NCBI GenBank assembly: GCA_030390025.1
Contig: CM059432.1
Span: 11,470,001 to 11,534,000 of the forward strand
From: Squalus acanthias
Lineage: Eukaryota
Length of the DNA: 64,000 nucleotides
Direction of reading: 5' to 3'
Both the position numbers and the translations under genes were made by a program. Positions within the stretch are counted from its first letter, which is position 1. Every line of letters begins with the position of its first letter. Shown here piece by piece: positions 1-64,000 of the stretch. The notes beneath the pieces are model-generated. The model made no database searches, was not told the origin of the DNA, and was given only the letters and a program-made list of their open reading frames with translations.

Positions 1-454
1 ACTCACAGAGAATGTTGAAGCAATCCCAGAACATTACACGTGAAACGATACCATGATTCAGCAGTGCTACAGGCAGAGTCTTTCTCATGAGTGAAATAAA
101 CCCAGTAATGCGGTGTTATTAGTGCAGTGTATCGTTACAGAAAAGATGGTTCAAGCAAGTTAAGTAATGAATATTTTTTTTTGGCCAGGTTAAGACTCTC
201 ACATCCTTTTGGAAATTATTTCCATGGGCCCCATAACATTTGTAGCTAAGAGGGTGAGCTCAAGAACTTTTTTCTTTAATTTGTTCTTGGATGTGGGAAA
301 CTCTGCATTTATTGCCCATCCCTAGTTGCTCTGAGAAGGTGAAAGTGAGCCTTTTCCTTGAACCGCTGCCGTCCTTGTGCTGATGGTGCCCCCGTAGGAA
401 ATTCCAGGATAGTGACCCAGTGATGAGGAAGGAATGGCGATATATGCTTAGAGG

Positions 455-1661
455 CGCAGGGCAAGGCTAGAATACTCAATGAGTACTTTGTATCGGTGTT
501 TACTAAGGAGGTGATGCTGACAAAATATCGGGAGAAGTGGAAAAGGTAGAAGCAATGGAAGGGGTGAAAATTGATAGACAGGATGTACTAGAAAAGCTGA
601 GTATGCTTAGAGTGGACAAGTCGCCTGGTCCAGATGGCTTGCATCCCAGGTTGCTAAGGGAATTGGGGGAAGAGATAGCGGGTGGGCTTGCCATAATTTT
701 CCAATCTTCCCTAGATGCGGGGGAGGTGCCTGAGGATTGGAAAGTGGCAAATGTGACACCATTGTTCAAGAAAGGGTGTACAGACAATCCTTGTAACTAC
801 AGGCCGGTCAGTTTAACATCAGTGGTGGGTAAAGTTTTAGAAACAATAATCAAGGAAAACATTAACGGGCACTTGGAAAGGTTTAAGCTAATTAAGCAGA
901 GCCAACACGGATTTGTAAAAGGCAGATCGTGTTTGACTAATCTAATTGAATTTTTGATGAAATAACAGAGAGGATTGATGAAGGGAATGCAATGGATGTT
1001 GTCTACATGGATTTTTGGAAGGCGTTTGACAAAGTACCACATAGAAGGCTGGTTAACAAAATTGAGACTCATGGAATAGGTGGGTCAGTGGCAGCTTGGA
1101 TAAGGAATTGGCTTAAGGGCAGAAAAAATGAGTTGTGGTAAATGGCTGTTTTTCAGACTGGGGGATGATAGAAAGTGGTGTTCCCCAAGGGTCAGTGCTG
1201 GGGACACTGCTTTTTTGATATATATAAATGACCTGAATATTGGAATACAGAGTAGAATTTCTAAATTTGCCGATGACACCAAACTTGAGGGTGTGGCAAA
1301 CAGTGATGATGATACCAATCGACTGCAATAGGACATAGAAAGGCTAGCAGATGGAATTTAATACAGAGAAGTGTGAGGTGATGCATTTTGGTAGAAGGAA
1401 CAGGGAGAGGCAATATACACTTAATGGCACAGTTTTAAAGAGTGTGCAGGGACAGAGGGACCTGGGAGTTAATGTGCATAGGTCCCTGAAGGTGGCAGGA
1501 CATATTGAGAGAGTGGTTAACAAAGCATATGGGATCTTGGGCTTCATAAATAGAGGTATTGAGTACAAAAGTAGAGAAGTTATGCTGAACCTTTATAAAG
1601 CGCTGGTTAGACCACAACTGGAGTATTGCGTCCAGTTCTGGTCACCACACTTTAGGAAGGC
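455..1661 (+). mobile_element. CR1 LINE ORF2 fragment (RT), degenerate, 3' end cut by a SINE
   Basis: KSPGPDGLHPRLL, NYRPVSLTSVVGK, QHGFVKGRSCLTNL, KFADDTKL, LVRPQLEYCVQFWSP; frameshifts. Confidence 0.9.
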
Positions 1662-1664
1662 CTG

Positions 1665-2035
1665 CAATACTTGAGCACATAATCCAGGCTGATACTCCAG
1701 TGCAGTGCTGAGGGACTGCTGCACTGTCGGAGGTGCCGTCTTCCGAAGGAGGCGTTAATCCGAGTCCTTGTCTGCTCTCTCAGGTGGATGCAAGAGATCC
1801 CATGGCACTATTTTGAAGAAGAGCAGGGGAGTTCTCCCCAGTGTCCTGGCCAATATTTATCCCTCAGCAAACAACACTAAAGCAGATGATCTGGTCATTA
1901 TCTCATTGCTGTTCGTGGGAGCTTGCTGTGTGCAAATTGGCTGCCGCGTTTCCTACACTACAACAGCGATTGTACTTCATTGGCTGTAATGCGCTTTGGG
2001 TCATGAAAGGTGCTATATGAATGCAAGTTCTTTCT
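1665..2035 (+). mobile_element. Deu-domain SINE (SacSINE1/AmnSINE-like), 5'-truncated
   Basis: ctgtcggaggtgccgtc...gatcccatggcact...gtgtcctggccaat core and gaaaggtgctata..atgcaagt tail, repeated many times in the window. Confidence 0.75.
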
Positions 2036-2074
2036 ACTAGTTAAGCCGTTCATGTTCTCCCATTCACATTTCAG

Positions 2075-2299
2075 CAAATATTGATCCTACCAGAAGAAAC
2101 CTATACCTTCAGGTTTTGGGTGGTAAAGCTTTCCTGGAGCATTTGCAGGAACCACAACCTTTACCAGGACAAGTGTGCTCTACGTTTACGCTCTTCTTAC
2201 ATTTCCGAAACCAGCGTTTCCGCTCCAAGCCTGTGCCGTGTGCCTGCGAGCCCGATCTGCAGGATGGATTTCTGCTGGAAGTTCACAAAGACAGTTTAG
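2075..2299 (+). CDS. CEP76: CEP76 coding exon, first in window (probably exon 4 by analogy to human)
   Basis: tttcag|CA AAT ATT GAT... encodes (T)NIDPTRRNLYLQVLGGKAFLEHLQEPQPLPGQVCSTFTLFLHFRNQRFRSKPVPCACEPDLQDGFLLEVHKDSL; ends TTA G|gtgagg; 225 nt; recognisable CEP76 sequence. Confidence 0.95.
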   Translation, partial: QILILPEETYTFRFWVVKLSWSICRNHNLYQDKCALRLRSSYISETSVSAPSLCRVPASPICRMDFCWKFTKTV

Positions 2300-2847
2300 G
2301 TGAGGAACGGTGAAGGTAACTTCAGGTTTGTTTGTAAAATCAATCCATCGGGTACATCTTAAAAGGGATAACTGGCTTCCCTCAATGGCTTAGGTGGTAA
2401 GAGCATGGCCCTGTGGTGACATACTGACCATCCCAGGTTCAATGCAGAATCTCTGCTGAGTCAGGTGGTATCAACTGGGGTAGTAGATGGGCTCTAGAAA
2501 TGGCCTTAGTCGCCTGAGCTAGCCATGGGGAAAATGTGTCAGGGTTGCTGTTCTCAATCACGATACTGGAGGACTGCAGCTACCTGGTGAGCCTTAGCCC
2601 CAATAAGAGTCAGTGCCTTCTGAGAGAAGGGTGAATTTGGAGGGGAAGAGAGAAATGCAGTAACAAATGTGCTTTTCCTACATCTGCCAGAGATTATGTT
2701 GCTTCACAAAGTAGGGAACTGTAGTGTGTTAGCTTAGGAGCTGCAAGGAATAATGAGTGGTTTAGGACACGTTGACAAAGGGGGTTAGGAAAGTTTGCCT
2801 GTGAGGCTGCTTTCTAGTGCAATCTGTTAGAAGAATTAGAGAAATGT

Positions 2848-3235
2848 ATCTCATTGAAACATACAAAATTCTTACAGGGCTTGACAGGGTCGATGCAGGG
2901 AGGATGTTTCCCCTGGCTGGGGAGTCTAGAACCAGGGGTCACAGTCTCAGAATAAGGGGTCAGGCCATTTAGGACTGAGATGAGGAGAAATTTCTTCACT
3001 CAGAGGGTGGTGAATCTTTGGAATTCTCTACCCCAGAGGGCTGTGGAGGCTCAGTCGTTGAGTATATTCAAGACAGAGATCGATAGATTTTTGAATATTA
3101 AGGGAATCAAGGGATATGGGGATAGTTCAGGAAAGTGGAGATAAGGTAGAAGATCAGCCATGATCTTATTGAATGGCGGAGCTGGCTCGAGGGGCCAAAT
3201 GGCCTACTCCTGCTCCTATTTCTTATGTTCTTATG
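2848..3235 (+). mobile_element. CR1 LINE 3' end
   Basis: ORF2 C-terminus (TEMRRNFFTQRVVNLWNSLP), 3'UTR atggcgga...ggcctactcctgctcct and (ttcttatg)n tail. Confidence 0.88.
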
Positions 3236-3649
3236 ATACGGAGCGCAACACACCACTGGGGGCTGGGGAACAGCAAGGTTACAGGAAATTATATTTGAAC
3301 TGTGGTGAAGAGGGAGTTATTGGAAGGGGATCAGCTTTGTTGTTGCAGTATTTATGAACAATTATAATCCGTTAGTTGTGCAGCAGCGTTCTTTGTCATG
3401 AGAGAACTCTGAATACCTTTTCTAAAAGTATCCTTTTTCTAAAAAGAAACACATTACTGACGGAGGGGGGAGTGAAGTAGGATGCACCAACCAAAAGAAA
3501 GTTACATCACTATTAAAAACACTGCCTCCTTTTTAGATTCTCATGAGAAACAGTTTTAAAATAGGGAGTCCACAATAACCCATGCACACACTGCCCCCTA
3601 CATACAGAACTCCATTATAATATAAATGCACTAATGGTATTCTGATATT

Positions 3650-4467
3650 GGATCCAGTGACCATCGCTGGGAGTTTCCTTGGGGGTTTTCTCCCACTCCG
3701 CCGCCATAACTTTGTAAATCCCATTTATGCACGAAAACAGGGTTTCCACTAAACTTCCCGCAATCTCTGTGGCGAGAAGTTTGCATTTTTCGACGTTCAA
3801 GTGATTTCAGCGCTCTGTAGTGGAAATCCCTTGTGCGTGCTGTTGTGACGTCAACCAGCTGTCTAAGCAGCCAATCCCAATGCAGAATTCTCACAGGCCG
3901 CAAACCAGGAAATGAGAACCTGCTTTTACCCCCATTTTTAAAAAATGTTACCGAGAGCAAAATAAAGATTGGGACTCTCTCATGGGGATAAAGTAGAAGC
4001 TGAAATATCACGAACAAACTTTTTTTTAAAAATTGTAATTTTTATAAAATGAAGGAATTTGACTCGCCACAAATATAGAAATATGTCTTTTGGGGCCAGA
4101 ACATTTGTTTTGCAGTCTATACCCTGTTAAAACCCTAGTTATTCCAATTCCAACAAGGCTTAACAAGTAATTGGGTATTTAACAGCGATATTACTGTGGA
4201 AAAGCCTAAGTTTTCGTCAGTTCCACTGATTGCTGGCTATGGCCCCGTGTGAGAGTTCCAATCTTTATTTCGCTCTCAGTAACATTTTTTAAAAGTGGGG
4301 ATAAAAGCAGGTTCTCATTTCCTATGGCTGGGGGGTGGCGGGGTATTCCACAGTGGAGCCAGAGTCGGAGCAGTGAATGAATCACCGCAACTTCAGGATT
4401 TAGCGCATGCGCATCTGAACGTCAGTTTCAGAGGGGTAATGACGGCGACCACTGGTAGTTCTGGGCC
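3650..4467. mobile_element. Degenerate MITE-like element related to those at 35.8, 40.3 and 45.3 kb
   Basis: Right end ttctgggcc, ATT on both flanks, internal gcgcatgcgca motif; left TIR degraded. Confidence 0.45.
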
Positions 4468-4676
4468 ATTAGATATTATAAGCGCAGGAGAACTCTGTTA
4501 AGCAGCAGGTTTCTTTGACAGATTGTAAAGGTTGTCTACTTTCTCCTTAGTCACAAAATGGAGCTTTCTCCAATTATCATTTAGGGTGTCGTATTAACAT
4601 ATTCTGGCTCCTGAAGAACTTGGTCTGCAGGCCACGTGACCTGACTTTTCTTTTCTTCCTGGTTGATCATATCTAG

Positions 4677-4862
4677 GTGATGGCAGTAAGATGGCTGATG
4701 CAACGACTTTATTATCAATCTGTGATCCTGTGCACATGGTTCTTATAAAGACCGATACCTCTGGTGAAACAACACTAATGGCATCGCACTACTTGGAATG
4801 GCGGCCTCTGCTAAGTTCACCAGATGGAAAAATGAACATGTCTGTAGAGCTATTGGGTGTAG
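4677..4862 (+). CDS. CEP76: CEP76 coding exon
   Basis: atctag|GT GAT GGC: GDGSKMADATTLLSICDPVHMVLIKTDTSGETTLMASHYLEWRPLLSSPDGKMNMSVELLGV, G|gtaag; 186 nt; phase matches the previous exon. Confidence 0.95.
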
Positions 4863-4982
4863 GTAAGAATTCCATTATATTATCTTGATTAAATATTTTA
4901 ATTTGGAGGTTAGTTGATTATTTTGTCAGTGACTGAATGGAGAAATTGCTATTAGAAGCACAATCTGTCCTGCTCTTTCGCT

Positions 4983-5868
4983 CCTATGAGGAGAGATTGA
5001 GTGGATTGGGCTTATACTCTCTGGAGTTGAGAAGAATGAGAGGTGATCTCATTGAAACATACAAGATTCTGAAGGGGATTGACAGGGTAGATGCTGAGAG
5101 GTTGTTTCTCCTGGCAGGAGAGTCTAGAACTAGGGGGCATAGTCTCAGGATAAGGAGTCGGCCATTTAAGACTGAGATGGATAGATTTTTGGACTGGGTG
5201 GGGGGGAAATCAAGGGATATGGAGATCGGGCGGGAAAGTAGAGTTAAGGTCGAAGGTTAGCCGTGATCTTATTGAATGGCGGAGCAGGCTCGAGGGGCCG
5301 TATGGCCAACCCTGCTCTTAATTCTTATGTTCTTTAACATAAGAAATAGGAGCAGGAGTAGACCAATCGGCCCCTCGAACCTGCTCCGCCATTCAATGAG
5401 ATCATGGCTGATCTGATCCAACCTCAACTCTAAAGAACACAAGAAGTAGGAGCAGGACCAGGCCACTTGGCCCCTGGGCCCGCTCCGCCACCCACAGGGC
5501 CTTGACCGATCCGAACTCAAACTCATGTCCAGTTTCCAGCCCGCTCCCCGTAACCCCTGATTCCCTTTACTTCTAGGAAACGGTCTATTTCTGTTTTAAA
5601 TTTATTTAATGAAGTAGCTTCCACAGCTTCCTGGGGTAGCAAATTCCACAGACCCACTACCCTCTGAGTGAAAAAGTTTCTCCTCATCTCAGTTTTGAAA
5701 GAGCAGCTCCTTATTCTAAGATTATGTCCCCTAGTTCTAGTTTCACCCATCATTGGGAACATCCTCACCGCGTCCACCCGATCAAGCCCCTTCACAATCT
5801 TATATGTTTCAATAAGATCGCCTCTCATTCTTCTGAACTCCAATGAGTAGAGTCCCAATCTACTCAAC
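4983..5868. mobile_element. Cluster of three CR1 3' ends (+ 4983-5331, - 5336-5430, - 5432-5868)
   Basis: YEERLSGLGLYSLELRRMRGDLIETYKI on +, LGLYSLEFRRMRGDLIETYKI on -; tails abut tail-to-tail. Confidence 0.88.
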
Positions 5869-6354
5869 AGTAGTAGCAGCTTCTGCATTGTCAATGTTGC
5901 TTGCTCTACTTTGGCACACATCCAACTTACTATACTTGCAGCCTGTAAATGCTGTACATGGAATCTAACAGTACCAGATTTTGATGTGTACTTAGTTGAT
6001 TCAACAGAAGAGAGATCTGGTATAAATTCCCACATTCTGATCCTCTGTGTAAACTACTGGAATATAGCTAATCATTATCTTTTTACGGTTTTCATTTATC
6101 AATACCTCATTTGTTTTTGCAGTGTGTCCACTGGCATATATTCCATCTTGCTTGGGCTATAATAGCTGATATGGTACTAGTCAAAAAAAAGTTAATCCCA
6201 GCAAACTTTGCCTATGTTTTCTTTCAGGTTTCGCACTATGTATATCCCAATAGCCTAAATACCTGTTTTCTTCTCGGAGATTTGGACTCATGTAAACTCT
6301 CAATTTACTTGTGCAATTATATGAATTTAGCACCATCTAGCTATTAATATTTAA

Positions 6355-6770
6355 AGAAAGAAGGAACTTGTATTCATATAATGACTTTCATGTCCTCCGA
6401 ACATCTCAAAGCACTTTATAGCCAATTAATTACTTTTTGAAGCGTGGTCACTGTTCACTGTTTTGTAGGGAGACGTGGCAGCCAATTTACACACAGCAAG
6501 GTCCCACAAAGGGCAATGAGATGAATGACCAGTTCATTTTTTTTTCCTCTTTAGAAAATGGCTATGGGATCTCTTACATCCACTTTAGAGGGCAGATGGG
6601 GCCTCAGTTCAATGTCTCGTTTGAAAGACAGCACCTCTCAACAATGCAGCACCTCCTCAGTGGTGCACTGATTATGTTAGCCTTGTTAATGTGCTCAAGT
6701 CTTGGAGTGAGGCTTGAATCCATGACCTACTGGCTCTGCTGCGAGCATGCTACCACTGAGCCAAGGCTTT
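6355..6770 (-). mobile_element. Old Deu-domain SINE
   Basis: Reverse-complement similarity to the 20868-21310 copy. Confidence 0.65.
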
Positions 6771-7462
6771 GATTGGAATGATAATGTATTCTGAAACTGC
6801 CACCACATGCGTCTCTTGCGAGCCAACTTCCTTGTTCTTCATATGAATAATGTTCTGTAGAAAATACATTTCTTCTTGTCCTCCAGTTTTATCTTTTCCT
6901 CTTTGTGTTTCCCTGAGCAATTATGATTGTATGAGTTGAGGGTACTCTTCTTCCAGACTTCCGTCCACTATACTGCAAGTTTAGTGATGGTGCAAAGCGG
7001 TTTTGGCATTGTATCACTGCAAAGTTGTATCTTAACCCTAAGTCTGGGTCTGACCGGAAAGAAGTAGTAAGTGTAACTCAAAGTGTAGCGTCAAACCAAG
7101 TTCGAGTGCGATTAAGATTTTGCTTTGTGTGCAGGCATACTGGAGCACTGATGAGCTGCGTGACTTGCTGCATTTCCATTACTGCCATTATAAACCTGAT
7201 CAATGTTGGTGTTCACATTAAAACTTTCAGAAATGCAGATTTCAAGTTTTTGAATTCTGAACCTGTAATTAAATGTGAACCGATGCAAACCTGCAGTAAC
7301 AGTTCGAGTGCCTCTGCATTGATTTGATGTTAACAGAGCTGCCACAGGCTGTAATCAATTGAACTATTGAGACAAATGTCAGCAAATCAATGTAAATGTG
7401 GCTTTGGATGATTTAGTAATTTAGCACGTACTGGACTAGCTTCCTTTGCATTATAAATGCCT

Positions 7463-7880
7463 TTTTATTCCCTAGAGTTTAGAAGAATGAGAGGTGATCT
7501 CATTGAAACATCTAAAATTCTTACAGTGCTTGACAGGGTAGATGCTGGGAGGATGTTTTTCCACTGCCTGGGGAGTCTAGAACCAGGGGGTCACAGTCTC
7601 AGAATAAGGAGTCAGCCATTTAGGACTGAGATGAGGAGAAATTTCTTCACTCAGAGGGTGGTGAACCTTTAGAATTCTCCACCCCAGAGGGCTGTGGATG
7701 CTCAGTCGTTGAGTAGATTCAAGACCGAGATCGATAGATTTTTAGATACTAAGGGAATCGAGGGATATGGGGATAGGGCGGGAAGATGGAGTTAAGGGAG
7801 AAGATCAGCCATGATCTTATTGAATGGCGGAGCAGGTTCGATGGGCTGAATGGCCAACTCCTGCTCCTGTTTCTTATGTA
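7463..7880 (+). mobile_element. CR1 LINE 3' end
   Basis: YSLEFRRMRGDLIETSKIL...RRNFFTQRVVNL plus CR1 3'UTR. Confidence 0.87.
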
Positions 7881-8518
7881 CACATCTCACGCAGCACTCG
7901 TATTTTCAGAAAAAATTGTCAGGTCTATATGGGACTAATTGGGTCGCTCTTTCAAAGAGCCGGCACAGGCACGGTGGGCTGAATGGCCTCCTTCTGTGTG
8001 CTGTACGATTCTGTGATCTCTTGTGTTAGAATTTTGTCCTTAGTTCGATGTCATTGAGGACAAGTGTATCCTGCTTAGTTTCCTCCCGTACAGTAAATCA
8101 TTTTACTTGTCAGGAGAAAAAAAAAAATCTTTTGAATACGCTTTTTACTTCCTATCTGTCCTTTTGTTGGATTATTGTTGGGGTGAATCTGCAATGACCC
8201 CTATTTGAAATTTACACTGAAAAGAGAAAAGTTTCAGGGTAAGGTGTGAAGTAAAAATTGCGAAGCTTGTTTATCCATACTTCACAGGTGTATCAAACCT
8301 ACTGGTTTCTGTTGATTGTAAAACAGCATCCCCGCGTTTCTGAAGGGTTCTCGAAACGTCTAAAGCTGTGCTTTTAATTATAGATGCTGGCTAACCGACT
8401 GTGTAGTTTCTGTTTTTATTGCATACTTTATGGATTTAAAGTCTCATTAGAACAGGGACTATGGCTTCGAATGCACTTGTCATGAAACCTTTACTCAAAC
8501 AAATTCTTTCACTTTCAG

Positions 8519-8616
8519 GCACAGAGTCTAAAATTCCTGTTGGAGTTTTAAATATAAAGCTTGAAATGTATCCCCGTCTGAGGCAGACACTAGGCCAGGA
8601 GATAGTAAATACTCAG
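8519..8616 (+). CDS. CEP76: CEP76 coding exon
   Basis: tttcag|GC ACA GAG: GTESKIPVGVLNIKLEMYPRLRQTLGQEIVNTQ|gtac; 98 nt; too short for the ORF track, read manually. Confidence 0.93.
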
Positions 8617-9264
8617 GTACTGTATCTGCTATAATCTATCTTGGGTGCAATTTCCTCCTTTTGTAATGGATTGGGAGGGAGCAAGGAATTCTACTCGTCT
8701 TGAGCGAGACCATTTTCAGGTGGCATATACGAGATATTCTGATCGTTCACAGGCCGCCACATGTGTTCCCTCGCCTTTCCAGAAGGTGGCGTCAATAGCT
8801 CTCTGGTGACCTCGGCTGATTGTAAACCACAAACTGGTTTATTTTTCATGAGATATATGAATGAAGAGAATGCAATTTTCCAGTGAGTTACACCTGTATC
8901 TTATCACTCCTCATACCATAAAACAGCAAAATGTGCCACTCTGTTTCTATTATAAACTCCCAAGTCAGTGATCCCTGAATTAACTGGCAATAACCTTTTC
9001 TCTTACAGGCTATACGGGTTCATGCCTTAGCTTGGAATATATCAGTCTCCTCATTGACTGGAGAGCGAGACTCTCTGCGTTTCTCATTGCCTTAGACTAC
9101 CTTCTCCGTTGAGAGATAGAGAAACAAAAGGCTGACTTTGACATCTCCCTCACCTCTATGACCAGGACTGTCTGCTGAGCAGCCACTCAGAGTTACCACG
9201 TTGAATGGAACCCCCTTCCTTTTGGGGTGGAAGGTTGTGGCACCAGTATTGTCCATTAAGTAAA

Positions 9265-9610
9265 CATTCACTCCCTCCACCACTGATGTACCGTGGCTGC
9301 AGTGCGTACTATCTACAGGATGCATAGCAGCAACTCGCCAAGGCTTCTTTCGCAGCACCTCCCAAACTGTGACCTCCACCGCCTAGAAGGGCAAGGGCGC
9401 AGCAGGTGCATGGGAACACCACCACCTCCAAGTTCCCTTCCAGGTCGCACACCATCCTGACCTGGACATATGTCGCCGTTCCTTCATGGTTGCTGGGTGA
9501 AGATACTGGAACTCCCTACCTAACAACATTGTGGGTGCACCTTCACCATACCGACTGTAACCCACCACCACCACCTTCAGGACAGCAAGGGATGGGCAAA
9601 AATGCCGGCT
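9265..9610 (+). mobile_element. 3' fragment of a non-LTR retrotransposon (same family as 27500-28082)
   Basis: NIHSLHH...VAAVRTIYRMHSSNSPRLL-like coding remnant and gggatgggca..aaatgc tail; other copies near 281-445, 9890-10030, 28262-28562, 48875-49130, 58888-59150. Confidence 0.65.
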
Positions 9611-10576
9611 TATTTGGCCTGAGTGATTTTGGTTTTATTTATGCCTTATCATCGATATAAAGTCAGGTTCAGCTTGTATCGATGATTTGGCGTAAATTAA
9701 ACCAAAATCACTTCCAGGCCAAATAAATAAAATTCCCAAAATGTGACCTAACTTCCTCCCTCAGAAATGGTCCCTTGCCTGTGACTCTGGTTCATCGGTG
9801 GCTGTGCTCATTTGCCCCACCACCTAGCTGAAGCAGCACACCTGATGAGCAGCTTGCTGTGCCCTCTGCCGGGTGACTTCACATGTCCTTCCTAGCAGCA
9901 CTATGGCAGTACCTTCACCACACGGACTGCAGCGGTTTAGGATGGCAGCTCACCACCGCCTTCTCGAGGGCAATTAGGGATGGGCAATAAATGCTGGCCT
10001 TGCCAGCGATGCCCACATCCCATGAACAATTTTTTTTTTAAATGACTTCATGCATCTTTCCCTTCAGCAGGAAAGACACAAAGCAACCTCGTGTGTTCCA
10101 CACATGTGGAACTTGCAATACAGGCATGCCCCTCCTGCCCTTGGTGCCTCTGATGTCTTATTCCAACCACTGTTCCATATATGGTGTTTTTTTTAAATTG
10201 TTGACGGTATTCATTACCTGGAGTGGTAGTAAACTGGTAGTAAAACTTCGATAGTCTTAACTTTTAATAATGTTCTCCCAGAAGACTAGCTCAGCGAGCG
10301 CCGGTGGGAGGTAGATATCCGAAATGCATTAGGTGACCAAGCAAGCTTGTTAACTTGGAAGTACGTTAGGCAGGTGAAAAAGAAATGGCTTAGTTGTGGG
10401 GCATGTACCTCCGAACACTATCTAGTTGCTTGAGTCAGACAAGCAGCACTGATAACGAGTTCTAATTTCTGTCATGTGTGATTCAATCATCTTTATGTCC
10501 CTGGACTAGGGAGAGGGGGAACAATATCAGCCAGGATTCCCTCTCCTGATCACTATCGATAGAAAATTTTTTAAAT

Positions 10577-10965
10577 TTTAAAATTCTCATCCTTGTTTTC
10601 AAATCCCTCCATGGCCTCACCCCTCCTTATCTCTGTAACCTCCTCCAGCCCTATAATCCCCCGAGGCCTCTGCGCTCCGCCTATTCTGGCCTTTTGAACA
10701 TCCCTGATTTTAAATGCTCTACCATTGGTGGCCGTGCCTTCAGCTGCCTAGGTCCTAAGCTCTGGAATTCCCTCCGTAAATCTCTCCGCCTCTCCACTTC
10801 TCTTTCCTCCTTTAAGACGCTCCTTAAAACCTACCTCTTCGACCAAGCTTTCGGTCACCTGCCCTAACATCTCCTTATTTAGCTCGGTGTCAATTTTTTT
10901 TTTATAACACTCCTGTGAAGTGCCTCGGGTTGTTTTATTACGTTAAAGGCGCTATAAGTTGTTGT
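10577..10965 (+). mobile_element. L2 LINE 3' end
   Basis: KILILVFKSLHGLTPPYLCNLLQPYNPPRPLRS...GGRAFSCLGPKLWNSL...FKTLLKTYLF and gtgaag..cc..ggg...aaaggcgctata tail. Confidence 0.8.
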
Positions 10966-11290
10966 GTGCGGACATCATGAGAAGACGAAATGGAGCTCTG
11001 CTATGATTAACCCCCTCTCACCCACCCTGTAGTTAAATTACCTGCTAACACTTTTTCTAGGCTAACCCATGAGGCTTAACCATTTGGACAAGGAACTGTC
11101 AATGGTCTTGAAGCTCTACTACAGCATGAGTCATTGCCTTCAGAAAAGGGAAGAAAACTGGCACAATAAAAAAAAAACCCCAAAGAATTCCCTGTCTGTG
11201 GGGAAGCACCGACACCCTGACTGTACTGTCAGATTTAAAACCTGCCGTAAGGGAAATGGCAATGGTGACACCCACCCCTTATCATTGTGT

Positions 11291-11690
11291 CCATGATGTG
11301 GAGATGCCGGTGTTGGACTGGGGTGGACAAATGTGAGAAGTCGCACAACACCAGGTTATAGTCCAACAGCTTTATTTGAAATCACAAGCTTTCGGAGCGC
11401 TGCTCCTTCGTCAGGTGAAGTGAAGAGATGCATATAGGCACAGCATATATAGTCAGACCTGTTTGGACACCATCCACACCTTTGATTGCCGTGATTATCT
11501 CTCTGCCGAGGTGTGATAAAGGGCAGCTAGAAAGATTAACTGTAATCATCTGGCAGTGTTCTCTGACTATATATGCTGTGCCTATATGCATCTCTTCACT
11601 TCACCTGACGAAGGAGCAGCGCTCCGAAAGCTTGTGATTTCAAATAAAGCTGTTGGACTATAACCTGGTGTTGTACGACTTCTCACATTG
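11291..11690 (-). mobile_element. Penelope-like pLTR mini-element with inverted repeat, 10-bp TSD
   Basis: TSD ATCATTGTGT at 11281-11290 and 11691-11700; inverted arms 11330-11457 and 11562-11689; homologous to the 3' end of the Penelope element at 47.8-47.9 kb. Confidence 0.85.
11601..11637 (+). ncRNA. Minimal type I hammerhead ribozyme motif (mirror copy at 11382-11418 on -)
   Basis: TCAC-CTGACGA-A-GGAGC-agc-GCTCC-GAAA-GCTT-GTGA: catalytic core boxes, 5-bp stem II, palindromic AGCT stem III, TCAC/GTGA stem I. Confidence 0.75.
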
Positions 11691-11793
11691 ATCATTGTGT
11701 GGCATAGTACCAGTGCCCTGTGTGAGGATTTGTTCAACTGTGGTGTCCATAAATTCATTTAATTTTTCATTTTTAACCACTTCAAATTTGCAG

Positions 11794-11922
11794 CTTGCTT
11801 TAGAACATCAAAAGACTGCAGAAAAGGAGCGCTTATACCTCATATATGCCAAGCAGTGGTGGAGAGAGTATCTTCAGATTAGACCTTCACATAACACCAG
11901 ACTTGTGAAAATCTTTGCACAG
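11794..11922 (+). CDS. CEP76: CEP76 coding exon
   Basis: ttgcag|LALEHQKTAEKERLYLIYAKQWWREYLQIRPSHNTRLVKIFAQ|gtttgt; 129 nt. Confidence 0.95.
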
Positions 11923-12809
11923 GTTTGTATCTATTGAGTTTGTGTGTGTGTGTGTTTAGAACATTCATTGTGATTCATTATGGCTCTAAATTACTAAAAC
12001 TTTAAAAAAAAATGTCACACGTTTCACTCCAGGTAATGCAGGAAGTATGTAGGTAGCTACAACATTTATAAGTCGAGATTTTTTAAAACATCAATTTTTA
12101 ATAAGAATTTATAATGAAAATATGCAGTGCGTGTTATAAAAGATGAGTCTGAGAGTAAATGCACCTTTTGCTATGTAACTGAGCCACTCAGACCAGCAAG
12201 TCCCAGATTTGTGGAGTTAGCTGATCTCGGCTGGGGCAATGATTGGAGACGCAACAGTTGGCCTCAGCACCCCAGAGCGACAAAGGGGGAAAATAATTCA
12301 CCAGAGTTCCCAGTCCAGATAATTGTCTAAAGCTCCCTGCTGGAAAGTAAGTGTGTGGGTATCGGGCGAGGTTCATCTGCAATGCTTCCCACAGTCATTG
12401 TGTTGGCTTAATCTTGCCGAATGGTTCTTTAGACGAGGTACTGGAGTGACCATGCAACTGTACCCAAGTTTGGGAAGTTTCTTGGGTGCTTTTTTTTTAC
12501 TTGAATGGTGCTATAGAAATGCAGGCTGTTGTTATTGTTATTGAAGAGCAGTCACCACCTTTGGGAGAGAAAACGGTAGGAGAAAAAATATTCTCTGGTT
12601 CTTGTATATGTCTTTTATATCTCAACTTCTTTCATCATGCTTCCTTTTGTGTTATGCTATGATCACTTCTATCGTTTAACAATCTCCTGTTCGCCACCTA
12701 ATCATTTTACAAGTCATTCTTTTCCTTTTCTTGTGTATGTGGTCTTTCAACCCCCCCGCCTCGGCCTTGTTCCTTCTTGTATATTGTTGGTCAGAACTGG
12801 AAGGTATTA

Positions 12810-12940
12810 CTGATGAAGGATTGTACCTGAAATGTTAACTTTTTCCCCATTATCCACGTATGCTGCCTGACCGGCTGAGTGTTTCCAGGATTTTCTGTTT
12901 CTGCTTCAGATTTCCCGCATCCGCAGTATTTTGTATTTTT
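12810..12940 (+). mobile_element. Old Penelope-like terminal-repeat remnant with degenerate hammerhead
   Basis: CTGATGA-AGG..CCT-GAAAtgttaact followed by tgctgcctgacc.gctgagt.tttccag, as in 31297-31445. Confidence 0.55.
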
Positions 12941-14132
12941 GCGATTAACTCTGGTGTCCGTGGCCTGGATAGTGAGTGATGCAATTTCATTTTTGTGGTG
13001 CTCGTAGCTGATTTCTTTGAGACAGAAGGATCTGCATTATATTCCTATTAATTGATTAGGCTGCTATATAGATTAATTGGACTACTAGGAAAGGTCGATC
13101 ACAATGCCATCGCCCAATATGTCATGTCTAGTGTATTAGTGGTGTGTAGAATATCCCCTAGGGTAGAGTAATGGAATGATGGGCTAACAGTGATGCCTGC
13201 CGTTCTGCCTGATGTAATCTGGAGACATGGTAAAAATGAACCGATTGGGTGAGTTAAGGTTGCGCCAGACCAATTGCCATCCTAAGCTACCATAATGGCT
13301 TAGTGAAAAAAGACACTGCCCAATATACTGTTTGGACCAGAAGGTCACATATTTGATTCTGGACTCTGGTGATTTAGTTGATCTCAGCTTGGCAGCAGTT
13401 GAGGCCCCACAATTGGCTTCCCCCTCTCTTTCCCCCGCCCCCCCAACGCCTTCTTAGCCAGGTACGGGGGCGTGGGATAAATATCAGTTGGTGTTCCTGC
13501 TTCTGATTTGCTTTCCAGTGCCTGCTGTTGAAAAGTTCATGTGCGTGGAGTTACATTAGGAGAGGATCGCAAGTTTAACGCCCACGGTCGAATGCAAACC
13601 AGAAACTCGCCACCTAGGCTTGCTAAAGAAGAATGGTCACCTGAATGATGTGTCAGATACCTGTGTGCCCCATAAAACCCTATTCTTGCAAAAAGTCAGT
13701 GGCTTCAGAAGGGAGCAGAGAAAGTTGGCTTGATAAACAAATAAAATATGCACACACAAAATATAATATTTTCTCACCTGCCAATTTTCCCTCCTGCCCT
13801 GGGAGCACTGACTTCTCTCTGGGGACATGGAGCAGGCACTCTTCAGTACCTTGCCTAAGTGACTACTATTTGTGTATGCGACCAGACAGTGAGTGTCAGC
13901 AGGCTAGTGAACTGCAAAGACATTGAAACTGAACCTAATGCACTGCCTGTCACCATCCATCCATATTCACAGTCCAGCGAGGGTGATTGAATAATGATCA
14001 GGAGCCGAATCCTTTTTGTGGAACCATTAGTGGTCAATTTTTCCCTCCCCCCCCATGCTCCTACTGCTGTCCCGGCTAACTGCATGGCCTGAAGGTCGAT
14101 CCTGGGATCGTTTTTGTCTGTGTGGTTCAACT

Positions 14133-15178
14133 CTCTCTCTCTCTTAGGCAGTCCCTCGGAACCGAGGATGACTTGCTTCCGCGCTAAAAATGAGTTCTCA
14201 GGTGACTGATGAGTCCAATGCGGGCAACGATAGCAGTACGCCGTTCCGGTCTGTCACTGTTGGGGTTGCCTATGAGGGTCCTGACGTTCCAGGTCCGAAC
14301 TTCATTTTGAAGGGGTGGAAGATGCCTGTGCGTGGATTCTTTTAACGTGGGGTGGCCATTGCACACCAGCTACCACACGGACTTGACAGAGCAAGGTCTT
14401 GGTCCAATGGCAAGGAGATCCAAGACGATTGGAGACCAGGCTCTGCTACATTGGCCTAGCACACACACACACAAACATACTCCTACTGTCCTCCTCCCTC
14501 CTTCCTGCAGGTCCTCTCTGCCTGGGTTTCATAGGATGCAGTGGTAGCCCATGTTGCACCTTCCCTGGGCCCCGACCCGCTGCTGCTGGTCCACGCTGCG
14601 CCACTCCTGGTCCTCGACCACGCTGCTGGGCTCGTCCTCGCTCCTGGGCCCCGTCCTCGCTCCTGAGCCCCGTCCTCGACCTCGCTCCTGGGCCCTGTCC
14701 TCGACCTCGCTCCTGGGCCCCGACCCGTTGCTGCTGGTTCACGCTGTGCCACTCCTGGTTCTTGACCACGCTGCTGGGTTCGTCCTCGCTCTCGGGCCCC
14801 GTCCTCACTCTCGGGCCCCGTCCTCACTCTCGGGCCCCGTCCTCGCTCCCGGGCCCCGTCCTCACTCTCGGGCCCCGGCCTCGACCTCGCTCCCGGGCCC
14901 CGGCCTCGACCTCGCTCCCGGGCCTCGACCTCGCTCCCGGGCCCCGGCCTCGACCTCGCTCCCGGGCCCCGGCCTCGACCTCGCTCCCGGGCCCCGGCCT
15001 CGACCTCGCTCCCGGGCCTCGACCTCGCTCCCCGGCCCCGGCCTCGACCTCACTCCCGGCCCCGACCTCGCTCCTGGGCCCCGGCCTCGACCTCGCTCCC
15101 GGGCCCCGGCCTCGACCTCGCTCCCGGGCCCCGGCCTCGACCTTTAAGGCCTCTGTTCACCCGCCGCTTCTCCCGCCA
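14133..15178 (-). mobile_element. Internally deleted, non-autonomous RTE-clade element with 10-bp TSD
   Basis: TSD TGGTTCAACT at 14123-14132 and 15179-15188; endonuclease start WNVRTL..RPERRTAIVAR fused to the C-terminal RIGLISHLRTH; (AG)n tail. Confidence 0.8.
14565..15142. repeat. GC/CpG-rich minisatellite (about 25-bp unit ggcctcgacctcgctcccgggcccc, with about 19-bp variants)
   Basis: Directly visible tandem array inside the 5' region of the RTE-derived element. Confidence 0.9.
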
Positions 15179-15524
15179 TGGTTCAACTACCCGCTACCTA
15201 ACCGGCTGAGGGAGCCACCTTTATTAAACTTTTAAATTTAATTGAAGTGTCGTTTTATTTTTAATGAGTATTTTTCTATGTGGAATTAACTCCGACAAAT
15301 ACTTCTGTAACCATGATGAGTAGACAGGTTGAATTAGATTTATTGCATGTCCAAATCAACAAAATCCTTTAGTACTTTAACCTAAAGTACAGGTAGGTGG
15401 AGTTACAAAGCCCGAGTTACAAGGCTCGAGTGGAGCGTAAACGCCAGCATGGACTGGTTGGGCCGAATGGCTTGTTTCTGTGCTGTTTATCTTTTGTAAG
15501 TGTTTGACTTCTGATGTTCTAAAT

Positions 15525-15800
15525 AGAAATTTACGGCACAGAAGGAAGCCATTCGGCCCGTCTTGTCTGTGCCGGCTGAAAAAGAGCTATCCAGCCTAAT
15601 CCCACTTTCCAGCTCTTGGTCCGTAGCCCTGTAGGTTACCACACTTCCAGTGCATATCCGAGTACTTTTTAATTGCGATGAGGGTTTCTGCCTCTACCAC
15701 CCTTTCAGTCAGTGAGTTCCAGACCCCCACCACCCCCTGGATGAAAAAAGTCTTCCTCAACTCCCCTCTAATCCTTCCACCAATTACTTTATATCTATTC
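15525..15800 (-). mobile_element. CR1 LINE 3' end
   Basis: Reverse complement of the CR1 ORF2 end and 3'UTR (ggcacagaagga.gccattcggccc). Confidence 0.75.
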
Positions 15801-16010
15801 CTTCAACAAGTTTCAATTTAATGTCCATTAAGTTGCATGGGATGCCTTCCCTGGGTACAAGCTCAGCTGTTTGATTATACCTTTTTTTTTAAACAGCTTC
15901 TGATTGTAGGATGGTCTTCATTTATTTACATCTGAATTAAATATTTATAAATTGACTCAGTGCTCTTAGCTGAAGGGGCTGACTTTTTTTTAATTTTCTC
16001 CTTCCGTCAG

Positions 16011-16199
16011 GATGAGAATAGTATGAACCGTCCAGTGTGCTCCTATATAAGACCCTTGCGAGCTGGGAGGCTTCTGGACACTCCAAGACAAGCAGCCCGA
16101 TTCGTCAATGTTCTTGGTTACGAAAGAGCAGCCGTGGTTGGAGGTGGAACCAAGCAGGAACAGTGGTGCACTCTGCTGCCTTTTCTCTGCAGAGGCAAG
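16011..16199 (+). CDS. CEP76: CEP76 coding exon
   Basis: cgtcag|DENSMNRPVCSYIRPLRAGRLLDTPRQAARFVNVLGYERAAVVGGGTKQEQWCTLLPFLCRGK|gtattt; 189 nt. Confidence 0.95.
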
Positions 16200-16267
16200 G
16201 TATTTGTTTTGTATATATTTGTATTTTCAAAGACAACAGTGAATTCTGTCTTCAACAGCCAGCTGAT

Positions 16268-18687
16268 CATAGAAGCATAGAATAGTACAGCACAGAAGGA
16301 GGCCATTCGGTCCATTGAATCTGCGCAGATTTTTCAAAGAGCAATCCGGTTAGTCCCACTCCCCCGCTCTTTCCCCAAATCCCTGCAATTTTTTCTCCTT
16401 CAAGTATTTATCCAATTCCCCTTTTGAAGGCTACTATTGAATCTGTATCCACCACCCTATCAGGCAGTGCAGTCCAGATCCTAACCACTCGTTGCATAAA
16501 AAAGTTTTTCCTCATGTCGGATCTGGGGGTTCTTTTGCCAATCACCTTAAATCTGTGCCCTCTGGTTATCGACCATTGGAAACAGTTTCTCTTTATTTCC
16601 TCTACCTAAACCCTTCATGATTTTAAACACCTCTATCAATTCTCTTCTTAGCCTTCTCTGCTCTAAGGAGAACAACCACAGCTTCTCCAGTAATTGCTCA
16701 TCCCTCATCCCTGGAACCATTCTAGTAAATCTCTTCTGTACCCTCTCCAAAGCCTTCACATTCTTCCTAAAGTGTGGTGCCCAGAATTGGACACAATGCA
16801 CCACCACTGTTTTATATAGGTTGAGTATAACTTCCTAGCTTTTGTACCCTATGCCTCTATTTATAATGCCTAGGGATCCCATATGCTTTATTAACTGCTC
16901 TGTTAACCTGTTATGCCAACTTTCAAAGATTTGTGCACAAACTCCCCAGGTCGCTCTCCTCTTACACCCCCTTTAAGATTGTACCATTTATTGTGTATTG
17001 TCTCTCCTCATTCTTCCTGCCAAAATGTATCACCTCGCACTTTTCTGCGTTGAATTTCATCTGCCACGTGTCCGCCCATTCCACCAGCCTGTCTATGTCC
17101 TCTTGAAGTCTATCACTATCTTCCTCACTGTTTACTACACCTCCAAGTTTCGTGTCTTCTGCAAATGTCAAAATTGTGCCCTGTGCCCCCAAGTCATTAA
17201 TGTATATCAAAAACAGCAGTGGTTCTTGGAGAACTCCCCTGTATACTTCCCTCCAGTCCCCAAAACAGCCATTCACAGCTCTCTGTTTTCAATCCCTTAG
17301 CCAATTTTGTATCCACGCTGCTGCTGTCCCTTTTATCCCATGGGCTTCAATTTTGCGACCAAGCTTAATATATGGCACTTTATCAAATGCCTTTTGAAAA
17401 TCCATATACACAACATCAACTGCACTGCCCTCATCCACCCTCTCCGTTACCTCATCAAAAAAACTCAACCAAGTTAGTCAAACACGATTTGCCTTTAACA
17501 AATCCGTGTTAGCTCTCCTTTATCAGTCCATACTTGTCCAAGTGGCTGTTAATTTTCTCCCGGATTATTGTTTCTAAAAGCTTCTCCACCAACGACGTTA
17601 AACTGACTGGCCTTTAATTGCAAGGTTTATCCTTCTCCCCTTTTTTGAACAAGGTGTAACATTTACAATCCTCCAGTCCTTGGAAGATTGTGGCCAGCAC
17701 CTCTGCAATTTCTACCCTTACTTCCTTCAGCAACCTAGGATGCATCCCATCCGGACTGGGTGACTTATCCACTTTAAGTACTGCCAGCCTTTCTAGTACC
17801 TCCTCTTTATTTTTATTTCATCCGGTGTCCCGGCGACCTCCTCGTTTACCATAGCTTTGGCAAAGTCCTCTTCCTTGGTAAACACCGATGCAAAATACTC
17901 ATTTAGTACCTCAGCCATGCCTTCTGGCTGCACCAATACATCTCCATTTTGGGCCTAATTGGCCCCACCACTCCTCTGGCAACCCTTTTACTGTTAATAT
18001 GCCTATAGAAGACCTTTGGATTCCCTTTTATGTTAGTCGCCAATCTATTCTCGTACAGTCTCTTTGCCGCTCTTATTTCCTTTTTCACTTCTCTACTTTT
18101 TATAATTGTCCTGATTCTCCCCTCTATTATCAAGCTGACATCTGTCATGCGCCCCCTTTTTCTGCTTCATCCTACTCTCTTAACATCTTCGTCATCCAGG
18201 GAGCGCTGGCTTTGGTTGCCCTCCCTTTCCCCCTTGTGGGAATGTACTTAGACTGCACCCGAACCATCTCCTCTTTAAAAGGCCGCCCATTGCTCCATTT
18301 CATTTCTGGCTGCCAGTCTTTGACTACAATTTACCTGGGCCAGATCCCTGCACAGTTCGCTGAAATTAGCCCTCCTCCAGTTTAGTATTTTTATTCTAGA
18401 TTGCTCCTTGTCCTTCTCCATAACTAATCTAAACCTTATGATACTATGATCACAATTCCCGAGATGCTTCCCGACTCTGACATTTTCCACTTGATCCACT
18501 TCATTCCCCAGGACTAGATCCAGCAATGCCTCCTTCCTCGTTGGGCAGGAAACATACTGATCAAGAAAATTCTCCTGAACACACTTCAGAAATTCCTCCC
18601 CTTCTCTGCCCTTAACACAATCACTGCCCCATTCAATATTGGGGTAGTTAAAGTCGCCCATTATCACTACTCTATAGCTCTTGCATC
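16268..18687 (-). mobile_element. CR1 LINE, degenerate ORF2 (endonuclease end plus RT), 69 nt from a CEP76 exon
   Basis: IMGDFNYP..LLDLVLGN..CDH (APE endonuclease); FLIYINDL, FAEDTKL, CVQFWAPHFRK; multiple lesions. Confidence 0.9.
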
Positions 18688-19139
18688 AAGGCTAAACAAG
18701 GTCTTTTGAATCAAAATTAGAAATGGATTTCTTGGCTTCTGGTTTTCAGAATTCTGAATCCTTGTTCTGATATTCTTTTCTCCTTGTCCCCATGCAGTGC
18801 ACAATCTGTTACTATTCAGATTTTACCATGGTGTAGTTCAATTTATAGATCATGACAGATGCTGTCTTGCATGTAATGTGTAAAGATGGTTGTTACAATT
18901 CAGGCTATTTCCCAAAACTTGTATCTTGTGTTCACAGCATGAAGGTTGTTTCCATAAGCAGACACAATCTCCTATGATCTTAAACCTGTGCCCTTATATG
19001 TGCTGTGCCCAGGATTAGCAATAAGTCCCTTTCCTCTGCTCCCGGTAACAGTGTTAACCACCATAATTCTCATGGGATGTGCATCACGTTCTCCTGATTC
19101 TTTGAAAGGTTGCAGATCCCATTGCGCCAAGGCAATGCA

Positions 19140-19430
19140 CTCCAGAGACTTGAGTACTGAGGGAGCGCTGCACTGTCGGCAGTGCCGTCGTTCGGATGAG
19201 ACGTTAAACCGAGGCCCCGTCTGCTCGCTCAGGTGGTCGTAAAAGATCTCCTGGCACTGTTTAGAAGAAGAGCAGGGGGAGTTATCCCCGGTGTCCTGGC
19301 CAATATTTATCTCTCAATCGACATCACCAAAACAGATTATCTGGTCATAATCACATTGCTGTTTGTGGGAGCTTGCTGTGCGCAAATTGGCTGCCATTTT
19401 TCCTACATTACAATAGTGACTGGACTGCAA
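19140..19430 (+). mobile_element. Deu-domain SINE fragment
   Basis: Similarity to 20868-21310. Confidence 0.75.
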
Positions 19431-20048
19431 TGAATGTGTTCGACCCTCTAATTATTGAATCCCCCATCACTACTGCATTTGTGTGTTAAGCCCACCACCA
19501 CCACCCGTACCCCAAACCATTTCTTGCTTATTTGATGGCCCTGCCCAGAGTCCTCATTTTCCCTACGGGAAGCTAACGCTTCAATATGTTTGAAAGAAAA
19601 GAAAAAGACTTGCATTTATATAGCGCCTTTCACGACCACTTCATTGGCTGTAAAGTGCTTTGGGACGTCCAGTGGTTGTGAAAGGCGCTATATGAATGCA
19701 AGTCTCTCTTTCTGGTTAAATATTTTACTAATTCACCAGTGACTTGTACAGGATTTTTGTAAATTATATAAAGAAAAAAGCTCATCACGTTCACAAAATG
19801 TCTGAAAGCACTTCACATCCAATTAATTATTTATTGGCAATCAGTCTTTGTTGTAATGCAGGCAAATTGCGTGTTCTGATATTTCAGTAGTTGGCTGGGG
19901 GTGGCGGGGAGAGAAAGATACACGAGAGAGGGGCAATGAAAGAAAAACGCTCTAGCACATCTATGTATTGTTAAAATATTGTTGCGATGGGATGAAAAAA
20001 TCTTTCTCTTGTCCAGAATCAATGTAACTAACTGTTGGTAACCCGCAG

Positions 20049-20215
20049 GGAGACTGTGAGGATCATGCCAACTTACTGTGCAGTTTGCTGCTGGGCTTTG
20101 GACTGGACGCCTATGTGTGCGTTGGAACGAAAGCAAAAAGGGTGCCCCACACTTGGGTGATGACTTATGGAACTGATGGAGCTGTCGTTTTCTGGGAGAG
20201 CTTAACCGGACACAG
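20049..20215 (+). CDS. CEP76: CEP76 coding exon (transglutaminase-like region)
   Basis: ccgcag|GDCEDHANLLCSLLLGFGLDAYVCVGTKAKRVPHTWVMTYGTDGAVVFWESLTGH AG|gtgaa; 167 nt. Confidence 0.94.
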
Positions 20216-20867
20216 GTGAAATCAGAGTGCTCGTGGTTTGGAAACCACCCATAAATAAATCAAATCTCTGAAACACAGCAGATCTATTATTCAACCATTT
20301 GGCATTACCAGTGTATTTTTCTACCCCACTTTTCGGTATGCTGGCCCGCATATGCACTATTCTATGACTGAGAGGGTGGATGTGCAGGTAGCATACTGTA
20401 GGTTCTCTCTGCCAGTTCCACTGGTGGATTTGCAGCCTTCAGATCCAGGCCCTGTTGAATTGGACTGCCTACGTCTGTTGGTTTTGAGAAAGCCACAAAA
20501 GAAAATTGCTAGCTCGGGATAAGGTAATAATTTTTGTAGACCCCAGCACATTGGTAGAGTTCGATCTGGACACGGGGAAATTCCTGGATCTTGCCTCAGT
20601 TCAGGGTCTTGAACGTCACCAATGTATTGAGTATTAATATAATTCATTAGCAAGACATTGACCTTCCACACAATGAAGTTGGACCGTCCAGTGACTCAAA
20701 ACTGAAAGAAATGCTAATGTAAGCAATTTGTGTATTTTATAGTGTGATCTACTTGAGTAGGATTTATCCAGGTACCTGAGCATTCTCAGTGTTTTGTGAA
20801 AATTGTAGTTGGGACATTCCCCCTGCCATTAATTATAAACATGGAAGGTGTCAGTCGTGGCTGGAAG

Positions 20868-21310
20868 GTGTCAGCTGTGGCTCAGTTGGTAGCACCCTCG
20901 CCTCTGAGTCAGAAGGTTGTGGGTTCAAGTCCAGGGACTTGAGCACAAAAATCTAGGCTGACACTCCAGTACAGTGCTGAGGGAGTGCTGCACTGTTGGA
21001 GGTGACGTCTTTTGGATGAGACGTTAAACCGAGGTCCCGTCTGCACTCTCAGGTGGACGTAAAAGATCCCATGGCACTATTTCGAAGAAGAGCAGGGGAG
21101 TTATCCCCGGTGTCCTGGCCAATATTTATCCCTCAGTCAACATCACTAAGACAGATTATCTGGTCATTATCACATTGCTGTTTGTGGGAGCTTGCTGTGC
21201 ATAAATTGGCTGCCGCATTTCCTACATTACAACAGTGACTACACTTCAAAAAGTACTTCATTGGCTGTGAAGCGCTTTGGGGTAAACTGTATAAATGCAC
21301 ATCTTTCTTT
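20868..21310 (+). mobile_element. Near full-length tRNA-headed Deu-domain SINE (SacSINE1-like)
   Basis: A-box tggctcagttgg, B-box ggttcaagtcc, Deu core, L2-like tail; 20-bp tandem duplication at the 5' end (20842-20881). Confidence 0.8.
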
Positions 21311-21928
21311 TTGTAGGATTGTGTAGGACCAGAGCAGACTATCATGGTCTCAAAGTTCAGACAATGCCGTTCTTTATTCTGTTATATCTCAGTTACTTCT
21401 ATTGCCAAAGAACTAACCAGTTCTCTCTCTAATTTGCTGGTGCTATCTGTTTCTACTGTTTCCCTAGGCAATCTGTCCACACGCTTACCACTCTGTGTGA
21501 ACTAGTTAAATCTAAACTGTCTTCTGTTCTGAGCTGGAGTCTGTGGCCTTTGTTTGCAGAATTTATGGTTTTAAATTTTATTATATGTTCAGTTTATCTC
21601 TACTCCCTGGAATCTTAAACTTTGATTAATGTCTTACCAGCTGTTTTTTCTCGTTTCTTTAGTGTTTCCTCGTAGCCTTGGCATGTAATCCCTGGAATCA
21701 GTTTAGTTGCCCTCCTCTGTACATTTCCCAAAGACAGGAGAGGGTGCAGAGGAGGGCATCTAAACTAGTACCAGGGATTACACAACTGTCGTATGATGAC
21801 ATGACTTGTCCGGGTCAGGCCAAACCAGTGCACTATACTCAGTATTACCCCTGGGGCCTGTATTCTATCCCTCTGACTGTACGCCCTAAAATCTCGTTTG
21901 CTTTCTTTACTGCTTTGATGGCTTCAAC

Positions 21929-22200
21929 AATAAGGGGTCGGCCATTTAGGACTGAGATGAGGAGAAATTTCTTCACTCAAAGGGTTGTGAATCTTTGGAA
22001 TCCTTTACCCCAGAGGGCTGTGGCTGCTCTGTTGTTGAGTATATTCAAGACAGAGATCGATAGATTTTTGGATACTAAGGGAATCAAGGCATATGGGGAT
22101 AGTGCGGGAAGGTGGAGTTGAGGTAGAAGATCAGCTATGATCTTATTAAATGGCGGAACAGGCTCGAATGGTCTACTTCTGCTCCTATTTCTTATGTTCT
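21929..22200 (+). mobile_element. CR1 LINE 3' end
   Basis: IRGRPFRTEMRRNFFTQRVVNLWNPLPQ and ttcttatg tail. Confidence 0.85.
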
Positions 22201-22724
22201 AACAAGTTATCCCATGTGCTTCTCCTGTGTGTTCTGTAGTCTGCTGCTATTCATCTTATGCTCTTTCTGCTTATTCCCCTTCCCCAGTCTCATCACCTTG
22301 CATTAAATAACCCTTGCCACTTGTCAGCCCAATTCTCCCAACTATCCAGATCCCTCTGTACTTGATTCACTTGTTCTTCGTTATTTGCAATCCGACCCAT
22401 CAGAAAATTTGGTTATCTTCATTTCTGTCTCCTCTTCCAATTTATTTTTATTTATTCATTCTCGGGATGTGGGCGTCGCTATCAAGGCCTGCATTTATTG
22501 CCATCCCTAGTTGCCCTGAGAAGGTGGTGGCAGGCCGCCTTCTTGAACCTCTTCCATATTTTTTGTCACGGTTTTTGATGCAACTGAGGGGCTTAATAGG
22601 GCAGTTCAGAGTCAACCACATTGGGACTGGAGTTACATACAGGCCAAACTGTGCGCAGTGCTCGGGGTGTGGTCTGATCAAGGTATTTGAAGACCAGGAT
22701 CGTCCACAGTGCTCCAAGTGGGCT

Positions 22725-23020
22725 CTTGGTTGGACCACACTTGGAGCGCTCTGCACAGTTCTGGTCTCCGTGTGCCTTGGTTGGACCACACTTGGAGCGC
22801 TGCGCACAGTTCTGGTCTCCGGATGCCTTGGTCGGACCACACTTGGAGCACTGCGCGCAGTTTTGGTCTCCATGTACCTTGGTCGGACCGCACTTGGAGC
22901 GCTCTGCACGGTTCTGGTCTCCATGTGCCTTGGTTGGACCACACTTGGAGCGCTGCGCACAGTTTTGGTCTCCATATACCTTGGTTAGACCACACTTGGA
23001 GCACTGCGCACAGTTCTGAG
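22725..23020 (+). repeat. 51-bp minisatellite (about 6 units) derived from CR1 ORF2
   Basis: Units start 22725, 22776, 22827, 22878, 22929, 22980; they translate LVGPHLER/HCAQFWSP, the CR1 LVRPHLEYCVQFWSP motif. Confidence 0.9.
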
Positions 23021-23180
23021 GTCCATATTATAAAATGGATACAGAGGCACTGGAGAAAAGGCAAAAAAAAAGATTTACAAGGATGGTACCGGAACTGTGA
23101 GATTACCATTATCGGGAAAGACTGAACAGGCTGGGGCTTTATTCTTTGGAGCAGAGACGGCTGAGGAGTGACCTGATGGA

Positions 23181-23626
23181 GGTGGCATAGTGGTTAGCAC
23201 TGGTGCCTCACAGCGCCAGGGACCTGGGTTCAAATCCGGCCTTGGGTGACTGTCTGTGTGGAGTTTGCACATTCTCCCCATGTCTGCGTGGGTTTCCTCC
23301 GGGTGCTCCGGTTTCCTCCCACAGTCCAAAAATGTGCGGGTTAGGTTGATTTGGCTATGATAAATTGACCCTTAGTGTTAGGGGGGGATTAAATATGTGG
23401 GGTTACGGGGATAGGATGGGATATGTTAGGGGGAATTAAATGCGTGGGGTTACGGGGATAGGGTGGGATATGTGTCGGTGCAGGTTCGATGGGGATTCTG
23501 TGTGGGAGAGCAGGGACAGGGTACTGGATTTGGATGATCAGCCATGATCGTATTGAATGGTGGAGCAGGCTCGATGGGCCGAATGGCCTACTCCTGCTCC
23601 TAGTTTCTATGTTTCTATGTTTCTAT
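23181..23626 (+). mobile_element. HE1-like V-SINE with CR1-type tail
   Basis: tRNA head ggtggcatagtggttagc..gggttcaaatcc; V-domain gtgtggagtttgcacattctcccc..gtgggtttcctccgggtgctccggtttcctccc; (tttctatg)n tail. Confidence 0.85.
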
Positions 23627-23800
23627 ACTGGGTAAGGAGGACAGGTTTCCTTCCCTGAAGGACATCAGTGAACCAGTTGGGTTTTTACGACCATCGACAG
23701 CTTCATGGTCATTTTCACTGATGCCAGCTTTTTATTTCCAGATTCCTTCCTTAAACTGAATTCAAATTCTCAAACTGCCATAATGGGATAAATGTAGATA

Positions 23801-24127
23801 CAGGAAACTCTCGTTTAAACGGCACCTCAAATATCCGGAATTCTCTATTAACCGGCAAAATTCATACTCCAAAAACACCTCAATAACCGGAAATGTTGCC
23901 GAGTCCGAGTCTCCCGCGGTGGCCGAGTTAGTCAGTGGGGGTAGTTCTCCAAACTGCCACTACTCGGCTTCTTGGCGCTGTCGGAAGTCCGAACACCTCA
24001 ATAACAGGAGTCTGACTCTTTGTTTGTTAAAAATAGCCTCGGTAGATAACCCTCTCCGTTATCCGGAATTTTTAATCAACCGGCACCATCCTGGTCCCGT
24101 AGGTGCCGGATACCAAAGAGTTTCCTG
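23801..24127. mobile_element. Tc1/mariner (Tigger/pogo-like) MITE, 327 bp
   Basis: TIRs CAGGAAACTCT / AGAGTTTCCTG, TA on both flanks (23799-23800, 24128-24129). Confidence 0.8.
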
Positions 24128-25396
24128 TAATAGACCAGGCACTGACTCCTTGAAGAACCCGGCTAATCCTTTGCTCACCCTGATAATATTTCTGATCCAC
24201 TCCAGAAGCTTCCCCTCCTGCAATTCTGTTTCTTCTGACTTTCTTCTTTGTGGTGCTGTGTCTAAATCTAAATATACAGGCCTAGGAAATCATCTGAGGC
24301 CAATGCCAGTAGTTACTCTGGGTTTATGCCTGACACTGATCCTGCCAAAGTTCATAGGGTCTGGGTGAGGACTCTATATGAGCAGGCTGTTGGTGTTTTG
24401 GTATCTGCAGCGCCTCCTCCCCACCAAAAAAACCTAGGATAGACCAACAATAGATGGCCTGTCCTGGGGGTCCCCTCGTCTCTTTTTCTTCACCCCCCCC
24501 CCCCCGCTGCCCCAAAGAATTATCTGGATGCCCCAAACGGCCTCCTTTATAAAGGGAGCCACTTCAGACCTCCCTAAATAAACCTTTTGGCCTCCTAATC
24601 TTTTGGAGGTCCCCAGACACCAATTCCAGCCTGGCCCCTCACGTGGGCCCCAATTCCTCCTCCCCTTTTGACCAGGTACACCTGGTGAGGCAGTGCCAAT
24701 TGTATGGCAGGTCCCAACTGCGGGCCTGGGAGTTGGAATTCATGGCTTAAGGAGTCCCTGCCCCCTTCATCAGTGGTCTAGAGCCTCTCTTTGCTCCGAC
24801 AAGGCCAATCAGGAAGCTCTGCCTTAAAGCAGGCGTCCGGCAGCACAGTTGTGAATTTTGGGGACCATAATGTCTACACAGTTTCCCTTATCCACGACGT
24901 CAGTTATCTTGAAATCCAATAATCTGTCAGACATGACTTTGCTCCCAGAAAGCCATGTTGACTTTTCTTTTAGGACAATATGAAGGTGCTTAATTATTCC
25001 TCTCTTCAGCATAATGTTTGCATACGAACATATAAAACTGACGTGCAGGAAAAGACCAGCTGGGCCGTCAAGCCTGCCCCACAAAATTTTACTAATGTTT
25101 GATTTACTGGTCTGTAGTTCCCAGCGTTATCTTCATGTCCCTCTTTATAAATTTTGCCCTGCTCCAATCCTTGGGCACCGTTCCTGTTTGGAACTAATCC
25201 CAAGGGATCAGTTTCCTTTTGAGAACCTTGAGAAACTGATAGGTTATGCTAACCAGATTTATTAGCCTTCATACTGGTAATCATATGACTCCATCATTGC
25301 CTTTTGGAAGTCATAAAGTATATTAAAAAGACTGGAGCTTACTATTCATATTGAGAAAGCGTGTTCTATGAGGTTATGGTAGATGCACAAGCTTTA

Positions 25397-26555
25397 TAGA
25401 GTCATAGTCATAGAGTTATACAGCACAGAAAGAGGCCCATCGTGTCTGCGTCGGCCATCAAGCCCTGTCTATTCTAATCCCATTTTCTAGCACTTGGTCC
25501 GTAGCCTTGTATGCTATGGTGTTTCAAGTGCTCATCTAAATGCTTCTTGAATGTTGTGAGGGTTCCTGCCTCTACCACCCTTTCAGGCAGTGAGTTCCAG
25601 ATTCCAACCACCCTCTGGGTGAAAAAGTTTTTCCTCAAATCCCCTCTAAACCTCCTGCCCCTTACCTTGAAACTATGCCCCCTGGTTATTGACCCCTCTA
25701 CTAAGGGGAAAAGTTCCTTTCTATCTAGCCTATCTATGCCCCTCATAATTTTGTACACCTCAATCAGGTCCCCCCTCAGCCTTCTCTGCTCTAAGGAAAA
25801 CAACCCCAGCCTCTCTTCATAGCTGAAGCGCTCCAGCCCAGGTAACATCCTGGTGAATCTCCTCTGCACTCTCTCCAATGCAATCACATCCCTCCTATAG
25901 TGTGGCGACCAGAACTGCACACAGTATTCCAGCTGTGGCCTAACTAGCGTTTTGTACAGCTCCATCATAACCTCCTTGCTCTTATATTCTGTGCCTCAGC
26001 TAATGAAGGCAAGTATCCCATATGCCTTTTTAACCACCTTATCTACCTATCAACTGCACTACCCTCATCCACACACCTAGTCACCCCCTCGAAAAATTCA
26101 ATCAAATTGGTTAGACATGATCTCCCCCTGACAAAGCCATGCTGACTATCCTTGATTAATCCTTGCCTCTCCAAGTGGAGACTAATTCTGTCCCTCAGAA
26201 TTTTTTCCAATAATTTCCCTACCACTGATGTTAGGCTCACTGGCCTGTAATTCCCTGGTTTATCCCTACTACCCTTCTTGAATAATGGTACTACGTTAGC
26301 TGTTCTCCAGTCCTCTGGCACCTCCCCTGTGGCCAGAGAGGTTCTGAAAATTTGTGTCAGAGCCCCTGCAATCTCCTCCCTTGCCTCACACAGCAGCCTG
26401 GGATACATCTCATCAGGGCCTGGGGATTTATCCACTTTTAAGCCTGCTAAAACCGCTAGTACCTCCTCCCTCTCAATACTAATTTGTTCAAGCATATCAC
26501 AATCCCCCTGCCTAATTTCTATGCCTACATTGTCCTTCTCCATTGTGAACACAAA
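25397..26555 (-). mobile_element. Young CR1 LINE with internal deletion of the RT core
   Basis: ORFs 26043-26567 and 25474-25968; the junction at 26048/26049 skips the FADD region. Confidence 0.9.
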
Positions 26556-26741
26556 TCTTAATCCCAAATCTTAAGAGAAGGACAAAATATCATGAGACTG
26601 CTTTTTTTTTTCCAGTCTCTCACTTTAATTGATATTAAATCAAATTGATATTAAATCAAATTGCATTTGCTGTATATATCACATGCACACTATTGGCAAT
26701 CACTGTAAGTTTAAAGTTGACTGTTTCTGTTTTTGATTTAG

Positions 26742-27075
26742 ATACGTTCACCAGCCCGTTAATGCTGATGACCCACCACTAGTGGAACAGCCAAAGCGAG
26801 CGTATCCTTATTGTTCGATAGGCTGCCTCTTCAATCACCAGAGCTTTCACGCTAATTGCCAGCCCTCTGACACCGTTGAACTGTGTCACTTTGACCTAAC
26901 TGACGAATCAAAGTGGAAGCCCATGAGCACCGAGGCCATAAAGTCTGTGTGCGCTCCCGGATCGTCGACCTCACTGGCACCATTTCCACCTCTGTGTGCT
27001 CCAGTGACCGATGCTGCGGCTGCGAGCAATGAGATTGAGCTGGTTTTGAGGAGTCTGATTTCTGAGCACAGAAAG
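26742..27075 (+). CDS. CEP76: CEP76 coding exon
   Basis: atttag|A TAC: (R)YVHQPVNADDPPLVEQPKRAYPYCSIGCLFNHQSF...ELVLRSLISEHRK|gtaagg; 334 nt. Confidence 0.95.
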
Positions 27076-27499
27076 GTAAGGAGACGGGACAAATGTTGAG
27101 AAGTATTTAAAGGTCTCCAGTAACGTGACAGCTTCTACTGTATCCAAACACACGGTGTGATTCAGTGAACCATATCACTGAGTGATCATTCTTTATGTAA
27201 GAGGAAGGAAACTAAATTGAATACTTTTGATTCAAAGTACTTTACTTTGTTTGATAGAGGAAAGGAATGCAAATTCCCCAGCCTATAGTTTTGCCTATAG
27301 ATTAGGAGCAGCCCTGAAACTGGTCATAGCCTCACTATTTGCGAGGGAACCACTCTGGGAAGTTCCCCTAAATTTAGATCACCAGAGCAGTCCTGCAGGA
27401 TGGCCAACCTATAGGGGGTCTTCATACAAAAATGAAGGAGAGGAAAAGACAAGCTGGTCTATCAAGTCTGTCCCAAACTGTCAGGGTGCAACTTTTCTT

Positions 27500-28082
27500 T
27501 TTTTATTCATTTATGGGATGTGGGCGTTGCTGGCAAGACCAGCATTTATTGCCCATCCCTAGTTACCCTTGAGAAGGTGGTGGTGAGCCGCCGCCTTGAA
27601 TCACTGCAGTCCGTGTGGTGAAGGTGCTCCCACAGTGCTGTTAGGGAGGGAGTTCCAGGATTTTGACCTAGCGACGATGAAGGAACGGCGATATACTTCC
27701 AAGTCAGGATGGTGTGTGACTTGGAGGGGAACTTGGAGGTGGTGGTGTTCCCATGCGCCTGCTGCCCTTGTCCTTCTAGGTGGAAGAGGTCGTGGGTTTG
27801 GGAGGTGCTGCTGAAGAAGCCTTGGCGAGTTGCTGCAGTGCATCTTGTAGCTGGTACACACTGCAGCCACGGTACACCGGTGGTGGAAGGAGTGAATGTT
27901 TAAGGTGGTGGATGGGGTGCCAATCAATCGGGCTGCTTTGTCCTGGATGGTGTCGAGCTTCTTGAGTGTTGTTGGAGCTGCATTCATCTAGGCAAGTGGA
28001 GAGTATTCCATCACACTCCTGACTTGTGCCTTGTAGATGGTGGAAAGGCTTTGGGGAGTCAGGAGGTGAGACACTCGCCACA
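27500..28082 (-). mobile_element. Non-LTR retrotransposon 3' end (clade uncertain)
   Basis: LSTIYKAQVRSVMEYSPLA / AAPTTLKKLDTIQDKAARLIG..HSFHHRCTVAAVC, typical post-RT LINE motifs. Confidence 0.75.
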
Positions 28083-28084
28083 GA

Positions 28085-29230
28085 TCAGTAAGTTGTGTAG
28101 ATGGGAGCAGGATGTTACAAAGGAACATTGAAAGATTAAATGAGTTGGCACAACTGTTGCACATGGAGTTCAATGTGGGAACATGTGAGGCCGTCCACTT
28201 TGGATAAAAAGAACACATTGTAATATTTTCTTCATGGCGAAAGACTAGGAGCTTTTTTTCAATTCATTTTAGGGTTGTGGGTGTCGCTGGCAAGGCCAGC
28301 ATTTATTGCCCATCACTAATTGTCCTTGCGAATATGGTGGTGAGCCGCCTTCTTGAACCGCTGCAGTCTGTGAGGTGAAGGAACTCCCACAGTGCTGTTA
28401 GGGATGGGAGTTCCAGGATTTTGACCCAGCGACGATGAAGGAACAGCAATAGTTCACCAAGTCAGGATGGTGTGTGACTTGGAGGAGCACTTGCAGGTGG
28501 CGGTGTTCCAGTGCACCAGCTGCCCTTGTCCTTCTACATGGTAGAGGTTGCGGGTTTGGGTGGAACTGTGGAGGAGCGAAGGGATTTGGGCATTTTTGAG
28601 CAAAGGGTACAAAAAGTAATCAAAAAGGCTAATGGATTGTTGGCCTTCATCTCAAGGAGGCTGGAATACAAAGGGAGAAAGTTCTGCTCCAGTTGTAGAG
28701 AGCCATGGTCAGACCCCATCTGGAGCACTGCGTTCTGTTCTGGGCACCACACCTCAGGAAGGATATATTGACCTTGGATGGGGGGCAGCGCAGATTCACC
28801 AGAATGATACCCGCCCTTAAAGAGTTAAATTATGAGGACAGGTTGCATAAACTTGGTTTGTATTGCCTTGAGTTTAGAAGGTGGAGGGATTATCTAATTG
28901 AGGTGTTTAAATGGTAAAGGGATTTGATAGGGTAGACACTGAGATGCTATTTCCTCTGATGGGGATTCCAGAACAAGGGGGCACAATCCTAAGATTAGAG
29001 CTAGGCCATTCAGGGGTGAAATCAGGCAGCACTTTTTCCACACAAAAAGGTCGTGGAAATCAGGCACTCTCTTCCCCCACAAGGCTGTGGATGCTTTTAT
29101 CAATTGAAATTTTCAAGACTGAGCTCGACAATTTTTTATTAGGTAAGGGTTTGAAGGGTAATGGATTGAAGTTGGGTAAAAGTTAAGCTATAGATCTAAT
29201 TGAAAAGCGGAATGGGTTCGAGGGGCTGGG
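28085..29230 (+). mobile_element. Old CR1 fragment interrupted by another LINE tail
   Basis: VRPHLEHCVLFWAPHLRKDIL..QRRFTRMIP. Confidence 0.75.
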
Positions 29231-30060
29231 ACTCTTTCTGAACAAAAATCCCTCCTGACATCTTACCTAGTTCTATACTTATGTAACTTTGATACTCGTA
29301 TCCCCTGATCCTCCCTAACCTATCTAACTCAAATAGCCTATCTACATGGACCAAATCTAATCTTTTTATTATTTTATAGGCCTCAATTAAATCAAGAAAT
29401 TTCTGCTTTTCTAGAGTAAAAAGCCCAGTGCTCTCAGCCTAACTGGTAATTAAGTGCCTTTAAATTAGACACCAATCTAGTGGCCTTCCTCTGATTCTTT
29501 TCCAGGGCCTCTATAACACTCAGCATGTGAGGGAACCAAACCTTGACATAATATTCTAACCAAGGCCTTATATAGAGACAGTATAGTATATATTTTTGTT
29601 CCATATTTAATCCTTCTGGCAATGCATCCTAGCAGTGTAAAGGTCCACGATCAGTGCAAGGAGGCTAGAGATTGGTGTAACTGAACAGCCAGGTCTTTCT
29701 GCCACTTAAAAGCCTTAAACTCGCATGGTGTAGGCATGTTTAGCATTGTCCCTATCCACCTGCATAACACTACATTTATCTAAATTAAATGATATCTGTC
29801 AGAAGCAGGCCCATCCATTGCACCTAGATTGCCAATAGCCTAGCTTTCTCATTTAAGGTCGTAACACCTGCACAAATCTTTTAATCGCTTGCGAACTTGT
29901 GGGCAGTTTCCCCAATGCCTTCATCCAGATCATTGATAAAGCCCTGACACTACTGCTGCAGGACTCCACTCATGGCTCTCTCGATTTTCATTTCCAGTTG
30001 TTCTCTTGCTTGATTACACCAGTTGATTTTCTTTTTTGAAGACGTTAAACCCATCTTCCT
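29225..30060 (-). mobile_element. Very old CR1-like fragment
   Basis: LYIRPWLEYYVKVWFPH..ALEKNQRKATRLV. Confidence 0.55.
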
Positions 30061-30279
30061 TGATTACTACTCCACTACTCTAGGAAATATTTGGGCCATT
30101 GCTATGTGGTGCCTGCTGACTTCTGTTGGACAAAAAAAAACAAGGGTCTGGGAGCTTCAATTCACAGCCTTGACTAACATTCCAATGCACCTGCCCTTTT
30201 AGTTTGGTCGGATTTTTACCAGGTCTTGGCTGGGCTACTGAATGGTTCACTGTGTAACAGCAGAGTGCTTAATCTGTGA

Positions 30280-30730
30280 AAAGAAAGAAATACTTGCATT
30301 TATATAGCGCCTTTCACGACCAAAGCACTTTACAGCCAATGAAGTACTTTTGAAGTGGAGTCACTGTTGTAATGTAGGAAACGTGGCAGCCAATTTGCGT
30401 ACAGCAAGCTCCCACAAGCAGCAATGTGATAATGACCGGATAATCTGTTTTTTTAGTGATGTTGATTGAGGGATTAATATTGGCCAGGGCACCAGGGATA
30501 ACTCCCCTGCTCTTCTTCAAAGTAGTGCCATGGGATCTTTTACGTCCACCTGAGAGGGCAGAACGTCTCGGTTTAACGTCTCATTGAAAGATTGCACCTC
30601 CGACAGTGCACTGCCCTGCACAGTACTGCACTGGAGTGTCAGCCTAGATTTTGAGCTCAAGTTTCTGAAGTGGAACTTGAACCCACAACCTTCTGGCTCG
30701 GAGGTGAGAGTGCTACCCACTGAGCCACCT
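30280..30730 (-). mobile_element. Deu-domain SINE
   Basis: Full reverse-complement match to the family, including the tRNA head. Confidence 0.8.
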
Positions 30731-30871
30731 TGGATATATCCACATCTCACCCCTGTAAATAGCATAGACCTATCAGGCTGATGTAGAATGTACCATACTG
30801 AGATCTTGATCAATAATTGAGATGCTGCTGCCACCTGTAACCTTTTACTGTACTGCTTTCTACCACAATAG

Positions 30872-31089
30872 GACCTCAGCCTGAACACGGTGTGGGATGA
30901 CCACCTGTCTTACCTGCTGTCACCAGCACTTGCCGCATACGAGATTGAGCGCACAACTGGAGTGTCCACAGGCAATGAAGAGTTCCAGGATGCCATCAAG
31001 AGAGCAGTACCTGATGGGCACACCTTCAAAGGCTTCCCCATTCACTTTGTGCATCGAAATCCCAGGAGAGCATTTGCAACATGTTTAAG
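30872..31089 (+). CDS. CEP76: CEP76 coding exon
   Basis: caatag|DLSLNTVWDDHLSYLLSPALAAYEIERTTGVSTGNEEFQDAIKRAVPDGHTFKGFPIHFVHRNPRRAFATCL AG|gtaaat; 218 nt. Confidence 0.95.
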
Positions 31090-31296
31090 GTAAATCTATA
31101 GCCATCGCCATCTCCAAATTGTGATTTTTGTTGTGTGTGCCGGGAGGGTAGATTACACAGCTTAGAGTGTATCTCGTATGTACACACAACAGAGCTAGAT
31201 TGCAATACATTAACATTTTGTGCACTCACTCATCCACCAGCAAAGTACCAGTAGATGAGAATGCAACAAGTCTGATGAAAAGGCAGTGACACTTAA

Positions 31297-31445
31297 ACAA
31301 AAGCAAAATACTGTGAATGCTGGAAATCTGAAATAAAAACAGAAAATGCTGGAAATACTCAGCAAGTCAGGCAGCAGCTGTAGAGAGAGAAACAGAGTTA
31401 ACGTTTCAGGTCGATGACCCTTCGTCAGAACTGGAAAAAGTTAGA
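31297..31445 (-). mobile_element. Penelope-like terminal-repeat remnant (second family) with intact minimal hammerhead at 31396-31432
   Basis: Minus strand reads AGTT-CTGACGA-A-GGGTC-atc-GACCT-GAAA-CGTT-AACT; related copies at 12.8 and 32.1 kb. Confidence 0.65.
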
Positions 31446-32846
31446 CATTTAAAGGTCTGAAACTGTTGCTGGCCCTTTTTATAATGGCCAAGCGCTTACC
31501 CATTGGGATTCTGCGACACACTAACGGTCTAAAAGAAGTCCCATTGGGAAGAACTGCTGATTTGGACTCGGCTAATTTAAAGCAAACCAGCTTCCTGCCG
31601 TCCATACTCTTGAGAGATGGCTTGCTTCCTTCCTTCTCCAGCTGCTGCTCTTCAGCCAGGCTTTAGAAGATGTGAGAGCAGTGACCAGGTGCTCCCCTTT
31701 CTCCCCCCCCCCCCCGGGGGGGTAGCCCTTGGCTCCATGTTCCACTTCCCCTGACAGCACAACAAGATGGGGGGGGGCAGCATTTTGTTTGGGGACATTG
31801 CGTCTATGGACACATCTGATCTTTCCATGGTGAATTCTACATCAGCCTCATAATTCGATGGTATTTACAGGGTTGAGATGTGGATATATGGTTAAACCAT
31901 TAAAAAAATATATTTTAAATTGTTTGCTATTGCTTATGTGTTTCATGTCACTTTTTCTTTTAAGTGCCCACTGCTCCAGAGGGGTAATTGGTAGTGGCTG
32001 CAATTTTGAAGGTATACCATGGTTACCTGCTCCTCTGTATTGCCATGGATAACAACCAGACTGTGCCTGGCAGTACCGGAATTATAAATACATTTTTAAC
32101 CAATTATTGTTGAAGATAAATAAACAGCAAAATGCTGCGGATGCTAGAAATCTGAAATAAAAACAGAAAATGCTGGAAACACTCAGCAGGTCAGGCAGCA
32201 TCTGTGAGGGGCGATTTTAACCCTACTCGCTCGGCAGAAACCTGGCGGGTGGGCAGTTAAAATCGCCCTGGCTCTTACCTGCCCGAAAGCTGCCATGATC
32301 GCAGCATCTGCAATTTTATCCTGCTCTCCTGAGCAGGCAGCAAGGACGCGCGCCCGGAGCCAACGGGGTCCTTCTTTACATATGAACGTGGCGGCCCGAT
32401 GACATCATTGCGTCCCGACCGTAATTTTAACTCGGGCCTGAGCGGGGAATCCACCTGGAGTTAAAATCAGGGTCCCCAGGTCGATAACCTTTCATGCCTG
32501 ACCTGCTGAGTATTTTCCAGCATTTCGTATTATTATTGTTGAAGTTTATTTGCTCTTTAAGAAAATTATACTTTGTTCAAAGTTTCTCTAGAGTCTTTCT
32601 TGGTCCACCGATGCTAGCAGCCCTCCAGTATCTCGCCTAAATGCCCATTCTTGTCTGAACTTAGGTAGTGAGTGTTGGTAGGATATTCAACCATAGGCCA
32701 TCACAGTCGGGCATGATCCTGTTGTAACCTGGCATCACACACGCACTTTGCAGAATGAGTCACTGGATAGTAATTGGGAGTGTTAATTCTTGCAGATGTT
32801 TTTTCCCTTTCTTACCCCCACCCCCAGCCTAAGGGTGTTGAGACAA

Positions 32847-33290
32847 GTGTCAGCTGTGGCTCAGTGGGTAGCACTCTTGCCTGAGTCAGAAGGTTGTGGG
32901 TTCACAGTCCCACTCCAAAGACTTGAGCACAAAAATCTAGGCTGACACTCCAGTGCAGTGCTGAGGGAGTGCTGCACTGTCAGAGGTGCCGTCTTTCGGA
33001 TGAAACGTTAAACCGAGGGCCCGTCTGCTCTCTCAGGTGGACATAAAAGATCACATGGCACTATTTCGAAGAAGAGTTATCCCCGGTGTCCTGGCCAATA
33101 TTTATCCCTCAATCAACATAACAGAAACAGATTATCTGGTCATTATCACATTGCTGTTTGTGGGAGCTTGCTGTGCGCAAATTGGCTGCTGCGTTTCCTA
33201 CATCACACTTCAAAAGTACTTCGTTGGCTGTAAAGTGCTTTGGGACGTCCGGTAGTCGTGAAAGGCGCTATAGAAATGCAAGTCTTTCTT
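32847..33290 (+). mobile_element. Deu-domain SINE
   Basis: tRNA head, Deu core and L2-like tail. Confidence 0.8.
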
Positions 33291-33997
33291 AATGCCCTGA
33301 TGGCTCACCGAGCTAACTCAGCAGACACCAAGGACCAAAGTCTTGTGGTTTGTATAATTTGATGCCATTACCCAATAGATCATCTGGAGATTTTATTTTA
33401 TTTCGTTCTTTTTATCGCCCTCAAGTCTCTGGACTATATGGCGTCTGTGCGACTTGCTCCCAAGCCTTTAAGGTGCTCATGAGCTGATCTCTCGGATTCA
33501 GCTGATAGCAATCCAATAACCAGAATCTTTAGTCAGTAAAGCATCGCGCAAGATTGGAGACAAAGCTGTATAACTTTTAAAATGTGACGTGTATATGAAG
33601 GGACAGATGGAGCCATAGTACAACAGTGGCTTGTTCATGGTGTGAGGATGCAGTGTTTAATTCTTTAAAACAAAATTCTAAAATGCTCATTCCCATGACC
33701 ATTCCCAGAACTTTCAGCATTAATTCAATCAATCAATCAATCTGTTCTGACAACCTGTGAATTGGAGGCTGTTTCCAGACTGTTGCAGTCTTGTCTAAAG
33801 ATCAGTACACTGGGGCTCCTTTCACTGCGGTCACTGCCAACTTAACATTTTAAATAGTTTAAATTACAAACTTGAACATGAGGAAAGAACATCTCTGGCA
33901 AAACATAGTATAAATAAACACTACTAAATAGATGGACTTGCATTTGAGGAAAGGGGTCTTTTAGATGGGCTACCCTTTTAAAATGATAATGATTAAA

Positions 33998-34417
33998 AAA
34001 AAGACTTGCATTTATATAGCGCCTTTCATTACCTCAGGACGTCCCAAAGCGCTTTACAGCCAATGAAGTGCAGTCACAGAAACCAATTTGTGCACAGCAA
34101 GCTCCCACAAACAGCAATGAGATTATGACCAGATAATCTGTTTTAGTGATGCTGGTTGAGGGATAAATATTGGCCAGAACTCCCCTGCTCGTCTTCGAAA
34201 TAGTGCCACGGGATATTTTACATCCACCCGAGAGGACAGACAGGGCCTCGGTTTAACGTCTCATCCGAAAGACGGCACCTCCGACAGTGCAGCACTCTCT
34301 CGACACTGCACTGGAGTGTCAGCTAGATTTTGTGCTCAAGTCTCTGGAGTGGGACTGTGAACCCACGACCTTCTGACTCCGAGGCAGGAGTGCGACCCAC
34401 TGATCCCCCCAGCTGAC
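33998..34417 (-). mobile_element. Deu-domain SINE just upstream of the last CEP76 exon
   Basis: Reverse-complement match to the family. Confidence 0.8.
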
Positions 34418-34462
34418 AACTCTGGCTTTTAATTTTTTTTTTCCCCCACTCTTCCATTTTAG

Positions 34463-34601
34463 GTCTCCATTCTGTGAGGAAATAATTTGCTGTCGAGGGG
34501 ACCAAGTCCGACTGGCCGTCCGTGTGAGAGTGTACCCCTACCCCGAGTCTGCCTGTGCAGTCTGGATGATGTTTGCGTGCAAATACCGTTCAGTTCTGTG
34601 A
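34463..34601 (+). CDS. CEP76: CEP76 terminal coding exon
   Basis: ttttag|G TCT: (R)SPFCEEIICCRGDQVRLAVRVRVYPYPESACAVWMMFACKYRSVL then TGA at 34599-34601, the known CEP76 C-terminus. Confidence 0.95.
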
Positions 34602-34863
34602 TGCATCTGAGCTTTTATATGGTGCTGCTTTCACTTTTTGTGGAGTCCCAGTAAGGGACTGGTTTCTTGTTGCTGCTCCACAAGGACCTTCCTGCAGGAT
34701 AGTGCCTTTACAGACCAGACCAATATTCCCAGAACCTGACAGATTGTACCTCTTGCTTGTCATGTGTGTGTGTGATTGTGTATATTTATTGAAAAATAAC
34801 CTGTATAGATGGTTTAAAAAAAAAGCTTTTTTTTTACAAAATGTATAAAATATTTTACTATAC

Positions 34864-34869
34864 AATAAA
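34864..34869 (+). promoter_or_regulatory. Candidate CEP76 polyadenylation signal
   Basis: AATAAA about 260 nt after the stop, in an AU-rich 3'UTR with U/GU-rich sequence downstream. Confidence 0.6.
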
Positions 34870-35820
34870 GCTGATTATATTTACAAATCATTGATGCTTT
34901 ATTCACAGTCTAAAGTTCCATGCCTTCTTTTGAAGGCTTTTGTCTTGTTTGCCCAACAAAATCAATTTACAATTGGAAGATAGCAATATAACACAGCAGA
35001 GGTATAAATCATTGCCCAAAATTCCCCATGCAGCATGTTCCTGATCTCGCCAGTGATGTCACCCGGTGGCTTCGATAGCGGCTTAGTGCTTCCCCCACAG
35101 GAAGGAGGAGGCAATTGCAGCTTGGTTCAGGCTGAAGTTGTGCACCTTGCAATGCTAAATCACAAGTGACATTGACCCAAGGTCTTACAACAGATTTGCT
35201 TGGGCACTACACACTTCGGAGTTGGGGTAGCGGGGCAGGGGGCTAGTGGTAGATGCTTCACAGGTAGTCACACTCGTTGAACTGTTCTGTGCATCGTTCC
35301 ATAAGCAAATAAGGTAAGATGACGATTGTAAAGTTGTCTGTGCTGTATAATCTTGTGCTTGTCTTTACTGTTGATGTGAGCAGGAGAGCACCTGACTTGA
35401 TTTGAATGATAGAGTCCTAGTTTATGCAGTATTTGAATGTGGATGAATTTTGCTTGTAGGTTACGATTCTACAAAATACATGGATTGGCTACCATCTGTG
35501 AGGATGGTTTCATGTAGCTGTTCTGTGTAGCAACATTGTAAAGAAACACTGGAGGATTTCCTCTGGTCAGTATTTCTAGGGAAATCGTTTACCTGTTCTT
35601 TCTGAATTACTGTTTTTGCGATGTCTGCACATTACGGCCAGAGGTAATCGTTCCCACTGCTTTGTAAGATTTGACCTTTTATTAAATTGTCACTCACTCC
35701 TGTCTAGTGAGGTGACATGAGTTCTGAAAGTATGAATAGCTGTTATATAACCCATCCCTTTTTCATACCGATAACCTTTTTCACAGGCCCTGCAGAAGCT
35801 TAAAGGCGCAAGAAGATAAT

Positions 35821-36583
35821 GGCCCAGAAATTAAACATCGATGGTTCCCGCGGGGGTAAGGATTCCCCGCGATATCGCACTCCGCGCCTACCTTTTTGTT
35901 TGGGGCCCACACGAACTTTAGTTTCAGAGCCTCTTCTTGTTGCAACCGTGCAGTGTGTGCGTATCCCAGAGGCGCAATTAGTTCGTGCGAGCTCTGGGAT
36001 CACGTGATTCAGTTAGAGCCAATGGCAGCACACCATCTTTCATTCATAGTTTTGACAGCAAGAGCTGTCAAAGCTATGAATACTACAAACCCCCAAAAGA
36101 ACAGCTAAACCTCAATTAAATTTAAAAAAAGCCATCACATTAATAAAATAAGTATAGTTAAATAAATTAACCACTTTAAACAAAAAATTAAATTTTTGAA
36201 AAAATTTAAAATCTTTTTAAAAGTTATAAAAATAAACTTACCTTTCTTTAAAGTCTCTAAAAAAGATAAACCTGTTGAAAAAAATTTAAAATAACACTTA
36301 ATTAACTACTTACCTTGTTAAAAGGGGGTCCTACGCCTGCTTTCTTTATGTGTAAAATCTTCACCACTTACCTGCGCGTTCAAAGCTGAAAAAAAAGCTA
36401 AGTGCACTGCGTGCGCACAGCCTGTAGCGCGCACACGGTTCACTTAGGAACCGCCCCCTTTGCAATTCACAAAGTGCCGGTTTCCCGCGCATGCGCAGTG
36501 CATGCAGGAAACCGGCAATTCGGAATCTAATACGCGAGAGTACACAGTGCGTACTCTCGCGTATTAGGTTTAATTTTCGGGCC
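35821..36583. mobile_element. MITE (probably Harbinger-type)
   Basis: TIRs ggcccagaaattaaac / gtttaattttcgggcc (14/16 match); flanks AAT/ATT; AT-rich centre. Confidence 0.7.
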
Positions 36584-36689
36584 ATTGTCAGGTTGTAGCC
36601 GGTAGTATAAGTTGGTATATACCTACTTTTAATTTCAGGAAAGAAGTACAGCACTTTTCTGCCACTAAAACAGCAGCATGTGTTACTTC

Positions 36690-37005
36690 AGTCAACTGCT
36701 TTTGATCGACAGCCACTGACCCAGCTCCTCTGGACACGGTGCAACCCAGGTAGGTGATTCTGTCCATGGCCTAAAGCGTGTGGTCGCCGATGGTGATGAT
36801 CGGTGGAGTGTAATCCTTGCCTGGTTGGAAGAGTACCACCATCTTTACGGGCATGCTGTTGCAAAGTGGTTCATGATTGTCTGCATATCATCCTGGGAGT
36901 GGGCCCCGAGAGCACAGTCATCAGCAAATAGGAGCTTACAAACAAGTTCTTCCAGCACCTTTTATGTGCCTGTGAATAGTTTGGTTATTGGTCACTTTGT
37001 AACAC
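36690..37005 (-). mobile_element. RTE LINE RT fragment
   Basis: Minus strand LLFADDCALGAHSQDDMQTIMNHFATAC. Confidence 0.7.
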
Positions 37006-37011
37006 GGGAAC

Positions 37012-37437
37012 GGTAGCATAGTGGTTATGTTGTTGGACTAGTAATCCAGAGGCTTGGACTAATGATCCGGAGATGTGAGTTCATAATCCCACCGCGGCAG
37101 CTGCTGCGGGAATTTAAATGCAGTTAATTAAATAAATCTGGAATTAAAAAGCTGGCATCAGTAACGGTGACCATTGTCGTAAAAACCCATCTGGTTCACT
37201 AAATATCCTTCAGGGAAGGAAATCTGCCGCCCTTAACCTGGTCTGGCCTATATGTGACTCCAGATCCACAGTTTGACTCTTAGCTGCCCCTCTGAAATGA
37301 CCTAGCAAGCCACTCAGTTGCACAAAGAAGTATACTAAGACCTTCACCATAAGGACTGAAGGCTCACCACCACCTTCTCGAGGGCAATTAGGGATGGGCA
37401 ACAAATACTGGCCTTGCCAGCGACGCCCACATCCCGG
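37012..37437 (+). mobile_element. tRNA-derived Meta-type SINE
   Basis: tRNA head; core aaaaacccatctggttcactaa..ccttcagggaaggaaatctgcc..ctggtctggcct..tgtgactcc; tail shared with the LINE at 27500. Confidence 0.7.
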
Positions 37438-37467
37438 GAGCCTCCCTCATGAATCACAGCCTGTGCA

Positions 37468-38997
37468 AGCCTAGGGTACTTAATGAAGTGGCCCTAGAAA
37501 TAGTAGATGCATTGCTGATCATCTTCCAACATTCGATGGAATCTGGAACAATACCCATGGATTGGAGGGTAGCTAATGTTACCCCACTATTCAAAAAAGG
37601 TGGTAGAGAGAAAACGGGGAATTACAGACCGGTAAGCCTGACATCGGTAGTGGGGAAAATGCATTATAAAAGATGTAATAGCAGAGCACTTGGAAAACAG
37701 TGACAGGATCGGACAAAGTCAACATGGATTTACAAAAGGTAAATCGTGCTTGACTAATCTACTGGAATTTTTTGAGGATGTAACTGGTAAAATAGATAAG
37801 GGTGTATTTGGACTTTCAAAAGGCTTTCAATAAGGTCCCGCATAAGAGATTAGTGTGTAAAGTTAAAGCACATGGGATTGGGGGCAAGGTATTGACTTGG
37901 ATAGAGAACTGGTTGGCAGACAGAAAGCAAAGAGTTGGAATAAACGGGTCTTTTTCCGAGTGGCAGGCAGTGACTAGTGGGGTACCGCAGGGATCGGTCC
38001 TTGGACCCCAGCTATTCACAATATATATTAATAATCTAGACAAGCGAACTAGATGTAATATCTCCAAGTTTGCAGACGACACAAAGCTGGGTGGGCGTGT
38101 GTGCTGTGAGGAGGATACCGAGAAACTCCAGGATGATTTGGACAGGTTGGGTGAGTGGGCAGAAGCATGGCAGATGCAATATAACGTGGATAATTGCGAG
38201 GTTATCCACTTTGGTGTCAAAAACAGGAAGGCAGATTATTATCTGAATGGCAATAGATTGGGAGAAGGGGAAGTGCAACGAGACCTGGGTGTCCTTGTGC
38301 ACCAGTTGCTGAAGGTAAGCATGCAGGTACCGCAGGCGGTTAAGAAAGCAAATGGTATGTTGACCTTCGTAGCGAGAGGGTTTGAGTACAGGAACAAGGA
38401 TGTCTTGCTGCAGTTGTACAGGGCCTTGGTGAGACCACATCTTGAGTATTGTGTGCAGTTTTAGTCGCCTTATCTGAGGAAGGAGGTTCTTGCCATGGAA
38501 GGAGTTCAGCGAAGATTCACCAGCTGATACCTGGAATGGCAGGAATGACGTATGAGGAGAGATTGGGTCGATTGGGCTTATACTCGCTGGAGTTTAGAAG
38601 AATGAGAGGGGATCTCATTGAAACTTATAAAATTCTGACAGGACTAGACAAACTAGATGCAGGGAGGATGTTCCCGATGGTCGGGAAGTCCAAAACCAGG
38701 GGTCACAGTCTAAGGATAAGGGGTAAGCCATTTTGGACAGAAATTAGGAATTTCTTCACCCAGAGGGTGGTGAACCTGTGGAATTCTCTACCAGAGAAGG
38801 CAGTAGAGGCCAATTCATTAAATATATTCAAGAAGGAGTTGCATATATTTCTTACGGCTAAAAGAATCAAGGGATATGGGGAGAAAGCAGGGACAGGGTT
38901 CTGAATTTGGATGATCAGCCATGATCGCATTGAATGGCGGAGCAGGCTCGAGGGACCGAATGGCCTACTCCTGCACCTATCTTCTATGTTTCTATGT
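37468..38997 (+). mobile_element. CR1 LINE (RT to 3' tail), degenerate
   Basis: YLDFQKAF, SGVPQGSVLGP, KFADDTKL; (ttctatgt)n tail. Confidence 0.92.
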
Positions 38998-39864
38998 AAG
39001 TACTGTTCACCTTACAGCTGTCTATTGTAAGGAGAGGGTTAATCAGACTGTCTTGAAATCTACTAGTATGGTGCTGCTATTTATTATTCTGTCATTCTAA
39101 CAGTGCACTATGAGAGAAAGACTTCCGACTATTTCTTTTTGAATGTGTTCCTCGAATAAGAGAGGTGATATCCTTTATCAGACAGCTCATTCAGTTCATT
39201 TATATGTAAGTACTCTATTCACGTTTGACCAGCTTTAACCAGTAGAGGGCAATGTTTTGCCTTTTTTTAATTTCACGGGTCCTGAAACTGGGATAAACGA
39301 TCGGAAAAATAGTCAGACCCATATCTTCTCATTTGTGTTGTACAAGACAGAAATGAGCAACATTGCATGAACTAAAATCGTTGCAACACTGATGGTTATC
39401 AAAAGAAAAACAGCTCCTTGTGAAAGAGGGCTAATACTGTCGTATTCTTTATATTAACTCTTAGCTTCTGCCTGTTAAGTTTCTGTTCGAAGGCTGGAAA
39501 TGTCTGTTTCAGTTTCATTTCCAGTGTAGCTGAAGAGAGTTCAGCAGAGGCAAAAACAGACTTTCTTTGTGAGGTGGCTGCATCGACCTCCCTCGGTCTT
39601 GCAGCTGTGAGACAGTTGACAGGTTAATGGTCTCACCTGTTCGAGAAGTTGTCGCCAAGATGGCCAACTCCTCCGAAAACATTGTTAAGAAATGTGGTCA
39701 AGTATTGAGCCTCAGTAGCTGTCTCCAGTTGAATGATTTGAGTGACCGCTCAGCCGAAGGTGAAGCCCCGATAAAGTGTGCGGAGCGACTTCTGTTAAAG
39801 CTGGAGTTATGGCAGCTCATTGGATGAGGAAATGTGGAAACATGCGGATTCTCACGCAAGCAGA

Positions 39865-40140
39865 ATCTGTGCTCCTCCAATTCTGGCCTCTTGCGCAGCT
39901 TCATTTTAACCGCTCCACCATTGGCGGCCGTGCCTTCAACTGCCTAGGGCCTAAGCTCTGGAACTCCCTCCCTAAACCCCTCTACTTCTCCTCCTTTAAG
40001 ACGCTCCTTAAAACCTACCTCCATCTGTCCTAATATCGCCTTATGTGGCTCGGTGTCAAATTTTGTTTGATAACGCTCCTGTGAAGCGCCTTGGGACGTT
40101 TTACTACGTTAAAGGCGCTCTATAAATGCAAGTTGTTGTT
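39865..40140 (+). mobile_element. L2 3' end (further copies 41538-41920 and 51277-51622)
   Basis: GGRAFNCLGPKLWNSLP..FKTLLKTYL and L2 tail. Confidence 0.78.
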
Positions 40141-40317
40141 GAACGAACGAAAGGTTTAAAAGATGTGTGATTAGAATAGATACGTCAGAATTCGACGAGG
40201 CCTGATCAGCCGTTCCCCCTCGAGGCCGGAACTAGCGTGGGCGAATACTCTGGTAGACTCTCAAGGTATTGCTGTAAGTGTCCTGTTAAAGTGTATGAGT
40301 AATTATTGTCAAATAAT

Positions 40318-41037
40318 GGGCTATATTTTCCGATCGTACGGACTTACCTGAGGGCTCCCGAGGTGCGTACACTTCCGATCCTGGGCCTCTCCAAACTCGA
40401 AATGCGCAGGGCTCACGTATCCCAGAGGCACGTGAGGCTCGCAAGCGTCCCTGGGATCACGTGGGCCATGGGGAGCCAATAGGAGAAGGGAATCTCCCGT
40501 CATACACTTGACCGATAGACCTGTCAAATATATGAATGGAGATCACCCCAAAAACACAGTAAAACATTAATTACATTTAAAATAAAATCACTTTTTAAAA
40601 TGAGTTCAAATTACAGTAAATTAAATATTTGAAACAAAAATTTAATTTTTTGAAAAAATAATTAAAGTTTTTTATGGGGCTAAAAATAAACTTACCTTTT
40701 TAAAAGTTTTTTTAAATGATAAATGAGTGGGGGAAAAAAGATATTTAAACTTTTTTTCAACTCTTATGCTGGTAAAACCAGGCCTTATGCCTGCTTTTAC
40801 CAGGCGTAAGATTTCTAAGGGTTTTCTGTGAGCGGAGGTTCTCCAGAAAGCAGAACTTCCACCCCGGCAGAGGCCCTTCTCCCGGGCAGGCGTCCGATCT
40901 GTCAAGAGCATTCTTGACAGATCGGAAATGCCAGTTTTCAGCGCATGCGCTTCGCATGCCTGAAACCGGCATTTCCGATGTCCCTACGGGTGTGTACACA
41001 GCGCATACCCACCCGTAGGGATCGGAATATACGGCCC
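40318..41037. mobile_element. MITE (probably Harbinger-type), 720 bp, AAT TSD
   Basis: TIRs gggctatattttccgatc / gatcggaatatacggccc; AAT at 40315-40317 and 41038-41040. Confidence 0.78.
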
Positions 41038-42137
41038 AATAGTTTTCACTCTATGCTTAATACTCTGTAAACATCAACAATAAATGCTTTTGAACCCTAT
41101 TACTTTGAGGAGCAACTTATAAGTAAGAACACCCATTCCCTAACAGCTTCATGCATGATGAATGTAGTTCATAAACCCAGATTTCTGTAAATTGGGTAAA
41201 ATCAAGCAGAAATGAGGATGGACAACTGTAATACTGGTTCTCTGCCAATTTAGTGCCCCATGCGGCTTCCCACCAGCACTGCCTTCTGGTGACAGCGGCG
41301 CCACGAGTTTAAGAATTTGCATATGTTAATGAGTCCTAATGAAGTTTTCATGTCCTTAGCACCATTTTCTGACATTCGCACGGCTGTTTCATCAACATGC
41401 GCATATAAAACAGGTATCCAAGGTGGCTATTGACAGGAGTGCTGTTAAAGAGCTTTGGCTGAAGACTGCAAGGAAAATGTACTTCTTGGTGAATATTTAT
41501 CTTTATTAATATTTATATAATAAAAATAAGAACTACAGTGGCTCTCAGTTAAGCAACGCCTCGATTTTAAAATTCTCATCCTTGTTTTCAGATCCCTCCA
41601 TGGCCTCGCCAGCCCCACAACCCCCCCCCCCCCCCCCACTGAGATCTGCGCACTCCGCCAGTTCTGTTGCGCATCCCCGATTTTATTTCTCCACCATTGG
41701 CAGCCGTGCCTTCAGCTGCCTGGGTCTAGGCTCTGGAATTCACCCCATAAACCTCCTTTAAGACGCTCCTTAAAACCTAGCTCTTTGACCATGCTTTTGG
41801 TCAGCTGCCCTAACATCTTATATGGCTCGGTGTCAAATTTTGTTTTGATAAACGCTCCTGTAAAGCGCCTTGGGATGTTTTACTACGTTAAAGATGCTAT
41901 ATGAATACAAGTTGTTGTTATCCTTTGTTTTGTTTCCTATTGTTTTCACTTAGGTGTTCTATTACCTTTATGGCAGCCTTCGGGTCAGTGATATTATTGT
42001 CCCAATCTCATTGTTATTACCACAATGGGAATTCCTCGTATTTTGTGTCTTTCGGAGCAACAGAATGGTGTTAGATAAGTCAGACTGGATCAAAGACGCT
42101 GTGCCCTGTTAGTACCCTTGCAATCCCCATTTACAAA

Positions 42138-42222
42138 AGTGAGAAGTCGCACAACACCAGGTTATAGTCCAACAGCTTTATTTGAAATCACAAGCTTTCG
42201 GAGCGCTGCTCCTTCGTCAGGT
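42138..42222 (-). mobile_element. Penelope pLTR fragment with hammerhead core
   Basis: Near-identical to 11333-11416. Confidence 0.85.
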
Positions 42223-42229
42223 TCACCGA

Positions 42230-45170
42230 CGAGTCTAAGACTTATTTCAAGTGTGGGAAGACGGGACACTGGAGGCGGGATTGCCCGGCCCAAAAGGGGG
42301 GGTCAAGCCGAGGGGGTCCTCCCGTGCGAAAACCCCAGGTCACCGAGGCGAAGGAAGCGACCAATGAACCATTTGATGTTCTGGTGGCCGCCCTTCACAA
42401 GGTGCTGGGGAAGGACAAAGGAAGGCTAGACGCTGCCGTGAGCAGCATAACGCCGACCGCACCCACATGTCCCCCTTCATCCTGACTAGAACGCGCCCAG
42501 CCTGAGTACCTGTGTCCGCTCACATATGATGAGTGGGACAGGCCCTGTGTTAAGATGGGGGTGGAGACGGTGCAGGGGAGATATTTGGTGGACACCGGAG
42601 CTTCCAGCACGGTGGTCCATTCGAAGGACCCAACCAATTCACCCTGGTCTAACAAGGTCCCATTTAGCCTAATGGGATTCACAGGGAACGAGCAGGCGGG
42701 GGCAATGTCCAAACCCCTTAGAATAGAGCTAGGGTCCCTCCGCACCAAGTGGAAGTGCGTGCTAATGAAATGGGAGCAACCAGGGTGGGGAGTCCTCGGG
42801 GCTGATTTCATGTTAGCCAACCGGATCATTGTGGACCTGAGGAATCACTGCCTGTGGGGGACAGTGGTCTCGGACAAGACAGAGGAGGTGATAGTGATCC
42901 CCAGAGATAAGGGAGGAGGGGGTAGTGTATGCACCATGAAACCCAAAGGGAGTTACGACCTGGAACAGTTGGTTAGTAGCGCCCCAGCCCAGTACCAGGC
43001 GAATGTACGGGACAACCTCGCTGCATTCGCCACCCATAAACACGATTGTGGCAGGGTGACCGGGGTAGAGGTCCAGGTGCAAGGGGACCCCATGTCATAG
43101 AAACATAGAAACATAGAATCTAGGAGCAGGAGTAGGCCATTCGGCCCATCGAGCCTGCTCCACCATTCAATACGATCATGGCTGATCATCCAAATCCAGT
43201 ACCCTGTCCCTGCTTTTGTGGCCCATGTCTAGGCCACAAAAGCAGTATAGTTTCCCCCGGGAGGCAGAAGCCGACTTGGAGACGGCACTGGGATCCCTGG
43301 TAAACAGGGGGTGTTGAGACTAATAGCCACCCACGTGAACTCACCACTCTGGCCGGTGAAGAAACCCGACCAGTCGTGGAGAGCCACCGTGGACTATCGG
43401 GTCCTTAATAAGAACATCCCAGTTTGCGCGCCCTCAGTCGCAGCTGTCGCCGATCTGATAGGGAGCATTCCAGCAACCGCAACCACATTCACAGTGCTGG
43501 ATATCTCCAACGGGTTTTGGTCGATTCCCCTCAGACGGGAAGACCAATACAAATTTGCATTCACTTTTAAAGGGCAGCAGTATACATGGACATGCCTTCC
43601 CCAGGGGTTCCACAACAGCCCCTCCATATTCCACGAATGCATGGCAGACGCATTAAAAGGCTTCAGCCGACCCCACCAGTTAATCCGGTACGTGGACGAC
43701 CTGCTTTTGTTCTCCGCAGAGGGGGAGAACCATGGGCCACTGCTGGACGAGCTGCTAAAGCTGTTGCAGGAGGCGGGGTTCAAGATCAACCCCAAGAAAG
43801 CCCAGATCGGCCAGGAGGAAGTCAAATTCCTCGGGCTGACCGTAAGGGCTGGTGAAAGGGCCATAGACGAGGCTAGGAGGAAGGCAGTACAGGAGCTACC
43901 AGCCCCCAAGAATGTGACCAGAGTAAGGTCTTTTCTGGGACTCACAGGGTACTGCTGGGACTTCATAGAGGGTTACGCAGCCACGGCAGCCCCTCTGCTT
44001 CGGCTCCTCTGCAAGGGAGTCGAGTGGGAGTGGGATCAGAACTGCCAGGAAGCGTTCACTCGCCTCAAAGGGGATTTGCAGACGGCACCCGCATTGGGAG
44101 CCATTAACGGTGGGGAAGAATTCTTCTTAGAGGTAGCAGCCAGTGGGGATAACTTGAGCGCGGTGTTGCTCCAGGAGCGACACGGCAAGCTACGGCCTGT
44201 GGTATACTCATCTAGGGTTCTCACCGAGGTAGAACGGGGATATTCCAACTGCGAGAGGCACCTCCTAGCCACGCATTGGGCCGTAAAACACTCAGCTTTT
44301 TACGGGTTCATTCCCAATAGTTCTCTTGATCCACCACACACCCACACAGATGCTGTTGGACGGGAGAATCAAAGATGGGACGGTGAGCAGTGCCCGCATT
44401 GCTCGCTGGACATTACTGCTCTCACAGTTGAACTTGAGAGTGCAGGGGTTGATCGAGCCAAAGCTAGCAGCCAACATGATTTACCCAGGGACGGCCCACA
44501 CGTGTACGGTAGAAGGGGTGTGGGATGTAGATGAAGGATTCCGGGCCGGGATACACCCGAGGGGCTGGGACATCTATATAGACGGGTCCAGTTCGGTCGT
44601 GAAGGGGGAGCGTCTCACCGGGTGCAGAATCTATGACCCTACGGCTAAAATAGCGAAGGCCATTAAACTCCCCAACACCCTGAGCGCTCAGCACACCGAA
44701 CTGGTGGCGGTGGTGTACGTGGTCACCCACCCCGACGAGTTCCCCACCCCCTACACCATTTGCTCGGACTCTATGTTCACGTGCAACTCATGCACGGAAT
44801 ACTTGCAATCTGGGTCAGGTGCGGATTCAAGTCCGCAGATGGGAAGCCCCTAGCAACAGCACCGCTGCTAGGTAAAATTTTGGAGGCCACAGGCACCCGG
44901 GGAGATCACTATATTCACACAGTTAAAGCCCATTCAAAGACAGAGCCCAAGTGGGAGGGCAACCAAAAGGCAGACGAGCTGGCCAAACAGGGGGCCAGGG
45001 AAGGCGCATTCTGGGATCCGTACAAAGCAGGTCCGGTAGCAACAATCCAGGACAAGGGAGGCACACAGTGGGTAGCTTTGACCCCGGACTTAAAGCAGGT
45101 CCAAGCCCAGGATCCCGTCCTTAAGGCTGTCCTGGTAAAGAGAGAGAATGGGGAGTCCATAGACGGTCCG
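42230..45170 (+). mobile_element. Endogenous retrovirus fragment: gag end, protease, RT, tether, RNase H (no LTR, integrase or env seen)
   Basis: Knuckle YFKCGKTGHWRRDC; protease LVDTGAS; RT LDISNGFW..LPQGFHNSP..YVDDLL; tether LRPVVYSSR; RNase H YIDGS..SAQHTEL..SDS..VKAH..GNQKADELAK; frameshifts near 43305, 44290 and 44805. Confidence 0.9.
43097..43221 (-). mobile_element. Short CR1-type 3' tail inserted into ERV pol
   Basis: (catagaaa)n tail; TSD CCCATGTC at 43089-43096 and 43222-43229. Confidence 0.85.
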
Positions 45171-45345
45171 GAGCGGGATCAGGAATTTCACAGGCCAAGT
45201 GTCAGTTCCAGAAACTGAGCCAAATCTGAACTGAATTCAATATATTGAACATTAAAGATATTGAAGAAAGTCTCTATTATGCATTCTAGTCCAGAAAAGC
45301 ACTGAATTAACACAGCTGTCAATCAAGTAAGTTCAAAGACACAAT

Positions 45346-46065
45346 GGTCCAGATTTTGCTGTAATAATAATGGCAAGGCCACCAGCGCTCGCCATTATTA
45401 CAAGGTAAATCTGACAGCAACTTCCGGCATCCGCACATGCACAGTTAAACATGGAAATCCAGAAGTTGCTTTCAGAGATACCCCAATCCTTCACAGGGTG
45501 CGATTTTGCCGTCCTCACTGATAGACTCGACACTAAAATCACTGTAATAGTGTAAACTTGGGGTACTTACCCACTAGTTCTGCACTAAAGACGGCTGTAA
45601 AAGTTAGGACTCGTGCATTTAGGAGTGAATTTTTAACGGAGTAATAATACTGCTGAACAACCTCTCTGGCCCTGAAAAATTAATTTTACAAGTGTGGAGT
45701 CTCATTCCCTCAGAAGATAATTAATCTTGCAGATTTTTCTGTCTGCCTCTCTTATCTTTCTCCGTTAATCTCATCTGTATTTACCAATCTTTATTTTGCT
45801 TTCTGTAGATGATTTAAAACTCATTTATACGTCTTGCTTTATACTTCCTGGTTTGGATTCTGCGTGGCTCAGTGAGGATTCTTCAATCTGATTGGTTGAA
45901 GAGCCTCACTGGTGCCTGTCCTGTTCACAGATGCCACAGATCCCCTGTAGAGGGCGCTGCGTGGAAAAAGATGCCGGATTTGTGAAAATCTATGCTGACA
46001 AGCCCACGAAAACTCTGTGGGCAACTGTTGAATGGTGAATGCCGTTCCTTTGCCAAATTCGGGCC
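45346..46065. mobile_element. MITE (probably Harbinger-type), 720 bp, AAT TSD
   Basis: Imperfect TIRs ggtccagattttgc / gccaaattcgggcc; AAT at 45343-45345 and 46066-46068. Confidence 0.65.
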
Positions 46066-46156
46066 AATATCTCATTCTATGCATAGGGTCACTTAATGAG
46101 TCATGGTTCACACCTTGTTCAATCTTACATATATATTAACGCTTTGACTAACTATA

Positions 46157-47925
46157 AGAACCCCCAGCTTCTGTCGTGACACTACAGACTTCTTGCAGAA
46201 ACTCAGCACCCATGGACCAGTTGAACCAGGAACACTCCTCGTCACAATGGACGTATCGGCACTCTACACCAATATCCCCCACAATGACGGCATCGCTGCG
46301 ACAGCCTCAGTACTCAACACCAACAACAGCCAATCTCCGGACGCCATCCTACAACTCATCCGCTTCATCCTTGACCACAATGTCTTCACCTTCGACAACC
46401 ATTTTTTTACCCAAACACACGGAACAGCCATGGGGACCAAATTCGCACCCCAATACGCCAACATCTTCATGCACAAGTTCGAGCAAGACTTCTTCGCTGC
46501 ACAGGACCTCCAACCAACGCTGTACACCAGATACATCGACGACATCTTCTTCCTTTGGACCCACGGCGAAGGATCACTGAAAGGACTACACGATAGCATC
46601 AACAGGTTCCATCCCACCATCAAACTCACCATGGACTACTCCTCAGAATCGGTTTCATTCTTGGACACACGAATCTCCATCAAAGACGGACGCCTCAGCA
46701 CGTCACTCTACCGCAAGCCCACGGACAACCTCACGATGCTCCACTTCTCCAGCTTTCACCCTAACCACGTTAAAGAAGCCATCCCCTATGGACAAGCCCT
46801 GCGAATACACAGGATCTGCTCAGACGAGGAGGAACGCAATGGACACCTACGGACACTGAAAGACGCCCTCGTAAGAACGGGATATGACGCTCGACTCGTC
46901 GATCGACAGTTCCGACGGGCCACAGCGAAAAACCGCATAGACCTCCTCAGAAGACGAACACGGGACACAACCAACAGAGTACCCTACGTCGTCCAGTACT
47001 TCCCCGGAGCGGAAAAACTACGCCATGTTCTTCGCAGCCTTCAACATGTCATCGATGACGACGAACACCTTGCTAAGGCCATCCCCACGCCTCCACTACT
47101 CGCCTTCAAGCAGCCGCCTAACCTCAAAAGTACCATCGTTCGCAGCAGATTACCCATCTTTCAGGAGAACAGCAACCACGACACCACACAACCCTGCCAC
47201 GGCAACCTCTGCAAGACATGCCAAATCATGGACACAGATACCATCATCACACGTGAGGACACTACCCACCAGGTACATGGTACATACTCATGTGACTCGG
47301 CCAACGTTGTCTACCTGATACGTTGCAGTAAAGGATGCTCCAGAGCATGGTACATCGGCGAGACCATGCAGACACTGAGACAACGTATGAACGGACACCG
47401 CGCAACAATCGCCAGGCAGGAGGGTTGCCTCCCAGTCGGGGAACACTTCAGCAGTCAGGGGCATTCAGCCTCGGATCTGCGGGTAAGCGTTCTCCAAGGC
47501 GGCCTTCGGGATACACGACAGCGCAAAATCATAGAGCAGAAACTGATAGCCAAGTTCCGCACTCATGAGGATGGCCTCAATCGCGATATCGGGTTCATGT
47601 CACGATACAGAACGTGACTTGACATCATGGCCGGTCTTTCCAGGTTTTGTTTTAAAAAGACTAACACAAATGGAGAGGATATGCAGCCAGCAGGTGTTTT
47701 GACACGTTGGACCCCCTGGGACACATCTCATTGTCTTGGCTGTGCTCTTAGTGTGTCTTTGATGTAGGGAAAGATTTGAATAGATTTTCTCTGTGTTTAT
47801 ATTGTGAATTCTGGGAGATTCTCTCACAGCTACCCTACCTGAGGAAGGAGCGAGCAGCTCCGAAAGCTTGTAAAATTAAATAAATCTGTTGGACTATAAC
47901 CTGGTGTTGTGCGACTTCTCATTTT
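46157..47925 (+). mobile_element. Penelope-like element, 5'-truncated, uninterrupted RT plus GIY-YIG ORF (46193-47617) and pLTR
   Basis: TMDVSALYTNIP, GTAMGT, RYIDD, CxxC linker, VVYLIRC..WYIGET..LRQRMNGHR, GLNRD; pLTR with hammerhead and AATAAA. Confidence 0.93.
47836..47872 (+). ncRNA. Minimal hammerhead ribozyme motif in Penelope pLTR
   Basis: TAC-CTGAGGA-A-GGAGC-gagca-GCTCC-GAAA-GCTT-GTA. Confidence 0.72.
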
Positions 47926-48097
47926 TATAATTAGATCAGCAACTAGGACAAGGCATCATAGCTCATCTATTGATCAAAGAACCTGCCTGTGTTCCTGCAG
48001 ACAACTTATCGCGTGTGGATATTCTCAAAGGGTTTTGTGCATCGATTGGTTTCTTATCCCAAATACAAAAAACTCTTTAAAAAATCCAGATATTCAT

Positions 48098-48345
48098 TAA
48101 GACTGAGATGAGGAGGAATTTCTTCGCTCAGAGGGTTGTGAATCTTTGGAATTCTCTACCCCAAAGGGCTGTGGATGCTGAGTCGTTGAGATCGATAGAT
48201 TTTTGGACTCTAGGGGAATCAAGGGATATGGAGATCGGACGGGAAGGTGGAATTGAGATTGAACATCAGCCATGATCTTATTGAATGGCGGAGCGGGCTC
48301 GACTGGCCTTATGGCCTACCCCTGCTCCTAATTCTTATGTCCTTA
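48098..48345 (+). mobile_element. CR1 3' end
   Basis: gactgagatgaggaggaatttcttc..aatggcggagc..cttatgt. Confidence 0.8.
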
Positions 48346-49397
48346 TCTATGTTCTTATATTCAACTCCAATTTTAAATTCACTGTGTATTGGCCTATCTA
48401 AAACTTCATATGAAAAAGATATAATAGGGATTTTACAAGGTTCTGCTTGACAGAGGCAATTTTAGTTTCTAGGCTCAATCGGAAGAAAACAGAAGTTTTA
48501 TTTCCTGCATTGTGCATGCCCAGTAACACCATGTGACACAGTTATCTCACGTACATAGAAGATGGATTTTATCCCGTGTACCATGAGGAAACAACTTGAC
48601 AGATGGCTCTTCGCACCAGCTGTAACCATAGCAACTCTCCCTAACAACTGCTCTGGATCGCAGTACTGTGTTCTGCACATGGAAAGAAGACAGTCACACT
48701 GAATCAAAACTCCACGACTGAAAGGAAAGCTTATTCTAAAATGTTCCAGTTTAACTGGAACACGTATAGGGGAGCAGTTTGAGTTTGGTACTTGCTTAGA
48801 ACAATGCAGACTGGCTGACCAAGGTTATACCGCTAGCTCCGCATTGCTCTCCTATTAGGAGCTTGTCTTTTTTTTTATTTGTTCCTGGGATGTGGGCGTC
48901 CCTGGCAAGGCCAGCATTTATTGCCCATTCCTAGTTGCCCTTGAGAAGGTGGTAGTGGTGAGCCGCCTTCTTGAACCGCTGCAGTCCGTATGGTGAAGGT
49001 ACTCCCACAGTGCTGTTAAGGAGGGAGTTTCAGGATTTTGACCCGGCGACGATGAAGGATCGGCGATATATTTCCAAGTCAGGACAGTGTGTGACTTGAT
49101 GGGGAACTTGCAGGTGGTGGTGTTCCCATGGTTTAAGTTCCAATGTTAGCAGAGAACTGACAGGACACGGGCTCTTGAAAAGGTTATAAAAAATATAAAA
49201 ATCTCCCAAGAGGCTTGCTTGCAGTTATATCTTAAGGTGGTCTCACAGTGCTTACCAAAATGTGAGCTGTTGTCAATGTGAAACAGATTTGCTTTTGCAT
49301 TGATATCAATAATGCTTATAACTGACCTATTAACAGAATACAGCACCGGAGGTTCCTGACTCCAATGATTATTCCATTTGGAAAGTAGACTTCTATA

Positions 49398-50750
49398 ACT
49401 GACTAACTTGATTGAGTTTTTTGATGAGGTAACAGAGAGGGTTGATGAGAGCAATGCGGTTGACGTGGTGTACATGGACTTCCAAAAGGCGTTTGATGAA
49501 GTGCCACATAATAGGCTCGCCAGCAAAGTTGAAGCCCATGGAATAAAAGGGACAGTGGCAGCATGGATACAAAATTGGCTAAGTGACAGGAAACAGAGAG
49601 TAGTGGTGAACGGTTGTTTTTCGGACTGGAGGAAGGTACACAGTGGTGTTCCCCTGGGGTCGGTACTGGGACCACTGCTTTTCTTGATATATATTAATGA
49701 CTTGGATGTGGGTGTACAGGGCACAGTTTCAAAATTTGCAGATGAGACAAAACTTGGAAGTATAGTGAACAGTGAGGAGGATAGTGATAGACTTCAAGAA
49801 CACATAGACAGGCTGGTGAAATGGGCGGACACGTAGCAAATTAAATTTAATGCAGAAAAGTGCGAAGTGACACATTTTGACAGGAAGAACGAGGAGAGGC
49901 AATATAAACTAAATGGTACAATCCTAAAGGGGGTGCATGAACATAGAGACCTGGGGGTATATGTACACAAATCATTGAAGGTGGCAGGGCAGGTTGAGAC
50001 AGCGGTTAAAAAAGCATACGGGATACTGGGCTTCATAAATAGAGGCACAGAGTACAAAAGCAAGGAAGTTATGATGAACCTTTATAAAACACTGGTTTGG
50101 CCTCAACTGGAGTATTGTGTCCAATTCTGGGCACCGCACTTTAGGAAGGATGTGAAGGCCTTGGAGAGGGTGCAGAAAAGATTTATGGGAATGATTCCAG
50201 GGATGAGGGGCTTCAGTTACGTGGATAGACTAGAGGCTACTACTCCGAAAGCTTGTGATTTCAAATAAAACTGTTGGACTATAACCTGGTGTTGTGCGAC
50301 CTCTCAATTTTGTCCACCCCAGTCCAACACCGGCATCTCCGCATCATTGTTCTCCTTAGAGCAGAGAAGGTTGAGAGGAGATTTGATAGAGGTGTTCAAA
50401 ATCATGAGGAGTCTGGACAAAGTAGATAGAGAGAAACTGTTCCCATTGGCAGAAGGGTCGAGAACCAGAGGACACAGATTCAAGGTGATTGGCAAAAGAA
50501 CCAAAGGCGACATGAGGAAAAACGTTTTTACGCAGCGAGTGGTTATGATCTGGAATGCACTGCCTGAAAGGAGGGTGGTGGAGGCAGACTCAATCGTGGC
50601 TTTCAAAAGGGAATTGGATAAGTACCTGAAGGAAAAGAATTTGCAGGGCTACGGGGAAAGGGCGGGGGAGCGGGACTAGCTGAAGTGTTCTTACAGAGAG
50701 CCGGCACGGGCCGAATGGCCTCTTTCTGTGCTGTAACCATTCTATGATTT
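49398..50750 (+). mobile_element. CR1 LINE (RT to tail) interrupted by a Penelope pLTR fragment at about 50238-50346
   Basis: VVYMDFQKAFD, SVLGPLLFLIYINDL, FADETKL; the insert ends in the Penelope tail ttgtccaccccagtccaacaccggcatctcc. Confidence 0.9.
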
Positions 50751-50777
50751 TATAATTAACTAACTAGGTCTTTGTAG

Positions 50778-50935
50778 CCATGATGTGGAGATGCCGGTGT
50801 TGGACTGGGGTGGACAAATGTGAGAAGTCGCACAACACCAGGTTATAGTCCAACAGCTTTATTTGAAATCACAAGCTTTCGGAGCGCTGCTCCTTCGTCA
50901 GGTGAAGTCAACCTGGTGTTGTGCGACTTCTCACA
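50778..50935 (-). mobile_element. Penelope pLTR mini-element with short inverted arm, 13-bp TSD
   Basis: TSD TAGGTCTTTGTAG 50765-50777 / TAGGTCTTTGCAG 50936-50948; hammerhead at 50869-50905 (-). Confidence 0.85.
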
Positions 50936-52004
50936 TAGGTCTTTGCAGTTTGTGGATTATCCGACAGTGCTGGAATAGAGATGGCATTCAGCAGCCTCCT
51001 CTGTGCGTACTGTTTTGTTCTTTCACTTGTTCCATTCAGATATTATCACTGCCAATAGTGTTAGATGTGATTTTCACTCTAACTATACTTGATTGTAATT
51101 TACAGACAAGCAAGGACATGGAGGAAATTCCCTCCAACACCTATACGCTAGATTTCTGTATAATCCTAGTCGTTGGACAGAAATTCTAGCCCTGAAGCTT
51201 TCCACTGGGTTTCAAAGTGAAATCATTGAAAGCTTTCAATTTTTTTTTAGATGTCTTGTAAGATATCTTTTTAGATATCTCTGTAATCTCCTCCAGCCTA
51301 CAACCCTCCGAGATATCTGCACTCCTCCAATTCTGGCCTCTTGAGCATCCCCGATTTTAATCGCTCCACTATTGGCGGCCGTGCCTTTGGCTGCCAAGGC
51401 CCTAAGCTCTGGAATTCCCTCCCTAAACCTCTCCGCCTCGCGACCTCTCTTTCAGCCTTTGAGACGCTCTTTAAAACCGACCTCTTTGACCAAGCTTTTG
51501 GTCACCTGCCCTAATATCTCTTTATGTGGCTCGGTGTGAAATTTTGTTTGATGTCGCTCCTGTGAAGCGCCTTGGGACGTTTTATTATGTTAAAGGCGCT
51601 CTATAAATACAAGTTCTTGTTGTGAGGTTTTTAGAAAGATTAACCCTAATATTACATTTTAAATTGGTGGGAGAGTAGCAGAAGTCAGTGAAGTTGACTT
51701 TCCTCTTTACCTACAAATTTATTTACAACAAATAAATATGCTATGGAAAATAAACTTGTCCTTTCATAAATTAACAGCTTCCCTATTTGTGCCTGTGGCT
51801 TAGGGGGAAAGTGCTGCAGTCCATAGAGAAGAAATAAGAAGTTATTTCTATTCATACGACAGGTCTCTTCCTAAGTCCCATTTTACATAGGTTTTTGCAT
51901 CTTAGAGTCTGCTACTGATCTTTCATTTGTGACTGAATAGAAATAGTTCATGGGTGATGCAGGGGTTATTTTTTTTTTTTTTGCTTTCACGAGTGACTTA
52001 AAAA

Positions 52005-52563
52005 AGTAGAGAAGTTATTCTGAACCTTTATAAAGCGCTGCTTGGGCCACAACTGGAGTATGGCGTCCAGTTCTGGTCACCACACTTTAGGAAGGATGTG
52101 AGGGCCCTTGAGAGGGTGCAGAGGAGATTTACCAGAGTGGTTCCGGGGATGGGGGGATCTTAGCTACAAGGTTGGAGAAGCTGGATTTGTTTTCATTAGA
52201 GCAAAGGAGGTTGAGGGGTGATTTGATAAGAGGTGTACAAGATTATGACGGGTTTGGATAGGCTAGGCGGGGAAAGGCTGCTCCCGCTAGTTGATGGTAC
52301 AAGGACTAGGGACACAGATTTAAGGTTTTGGGCAAGAGATACAGGGGGGATGTGAGGGAAAAAAAATTTACGCAGCGAGTGGTGATGACCTGGAATTCGC
52401 TGCCGACGGAAGTGGTGGAAGCGGAGACACTCAATGTTTTGAAGGGGAGACTGGATAGGCACTTGAGGGAAATAAACTTGCAGGGGATAGAGCGGGGGAA
52501 TGGGACTGACTGGATTGCTCTGCAGAGAGCCGGCACGGACTCGATGGGCCATTATGACTCTAT
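52005..52563 (+). mobile_element. CR1 3' end
   Basis: LYKALLGPQLEYGVQFWSP..KFTQRVVMTWNSLP; (tatgactc)n tail split by the Harbinger insertion. Confidence 0.85.
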
Positions 52564-52899
52564 GGGGGAAAAATTCGGTTGCTTAGCGCCTCCCGTTAGC
52601 GCCCTAAGAGGTCGCTAATGGGGTGCAACGCAACTAGCGCCCGGGCACGGTGATGTTTGCGCCGCTCGCGAAATTGACCCCTCCTTTCCGCCTGCCGCAA
52701 GCAACGACAGGGAGACTGGAACGTTTTCCAGTCGGTGAGGGCCTGGGGGGGGGCACTATTTAAATGCGCCCTCTTCCTGCCTTTTTTTGTGGGAGACTTT
52801 TTTGCATTCTGAGAGAGAAAGACTTCTGCATAGAGTCAACACTGTGTGAAGTAGTTTTGGCTACTGAGCATCACTTTGCAGGTTCTTTTGGATTTGACC

Positions 52900-54062
52900 T
52901 TCATTACTTTGATTGTCAAGAGACTCTGGGGGCTGCACTGATTCGGGGCGTCGTCCTGCGCCTGCAGAATCAGAGGCATAGAGACGCAGAGAGAGAGTGG
53001 CAATCATGGTCAGACGGAGGAGGGCCAACAGGCCTCTGCACAGGAGACCTTACCCTCCCATGGTATTCCGGGAACATTAATTTGTCTGAGGAGCAGTGTT
53101 TGCGCAGGCTGCGCTTCAGCAAGGAGGTGGTCACTGAGCTCTGCCACCTGCTGCAGCCAGATCTGCAGCCTCAACTGAGGACCAGGATGTCTCTGTCGGT
53201 GGCAGTGAAGGTCACAGTGGCTCTGAGTTTTTATGCCACCGGCTCCTTTCAAGCAGCTACTGGGGACCTCGCCAATATCTCACAGTTCGCGGTCCATTGC
53301 TGTATCCGACAGGTCACAAATGCCCTCTATAAAAGGAGACACCAGTACATCTCTTTCTCGATGACCCGGGCCAAACAGCATGAATGCGCATTGGGGTTTG
53401 CGAGGATAGCGGGCTTCCCCATGGTGCAGGGCGCCATTGACTGCATGCATGTGGCATTGTGGGCACTGCAGGAGAATGCAGAGGTTTTCCAAAACTGCAA
53501 GGGGTTCCACTCCTTAAACGTCCAGTTGGTGTGAGACCACAGACAGCTGATACTCACTGTCAATGCCCGCTATCCTGGCAGCAGCCACGATGCTTTCATC
53601 CTGCGTCAGACTGGTGTGCCAGAGCTTTTCCAGGCAGCGCATCAGCCAAGTGGTTGGCTCCTCAGGGACAAGGGTTATCCATTCTGGACCTGGCTGATGA
53701 CACCGCTCCATAACCCCAACACCCCTGCTGAGCTGCGGTACAATGAGAGCCATCTCGCCACTAGGAACATCATTGAGCAGACGATCGGCGTGCTCAAGCA
53801 ACGGTTCCGCTGTCCGGACCACTCGGGAGGAGCCCTGCAGTACTCGTCTGAGCGAGTCTCCCTCTTCATAGTTGTTTGCTGCATTCTTCATAACCTTGCA
53901 ATCCTCAGGACCCAGCCAATGCCACCAGGCCTTGGTGCATCACCGGAGGAGGAGGAAGAAGAGGAGGAGGATGATCAGCAGCAGCATCAAGGCGGGAGGG
54001 AGGGCCACAATGTTGAAACTGCAAGGGCTGTCCGTCAAAGACTGATAACAAGCCGCTTCTAG
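52900..54062 (+). pseudogene. Harbinger (HARBI1-like) DDE transposase with an in-frame stop at 53532-53534
   Basis: LSEEQCLRRLRF, ALSFYATGSFQ, GAIDCMH, YPGSSHDAFIL, LRDKGYP, RNIIEQTIGVLKQRFRC; true start uncertain. Confidence 0.88.
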
Positions 54063-54369
54063 GCTCCTACTCAGGAAATTGCTTCTGGCATGGAGAACAA
54101 CATGATGGAAAGCAACCTGCAACCCCTATAGCCGGCCAAGGCAGCAATGATTCCAAAGGCCAAACATGTACATTTTCAATACAAAAACTTTTTTATTTTA
54201 CAAACTCTGTGTGTGTCATTTATTTATGACAAACTAATAGAAACAAACACAAAAACTCATTAATTAACATAACTGGTTCTCACAACCTGGAGATAATGGC
54301 CAAAACACTAAACAAAAGTTATTACACGAACCTCGGCCTTTAATAAAAACATTCCCAACATTTTGTCAG

Positions 54370-56137
54370 ACCTCCTACTTTTTGCCCTTCGATGGTGATC
54401 TCCTTCCCTTGCCCACTTGCCCCCTTCCCACCCCACTGCTCCTCTGTAATGGGGCCTCAGTGGCTGCAGCAAGGCTGGTGGAAAGCTGCTGAATGTCAGA
54501 TCCTGAGACTACAGATCCCTTGAAGGATGCCCTCGACCAGCTCTGGGCCTGGAGGGCCCGGCTGCAGACTGCACCAACTCTGCATGGGCGGCAGCAATCT
54601 GGGCTACAGGCGGTGGCAAGTGCAATGGGGAAGTGACAGTGCTGGGAGCAGGAATGCTGTCATCTTGAGAGAGGACAGCACCTCCCTGCTCGACCGACAC
54701 ACTGGCACTCCCACAGGGCAGCACCTCAGCATCCGGAGCAATCTGCTGGAGCACAGATTGCTGGCCTGCTGCGGCGCTGTGAGAGCCCCGGGGAAATGTG
54801 TCCGAACCAGCGACAATGGCAGCAGTCAGTGCTTGCGTGGCCTCAATCTGAGACTGCATGAGACCAGTCTGAGATTGGATCACGGCGGCCAGTGACTGAA
54901 TTGCAGCACTAAGCAGTTGCGATGCATCCGCCTGTGCTGCAGCGTAGTGCTCCACACTCCTTGCCAGTGATTCAATGCATTCGGGCACCCTTCCCACTGC
55001 ACCCATGAGCTGAGCATGCATGTCCACCGCCTGGGTGTTCATTTCAGCGATGAGCCGCTCCTCCTCTGCGTCCAGTGCAGCACGACTCACTGGCCTACTC
55101 TCCCTCCGGGGAGAAGGCCCCCGAGCTTCCCTACCCCCATCGCATTGCTGCAGCCCGCTGGGTCCCGGAGCTTCACCCTCATCAGACCCTAACCCCCTGC
55201 TCTCCTCCAGGGAAGACGTGGTCCCAGTGTGGGCATGGGCTTCCTCGGGAGAGGGTGGTGCTGAGGCTTCGGCTTCCTCTTCCTCCTCGCCTGCAGCTTC
55301 GCTCCCACTGGCAGCTTGAGGGCCCGTCTCCTCAGCTGGTGAATCACCATCTGAAAGTAGGGAGGTACAAGAGTGGCTTTAGCATGAGGACAGGGGGGCA
55401 GTAAGGGAGGAAGGAGTGGAGCGATTTAGTAAGTTGGATTGAAAGTGTAAAAGGCTGGTGTTGTGAGGGACAAGTGGAATGAGAGAGGAGAGAAAGCTGA
55501 TGACCTTACCATTGCTGTCTCGAACGGGGTCGGCGTCTCCAGGGGCGACGGGACCGATCACCTGGCTTGCCACAATCCTGTGGACGGCGCCTCAAGATCG
55601 CTGAGGGGTTGCAGCTGAGGCGGTTCTCCACCCGTCGTTGCTGCTGTCTCCTGTTATGAGATAGCTTGGCCTGCAAGAAAAAGGACGGCGTCTGAGTAAA
55701 TATACAGCCATGGTCTTACCTGATGTGCCTCCCATAGTTGAATAGCCCTTACTGTATGCAAAGTGTGGAATGTGCGTGTGTGTTTTATGAGAGGACCATA
55801 GGTCATGGATGAGTGTTGGGCATTGGGATTTTAAGACCCTCTGGCCATAGAGTGAGGTTGAGATGGAGGGATGGAGAGGTAGTGAAAAACAGCCACTCAC
55901 CCTAACGACCTGAGTGAGGTCGTTGAACTTTTTGCGACATTGCGTATGGGTCCTGGGCACCATGCTCCTGGAGGAGACGTGCTGAGCCACCTTCCTCCAC
56001 ACGCTTCTGTAGTCACGCGGCAATGGCCTCCTGCCACTCTCAGGGTACGGTACAGCTCTTCTGCGCTCCACTGCGCCAACCAGAGCCTCCAAGGCCCGGT
56101 CGCTGAAGCGCTGAGCTCATTCTCTCACCCTCTCCAT
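54370..56137 (-). pseudogene. Harbinger Myb/SANT-like DNA-binding gene, three exons (56137-55901, 55670-55510, 55350-about 54400)
   Basis: QRFSDRALEALVGAVERRR..WRKVA..RTHTQCRKKFNDL; gtgagt and gtaagg donors, ttgcag and tttcag acceptors; early stop and frameshifts. Confidence 0.75.
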
Positions 56138-56514
56138 AGTCCTTGGCTGGAAAATTTAGGCACAGGTCTCTCCAGGCCGAGATTCAAGGCTGCAATGAGC
56201 TGGGTGTGGCTGGAGAGCAAGATCGACCCTCCCCTGTAAGAACTGTCCGGCGCCAGTGTGTCTGTCTTCCATTGCTAACTGACATCACCTGCGCTTTGCC
56301 CGCACTCTGAGTTAGCGCCTCGCTCCTCAGCCTTTGTGCCTTAAGACAGGTGTGTAGCGCCTGATTTAGCGCTCCAATCACCTCCAGGGGCGATAAAAGC
56401 CAAGTTTGCAGTCGGAGGTGATAATAAACTTTGCGCCTGGCCGATAATTGCGCCCCAAACGGGGCGATACCGAATTCTCCCCCTATGACTCTAGTACGGC
56501 ACGCCTCTCGAAAA

Positions 56515-56920
56515 GGCGTCAGCTGTGGCTCAGTCATTAGCACTCTTACTTCTGAGTCAGGATGTTTTGAGTTCAATTCCCACTCCAGGGACTTGAGCAC
56601 ATAATCGAGGCTGATACCTCAGTGCAGTACGGAGGGGGCGCTGCACTGTTGGAGGTGCCGTCTTTCGGATGGGACATTAAGCCGAGGCCCCGTCAGCTTT
56701 TTCAGTGTCCTGGCCAATATTTATCCCCTCAACCAACAGCACTAAAATCAGATAATCTGGCGATTGCTGTTTGTGGGAGCTTGCTGTGCGCAAATTGCCT
56801 GCCGCATTTCCTACGTTACAACAGTGACCACAATTCAAAAAGTACTTCATTGGCTGTAATGTTTTAGGATGTCCTGAGGTTGTGAAAGGTGCTGTATAAA
56901 TGCAAGTCTTTCTTTTCTTT
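56515..56920 (+). mobile_element. Deu-domain SINE with internal deletion
   Basis: tRNA head, partial core, tail. Confidence 0.75.
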
Positions 56921-56997
56921 TTGCTTCTAGTAGAACATACCATGTCCTAACAACTCTGCATTAAAACATTCTCCTATTTTCCCTTTGTTCTGTTATT

Positions 56998-58328
56998 ACA
57001 TAGATACATAGATACATAGAAGATAGGAGCAGGAGTAGGCCATCCGGCCCTTCGAGCCTGCTCCGCCATTTAATGAGATCATGGCTGATCCTCCAATTCA
57101 GTATCCCGTCCCCGCCTTCTCTCCGTAACCCTTAACCCCTTTTGCCTGTAGAAATATATCTAATTCCCTCTTAAATATATTTAATGAGCTGGCGTACACT
57201 GCCCTCTGTGGCAATGAGTTCCACAGGTTCACCACCCTCTGAGTGAAGAAATTCCCCCTCATTTCTGTCCTAAATGGTTTAGCCCTTATCCTTAAATTAT
57301 GTCCTCTAGTTCTGTTCTCACCCGCCAAGGGAAACATTCCTTCTGCATCTAGTCTGTCTAGACCTGTCAGAATTTTATACACTTCTATGAGGTCCCCTCT
57401 CAATCTTCTAAACTCCAGTGTGTACATCCCTAAACTACATAGTCTCTCCTCATAGGTCAATCCCGCCATTCCTGGTATCAGCCTGGTGAATCGCCGCTGC
57501 ACCCCCTCCATGGCAAGAACATCTTTCCTCAGATGAGGCGACCAAAACTGTACACAGTACTCGAGGTGTGGTCTCACCAGTGCCCTGTACAGCTGCAGCA
57601 AGGTATCCCTGTTCCTGTATTCCAACCCTTTTGCTATGAAGGCCAGCATACCGTTTGCCTTCTTGACCGCCTGTTGCACCTGCATGCTCGCCTTCAGTGA
57701 CTGGTGTACAAGAACACCCAGGTCTCTCTGTACTTCCCCCTCTCCCAATTTATTGCCATTTAAATAATAATTTGCCCTCCCGTTCCTGCACCCAAGGTGG
57801 ATAACTTCGCACTTGTCCACATTATAGTGCATCTGCCATTTATCCGCCCAATCACCCAGTCTGTCCAAATCGCTCTGGAGCTTCCTGGTCTCCTCCTCTG
57901 AGCCCACCCCCCCTCCTAGTTTAGTGTCGTCTGCAAATTTGGAAATGCTGCATCCGACTCCCTGATCCAGGTCATTAATGTAAATTGTGAACAGCTGGGG
58001 ACCCAGGACAGATCCCTGTGGTACCCCACTTGTTACTGCCTGCCATTCAGAAAATGAGCCGTTTATTCCAACTCTCTGTTTTCTATCTGACAGCCAGTTC
58101 TCTATCCACGTCAATACTTTCCCCTTTATCCCATGAGCTTCAATTTTCCCTGCTAATCTTTTATGTGGGACCTTATCGAAGGCCTTTTGGAAGTCCAGGT
58201 ACACCACATCTACTGGCTCTCCCCCATCTATTTTACCAGTTACTCCCTCAAAAAATTCCAATAGATTAGTCAAGCACGATTTACCCTTTGTAAATCCATG
58301 TTGACTCTGTCCTATCCTGTCCCCATTT
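56998..58328 (-). mobile_element. CR1 LINE, 5'-truncated, open RT ORF (57098-58273)
   Basis: 391-aa uninterrupted CR1 RT; (ctatgtat)n tail. Confidence 0.93.
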
Positions 58329-59704
58329 GATGATATTGATGATATTAAATTTACATCCTATAATTACCAACTCACTGACCAATGGAAATAGTTTTTTTAA
58401 ATCTATTTACCTCATCAAAACCCCTCATAGTTTTAAACATCGCTATCAGATCGCCTCTTAACCTTCTCAGTTTCAATGAAAGAGCTCCATTTTATTTTAG
58501 TCTCTCCTCATAACTAAAGCCTCTCATCCCTGGTATCATCATAGCAAATCTCTTATTTATTCTCGCCATAGCCCTACGAAGGCAGAGGGGCCCAAAACTA
58601 GCCCATCTCCTACATTAAAAACAGTGACGACACTTCAAAAGTACTTCATTGGCTGTAAAGCGCTTTGGGACGTCCTGAGGTCATGAAAGACGCTGTATCA
58701 ATGTAATCCTTCCCTTCCCTCCTCTTCCCTTTTTCCTTTTTCCTTTTTCTTTTCTTTCTTCACAATAGCCTGAAACCGCTGCAGACAATCGGTGGGACAG
58801 CCACCGTTGCTTTGGCCAGCCCATGGCCCTGTCCAAAACTGCAAAGACCGAGTCATTTAGGTATTCAGGTTGGGCACCCCACCTTGTGGCAGCACCTCCC
58901 AAACCCACAACCTCTACCACCTAGAAGGACAAGGGGGCAGCAGGTGCATGGGAACACCACTACCTCTAAGTTCCCCTCCAAGTCACGCGCCATCCTGACT
59001 TGGACATGTATCACCATTCCTTCCAAATGATGGAAACACCCTACCGAACAGCATTGTGGAAGAGGGCCCACCACCACCACCACCACCTCCTCAAGGGAAA
59101 CTATGAATGGACAATAAATACCGGTCTTGCCAGCAAGACCCACATCCTGAGGAATTTTTTTTTTTTTTAAAGAATCAATCAAAATCTGAAGGCAAAAGTT
59201 TCTGCTGGAGTTACATTGATTGCCCAGTGTAATTCCAGCCATTCTCTGACCATTCCCAGGGGGCTCTGCCCAGCAGAGCCCGGACATTCCACCAAAAATT
59301 GTTTAAAATAGCCTGACCCTGGAAAAACTGAGCATGAATGTTTAGCTGTGTTTCCGTTAAGCTGCAGAGCTGGTGCCAGTGCAACAAAAACTCTGAATCC
59401 AGGGCATGTCATTTAAAGAAAGAAAGACTTGCATTTCTATAGCGCCTTTCACGATCTAGTGGATAGGAAATGGCAGACTTGTTAAATGTGGACTTTGTAT
59501 CCATTTTCAGAGTGGACGAAGAGGATAAAATGCTAGCGGTACAAGGGAACAAAGAAAAAATGAATTGTATTTATATAGCGCCTTTCACGATCTCAGGATG
59601 TTCCAAAGCGCTTTACAGCCAATGAAGTACTTTTGAAGTCTAGTCGCTGTTGTAATGTAGGAAACGCGGCAGCCAATTTGCACACAGCAAGGTCCCACAA
59701 ACAG

Positions 59705-62700
59705 CATAGAAACATAGAAACATAGAAAATAGGTGCAGGAGTAGACCATTCGGTCCTTCGAGCCTGCACCGCCATTCAATGCGTTCATGGCTGAACATGC
59801 TACCTCAGTACCCCATTCCTGCTTTCTCGCCATACCCCTTGATCCCCCTAGTTGTGAGTATTATATCTAACTCCCTTTTGAATATATTTAGCGAACTGGC
59901 CTCAACAACCTTCTGTGGTAGAGAATTCCACAGATTCACCACTCTCTGGGTGAAGAAGTTCCTCCTCATCTCAGTCTTAAATGGCTTCCCCTTTATCCTT
60001 AGACTGTGACCCCTGGTTTTAGTTTTCCCTAACATTGGAAACATTCTGCCCGCATCTAATTTGTCTAAACCAGTCAGGATTTTAAACGTCTCTATAAGAT
60101 CCCCCCTCATTCTTCTGAACTCCAGAGGATACAAGTTCAGTTGATCCAGTCTTTCTTGATATGTCAGTCTGGCCATCCCAGGAATCAATCTAGTGAACCT
60201 TCGTTGCACTCCCTCAATAGCAAGAATGTCCTTCCTCAAGTTAGGAGACCAAAACTGCACACAATACTCCAGGTGTGGCCTCACCAAGGCCCTGTACAAC
60301 TGTAGCATCACCTCCCTACTCCTGTACTCAAATCCCCTTGCTATGAAGGCCATCATGCCATTTGCTTTCTTGACTGCCTGCTGCACTTGCCTTCCCACCT
60401 TCAGTGACTGATGTACCATGACGCCCAGGTCTCGTTGCACCTCCCCTTTCCCTAATCTGCCACCATTCAGGTAATAGTCTGCCTCCCTATTTTTACCACC
60501 AAAGTGGATAACCTCACATTTATCCACATTGTACTTCATCTGCCATACATTTGCCCATTCACCCAACCTGTCCAAGTCACTCTGTAGCCTCCTAGCATCC
60601 TCCGCATTGTTCACACTGCCTCCCAATTTAGTGTCATCCGCAAATTTGGAGATATTACAATTAATCCCTTCGTCCAAATCATTAATATATAATGTAAACA
60701 GCTGGGGCCCCAGCACCGAACCCTGCGGTACCCCGCTGGTCACTGCCTGCCATTCTGAAAAGTACCCATTTACTCCTACTCTTTGTTTCCTGTGTGCCAA
60801 CCAGTTCTCAATCCACGTCAACACATTACCCCCAATCCCATGTGCTTTAACTTTGCACACCAATCTCTTGTGTGGGACCTTGTCGAAGGCCTTCTGAAAG
60901 TCCAAATACACCACATCTACTGGTTCCCCCCCGTCCACCCTATTGGAAACATCCTCAAAAAATTCCAGAAGATTTGTCAAGCATGATTTCCCTTTCACAA
61001 ATCCATGCTGACTTGGACCTATCATGTCGCCACTTTCCAAATGGTCTGTTATGACATCTTTAATAATTGATTCCATCATTTTACCCACCACCGATGTCAG
61101 GCTGACCGGTCTATAATTCCCTGCTTTCTCCCTCCTTTTTTAAAAAGAGGGGTTACATTAGCCACCCTCCACTCCTTCGGAACTGATCCAGAGTCTAAGG
61201 AATGTTGGAAAATGATCGTCAATGCATCCACTATTTCCAAGGCCACCTCCTTCAGTACTCTGGGATGCAGACCATCAGGCCCTGGGGATTTATCAGCCTT
61301 CAGTCCCATCAATTTCCCCAACACCTTTTCCCGACTGATAAGGATTTCCCTCAGCTCCTCCCTCTTACCAGATCCTTTGATCTCTTTTATTTCCGGAAGG
61401 TTGTTTGTGTCCTCCACAGTAAACACCGAACCAAAGTACTTGTTCAATTGATCTGCCATTTCTTTGTTCCCCATTATGACTTCCTCTGTTTCTGACTGCA
61501 GGGGACCTACGTTTGTTTTTACTAACCTCTTTCTTTTTACATATTTATAGAAGCTTTTGCAGTCCGTTTTAATGTTCTCCGCAAGCTTCCTTTCATATTT
61601 TATTTTCCCTGCCCTAATCAAACCCTTCGTCCTCCTCTGCTGAGTTTTAAAGTTCTCCCAGTCCCCGGGTTTGCTGCTACTTCTGGCCAATTTGTATGCC
61701 ACTTCCTTGCTTTTAATACTATCCCTGATTTCCCTTGTTAGCCATGGTTGAGCCACCTTCCCTTTTTTATTTTTACGCCAGACAGGGATGTACAATTGCT
61801 GTAGTTCATCCATGCGATCTCTAAATGTCTGCCATTGCCCTTCCACTGATAACCCCTTAAATATCGCTTGCCAATCTAACATCGCCAATTCACGCCTCAT
61901 ACCCTCAAAGTTGCCTTTATTTAAGTTCTGGACCATGATCTCTGAATTAACTATTTCCTTCTCCATCCTAATGTAGAACTCCACCATACTATGGTCACTC
62001 TTCCCCAAGGGGCCTCCCACCACAAGATTGCTGATTAGTCCTTCCTCATTACACAACACCCAGTCCAGGATGGCCTCCCCTCTAGTTGGTTCCTCAACAT
62101 ATTGGTTTAGGAAACCATCCCTTAAACACTCTAGGAAATCCTCCTCCACCGTATTGCTTCCAGTTTGAGTAGCCCAATCTATATGCATATTAAAGTCACC
62201 CATGATAACTGCTGCGCCTTTTTTGCATGCACCTCTGATTTCCTGTTTCATACCCTCCCCCACCTCACTACTACTGTTTGGAGGTCTGTACACAACCCCC
62301 ACTAACGTTTTCTGCCCTTTGGTGTTCTGCAGCTCAACCCATATTGATCCCACATCCTCCAAGCTAATGTCCTTCCTAGCTATTGCATTAATCTCCTTTT
62401 TAACCAGCAATGCTACCTCACCCCCTTTTCCTTTTATTCTATCCTTCCTGAATGTTGAATACCCCTGGATATTCAGTTCCCAGCCTTGATTGTTCTGGAG
62501 CCACGTCTCTGTAATCCCAATCACATCATATCCGTTAACATCAATTTGCACAGTCAATTCATCCACCTTATTACGGATACTCCTTGCATTAAGACACAGA
62601 GCCTTTAGGCTTGTTTTATTAACACCCTTTGTCCTTTTAGACTTATGATTTAGTATGGCCCTTTGTGTTTCTTGCCTTTGTTTACTCGGATTTCCCTTAT

Positions 62701-62773
62701 TGTTTCTCACCCTTCTAACATTTGTTTCTGACTGCATATTACTTCCCCCTGTTTCGCTACATAGGTTCCCATT
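59705..62773 (-). mobile_element. CR1 LINE with nearly complete ORF2 (APE plus RT, single frameshift near 61.12 kb), nested in a Deu SINE
   Basis: CLNARSIRNK, GITETWL, VYRPP, MGDFN, SDH; RT ORF 59805-61091; host SINE halves 59560-59706 and 62774-62920. Confidence 0.95.
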
Positions 62774-63002
62774 CAATGTGATAATGACCAGATAATCTGT
62801 TTTAGTGATGTTGATTGAGGAATAAATATTGGCCAGGACACCGGGAATAACTCCCCTGCTCTTCTTCTAAATAGTGCCAGGTAGCAGAGAGGGCCTCGGT
62901 TTAACGTCTCATCCGAAAGACTGATGCTGTGCTGGTGTTAAGCTGATCTTAGCTGAGGCAGAGGTAACTGTGATACGGTTGGACACAGCATTCCTGAGTT
63001 AT

Positions 63003-63866
63003 ACATAGAGTCATAGAGTTATACAGCACAGAAAGAGGCCCTTCGGCCCATCGTGTCCGCGCCGGCCATCAAGCCCTGTCTATTCTAATCCCATTTTCCA
63101 GCACTTGGTCCGTAGCCTTGTATGCTATGGCGTTTCAAGTTCTCATCTAAATGCTTCTTGAATGTTGTGAGGGTTCCTTCCTTTACCACCCTTTCAGGCA
63201 GTGAGTTCCAGATTCCAACCACCCTCTGGGTGAAAAAGTTTTTCCTCAAATCCCCTCTAAACCTCCTGTCCCTTACCTTGAAACTATGCCCCCTGGTTAT
63301 TGACCCCTCTACTAAGGGGAAAAGTTCCTTTCTATCTACCCTATCTATGCCCCTCATAATTTTGTACGCCTCAATCAGGTCCCCCCTCAGCCTTCTCTGC
63401 TCTAAGGAAAACAACCCCAGCCTGCCCAGTCTCTCTTCATAGCTGAAGCGCTCCAGCCCAGGTAACATCCTGGTGAATCTCCTCTGCACCCTCTCCAATG
63501 CAATCACATCCCTCCTATAGTGTGGTGACCAGAACTGCACACAGTACTCCAGCTGTGGCCTAACTAGCGTTTTGTACAGCTCCATCATAACCTCCTTGCT
63601 CTTATATTCTATGCCTCGGCTAATGAAGGCAAGTATCCCATATGCCTTTTTAACCACCTTATCTACCTGTCCTGCTGCCTTCAGGGATCTATGTACATGC
63701 ACACCAAGGTCCCTCTGATCCTCTGTCCTTCCTAGGGTCCTACCATTCATTGTGTATTCCCTTGCCTTGTTAGTCCTCTCAAAACGCATCACCTCACACT
63801 TTTCAGGGTTAAATTCCATTTGCCACTGTTCTGCCCATCTGACCAACCCGTCTATATCGTCCTGTC
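63003..63866 (-). mobile_element. Young CR1 3' portion
   Basis: Open ORF2 C-terminus; near-identical to 25397-26048. Confidence 0.92.
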
Positions 63867-64000
63867 TATACGGAGGAAACCACCCAATGTTCCCACTCCC
63901 GGTGACACTAGTAGAAATGTACGTACATGAAGGGTGGGTGTCGCCAGGCTCAGATTTAATTGCATTGGCTCCCACAACCTGGTGACTTGTCATCTCAAAC

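Follow-up and report, generated by a model that had tools for sequence, protein, structure and literature searches.

Snakehead retrovirus (SnRV) is placed in an SnRV clade of the Orthoretrovirinae (PMC12193657), and endogenous retroviruses (ERVs) related to it have been published from all major vertebrate groups (clade Huo, PMC6001957; PMC12193657), including cartilaginous fish (CmiERV lineage I, PMC4422223; clade Huo, PMC6001957). The reverse transcriptases (RTs) of cartilaginous-fish ERVs fall mostly in clade III (10.1101/2023.10.17.562709), and CmiERV lineage I of the elephant shark was reported to cluster with SnRV (PMC4422223). For the lokiretroviruses, five cartilaginous genomes stand in Table S2 of PMC7947760 without an asterisk, apparently the loki-positive mark. 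The same paper lays out four scenarios for the origin of retroviral env without being able to tell them apart, and PMC11468914 treats class Ia Env (that of orthoretroviruses) as unrelated to class Ib Env (that of foamy viruses). Our comparison with known ERVs also drew on PMC9040795, PMC12440569, PMC10536682, 10.1101/2023.10.26.564294, 10.1101/2021.11.05.467493, and 10.1101/2021.11.23.469661.

Here, we analyzed a 64-kb stretch of Squalus acanthias DNA (the window), in which positions 42224 to 45170 hold a gag-end/protease/RT/tether/RNase H fragment of an LTR element. We are fairly confident that this fragment stems from a multicopy ERV, of which it is one dead and truncated copy, and that this ERV is among the early-branching true retroviruses, likely of the SnRV-related (class III, "clade Huo") grade. 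The family is new, while its Pol belongs to the basal SnRV-like/class III grade that is already known and is neither loki nor foamy. We separate grade from family because SnRV-related ERVs have been published widely and because CmiERV-I has very similar RT motifs but a gamma-type Env. An earlier note on this DNA had proposed an undescribed lineage, which holds for the family but not for the wider group, given the SnRV-related ERVs already in print from cartilaginous fish.

The window fragment and its family in the shark genome

Identity to sister copies begins at 42224 and stops at 45146-45170 on the forward strand. The 3' end of gag (42224-42482; PF00098, E 2e-6) contains a single CCHC-type knuckle (~42243-42284), which the Pfam search of open pieces recovered as zf-CCHC in the 42186 frame (E 2e-6). 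Its first ligand is gone, as the earlier note had said, and CCHC is intact in 23 of the 28 loci that cover the knuckle. The aspartic protease (domain ~42534-42812; PF00077, RVP, E 2.5e-5) and a spacer follow in the gag frame at 42486-43096. A CR1 3' end with an 8-nt target-site duplication (43097-43221, reverse strand, repeat family D17) then splits the start of the RT, which occupies 43222-44096 on the forward strand (PF00078, RVT_1, E 5.5e-36) and carries a frameshift near 43300. Downstream on the same strand lie the tether, a degenerate Ty3-type RNase H with a frameshift near 44290 (44031-44430; PF17919, RT_RNaseH_2, E 3e-21; PF17917, E 9e-13), and a second, complete-type RNase H with a frameshift near 44800 (44572-44996; PF00075 over two frames, E 1e-7 and 2e-4). 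The tether presumably lacks the catalytic acidic residues, judging by eye against the Ty3 positions. Tether and RNase H are unbroken in a natural sister copy (E 4e-19). The RNase H-integrase linker (44997-45170, forward strand) comes last, and comparison with sister copies places the end of this copy before the integrase zinc finger. The RT motifs, CR1 insert, tether, and second RNase H that had been read from the letters are thus all present.

All three frameshifts are private to this copy, since 28/29, 29/29, and 26/29 sister loci, respectively, differ from it near 43300, 44290, and 44800. A search for the rest of the element elsewhere in the 64-kb window found no LTR, integrase core, or env. 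The copy is an ordinary dead, truncated fragment with no evident function.

Other elements share the window. An open 489-codon frame at 46148-47617 (forward strand) encodes a Penelope-like RT (RVT_1, E 2e-8) with a GIY-YIG-like end recognized by eye, and an inverted relative of this element's terminal repeat, also identified by eye, abuts the ERV fragment at its 5' break (~42125-42225). A Harbinger-type DDE transposase remnant with one stop occupies 52764-54062 (forward strand; DDE_Tnp_4, E 2.5e-24).

Genome-wide, a 1-kb RT query returned 2676 first-look candidates, and the 40 that were scored were all 94-100% identical. There were at least 163 matches to a 21-nt RT pattern and at least 337 to an LTR pattern (controls, 0 and 2). 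The earlier note had suggested looking for full copies, and the genome does hold fuller ones of ~10 kb, with LTRs of ~1 kb, a CCHC Gag, an in-frame UGA-CUAG gag-pol junction, integrase, and env. When ten copies were lengthened to 20 kb, paired LTRs (up to ~1 kb) with TG...CA ends were found in four and an env frame in six; the two copies in which both outer ends are intact show a 4-bp target-site duplication (TSD). The complete LTR-PBS-gag-pol-env-PPT-LTR layout is thus a property of natural sister copies and not of the window copy. In such copies, Gag consists of a coiled coil and one CCHC, and integrase of a zinc finger, a core, and an SH3-like end.

The primer binding site (PBS) of seven of nine copies agrees in 13-15 of 15 nt with a tRNA-Arg(TCG) gene of the genome. 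The LTR contains, right at its 3' end, two degenerate PBS-like repeats (e.g., loci L050 and L039), with 4 nt between the LTR and the true PBS. Long tandem arrays with a period of ~1623 bp and carrying tRNA-Arg(TCG) extend over 38.9-42.2 Mb of contig C26 of the shark genome (G000); the single array unit that was checked also contains tRNA-Ser(GCT), and the pattern has 429 matches genome-wide.

Distances between paired LTRs of 0.023-0.043 correspond to 23-43 My at an assumed rate of 0.5e-9 (PMC10699275) and to 53-97 My at an assumed 2.2e-10 (PMC4422223). Between copies, pN/pS is 0.45-0.57 in all genes (gag, pol, and env; 0.48 in env), against 0.74-1.13 in shifted frames, values that may be biased downward because copies were chosen by similarity and read against open frames. 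The gap persists with CpG codons masked. Constraint on env between copies is a sign of spread by reinfection.

A search of sequencing runs listed 17 (seven organisms and one unlabelled) that contain 0.40-0.56 of the family's words, with no RNA run among them. The sole match in a search with Gag was one chimeric shark gene model, and Atlas features of Gag were of the retrotransposon-Gag/Ty3-capsid kind only. Four shark gene models (P0066, P0069, P0086, and P0175; cadherin-related, Niban 1-like, fbxo15, and EP4 receptor) include pieces of the family's env or gag. These are probably annotation chimeras, with exonization a possibility.

Phylogenetic position of Pol

For the first RT tree, rows with fewer than 250 residues covered or longer than 420 were dropped, and 59 of 124 were used; one later tree dropped 19 more, and another dropped 21 and added four beta rows. 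Loki and SnRV reference rows were labelled by motif match to the supplement of PMC7947760, and foamy, gamma, and beta rows by motif. The trees were built without Odin, fish foamy-like ERVs, CmiERV-I, or lenti-, alpha-, and deltaviruses. In all three IQ-TREE trees, the window RT lies inside the canonical retroviruses, apart from loki and gypsy (support 100/99, 100/98, and 100/99), where it shares a clade with Pol proteins from frogs and coelacanth (91/98, 96/95, and 93/87). These frog and coelacanth proteins, annotated as "NYNRIN-like" (P0006, P0007, P0008, and P0117), are its nearest named RT relatives, at 50-52% identity. AU tests under LG+G4 rejected grouping of the RT with loki (p-AU 0.0005 and 0.003 in two tests), with foamy viruses (p-AU 0.022, tetrapod foamy viruses only), and with epsilon/gammaretroviruses (class I; p-AU 0.0016). 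Grouping with SnRV was not rejected (p-AU 0.23); SnRV is sister to the window lineage in one of the three trees (85/76) and apart from it in the other two, in one of them across a 91/95 branch. These results uphold the view that the fragment derives from a deep-branching retrovirus in a cartilaginous fish that is neither gypsy, epsilon, nor foamy. The tether plus second RNase H and the layout of the sister copies are likewise those of canonical Retroviridae.

A lokiretrovirus, which would be the first from a cartilaginous fish, had been suggested for this locus. Lokiretroviruses (PMC7947760) share with the family a dual RNase H and an F-like Env with an R-X-R-R site, and possibly related RNase H and integrase; relatives of the family are also annotated NYNRIN-like. 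The window RT is 34-41% identical to loki RTs but falls outside them and lacks their motifs, so that under present sampling the RT refutes this reading. No PF00523 match was found for the Env in Pfam, and no smc gene was seen between the LTRs. We consider a lokiretrovirus extremely improbable. An IMG/VR search returned no loki genome.

The RT had also been called foamy-like, on motifs that proved not to be diagnostic. The window RT does have NGFW and RPQKQY-type motifs in common with foamy viruses, yet its motifs fit the SnRV row better, its identity to foamy RTs is 32-35%, and in a PDB search it scored higher against MLV-type RT (184 bits) than against foamy Pol (170) or Ty3 (142). Foamy Gag has no CCHC and foamy Pol is made separately from Gag, whereas the window family has a CCHC Gag and an in-frame gag-pol junction. 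If the fragment came from a foamy virus, or from a fish foamy-like one such as ERV-Spuma.0-Sca, that would account for the F-like Env and the RNase H affinity described below, but this reading is disfavored by the AU test against tetrapod foamy viruses, the fish foamy-like ERVs being outside the trees, and we regard it as very unlikely. Protein motifs of ERV-Spuma.0-Sca were not found in the supplement of its paper.

The RNase H and integrase trees bear on a stronger alternative, in which the sharks, skates, frogs, and coelacanth carry a basal lineage of their own, no nearer to SnRV than to other retroviruses, that kept a loki/foamy-type RNase H and a loki-related integrase. In the mixture-model RT tree, the clade (96/95) lies outside SnRV, foamy, and epsilon/gamma. 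The RNase H of the window lineage groups with loki and foamy at 79/95 (SH 95 in a quick tree; loki_P0026 and cl3_P0030 removed), although the alternative still stands after testing (p 0.15 over 147 columns); pairing with the SnRV RNase H is weakly rejected (p 0.037). In the integrase tree, from which CGIN1 was absent, loki is sister to the coelacanth and frog relatives at 99/94, but the window family's own integrase has no supported position. Against a separate lineage also stands the RT grouping with SnRV that the AU test allowed. We hold this alternative to be plausible though clearly the less probable one, and it overlaps with an SnRV-related placement because "class III/Huo" may itself be a grade.

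Within the SnRV-related grade that we favor, SnRV itself (locus L051; PMC12193657) resembles the family in its coiled-coil Gag with one CCHC and in its in-frame stop before Pol, and the two share 42% RT identity and homologous Env. Outside the knuckle, the two Gag proteins show no similarity. The SnRV PBS, as we read it, is of the Arg type like that of the window family. SnRV differs in its stop context (UAG-GGC, against UGA-CUAG in the window family) and in having accessory ORFs, an insert before integrase, and a long Env tail, the ORFs and tail not having been seen in the window family. CmiERV-I likewise comes from a cartilaginous host and has, by eye, one CCHC in Gag and a tether plus RNase H (PMC4422223). 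Over the RT stretch that runs from the motif of the first catalytic Asp through the PQGF motif, ~40 of 46 residues are identical between CmiERV-I and the window RT, against ~36 of 46 for SnRV, counted by eye rather than with an alignment tool. The CmiERV-I Env is gamma-type by eye (ISD, CX6CC), whereas the window family's Env pieces lack both motifs and are F-like; PBS and LTR differ as well. With the RT compared by eye only, CmiERV-I is a related group but another family.

Two further candidates were set aside. Crocodilian and turtle ERV4 has no Gag zinc finger and a 5-bp TSD (PMC4299795, Table 1), and membership is ruled out by the presence of CCHC and the 4-bp TSD in both informative copies. 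The Odin retrotransposon, which has no env and an RT sister to loki, is ruled out by env in family copies, with no Odin sequence in the tree.

A UGA-CUAG stop between gag and pol

In the window, the in-frame gag/pol stop lies at 42483-42489 (forward strand) in a UGA-CUAG context and is a predicted readthrough site. Across the family, gag and protease share one frame; of 28 loci, 27 have TGA between the two and 24 have the longer TGACTAG. In alphaviruses and some host genes, UGA-CUA serves as the type II readthrough motif (PMC13517186); the retrovirus passage of that paper gives UAG contexts and other UGA contexts, and UGA-CUA is absent from it. In 25 of 28 loci, an ATG stands 13 codons upstream of the active site of the protease, which makes a separate pol start possible. 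We favor readthrough because the Pfam protease match begins upstream of this conserved ATG, and Pol is thus likely made as a Gag-Pol fusion. RNA structure after the gag stop was not significant (z -1.3).

A predicted F-like envelope

In natural copies, the family Env opens with a signal-like stretch and contains an R-Y-R-R site and a single transmembrane segment. Searches by sequence in Pfam and the PDB returned no identification of this protein and no PF00523 match; among 34 Env family members, Pfam gave one Baculo_F match (E 0.001), and Atlas features pointed to F-type fusogens (0.95, at low recognition). We then relied on a predicted structure (pLDDT 71.6, pTM 0.48). The model matches hPIV3 and RSV F with a Foldseek E of 1e-9, and it aligns with NDV F (Z 10.7, rmsd 17.8, 354 aligned), hMPV F (Z 8.9, rmsd 6.0, 279 aligned), and foamy Env (Z 8.3, rmsd 6.7, 265 aligned). 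Its top 16 structural matches are all viral fusion proteins of the F/foamy-Env kind. Read with the large rmsd values and the pTM of 0.48, these matches predict that the family Env folds like paramyxo/pneumovirus F.

Homology searches extended the comparison to fish retroviruses. The Env family profile matched Env of the walleye virus WDSV at 19.5 bits and, weakly, that of SnRV at 9.5, where no more than 3.6 was reached in 200 shuffles, and HHalign aligned family and SnRV Env over 269 columns (prob 87, E 3.9e-6). A model of SnRV Env (pLDDT 61.9) matched both paramyxovirus F (E 2e-5) and foamy Env (Z 7.5, rmsd 11.7, 251 aligned), a weak and partly circular comparison because the protein was folded on an alignment that includes the window ERV family. 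Env proteins of walleye epsilonretroviruses (L053; BFVD) match the F-like Env model at E 6e-7 and 1e-5. Published papers call epsilon Env unclassified. An F-like Env for SnRV or epsilonretroviruses was nowhere stated in the literature we searched, though subscription papers, bioRxiv supplements, Viro3D (PMC12583693), and PMC9967133 may cover it; the accessible part of PMC11468914 mentions neither SnRV nor epsilonretroviruses.

Among 39 relatives of the Env, the closest at 72%, 19 were looked up, of which 14 were from cartilaginous fish and three from frogs; homologous Env occurs in three frog species. One frog species holds a cluster of 16 near-identical members (P0095), most of 677 aa, which suggests that the Env family is young there.

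The earlier note had held that an F-like env would support loki. Such an Env is indeed predicted here, but it does not discriminate: it is not diagnostic of loki because the class Ib core of foamy Env is F-like too (PMC11468914) and because the family is also matched by the Env of SnRV and of the walleye virus.

From these features, a life history can be proposed. Reverse transcription would be primed by tRNA-Arg, Gag would end at UGA with Pol likely arising by stop-codon readthrough as a Gag-Pol fusion, and integrase would duplicate 4 bp of the target. Entry likely relied on an F-like (class Ib) Env cleaved by furin, and therefore the copies likely spread at least partly through germ-line reinfection, which may have taken place some tens of millions of years ago. 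The window copy would later have lost both ends, gained the CR1 insert, and acquired three frameshifts.

The interest of the family rests on its envelope. A retrovirus of CCHC-Gag, Gag-Pol type with a class Ib Env, together with the SnRV and walleye-virus matches, suggests that class Ib Env spans the base of the retrovirus family. We offer only tentatively the broader proposal that retroviruses started out with an F-like (class Ib) Env, which gamma- and beta-type Env later replaced but which persists in loki, foamy, epsilon, SnRV, and the shark/amphibian/coelacanth lineage; that lineage would then be among the earliest canonical branches, with an old loki/foamy RNase H and alphavirus-style UGA-CUAG readthrough. 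F-like Env falls away as a lokiretrovirus marker. Instead, it may be ancestral in retroviruses, and the ancestry of retroviral Env becomes testable on two living fish viruses.

Follow-up and report, generated by a model that had tools for sequence, protein, structure and literature searches.

Results and Discussion

The decayed element and its gag-pol junction

The way in which Pol is expressed serves to classify retroviruses, and a decayed endogenous retrovirus in the 64,000-nt stretch of Squalus acanthias DNA analyzed here (the window) raises the question whether the single TGA between its gag and its protease is a readthrough signal or a trace of decay. The element covers approximately positions 42224–45167 in the order gag-PR-RT(YVDD)-tether-RNase H (Table 1), and this gag-PR-RT order together with the tether and the second RNase H is that of Retroviridae-like elements. 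Both of its ends are truncated, with the 3' end falling short of integrase, and three frame changes have accumulated (Table 1). The insert between protease and RT is flanked by an 8-nt duplication (43089–43096 and 43222–43229). At the 5' break related contigs begin matching at 42224–42232, one contig of 1807 nt carrying a different sequence further upstream, and the summed contig depth is in the millions over the abutting repeat versus hundreds to thousands within gag. The copy in the window is unable to make Pol and is a dead relic.

Table 1: Features of the element and its 5' border (positions in the window).
Feature	Position	Strand	Evidence and remarks
High-copy host repeat outside the retrovirus, abutting the 5' break	42133..42222	.	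5 other matches in the window, 89–99%
gag 3' remnant: nucleocapsid knuckle and Pro/Ser-rich tail	42224..42482	+	Pfam zf-CCHC; remaining gag absent
CCHC zinc knuckle	42243..42284	+	Pfam zf-CCHC; first Cys position is Tyr in the window copy
gag stop TGA with CTAG behind it, putative type II readthrough signal	42483..42489	+	in-frame position
Protease and spacer in the gag frame, catalytic DTGA at 42591	42486..43096	+	Pfam RVP; 53% to P0001
Predicted hairpin, candidate stimulator, starting 27 nt from the stop	42509..42542	+	fold prediction
Tail of a host repeat (133 nt), insertion separating protease from RT	43097..43229	.	matched at 9 further places in the window, identity up to 99%
Reverse transcriptase (YVDD) and tether, frame change near 43310	43230..44348	+	79% to P0001
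End of tether and second RNase H, frame changes near 44300 and 44800	44296..45167	+	element stops before integrase

The gag frame is open from 42186 to the TGA at 42483–42485, which is followed by CTAG (42486–42489), and the same frame then continues for 204 codons to 43100, beginning LERAQPEYLCPLTYDEWDRPCVKM. Pfam recognizes zf-CCHC before the stop (E 2e-6) and the retroviral protease RVP behind it (E 2.5e-5); at 42243–42245, where the first Cys of the knuckle belongs, the copy reads Tyr. Reading frames and Pfam matches thus confirm what had been noticed from the letters alone, namely a single TGA with CTAG between a knuckle-bearing gag tail and an in-frame protease. Across the two strands of the window, only 4 out of 5874 stop triplets belong to a TGACTAG, and among 2314 TGA triplets 4 continue with CTAG. 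As UGACUA defines type II viral readthrough in a recent review (PMC13517186), the junction has the sequence of such a signal, UGA then CUA(G) at the in-frame boundary of two coding regions. The TAG at 42487 sits outside the gag and pol frame, and the UAG-G context of gammaretroviruses is absent; a gammaretroviral register using this TAG inside the same seven letters was rejected, as its frame is closed at 42427–42448.

Conservation of the stop in related copies

From 24 sequencing runs, 17 (six studies) contain at least a third of the sampled words, and four runs from organisms A, B, C and E (three studies) were aligned with 3131, 3586, 11980 and 3329 contigs, respectively. The differences examined were the best 40 of 356, and as each of them makes up at least 52% of the depth in some run, we infer that they are ranked by share. 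The earlier note had named a sense codon in other copies as the observation that would make the TGA a post-insertion mutation; among these best 40 of 356 differences no majority change lies in 42483–42489 in the contigs of the four runs. The neighbouring positions 42473, 42479, 42480 and 42491 do vary, three of them silently, and among 12 of 21 indel rows none falls within the motif, the nearest ones at 42470 and 42476 adding up to three bases.

Between 42480 and 42491 the summed depth grows 2.6- to 218-fold in every one of the four runs (from 2969 to 8296, from 84 to 18364, from 146 to 382 and from 1840 to 5653), depth not being copy number. In four X15 contigs the match sets in precisely at 42483, the preceding letters being unrelated; two X4 contigs skip 204 and 207 bases and rejoin at 42481 and 42494. 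Together, the rise in depth and these joins indicate that, beginning at the stop, divergent subfamilies have the sequence in common. Eight of the 32 pieces listed bridge the junction with 31 letters on each side and are 5–15% different from the window, the sites of difference not being part of the list. At the level of majority variants in the four runs, stop and context are therefore kept across copies, and this supports TGA-CTAG as a probable feature of the family rather than a product of decay in the window copy. Over the protease core (42534–42725) two runs show 10 to 100 times the summed contig depth of the gag tail, which suggests related high-copy subfamilies sharing only this core.

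Geometry of the junction and start of the protease

In the window 80 codons separate the stop from the knuckle, counted from its first Cys position, and a further 36 lead on to the catalytic Asp. The corresponding values are 82/32 in reference record L125, 80/40 in L138, which by size and stop context would be WDSV, and 75/35 in L136, whose TGA AGA is that of SSSV; gammaretrovirus-type reference records show 30–35/27. The spacing in the window is that of the presumed readthrough junctions of fish retroviruses.

The earlier note had the protease reading frame begin at the ATG at 42555, and while the same-frame continuation after the stop was correct, this start was not. The RVP match already sets in at codon 17 behind the stop (about 42534), and a PL..RP motif at the protease N-terminus, common to the relatives and L125, precedes this only in-frame ATG. 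Between the stop and the ATG three of five listed changes are silent. Taken together, the motif and the silent changes indicate that this stretch was likely translated from upstream.

Alternative explanations for the stop

A mutation private to the window locus would be the simplest cause of an in-frame TGA, and the copy is indeed decayed, with an insertion, three frame changes, truncations and other private changes. However, six positions are listed at which 80–100% of the depth in every run disagrees with the window copy, so that a private stop mutation should have appeared in the same list; none is found at 42483–42485, whereas neighbours three bases off are listed. A post-insertion origin is highly improbable and, as judged from the contigs, largely refuted. 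It is just as hard to believe that, after termination at UGA, pol was reached through ATG 42555 by reinitiation or by leaky initiation, or that a ribosomal frameshift led into it. The ATG has a fair context and P0001, the closest protein, is called from the equivalent Met, but initiation there would lose the conserved protease N-terminus, and for a frameshift the two non-gag frames are both closed by stops at the junction and the sole upstream slippery heptamer is off register.

A nonsense change could also have struck a master copy with an ancestrally fused gag-pol and have been amplified in trans, with CTAG following by chance. Fused gag-pol is found in a coelacanth gene model (P0042, residues 225–265), where an open frame with Gln aligned to the window stop counts against readthrough, and in ten lokiretrovirus entries of the accessible PMC7947760 supplement; moreover, copies with a sense codon could sit among the differences beyond the best 40 of 356. 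Yet CTAG follows a TGA by chance at a rate of only 4/2314, divergent subfamilies begin to align at the stop, the stop position equals that of natural junctions, and P0001, the only longer relative of the protease frame found, likewise starts after the junction, which makes this scenario very unlikely. Also unlikely, if a little less so, is a spliced mRNA for Pol on the model of foamy viruses, with CTAG as 3' splice site and TGA as a plain gag stop. It stays as a rival because of the pyrimidine-rich tract before the AG at 42488–42489, whose 22 nt are 77% pyrimidine, the highest value among 116 YAG sites in the element, and in four related proteins a starting Met stands a few residues ahead of the protease motif, as it does in foamy Pol. 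But the Pro/Ser codons of the gag tail also account for the tract, the four X15 contigs match from 42483 and not across it, and the Met starts may reflect the choice of the gene caller. Splicing would require neither a shared frame of gag and pol nor a UGA in exact register; the ATG at 42555, the sole one in frame upstream of the catalytic motif, falls after the protease N-terminal motif, and three of seven lokiretrovirus junctions in the accessible supplement read TGA-CTAA.

Proposed readthrough mechanism

We therefore prefer the reading in which ribosomes would read through TGA-CTAG to make Gag-Pol in this retrovirus family, with a probability of about 80%. Leaky termination is proposed here from a type II context for which readthrough has been measured elsewhere, and the same suggestion in the earlier note is supported, for the family, by the kept stop, the geometry and this context. 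In the accessible part of PMC4132726 UGA-CUAG gives 7–31% readthrough in four mammalian genes and UGA-CUA alone 1.5%; UGA is described as the preferred stop, and the motif alone as no guarantee of efficiency. Most ribosomes would stop at the UGA and release Gag, while the CUAG context would weaken recognition by the release factor; now and then a near-cognate tRNA would be taken instead, and a few percent of the time translation would go on into protease-RT-tether-RNase H-integrase. The Gag:Pol ratio could thus be set without a frameshift or the gammaretroviral UAG pseudoknot. As the window copy is dead, it would have been the ancestral virus or sister copies still intact that used the signal, and the presence of the signal does not make the window locus functional.

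Folding of the downstream region, which the earlier note had proposed as a check, did give a predicted hairpin (Table 1) that may assist readthrough, but it is not statistically exceptional (z −1.17 and −1.07, best overlapping window rank 14 of 172). Among alphaviruses some have such a downstream stem-loop as an optional stimulator. An Rfam scan gave no match above noise. Within the element, local folding is most stable (z about −3.9) at 42980–43059 in the protease-RT spacer, away from the stop.

Comparison with known junctions

The contrast with gammaretroviruses, said in the earlier note to read through UAG with a pseudoknot, was right as far as it went, the loci examined having TAG followed by GG or GA. 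It is incomplete because UGA junctions have already been described in fish and frog retroviruses: beside UAG junctions for gamma-, epsilon- and snakehead retroviruses, the accessible part of PMC13517186 (a review of August 2026) gives UGAAGA for SSSV, UGACGA for ZFERV from zebrafish and UGAAGU for RMEV from frog, and PMC8278194, as far as accessible, an in-frame TGA at the gag-pol junction of XtERV-S. The same portion of the review treats epsilonretrovirus readthrough, and likewise readthrough outside gammaretroviruses, as unverified. UGA suppression at gag-pol is thus already known, and the CUA context is what appears to be new.

Gamma- and epsilonretroviruses (type III, UAG-G, with a pseudoknot in MoMLV) resemble the window element in having gag and pro-pol in one frame with one stop between knuckle and DTGA. 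In contrast to them the window element has UGA with CUAG instead of UAG-GG/GA, its RT lies outside their clade, and its stop is without an exceptional downstream structure. SSSV, ZFERV, RMEV and XtERV-S share the UGA at an in-frame junction with presumed readthrough, but none of the contexts listed for them has CUA behind the stop; besides, the SSSV-like record L136 belongs to the class I clade, unlike the window element, and XtERV-S is without a knuckle and has YIDD where the window has a knuckle and YVDD. Reference record L125, presumably snakehead retrovirus by its stop context, has a similar protease start (APL..GRP), similar spacing and the best reference RT match, whereas its junction is UAG-GGC and the trees give no supported grouping of the two. 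Its TAG GGC is the snakehead retrovirus context given in the accessible part of PMC13517186, and SnRV-like ERVs (clade Huo) occur in cartilaginous fish including the elephant shark CmiERV lineage I, according to the accessible part of PMC4422223. Identical to the window over all seven bases, as far as the sources were accessible, are alphaviruses and the genes OPRL1, OPRK1, AQP4, MAPK10 and MDH1; unlike there, the signal in the window would govern a retroviral Gag:Pol ratio.

Our literature search, with subscription papers and Repbase outside its scope, found no UGA-CUA at a retroviral junction. Such a context may nevertheless be contained in those sources or in a survey from 2003 on recoding in retrotransposons. 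Such a junction is unreported in the accessible parts of PMC4422223, PMC4299795, PMC6001957, PMC12440569, PMC13524379, PMC8922424 and PMC12067270, and, by word counts in the accessible text, of PMC9040795. A pattern search for the junction in viral contigs returned 120 stretches, mostly chance, of which three loci encode RT. At about position 2001 of L025, L029, L065 and L071 gammaretrovirus junctions contain TGACTAG, but their in-frame stop is the TAG, and this is a trap for motif searches.

Relationship to other retroviruses

Quick trees with SH-aLRT support were calculated from rows without class II or lokiretroviruses, one of them minus nine near-redundant reference rows and another minus L144, five foamy-type and two partial rows. 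In these trees the window RT groups with the retrovirus-like rows apart from Ty3/Gypsy (SH-aLRT 100), the class I rows form a clade with 99–100 support that excludes it, and four foamy-type rows form their own clade, again with the window outside. The best reference match of the RT, L125, reaches 38%, and the window RT sits on a long branch. Membership in the foamy viruses was rejected by the position of the RT and by the knuckle, foamy Gag being without CCHC in the accessible part of PMC8278194; ERV3/ERV4 was rejected as zf-CCHC is present, whereas their Gag has no zinc finger in the accessible part of PMC4299795. By these sequence comparisons the element is retrovirus-like and neither class I nor foamy nor, as judged by the knuckle, ERV3/ERV4.

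The closest protein, P0001 (RT 79%, protease 53%), encodes an integrase, and a whale shark relative (P0016) reaches 52% over a short stretch. Next after P0001 come frog and coelacanth proteins annotated as NYNRIN-like. P0039, P0004, P0041, P0043, P0040 and P0006 from frog, coelacanth and turtle, annotated as NYNRIN-like or Gypsy integrase-like, are retroviral Pol with 42–46% to P0001, and this clade appears to be unclassified. A search of protein representatives gave 36 matches without a close relative spanning the junction, P0015 covering knuckle and protease at only 29%. No relative was found in the viral contigs searched with P0001, and four 23-residue matches of the protease frame in metagenome contigs were treated as noise.

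Lokiretroviruses and a possible third route to Gag-Pol

In the accessible part of the PMC7947760 supplement all seven lokiretrovirus gag stops read by eye are TGA-CTA (TGA CTAG in Ofa, Cne, Pyo and Sau, TGA CTAA in Bsp, Dcl and Lro) and, also by eye, the gag stops are in frame with the start of pol; Bsp slips frame further downstream and Lro has an ATG two codons past the stop. These seven junctions come from 24 entries, 10 of them annotated with fused gag-pol. The main text (Wang and Han 2021) makes no mention of readthrough or stop codons. Lokiretroviruses thus have TGA-CTA gag stops, which speaks for the readthrough reading, and, like the window element, a dual RNase H. They nevertheless are a different lineage: in the accessible material about 70 codons separate stop and catalytic Asp (four cases, by eye) versus 36 in the window, the protease motif is, by eye, unlike that of the window, and the hosts listed exclude cartilaginous fish.

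As both lineages stand on early branches, UGA-CUA(G) could be an ancestral or a repeatedly evolved mode of expression. At somewhat less than even odds, we tentatively regard it as an overlooked third route to Gag-Pol in the lineage of the window and in many lokiretroviruses, possibly preceding the gammaretroviral UAG-pseudoknot. A type II signal in a retrovirus, common to lokiretroviruses, would offer a short testable cassette for Gag:Pol ratios on early branches. For annotators it is also a warning that TGA-CTAG stops at such junctions should not be scored as decay.

Other sequences in the window

Downstream of the element an open RT frame of 489 codons (46148–47617, plus strand) has RVT_1 as its only Pfam match and ends in a GIY-YIG-like motif; we take it to be probably a Penelope-like element. 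The regions 57101–62866 (minus strand) and 37796–38904 (plus strand) are presumably pieces of CR1/L2-type LINEs. An endonuclease domain is located at 61100–62866, and the 3' tails of the LINE pieces match the insert at 43097–43229. The region 52000–57000 is GC-rich (0.51–0.57) with frames of 256 and 289 codons without a Pfam match, and tandem arrays are found at 14586–15175 and 22674–23077, with periods of 19/25 nt and 51 nt, respectively.
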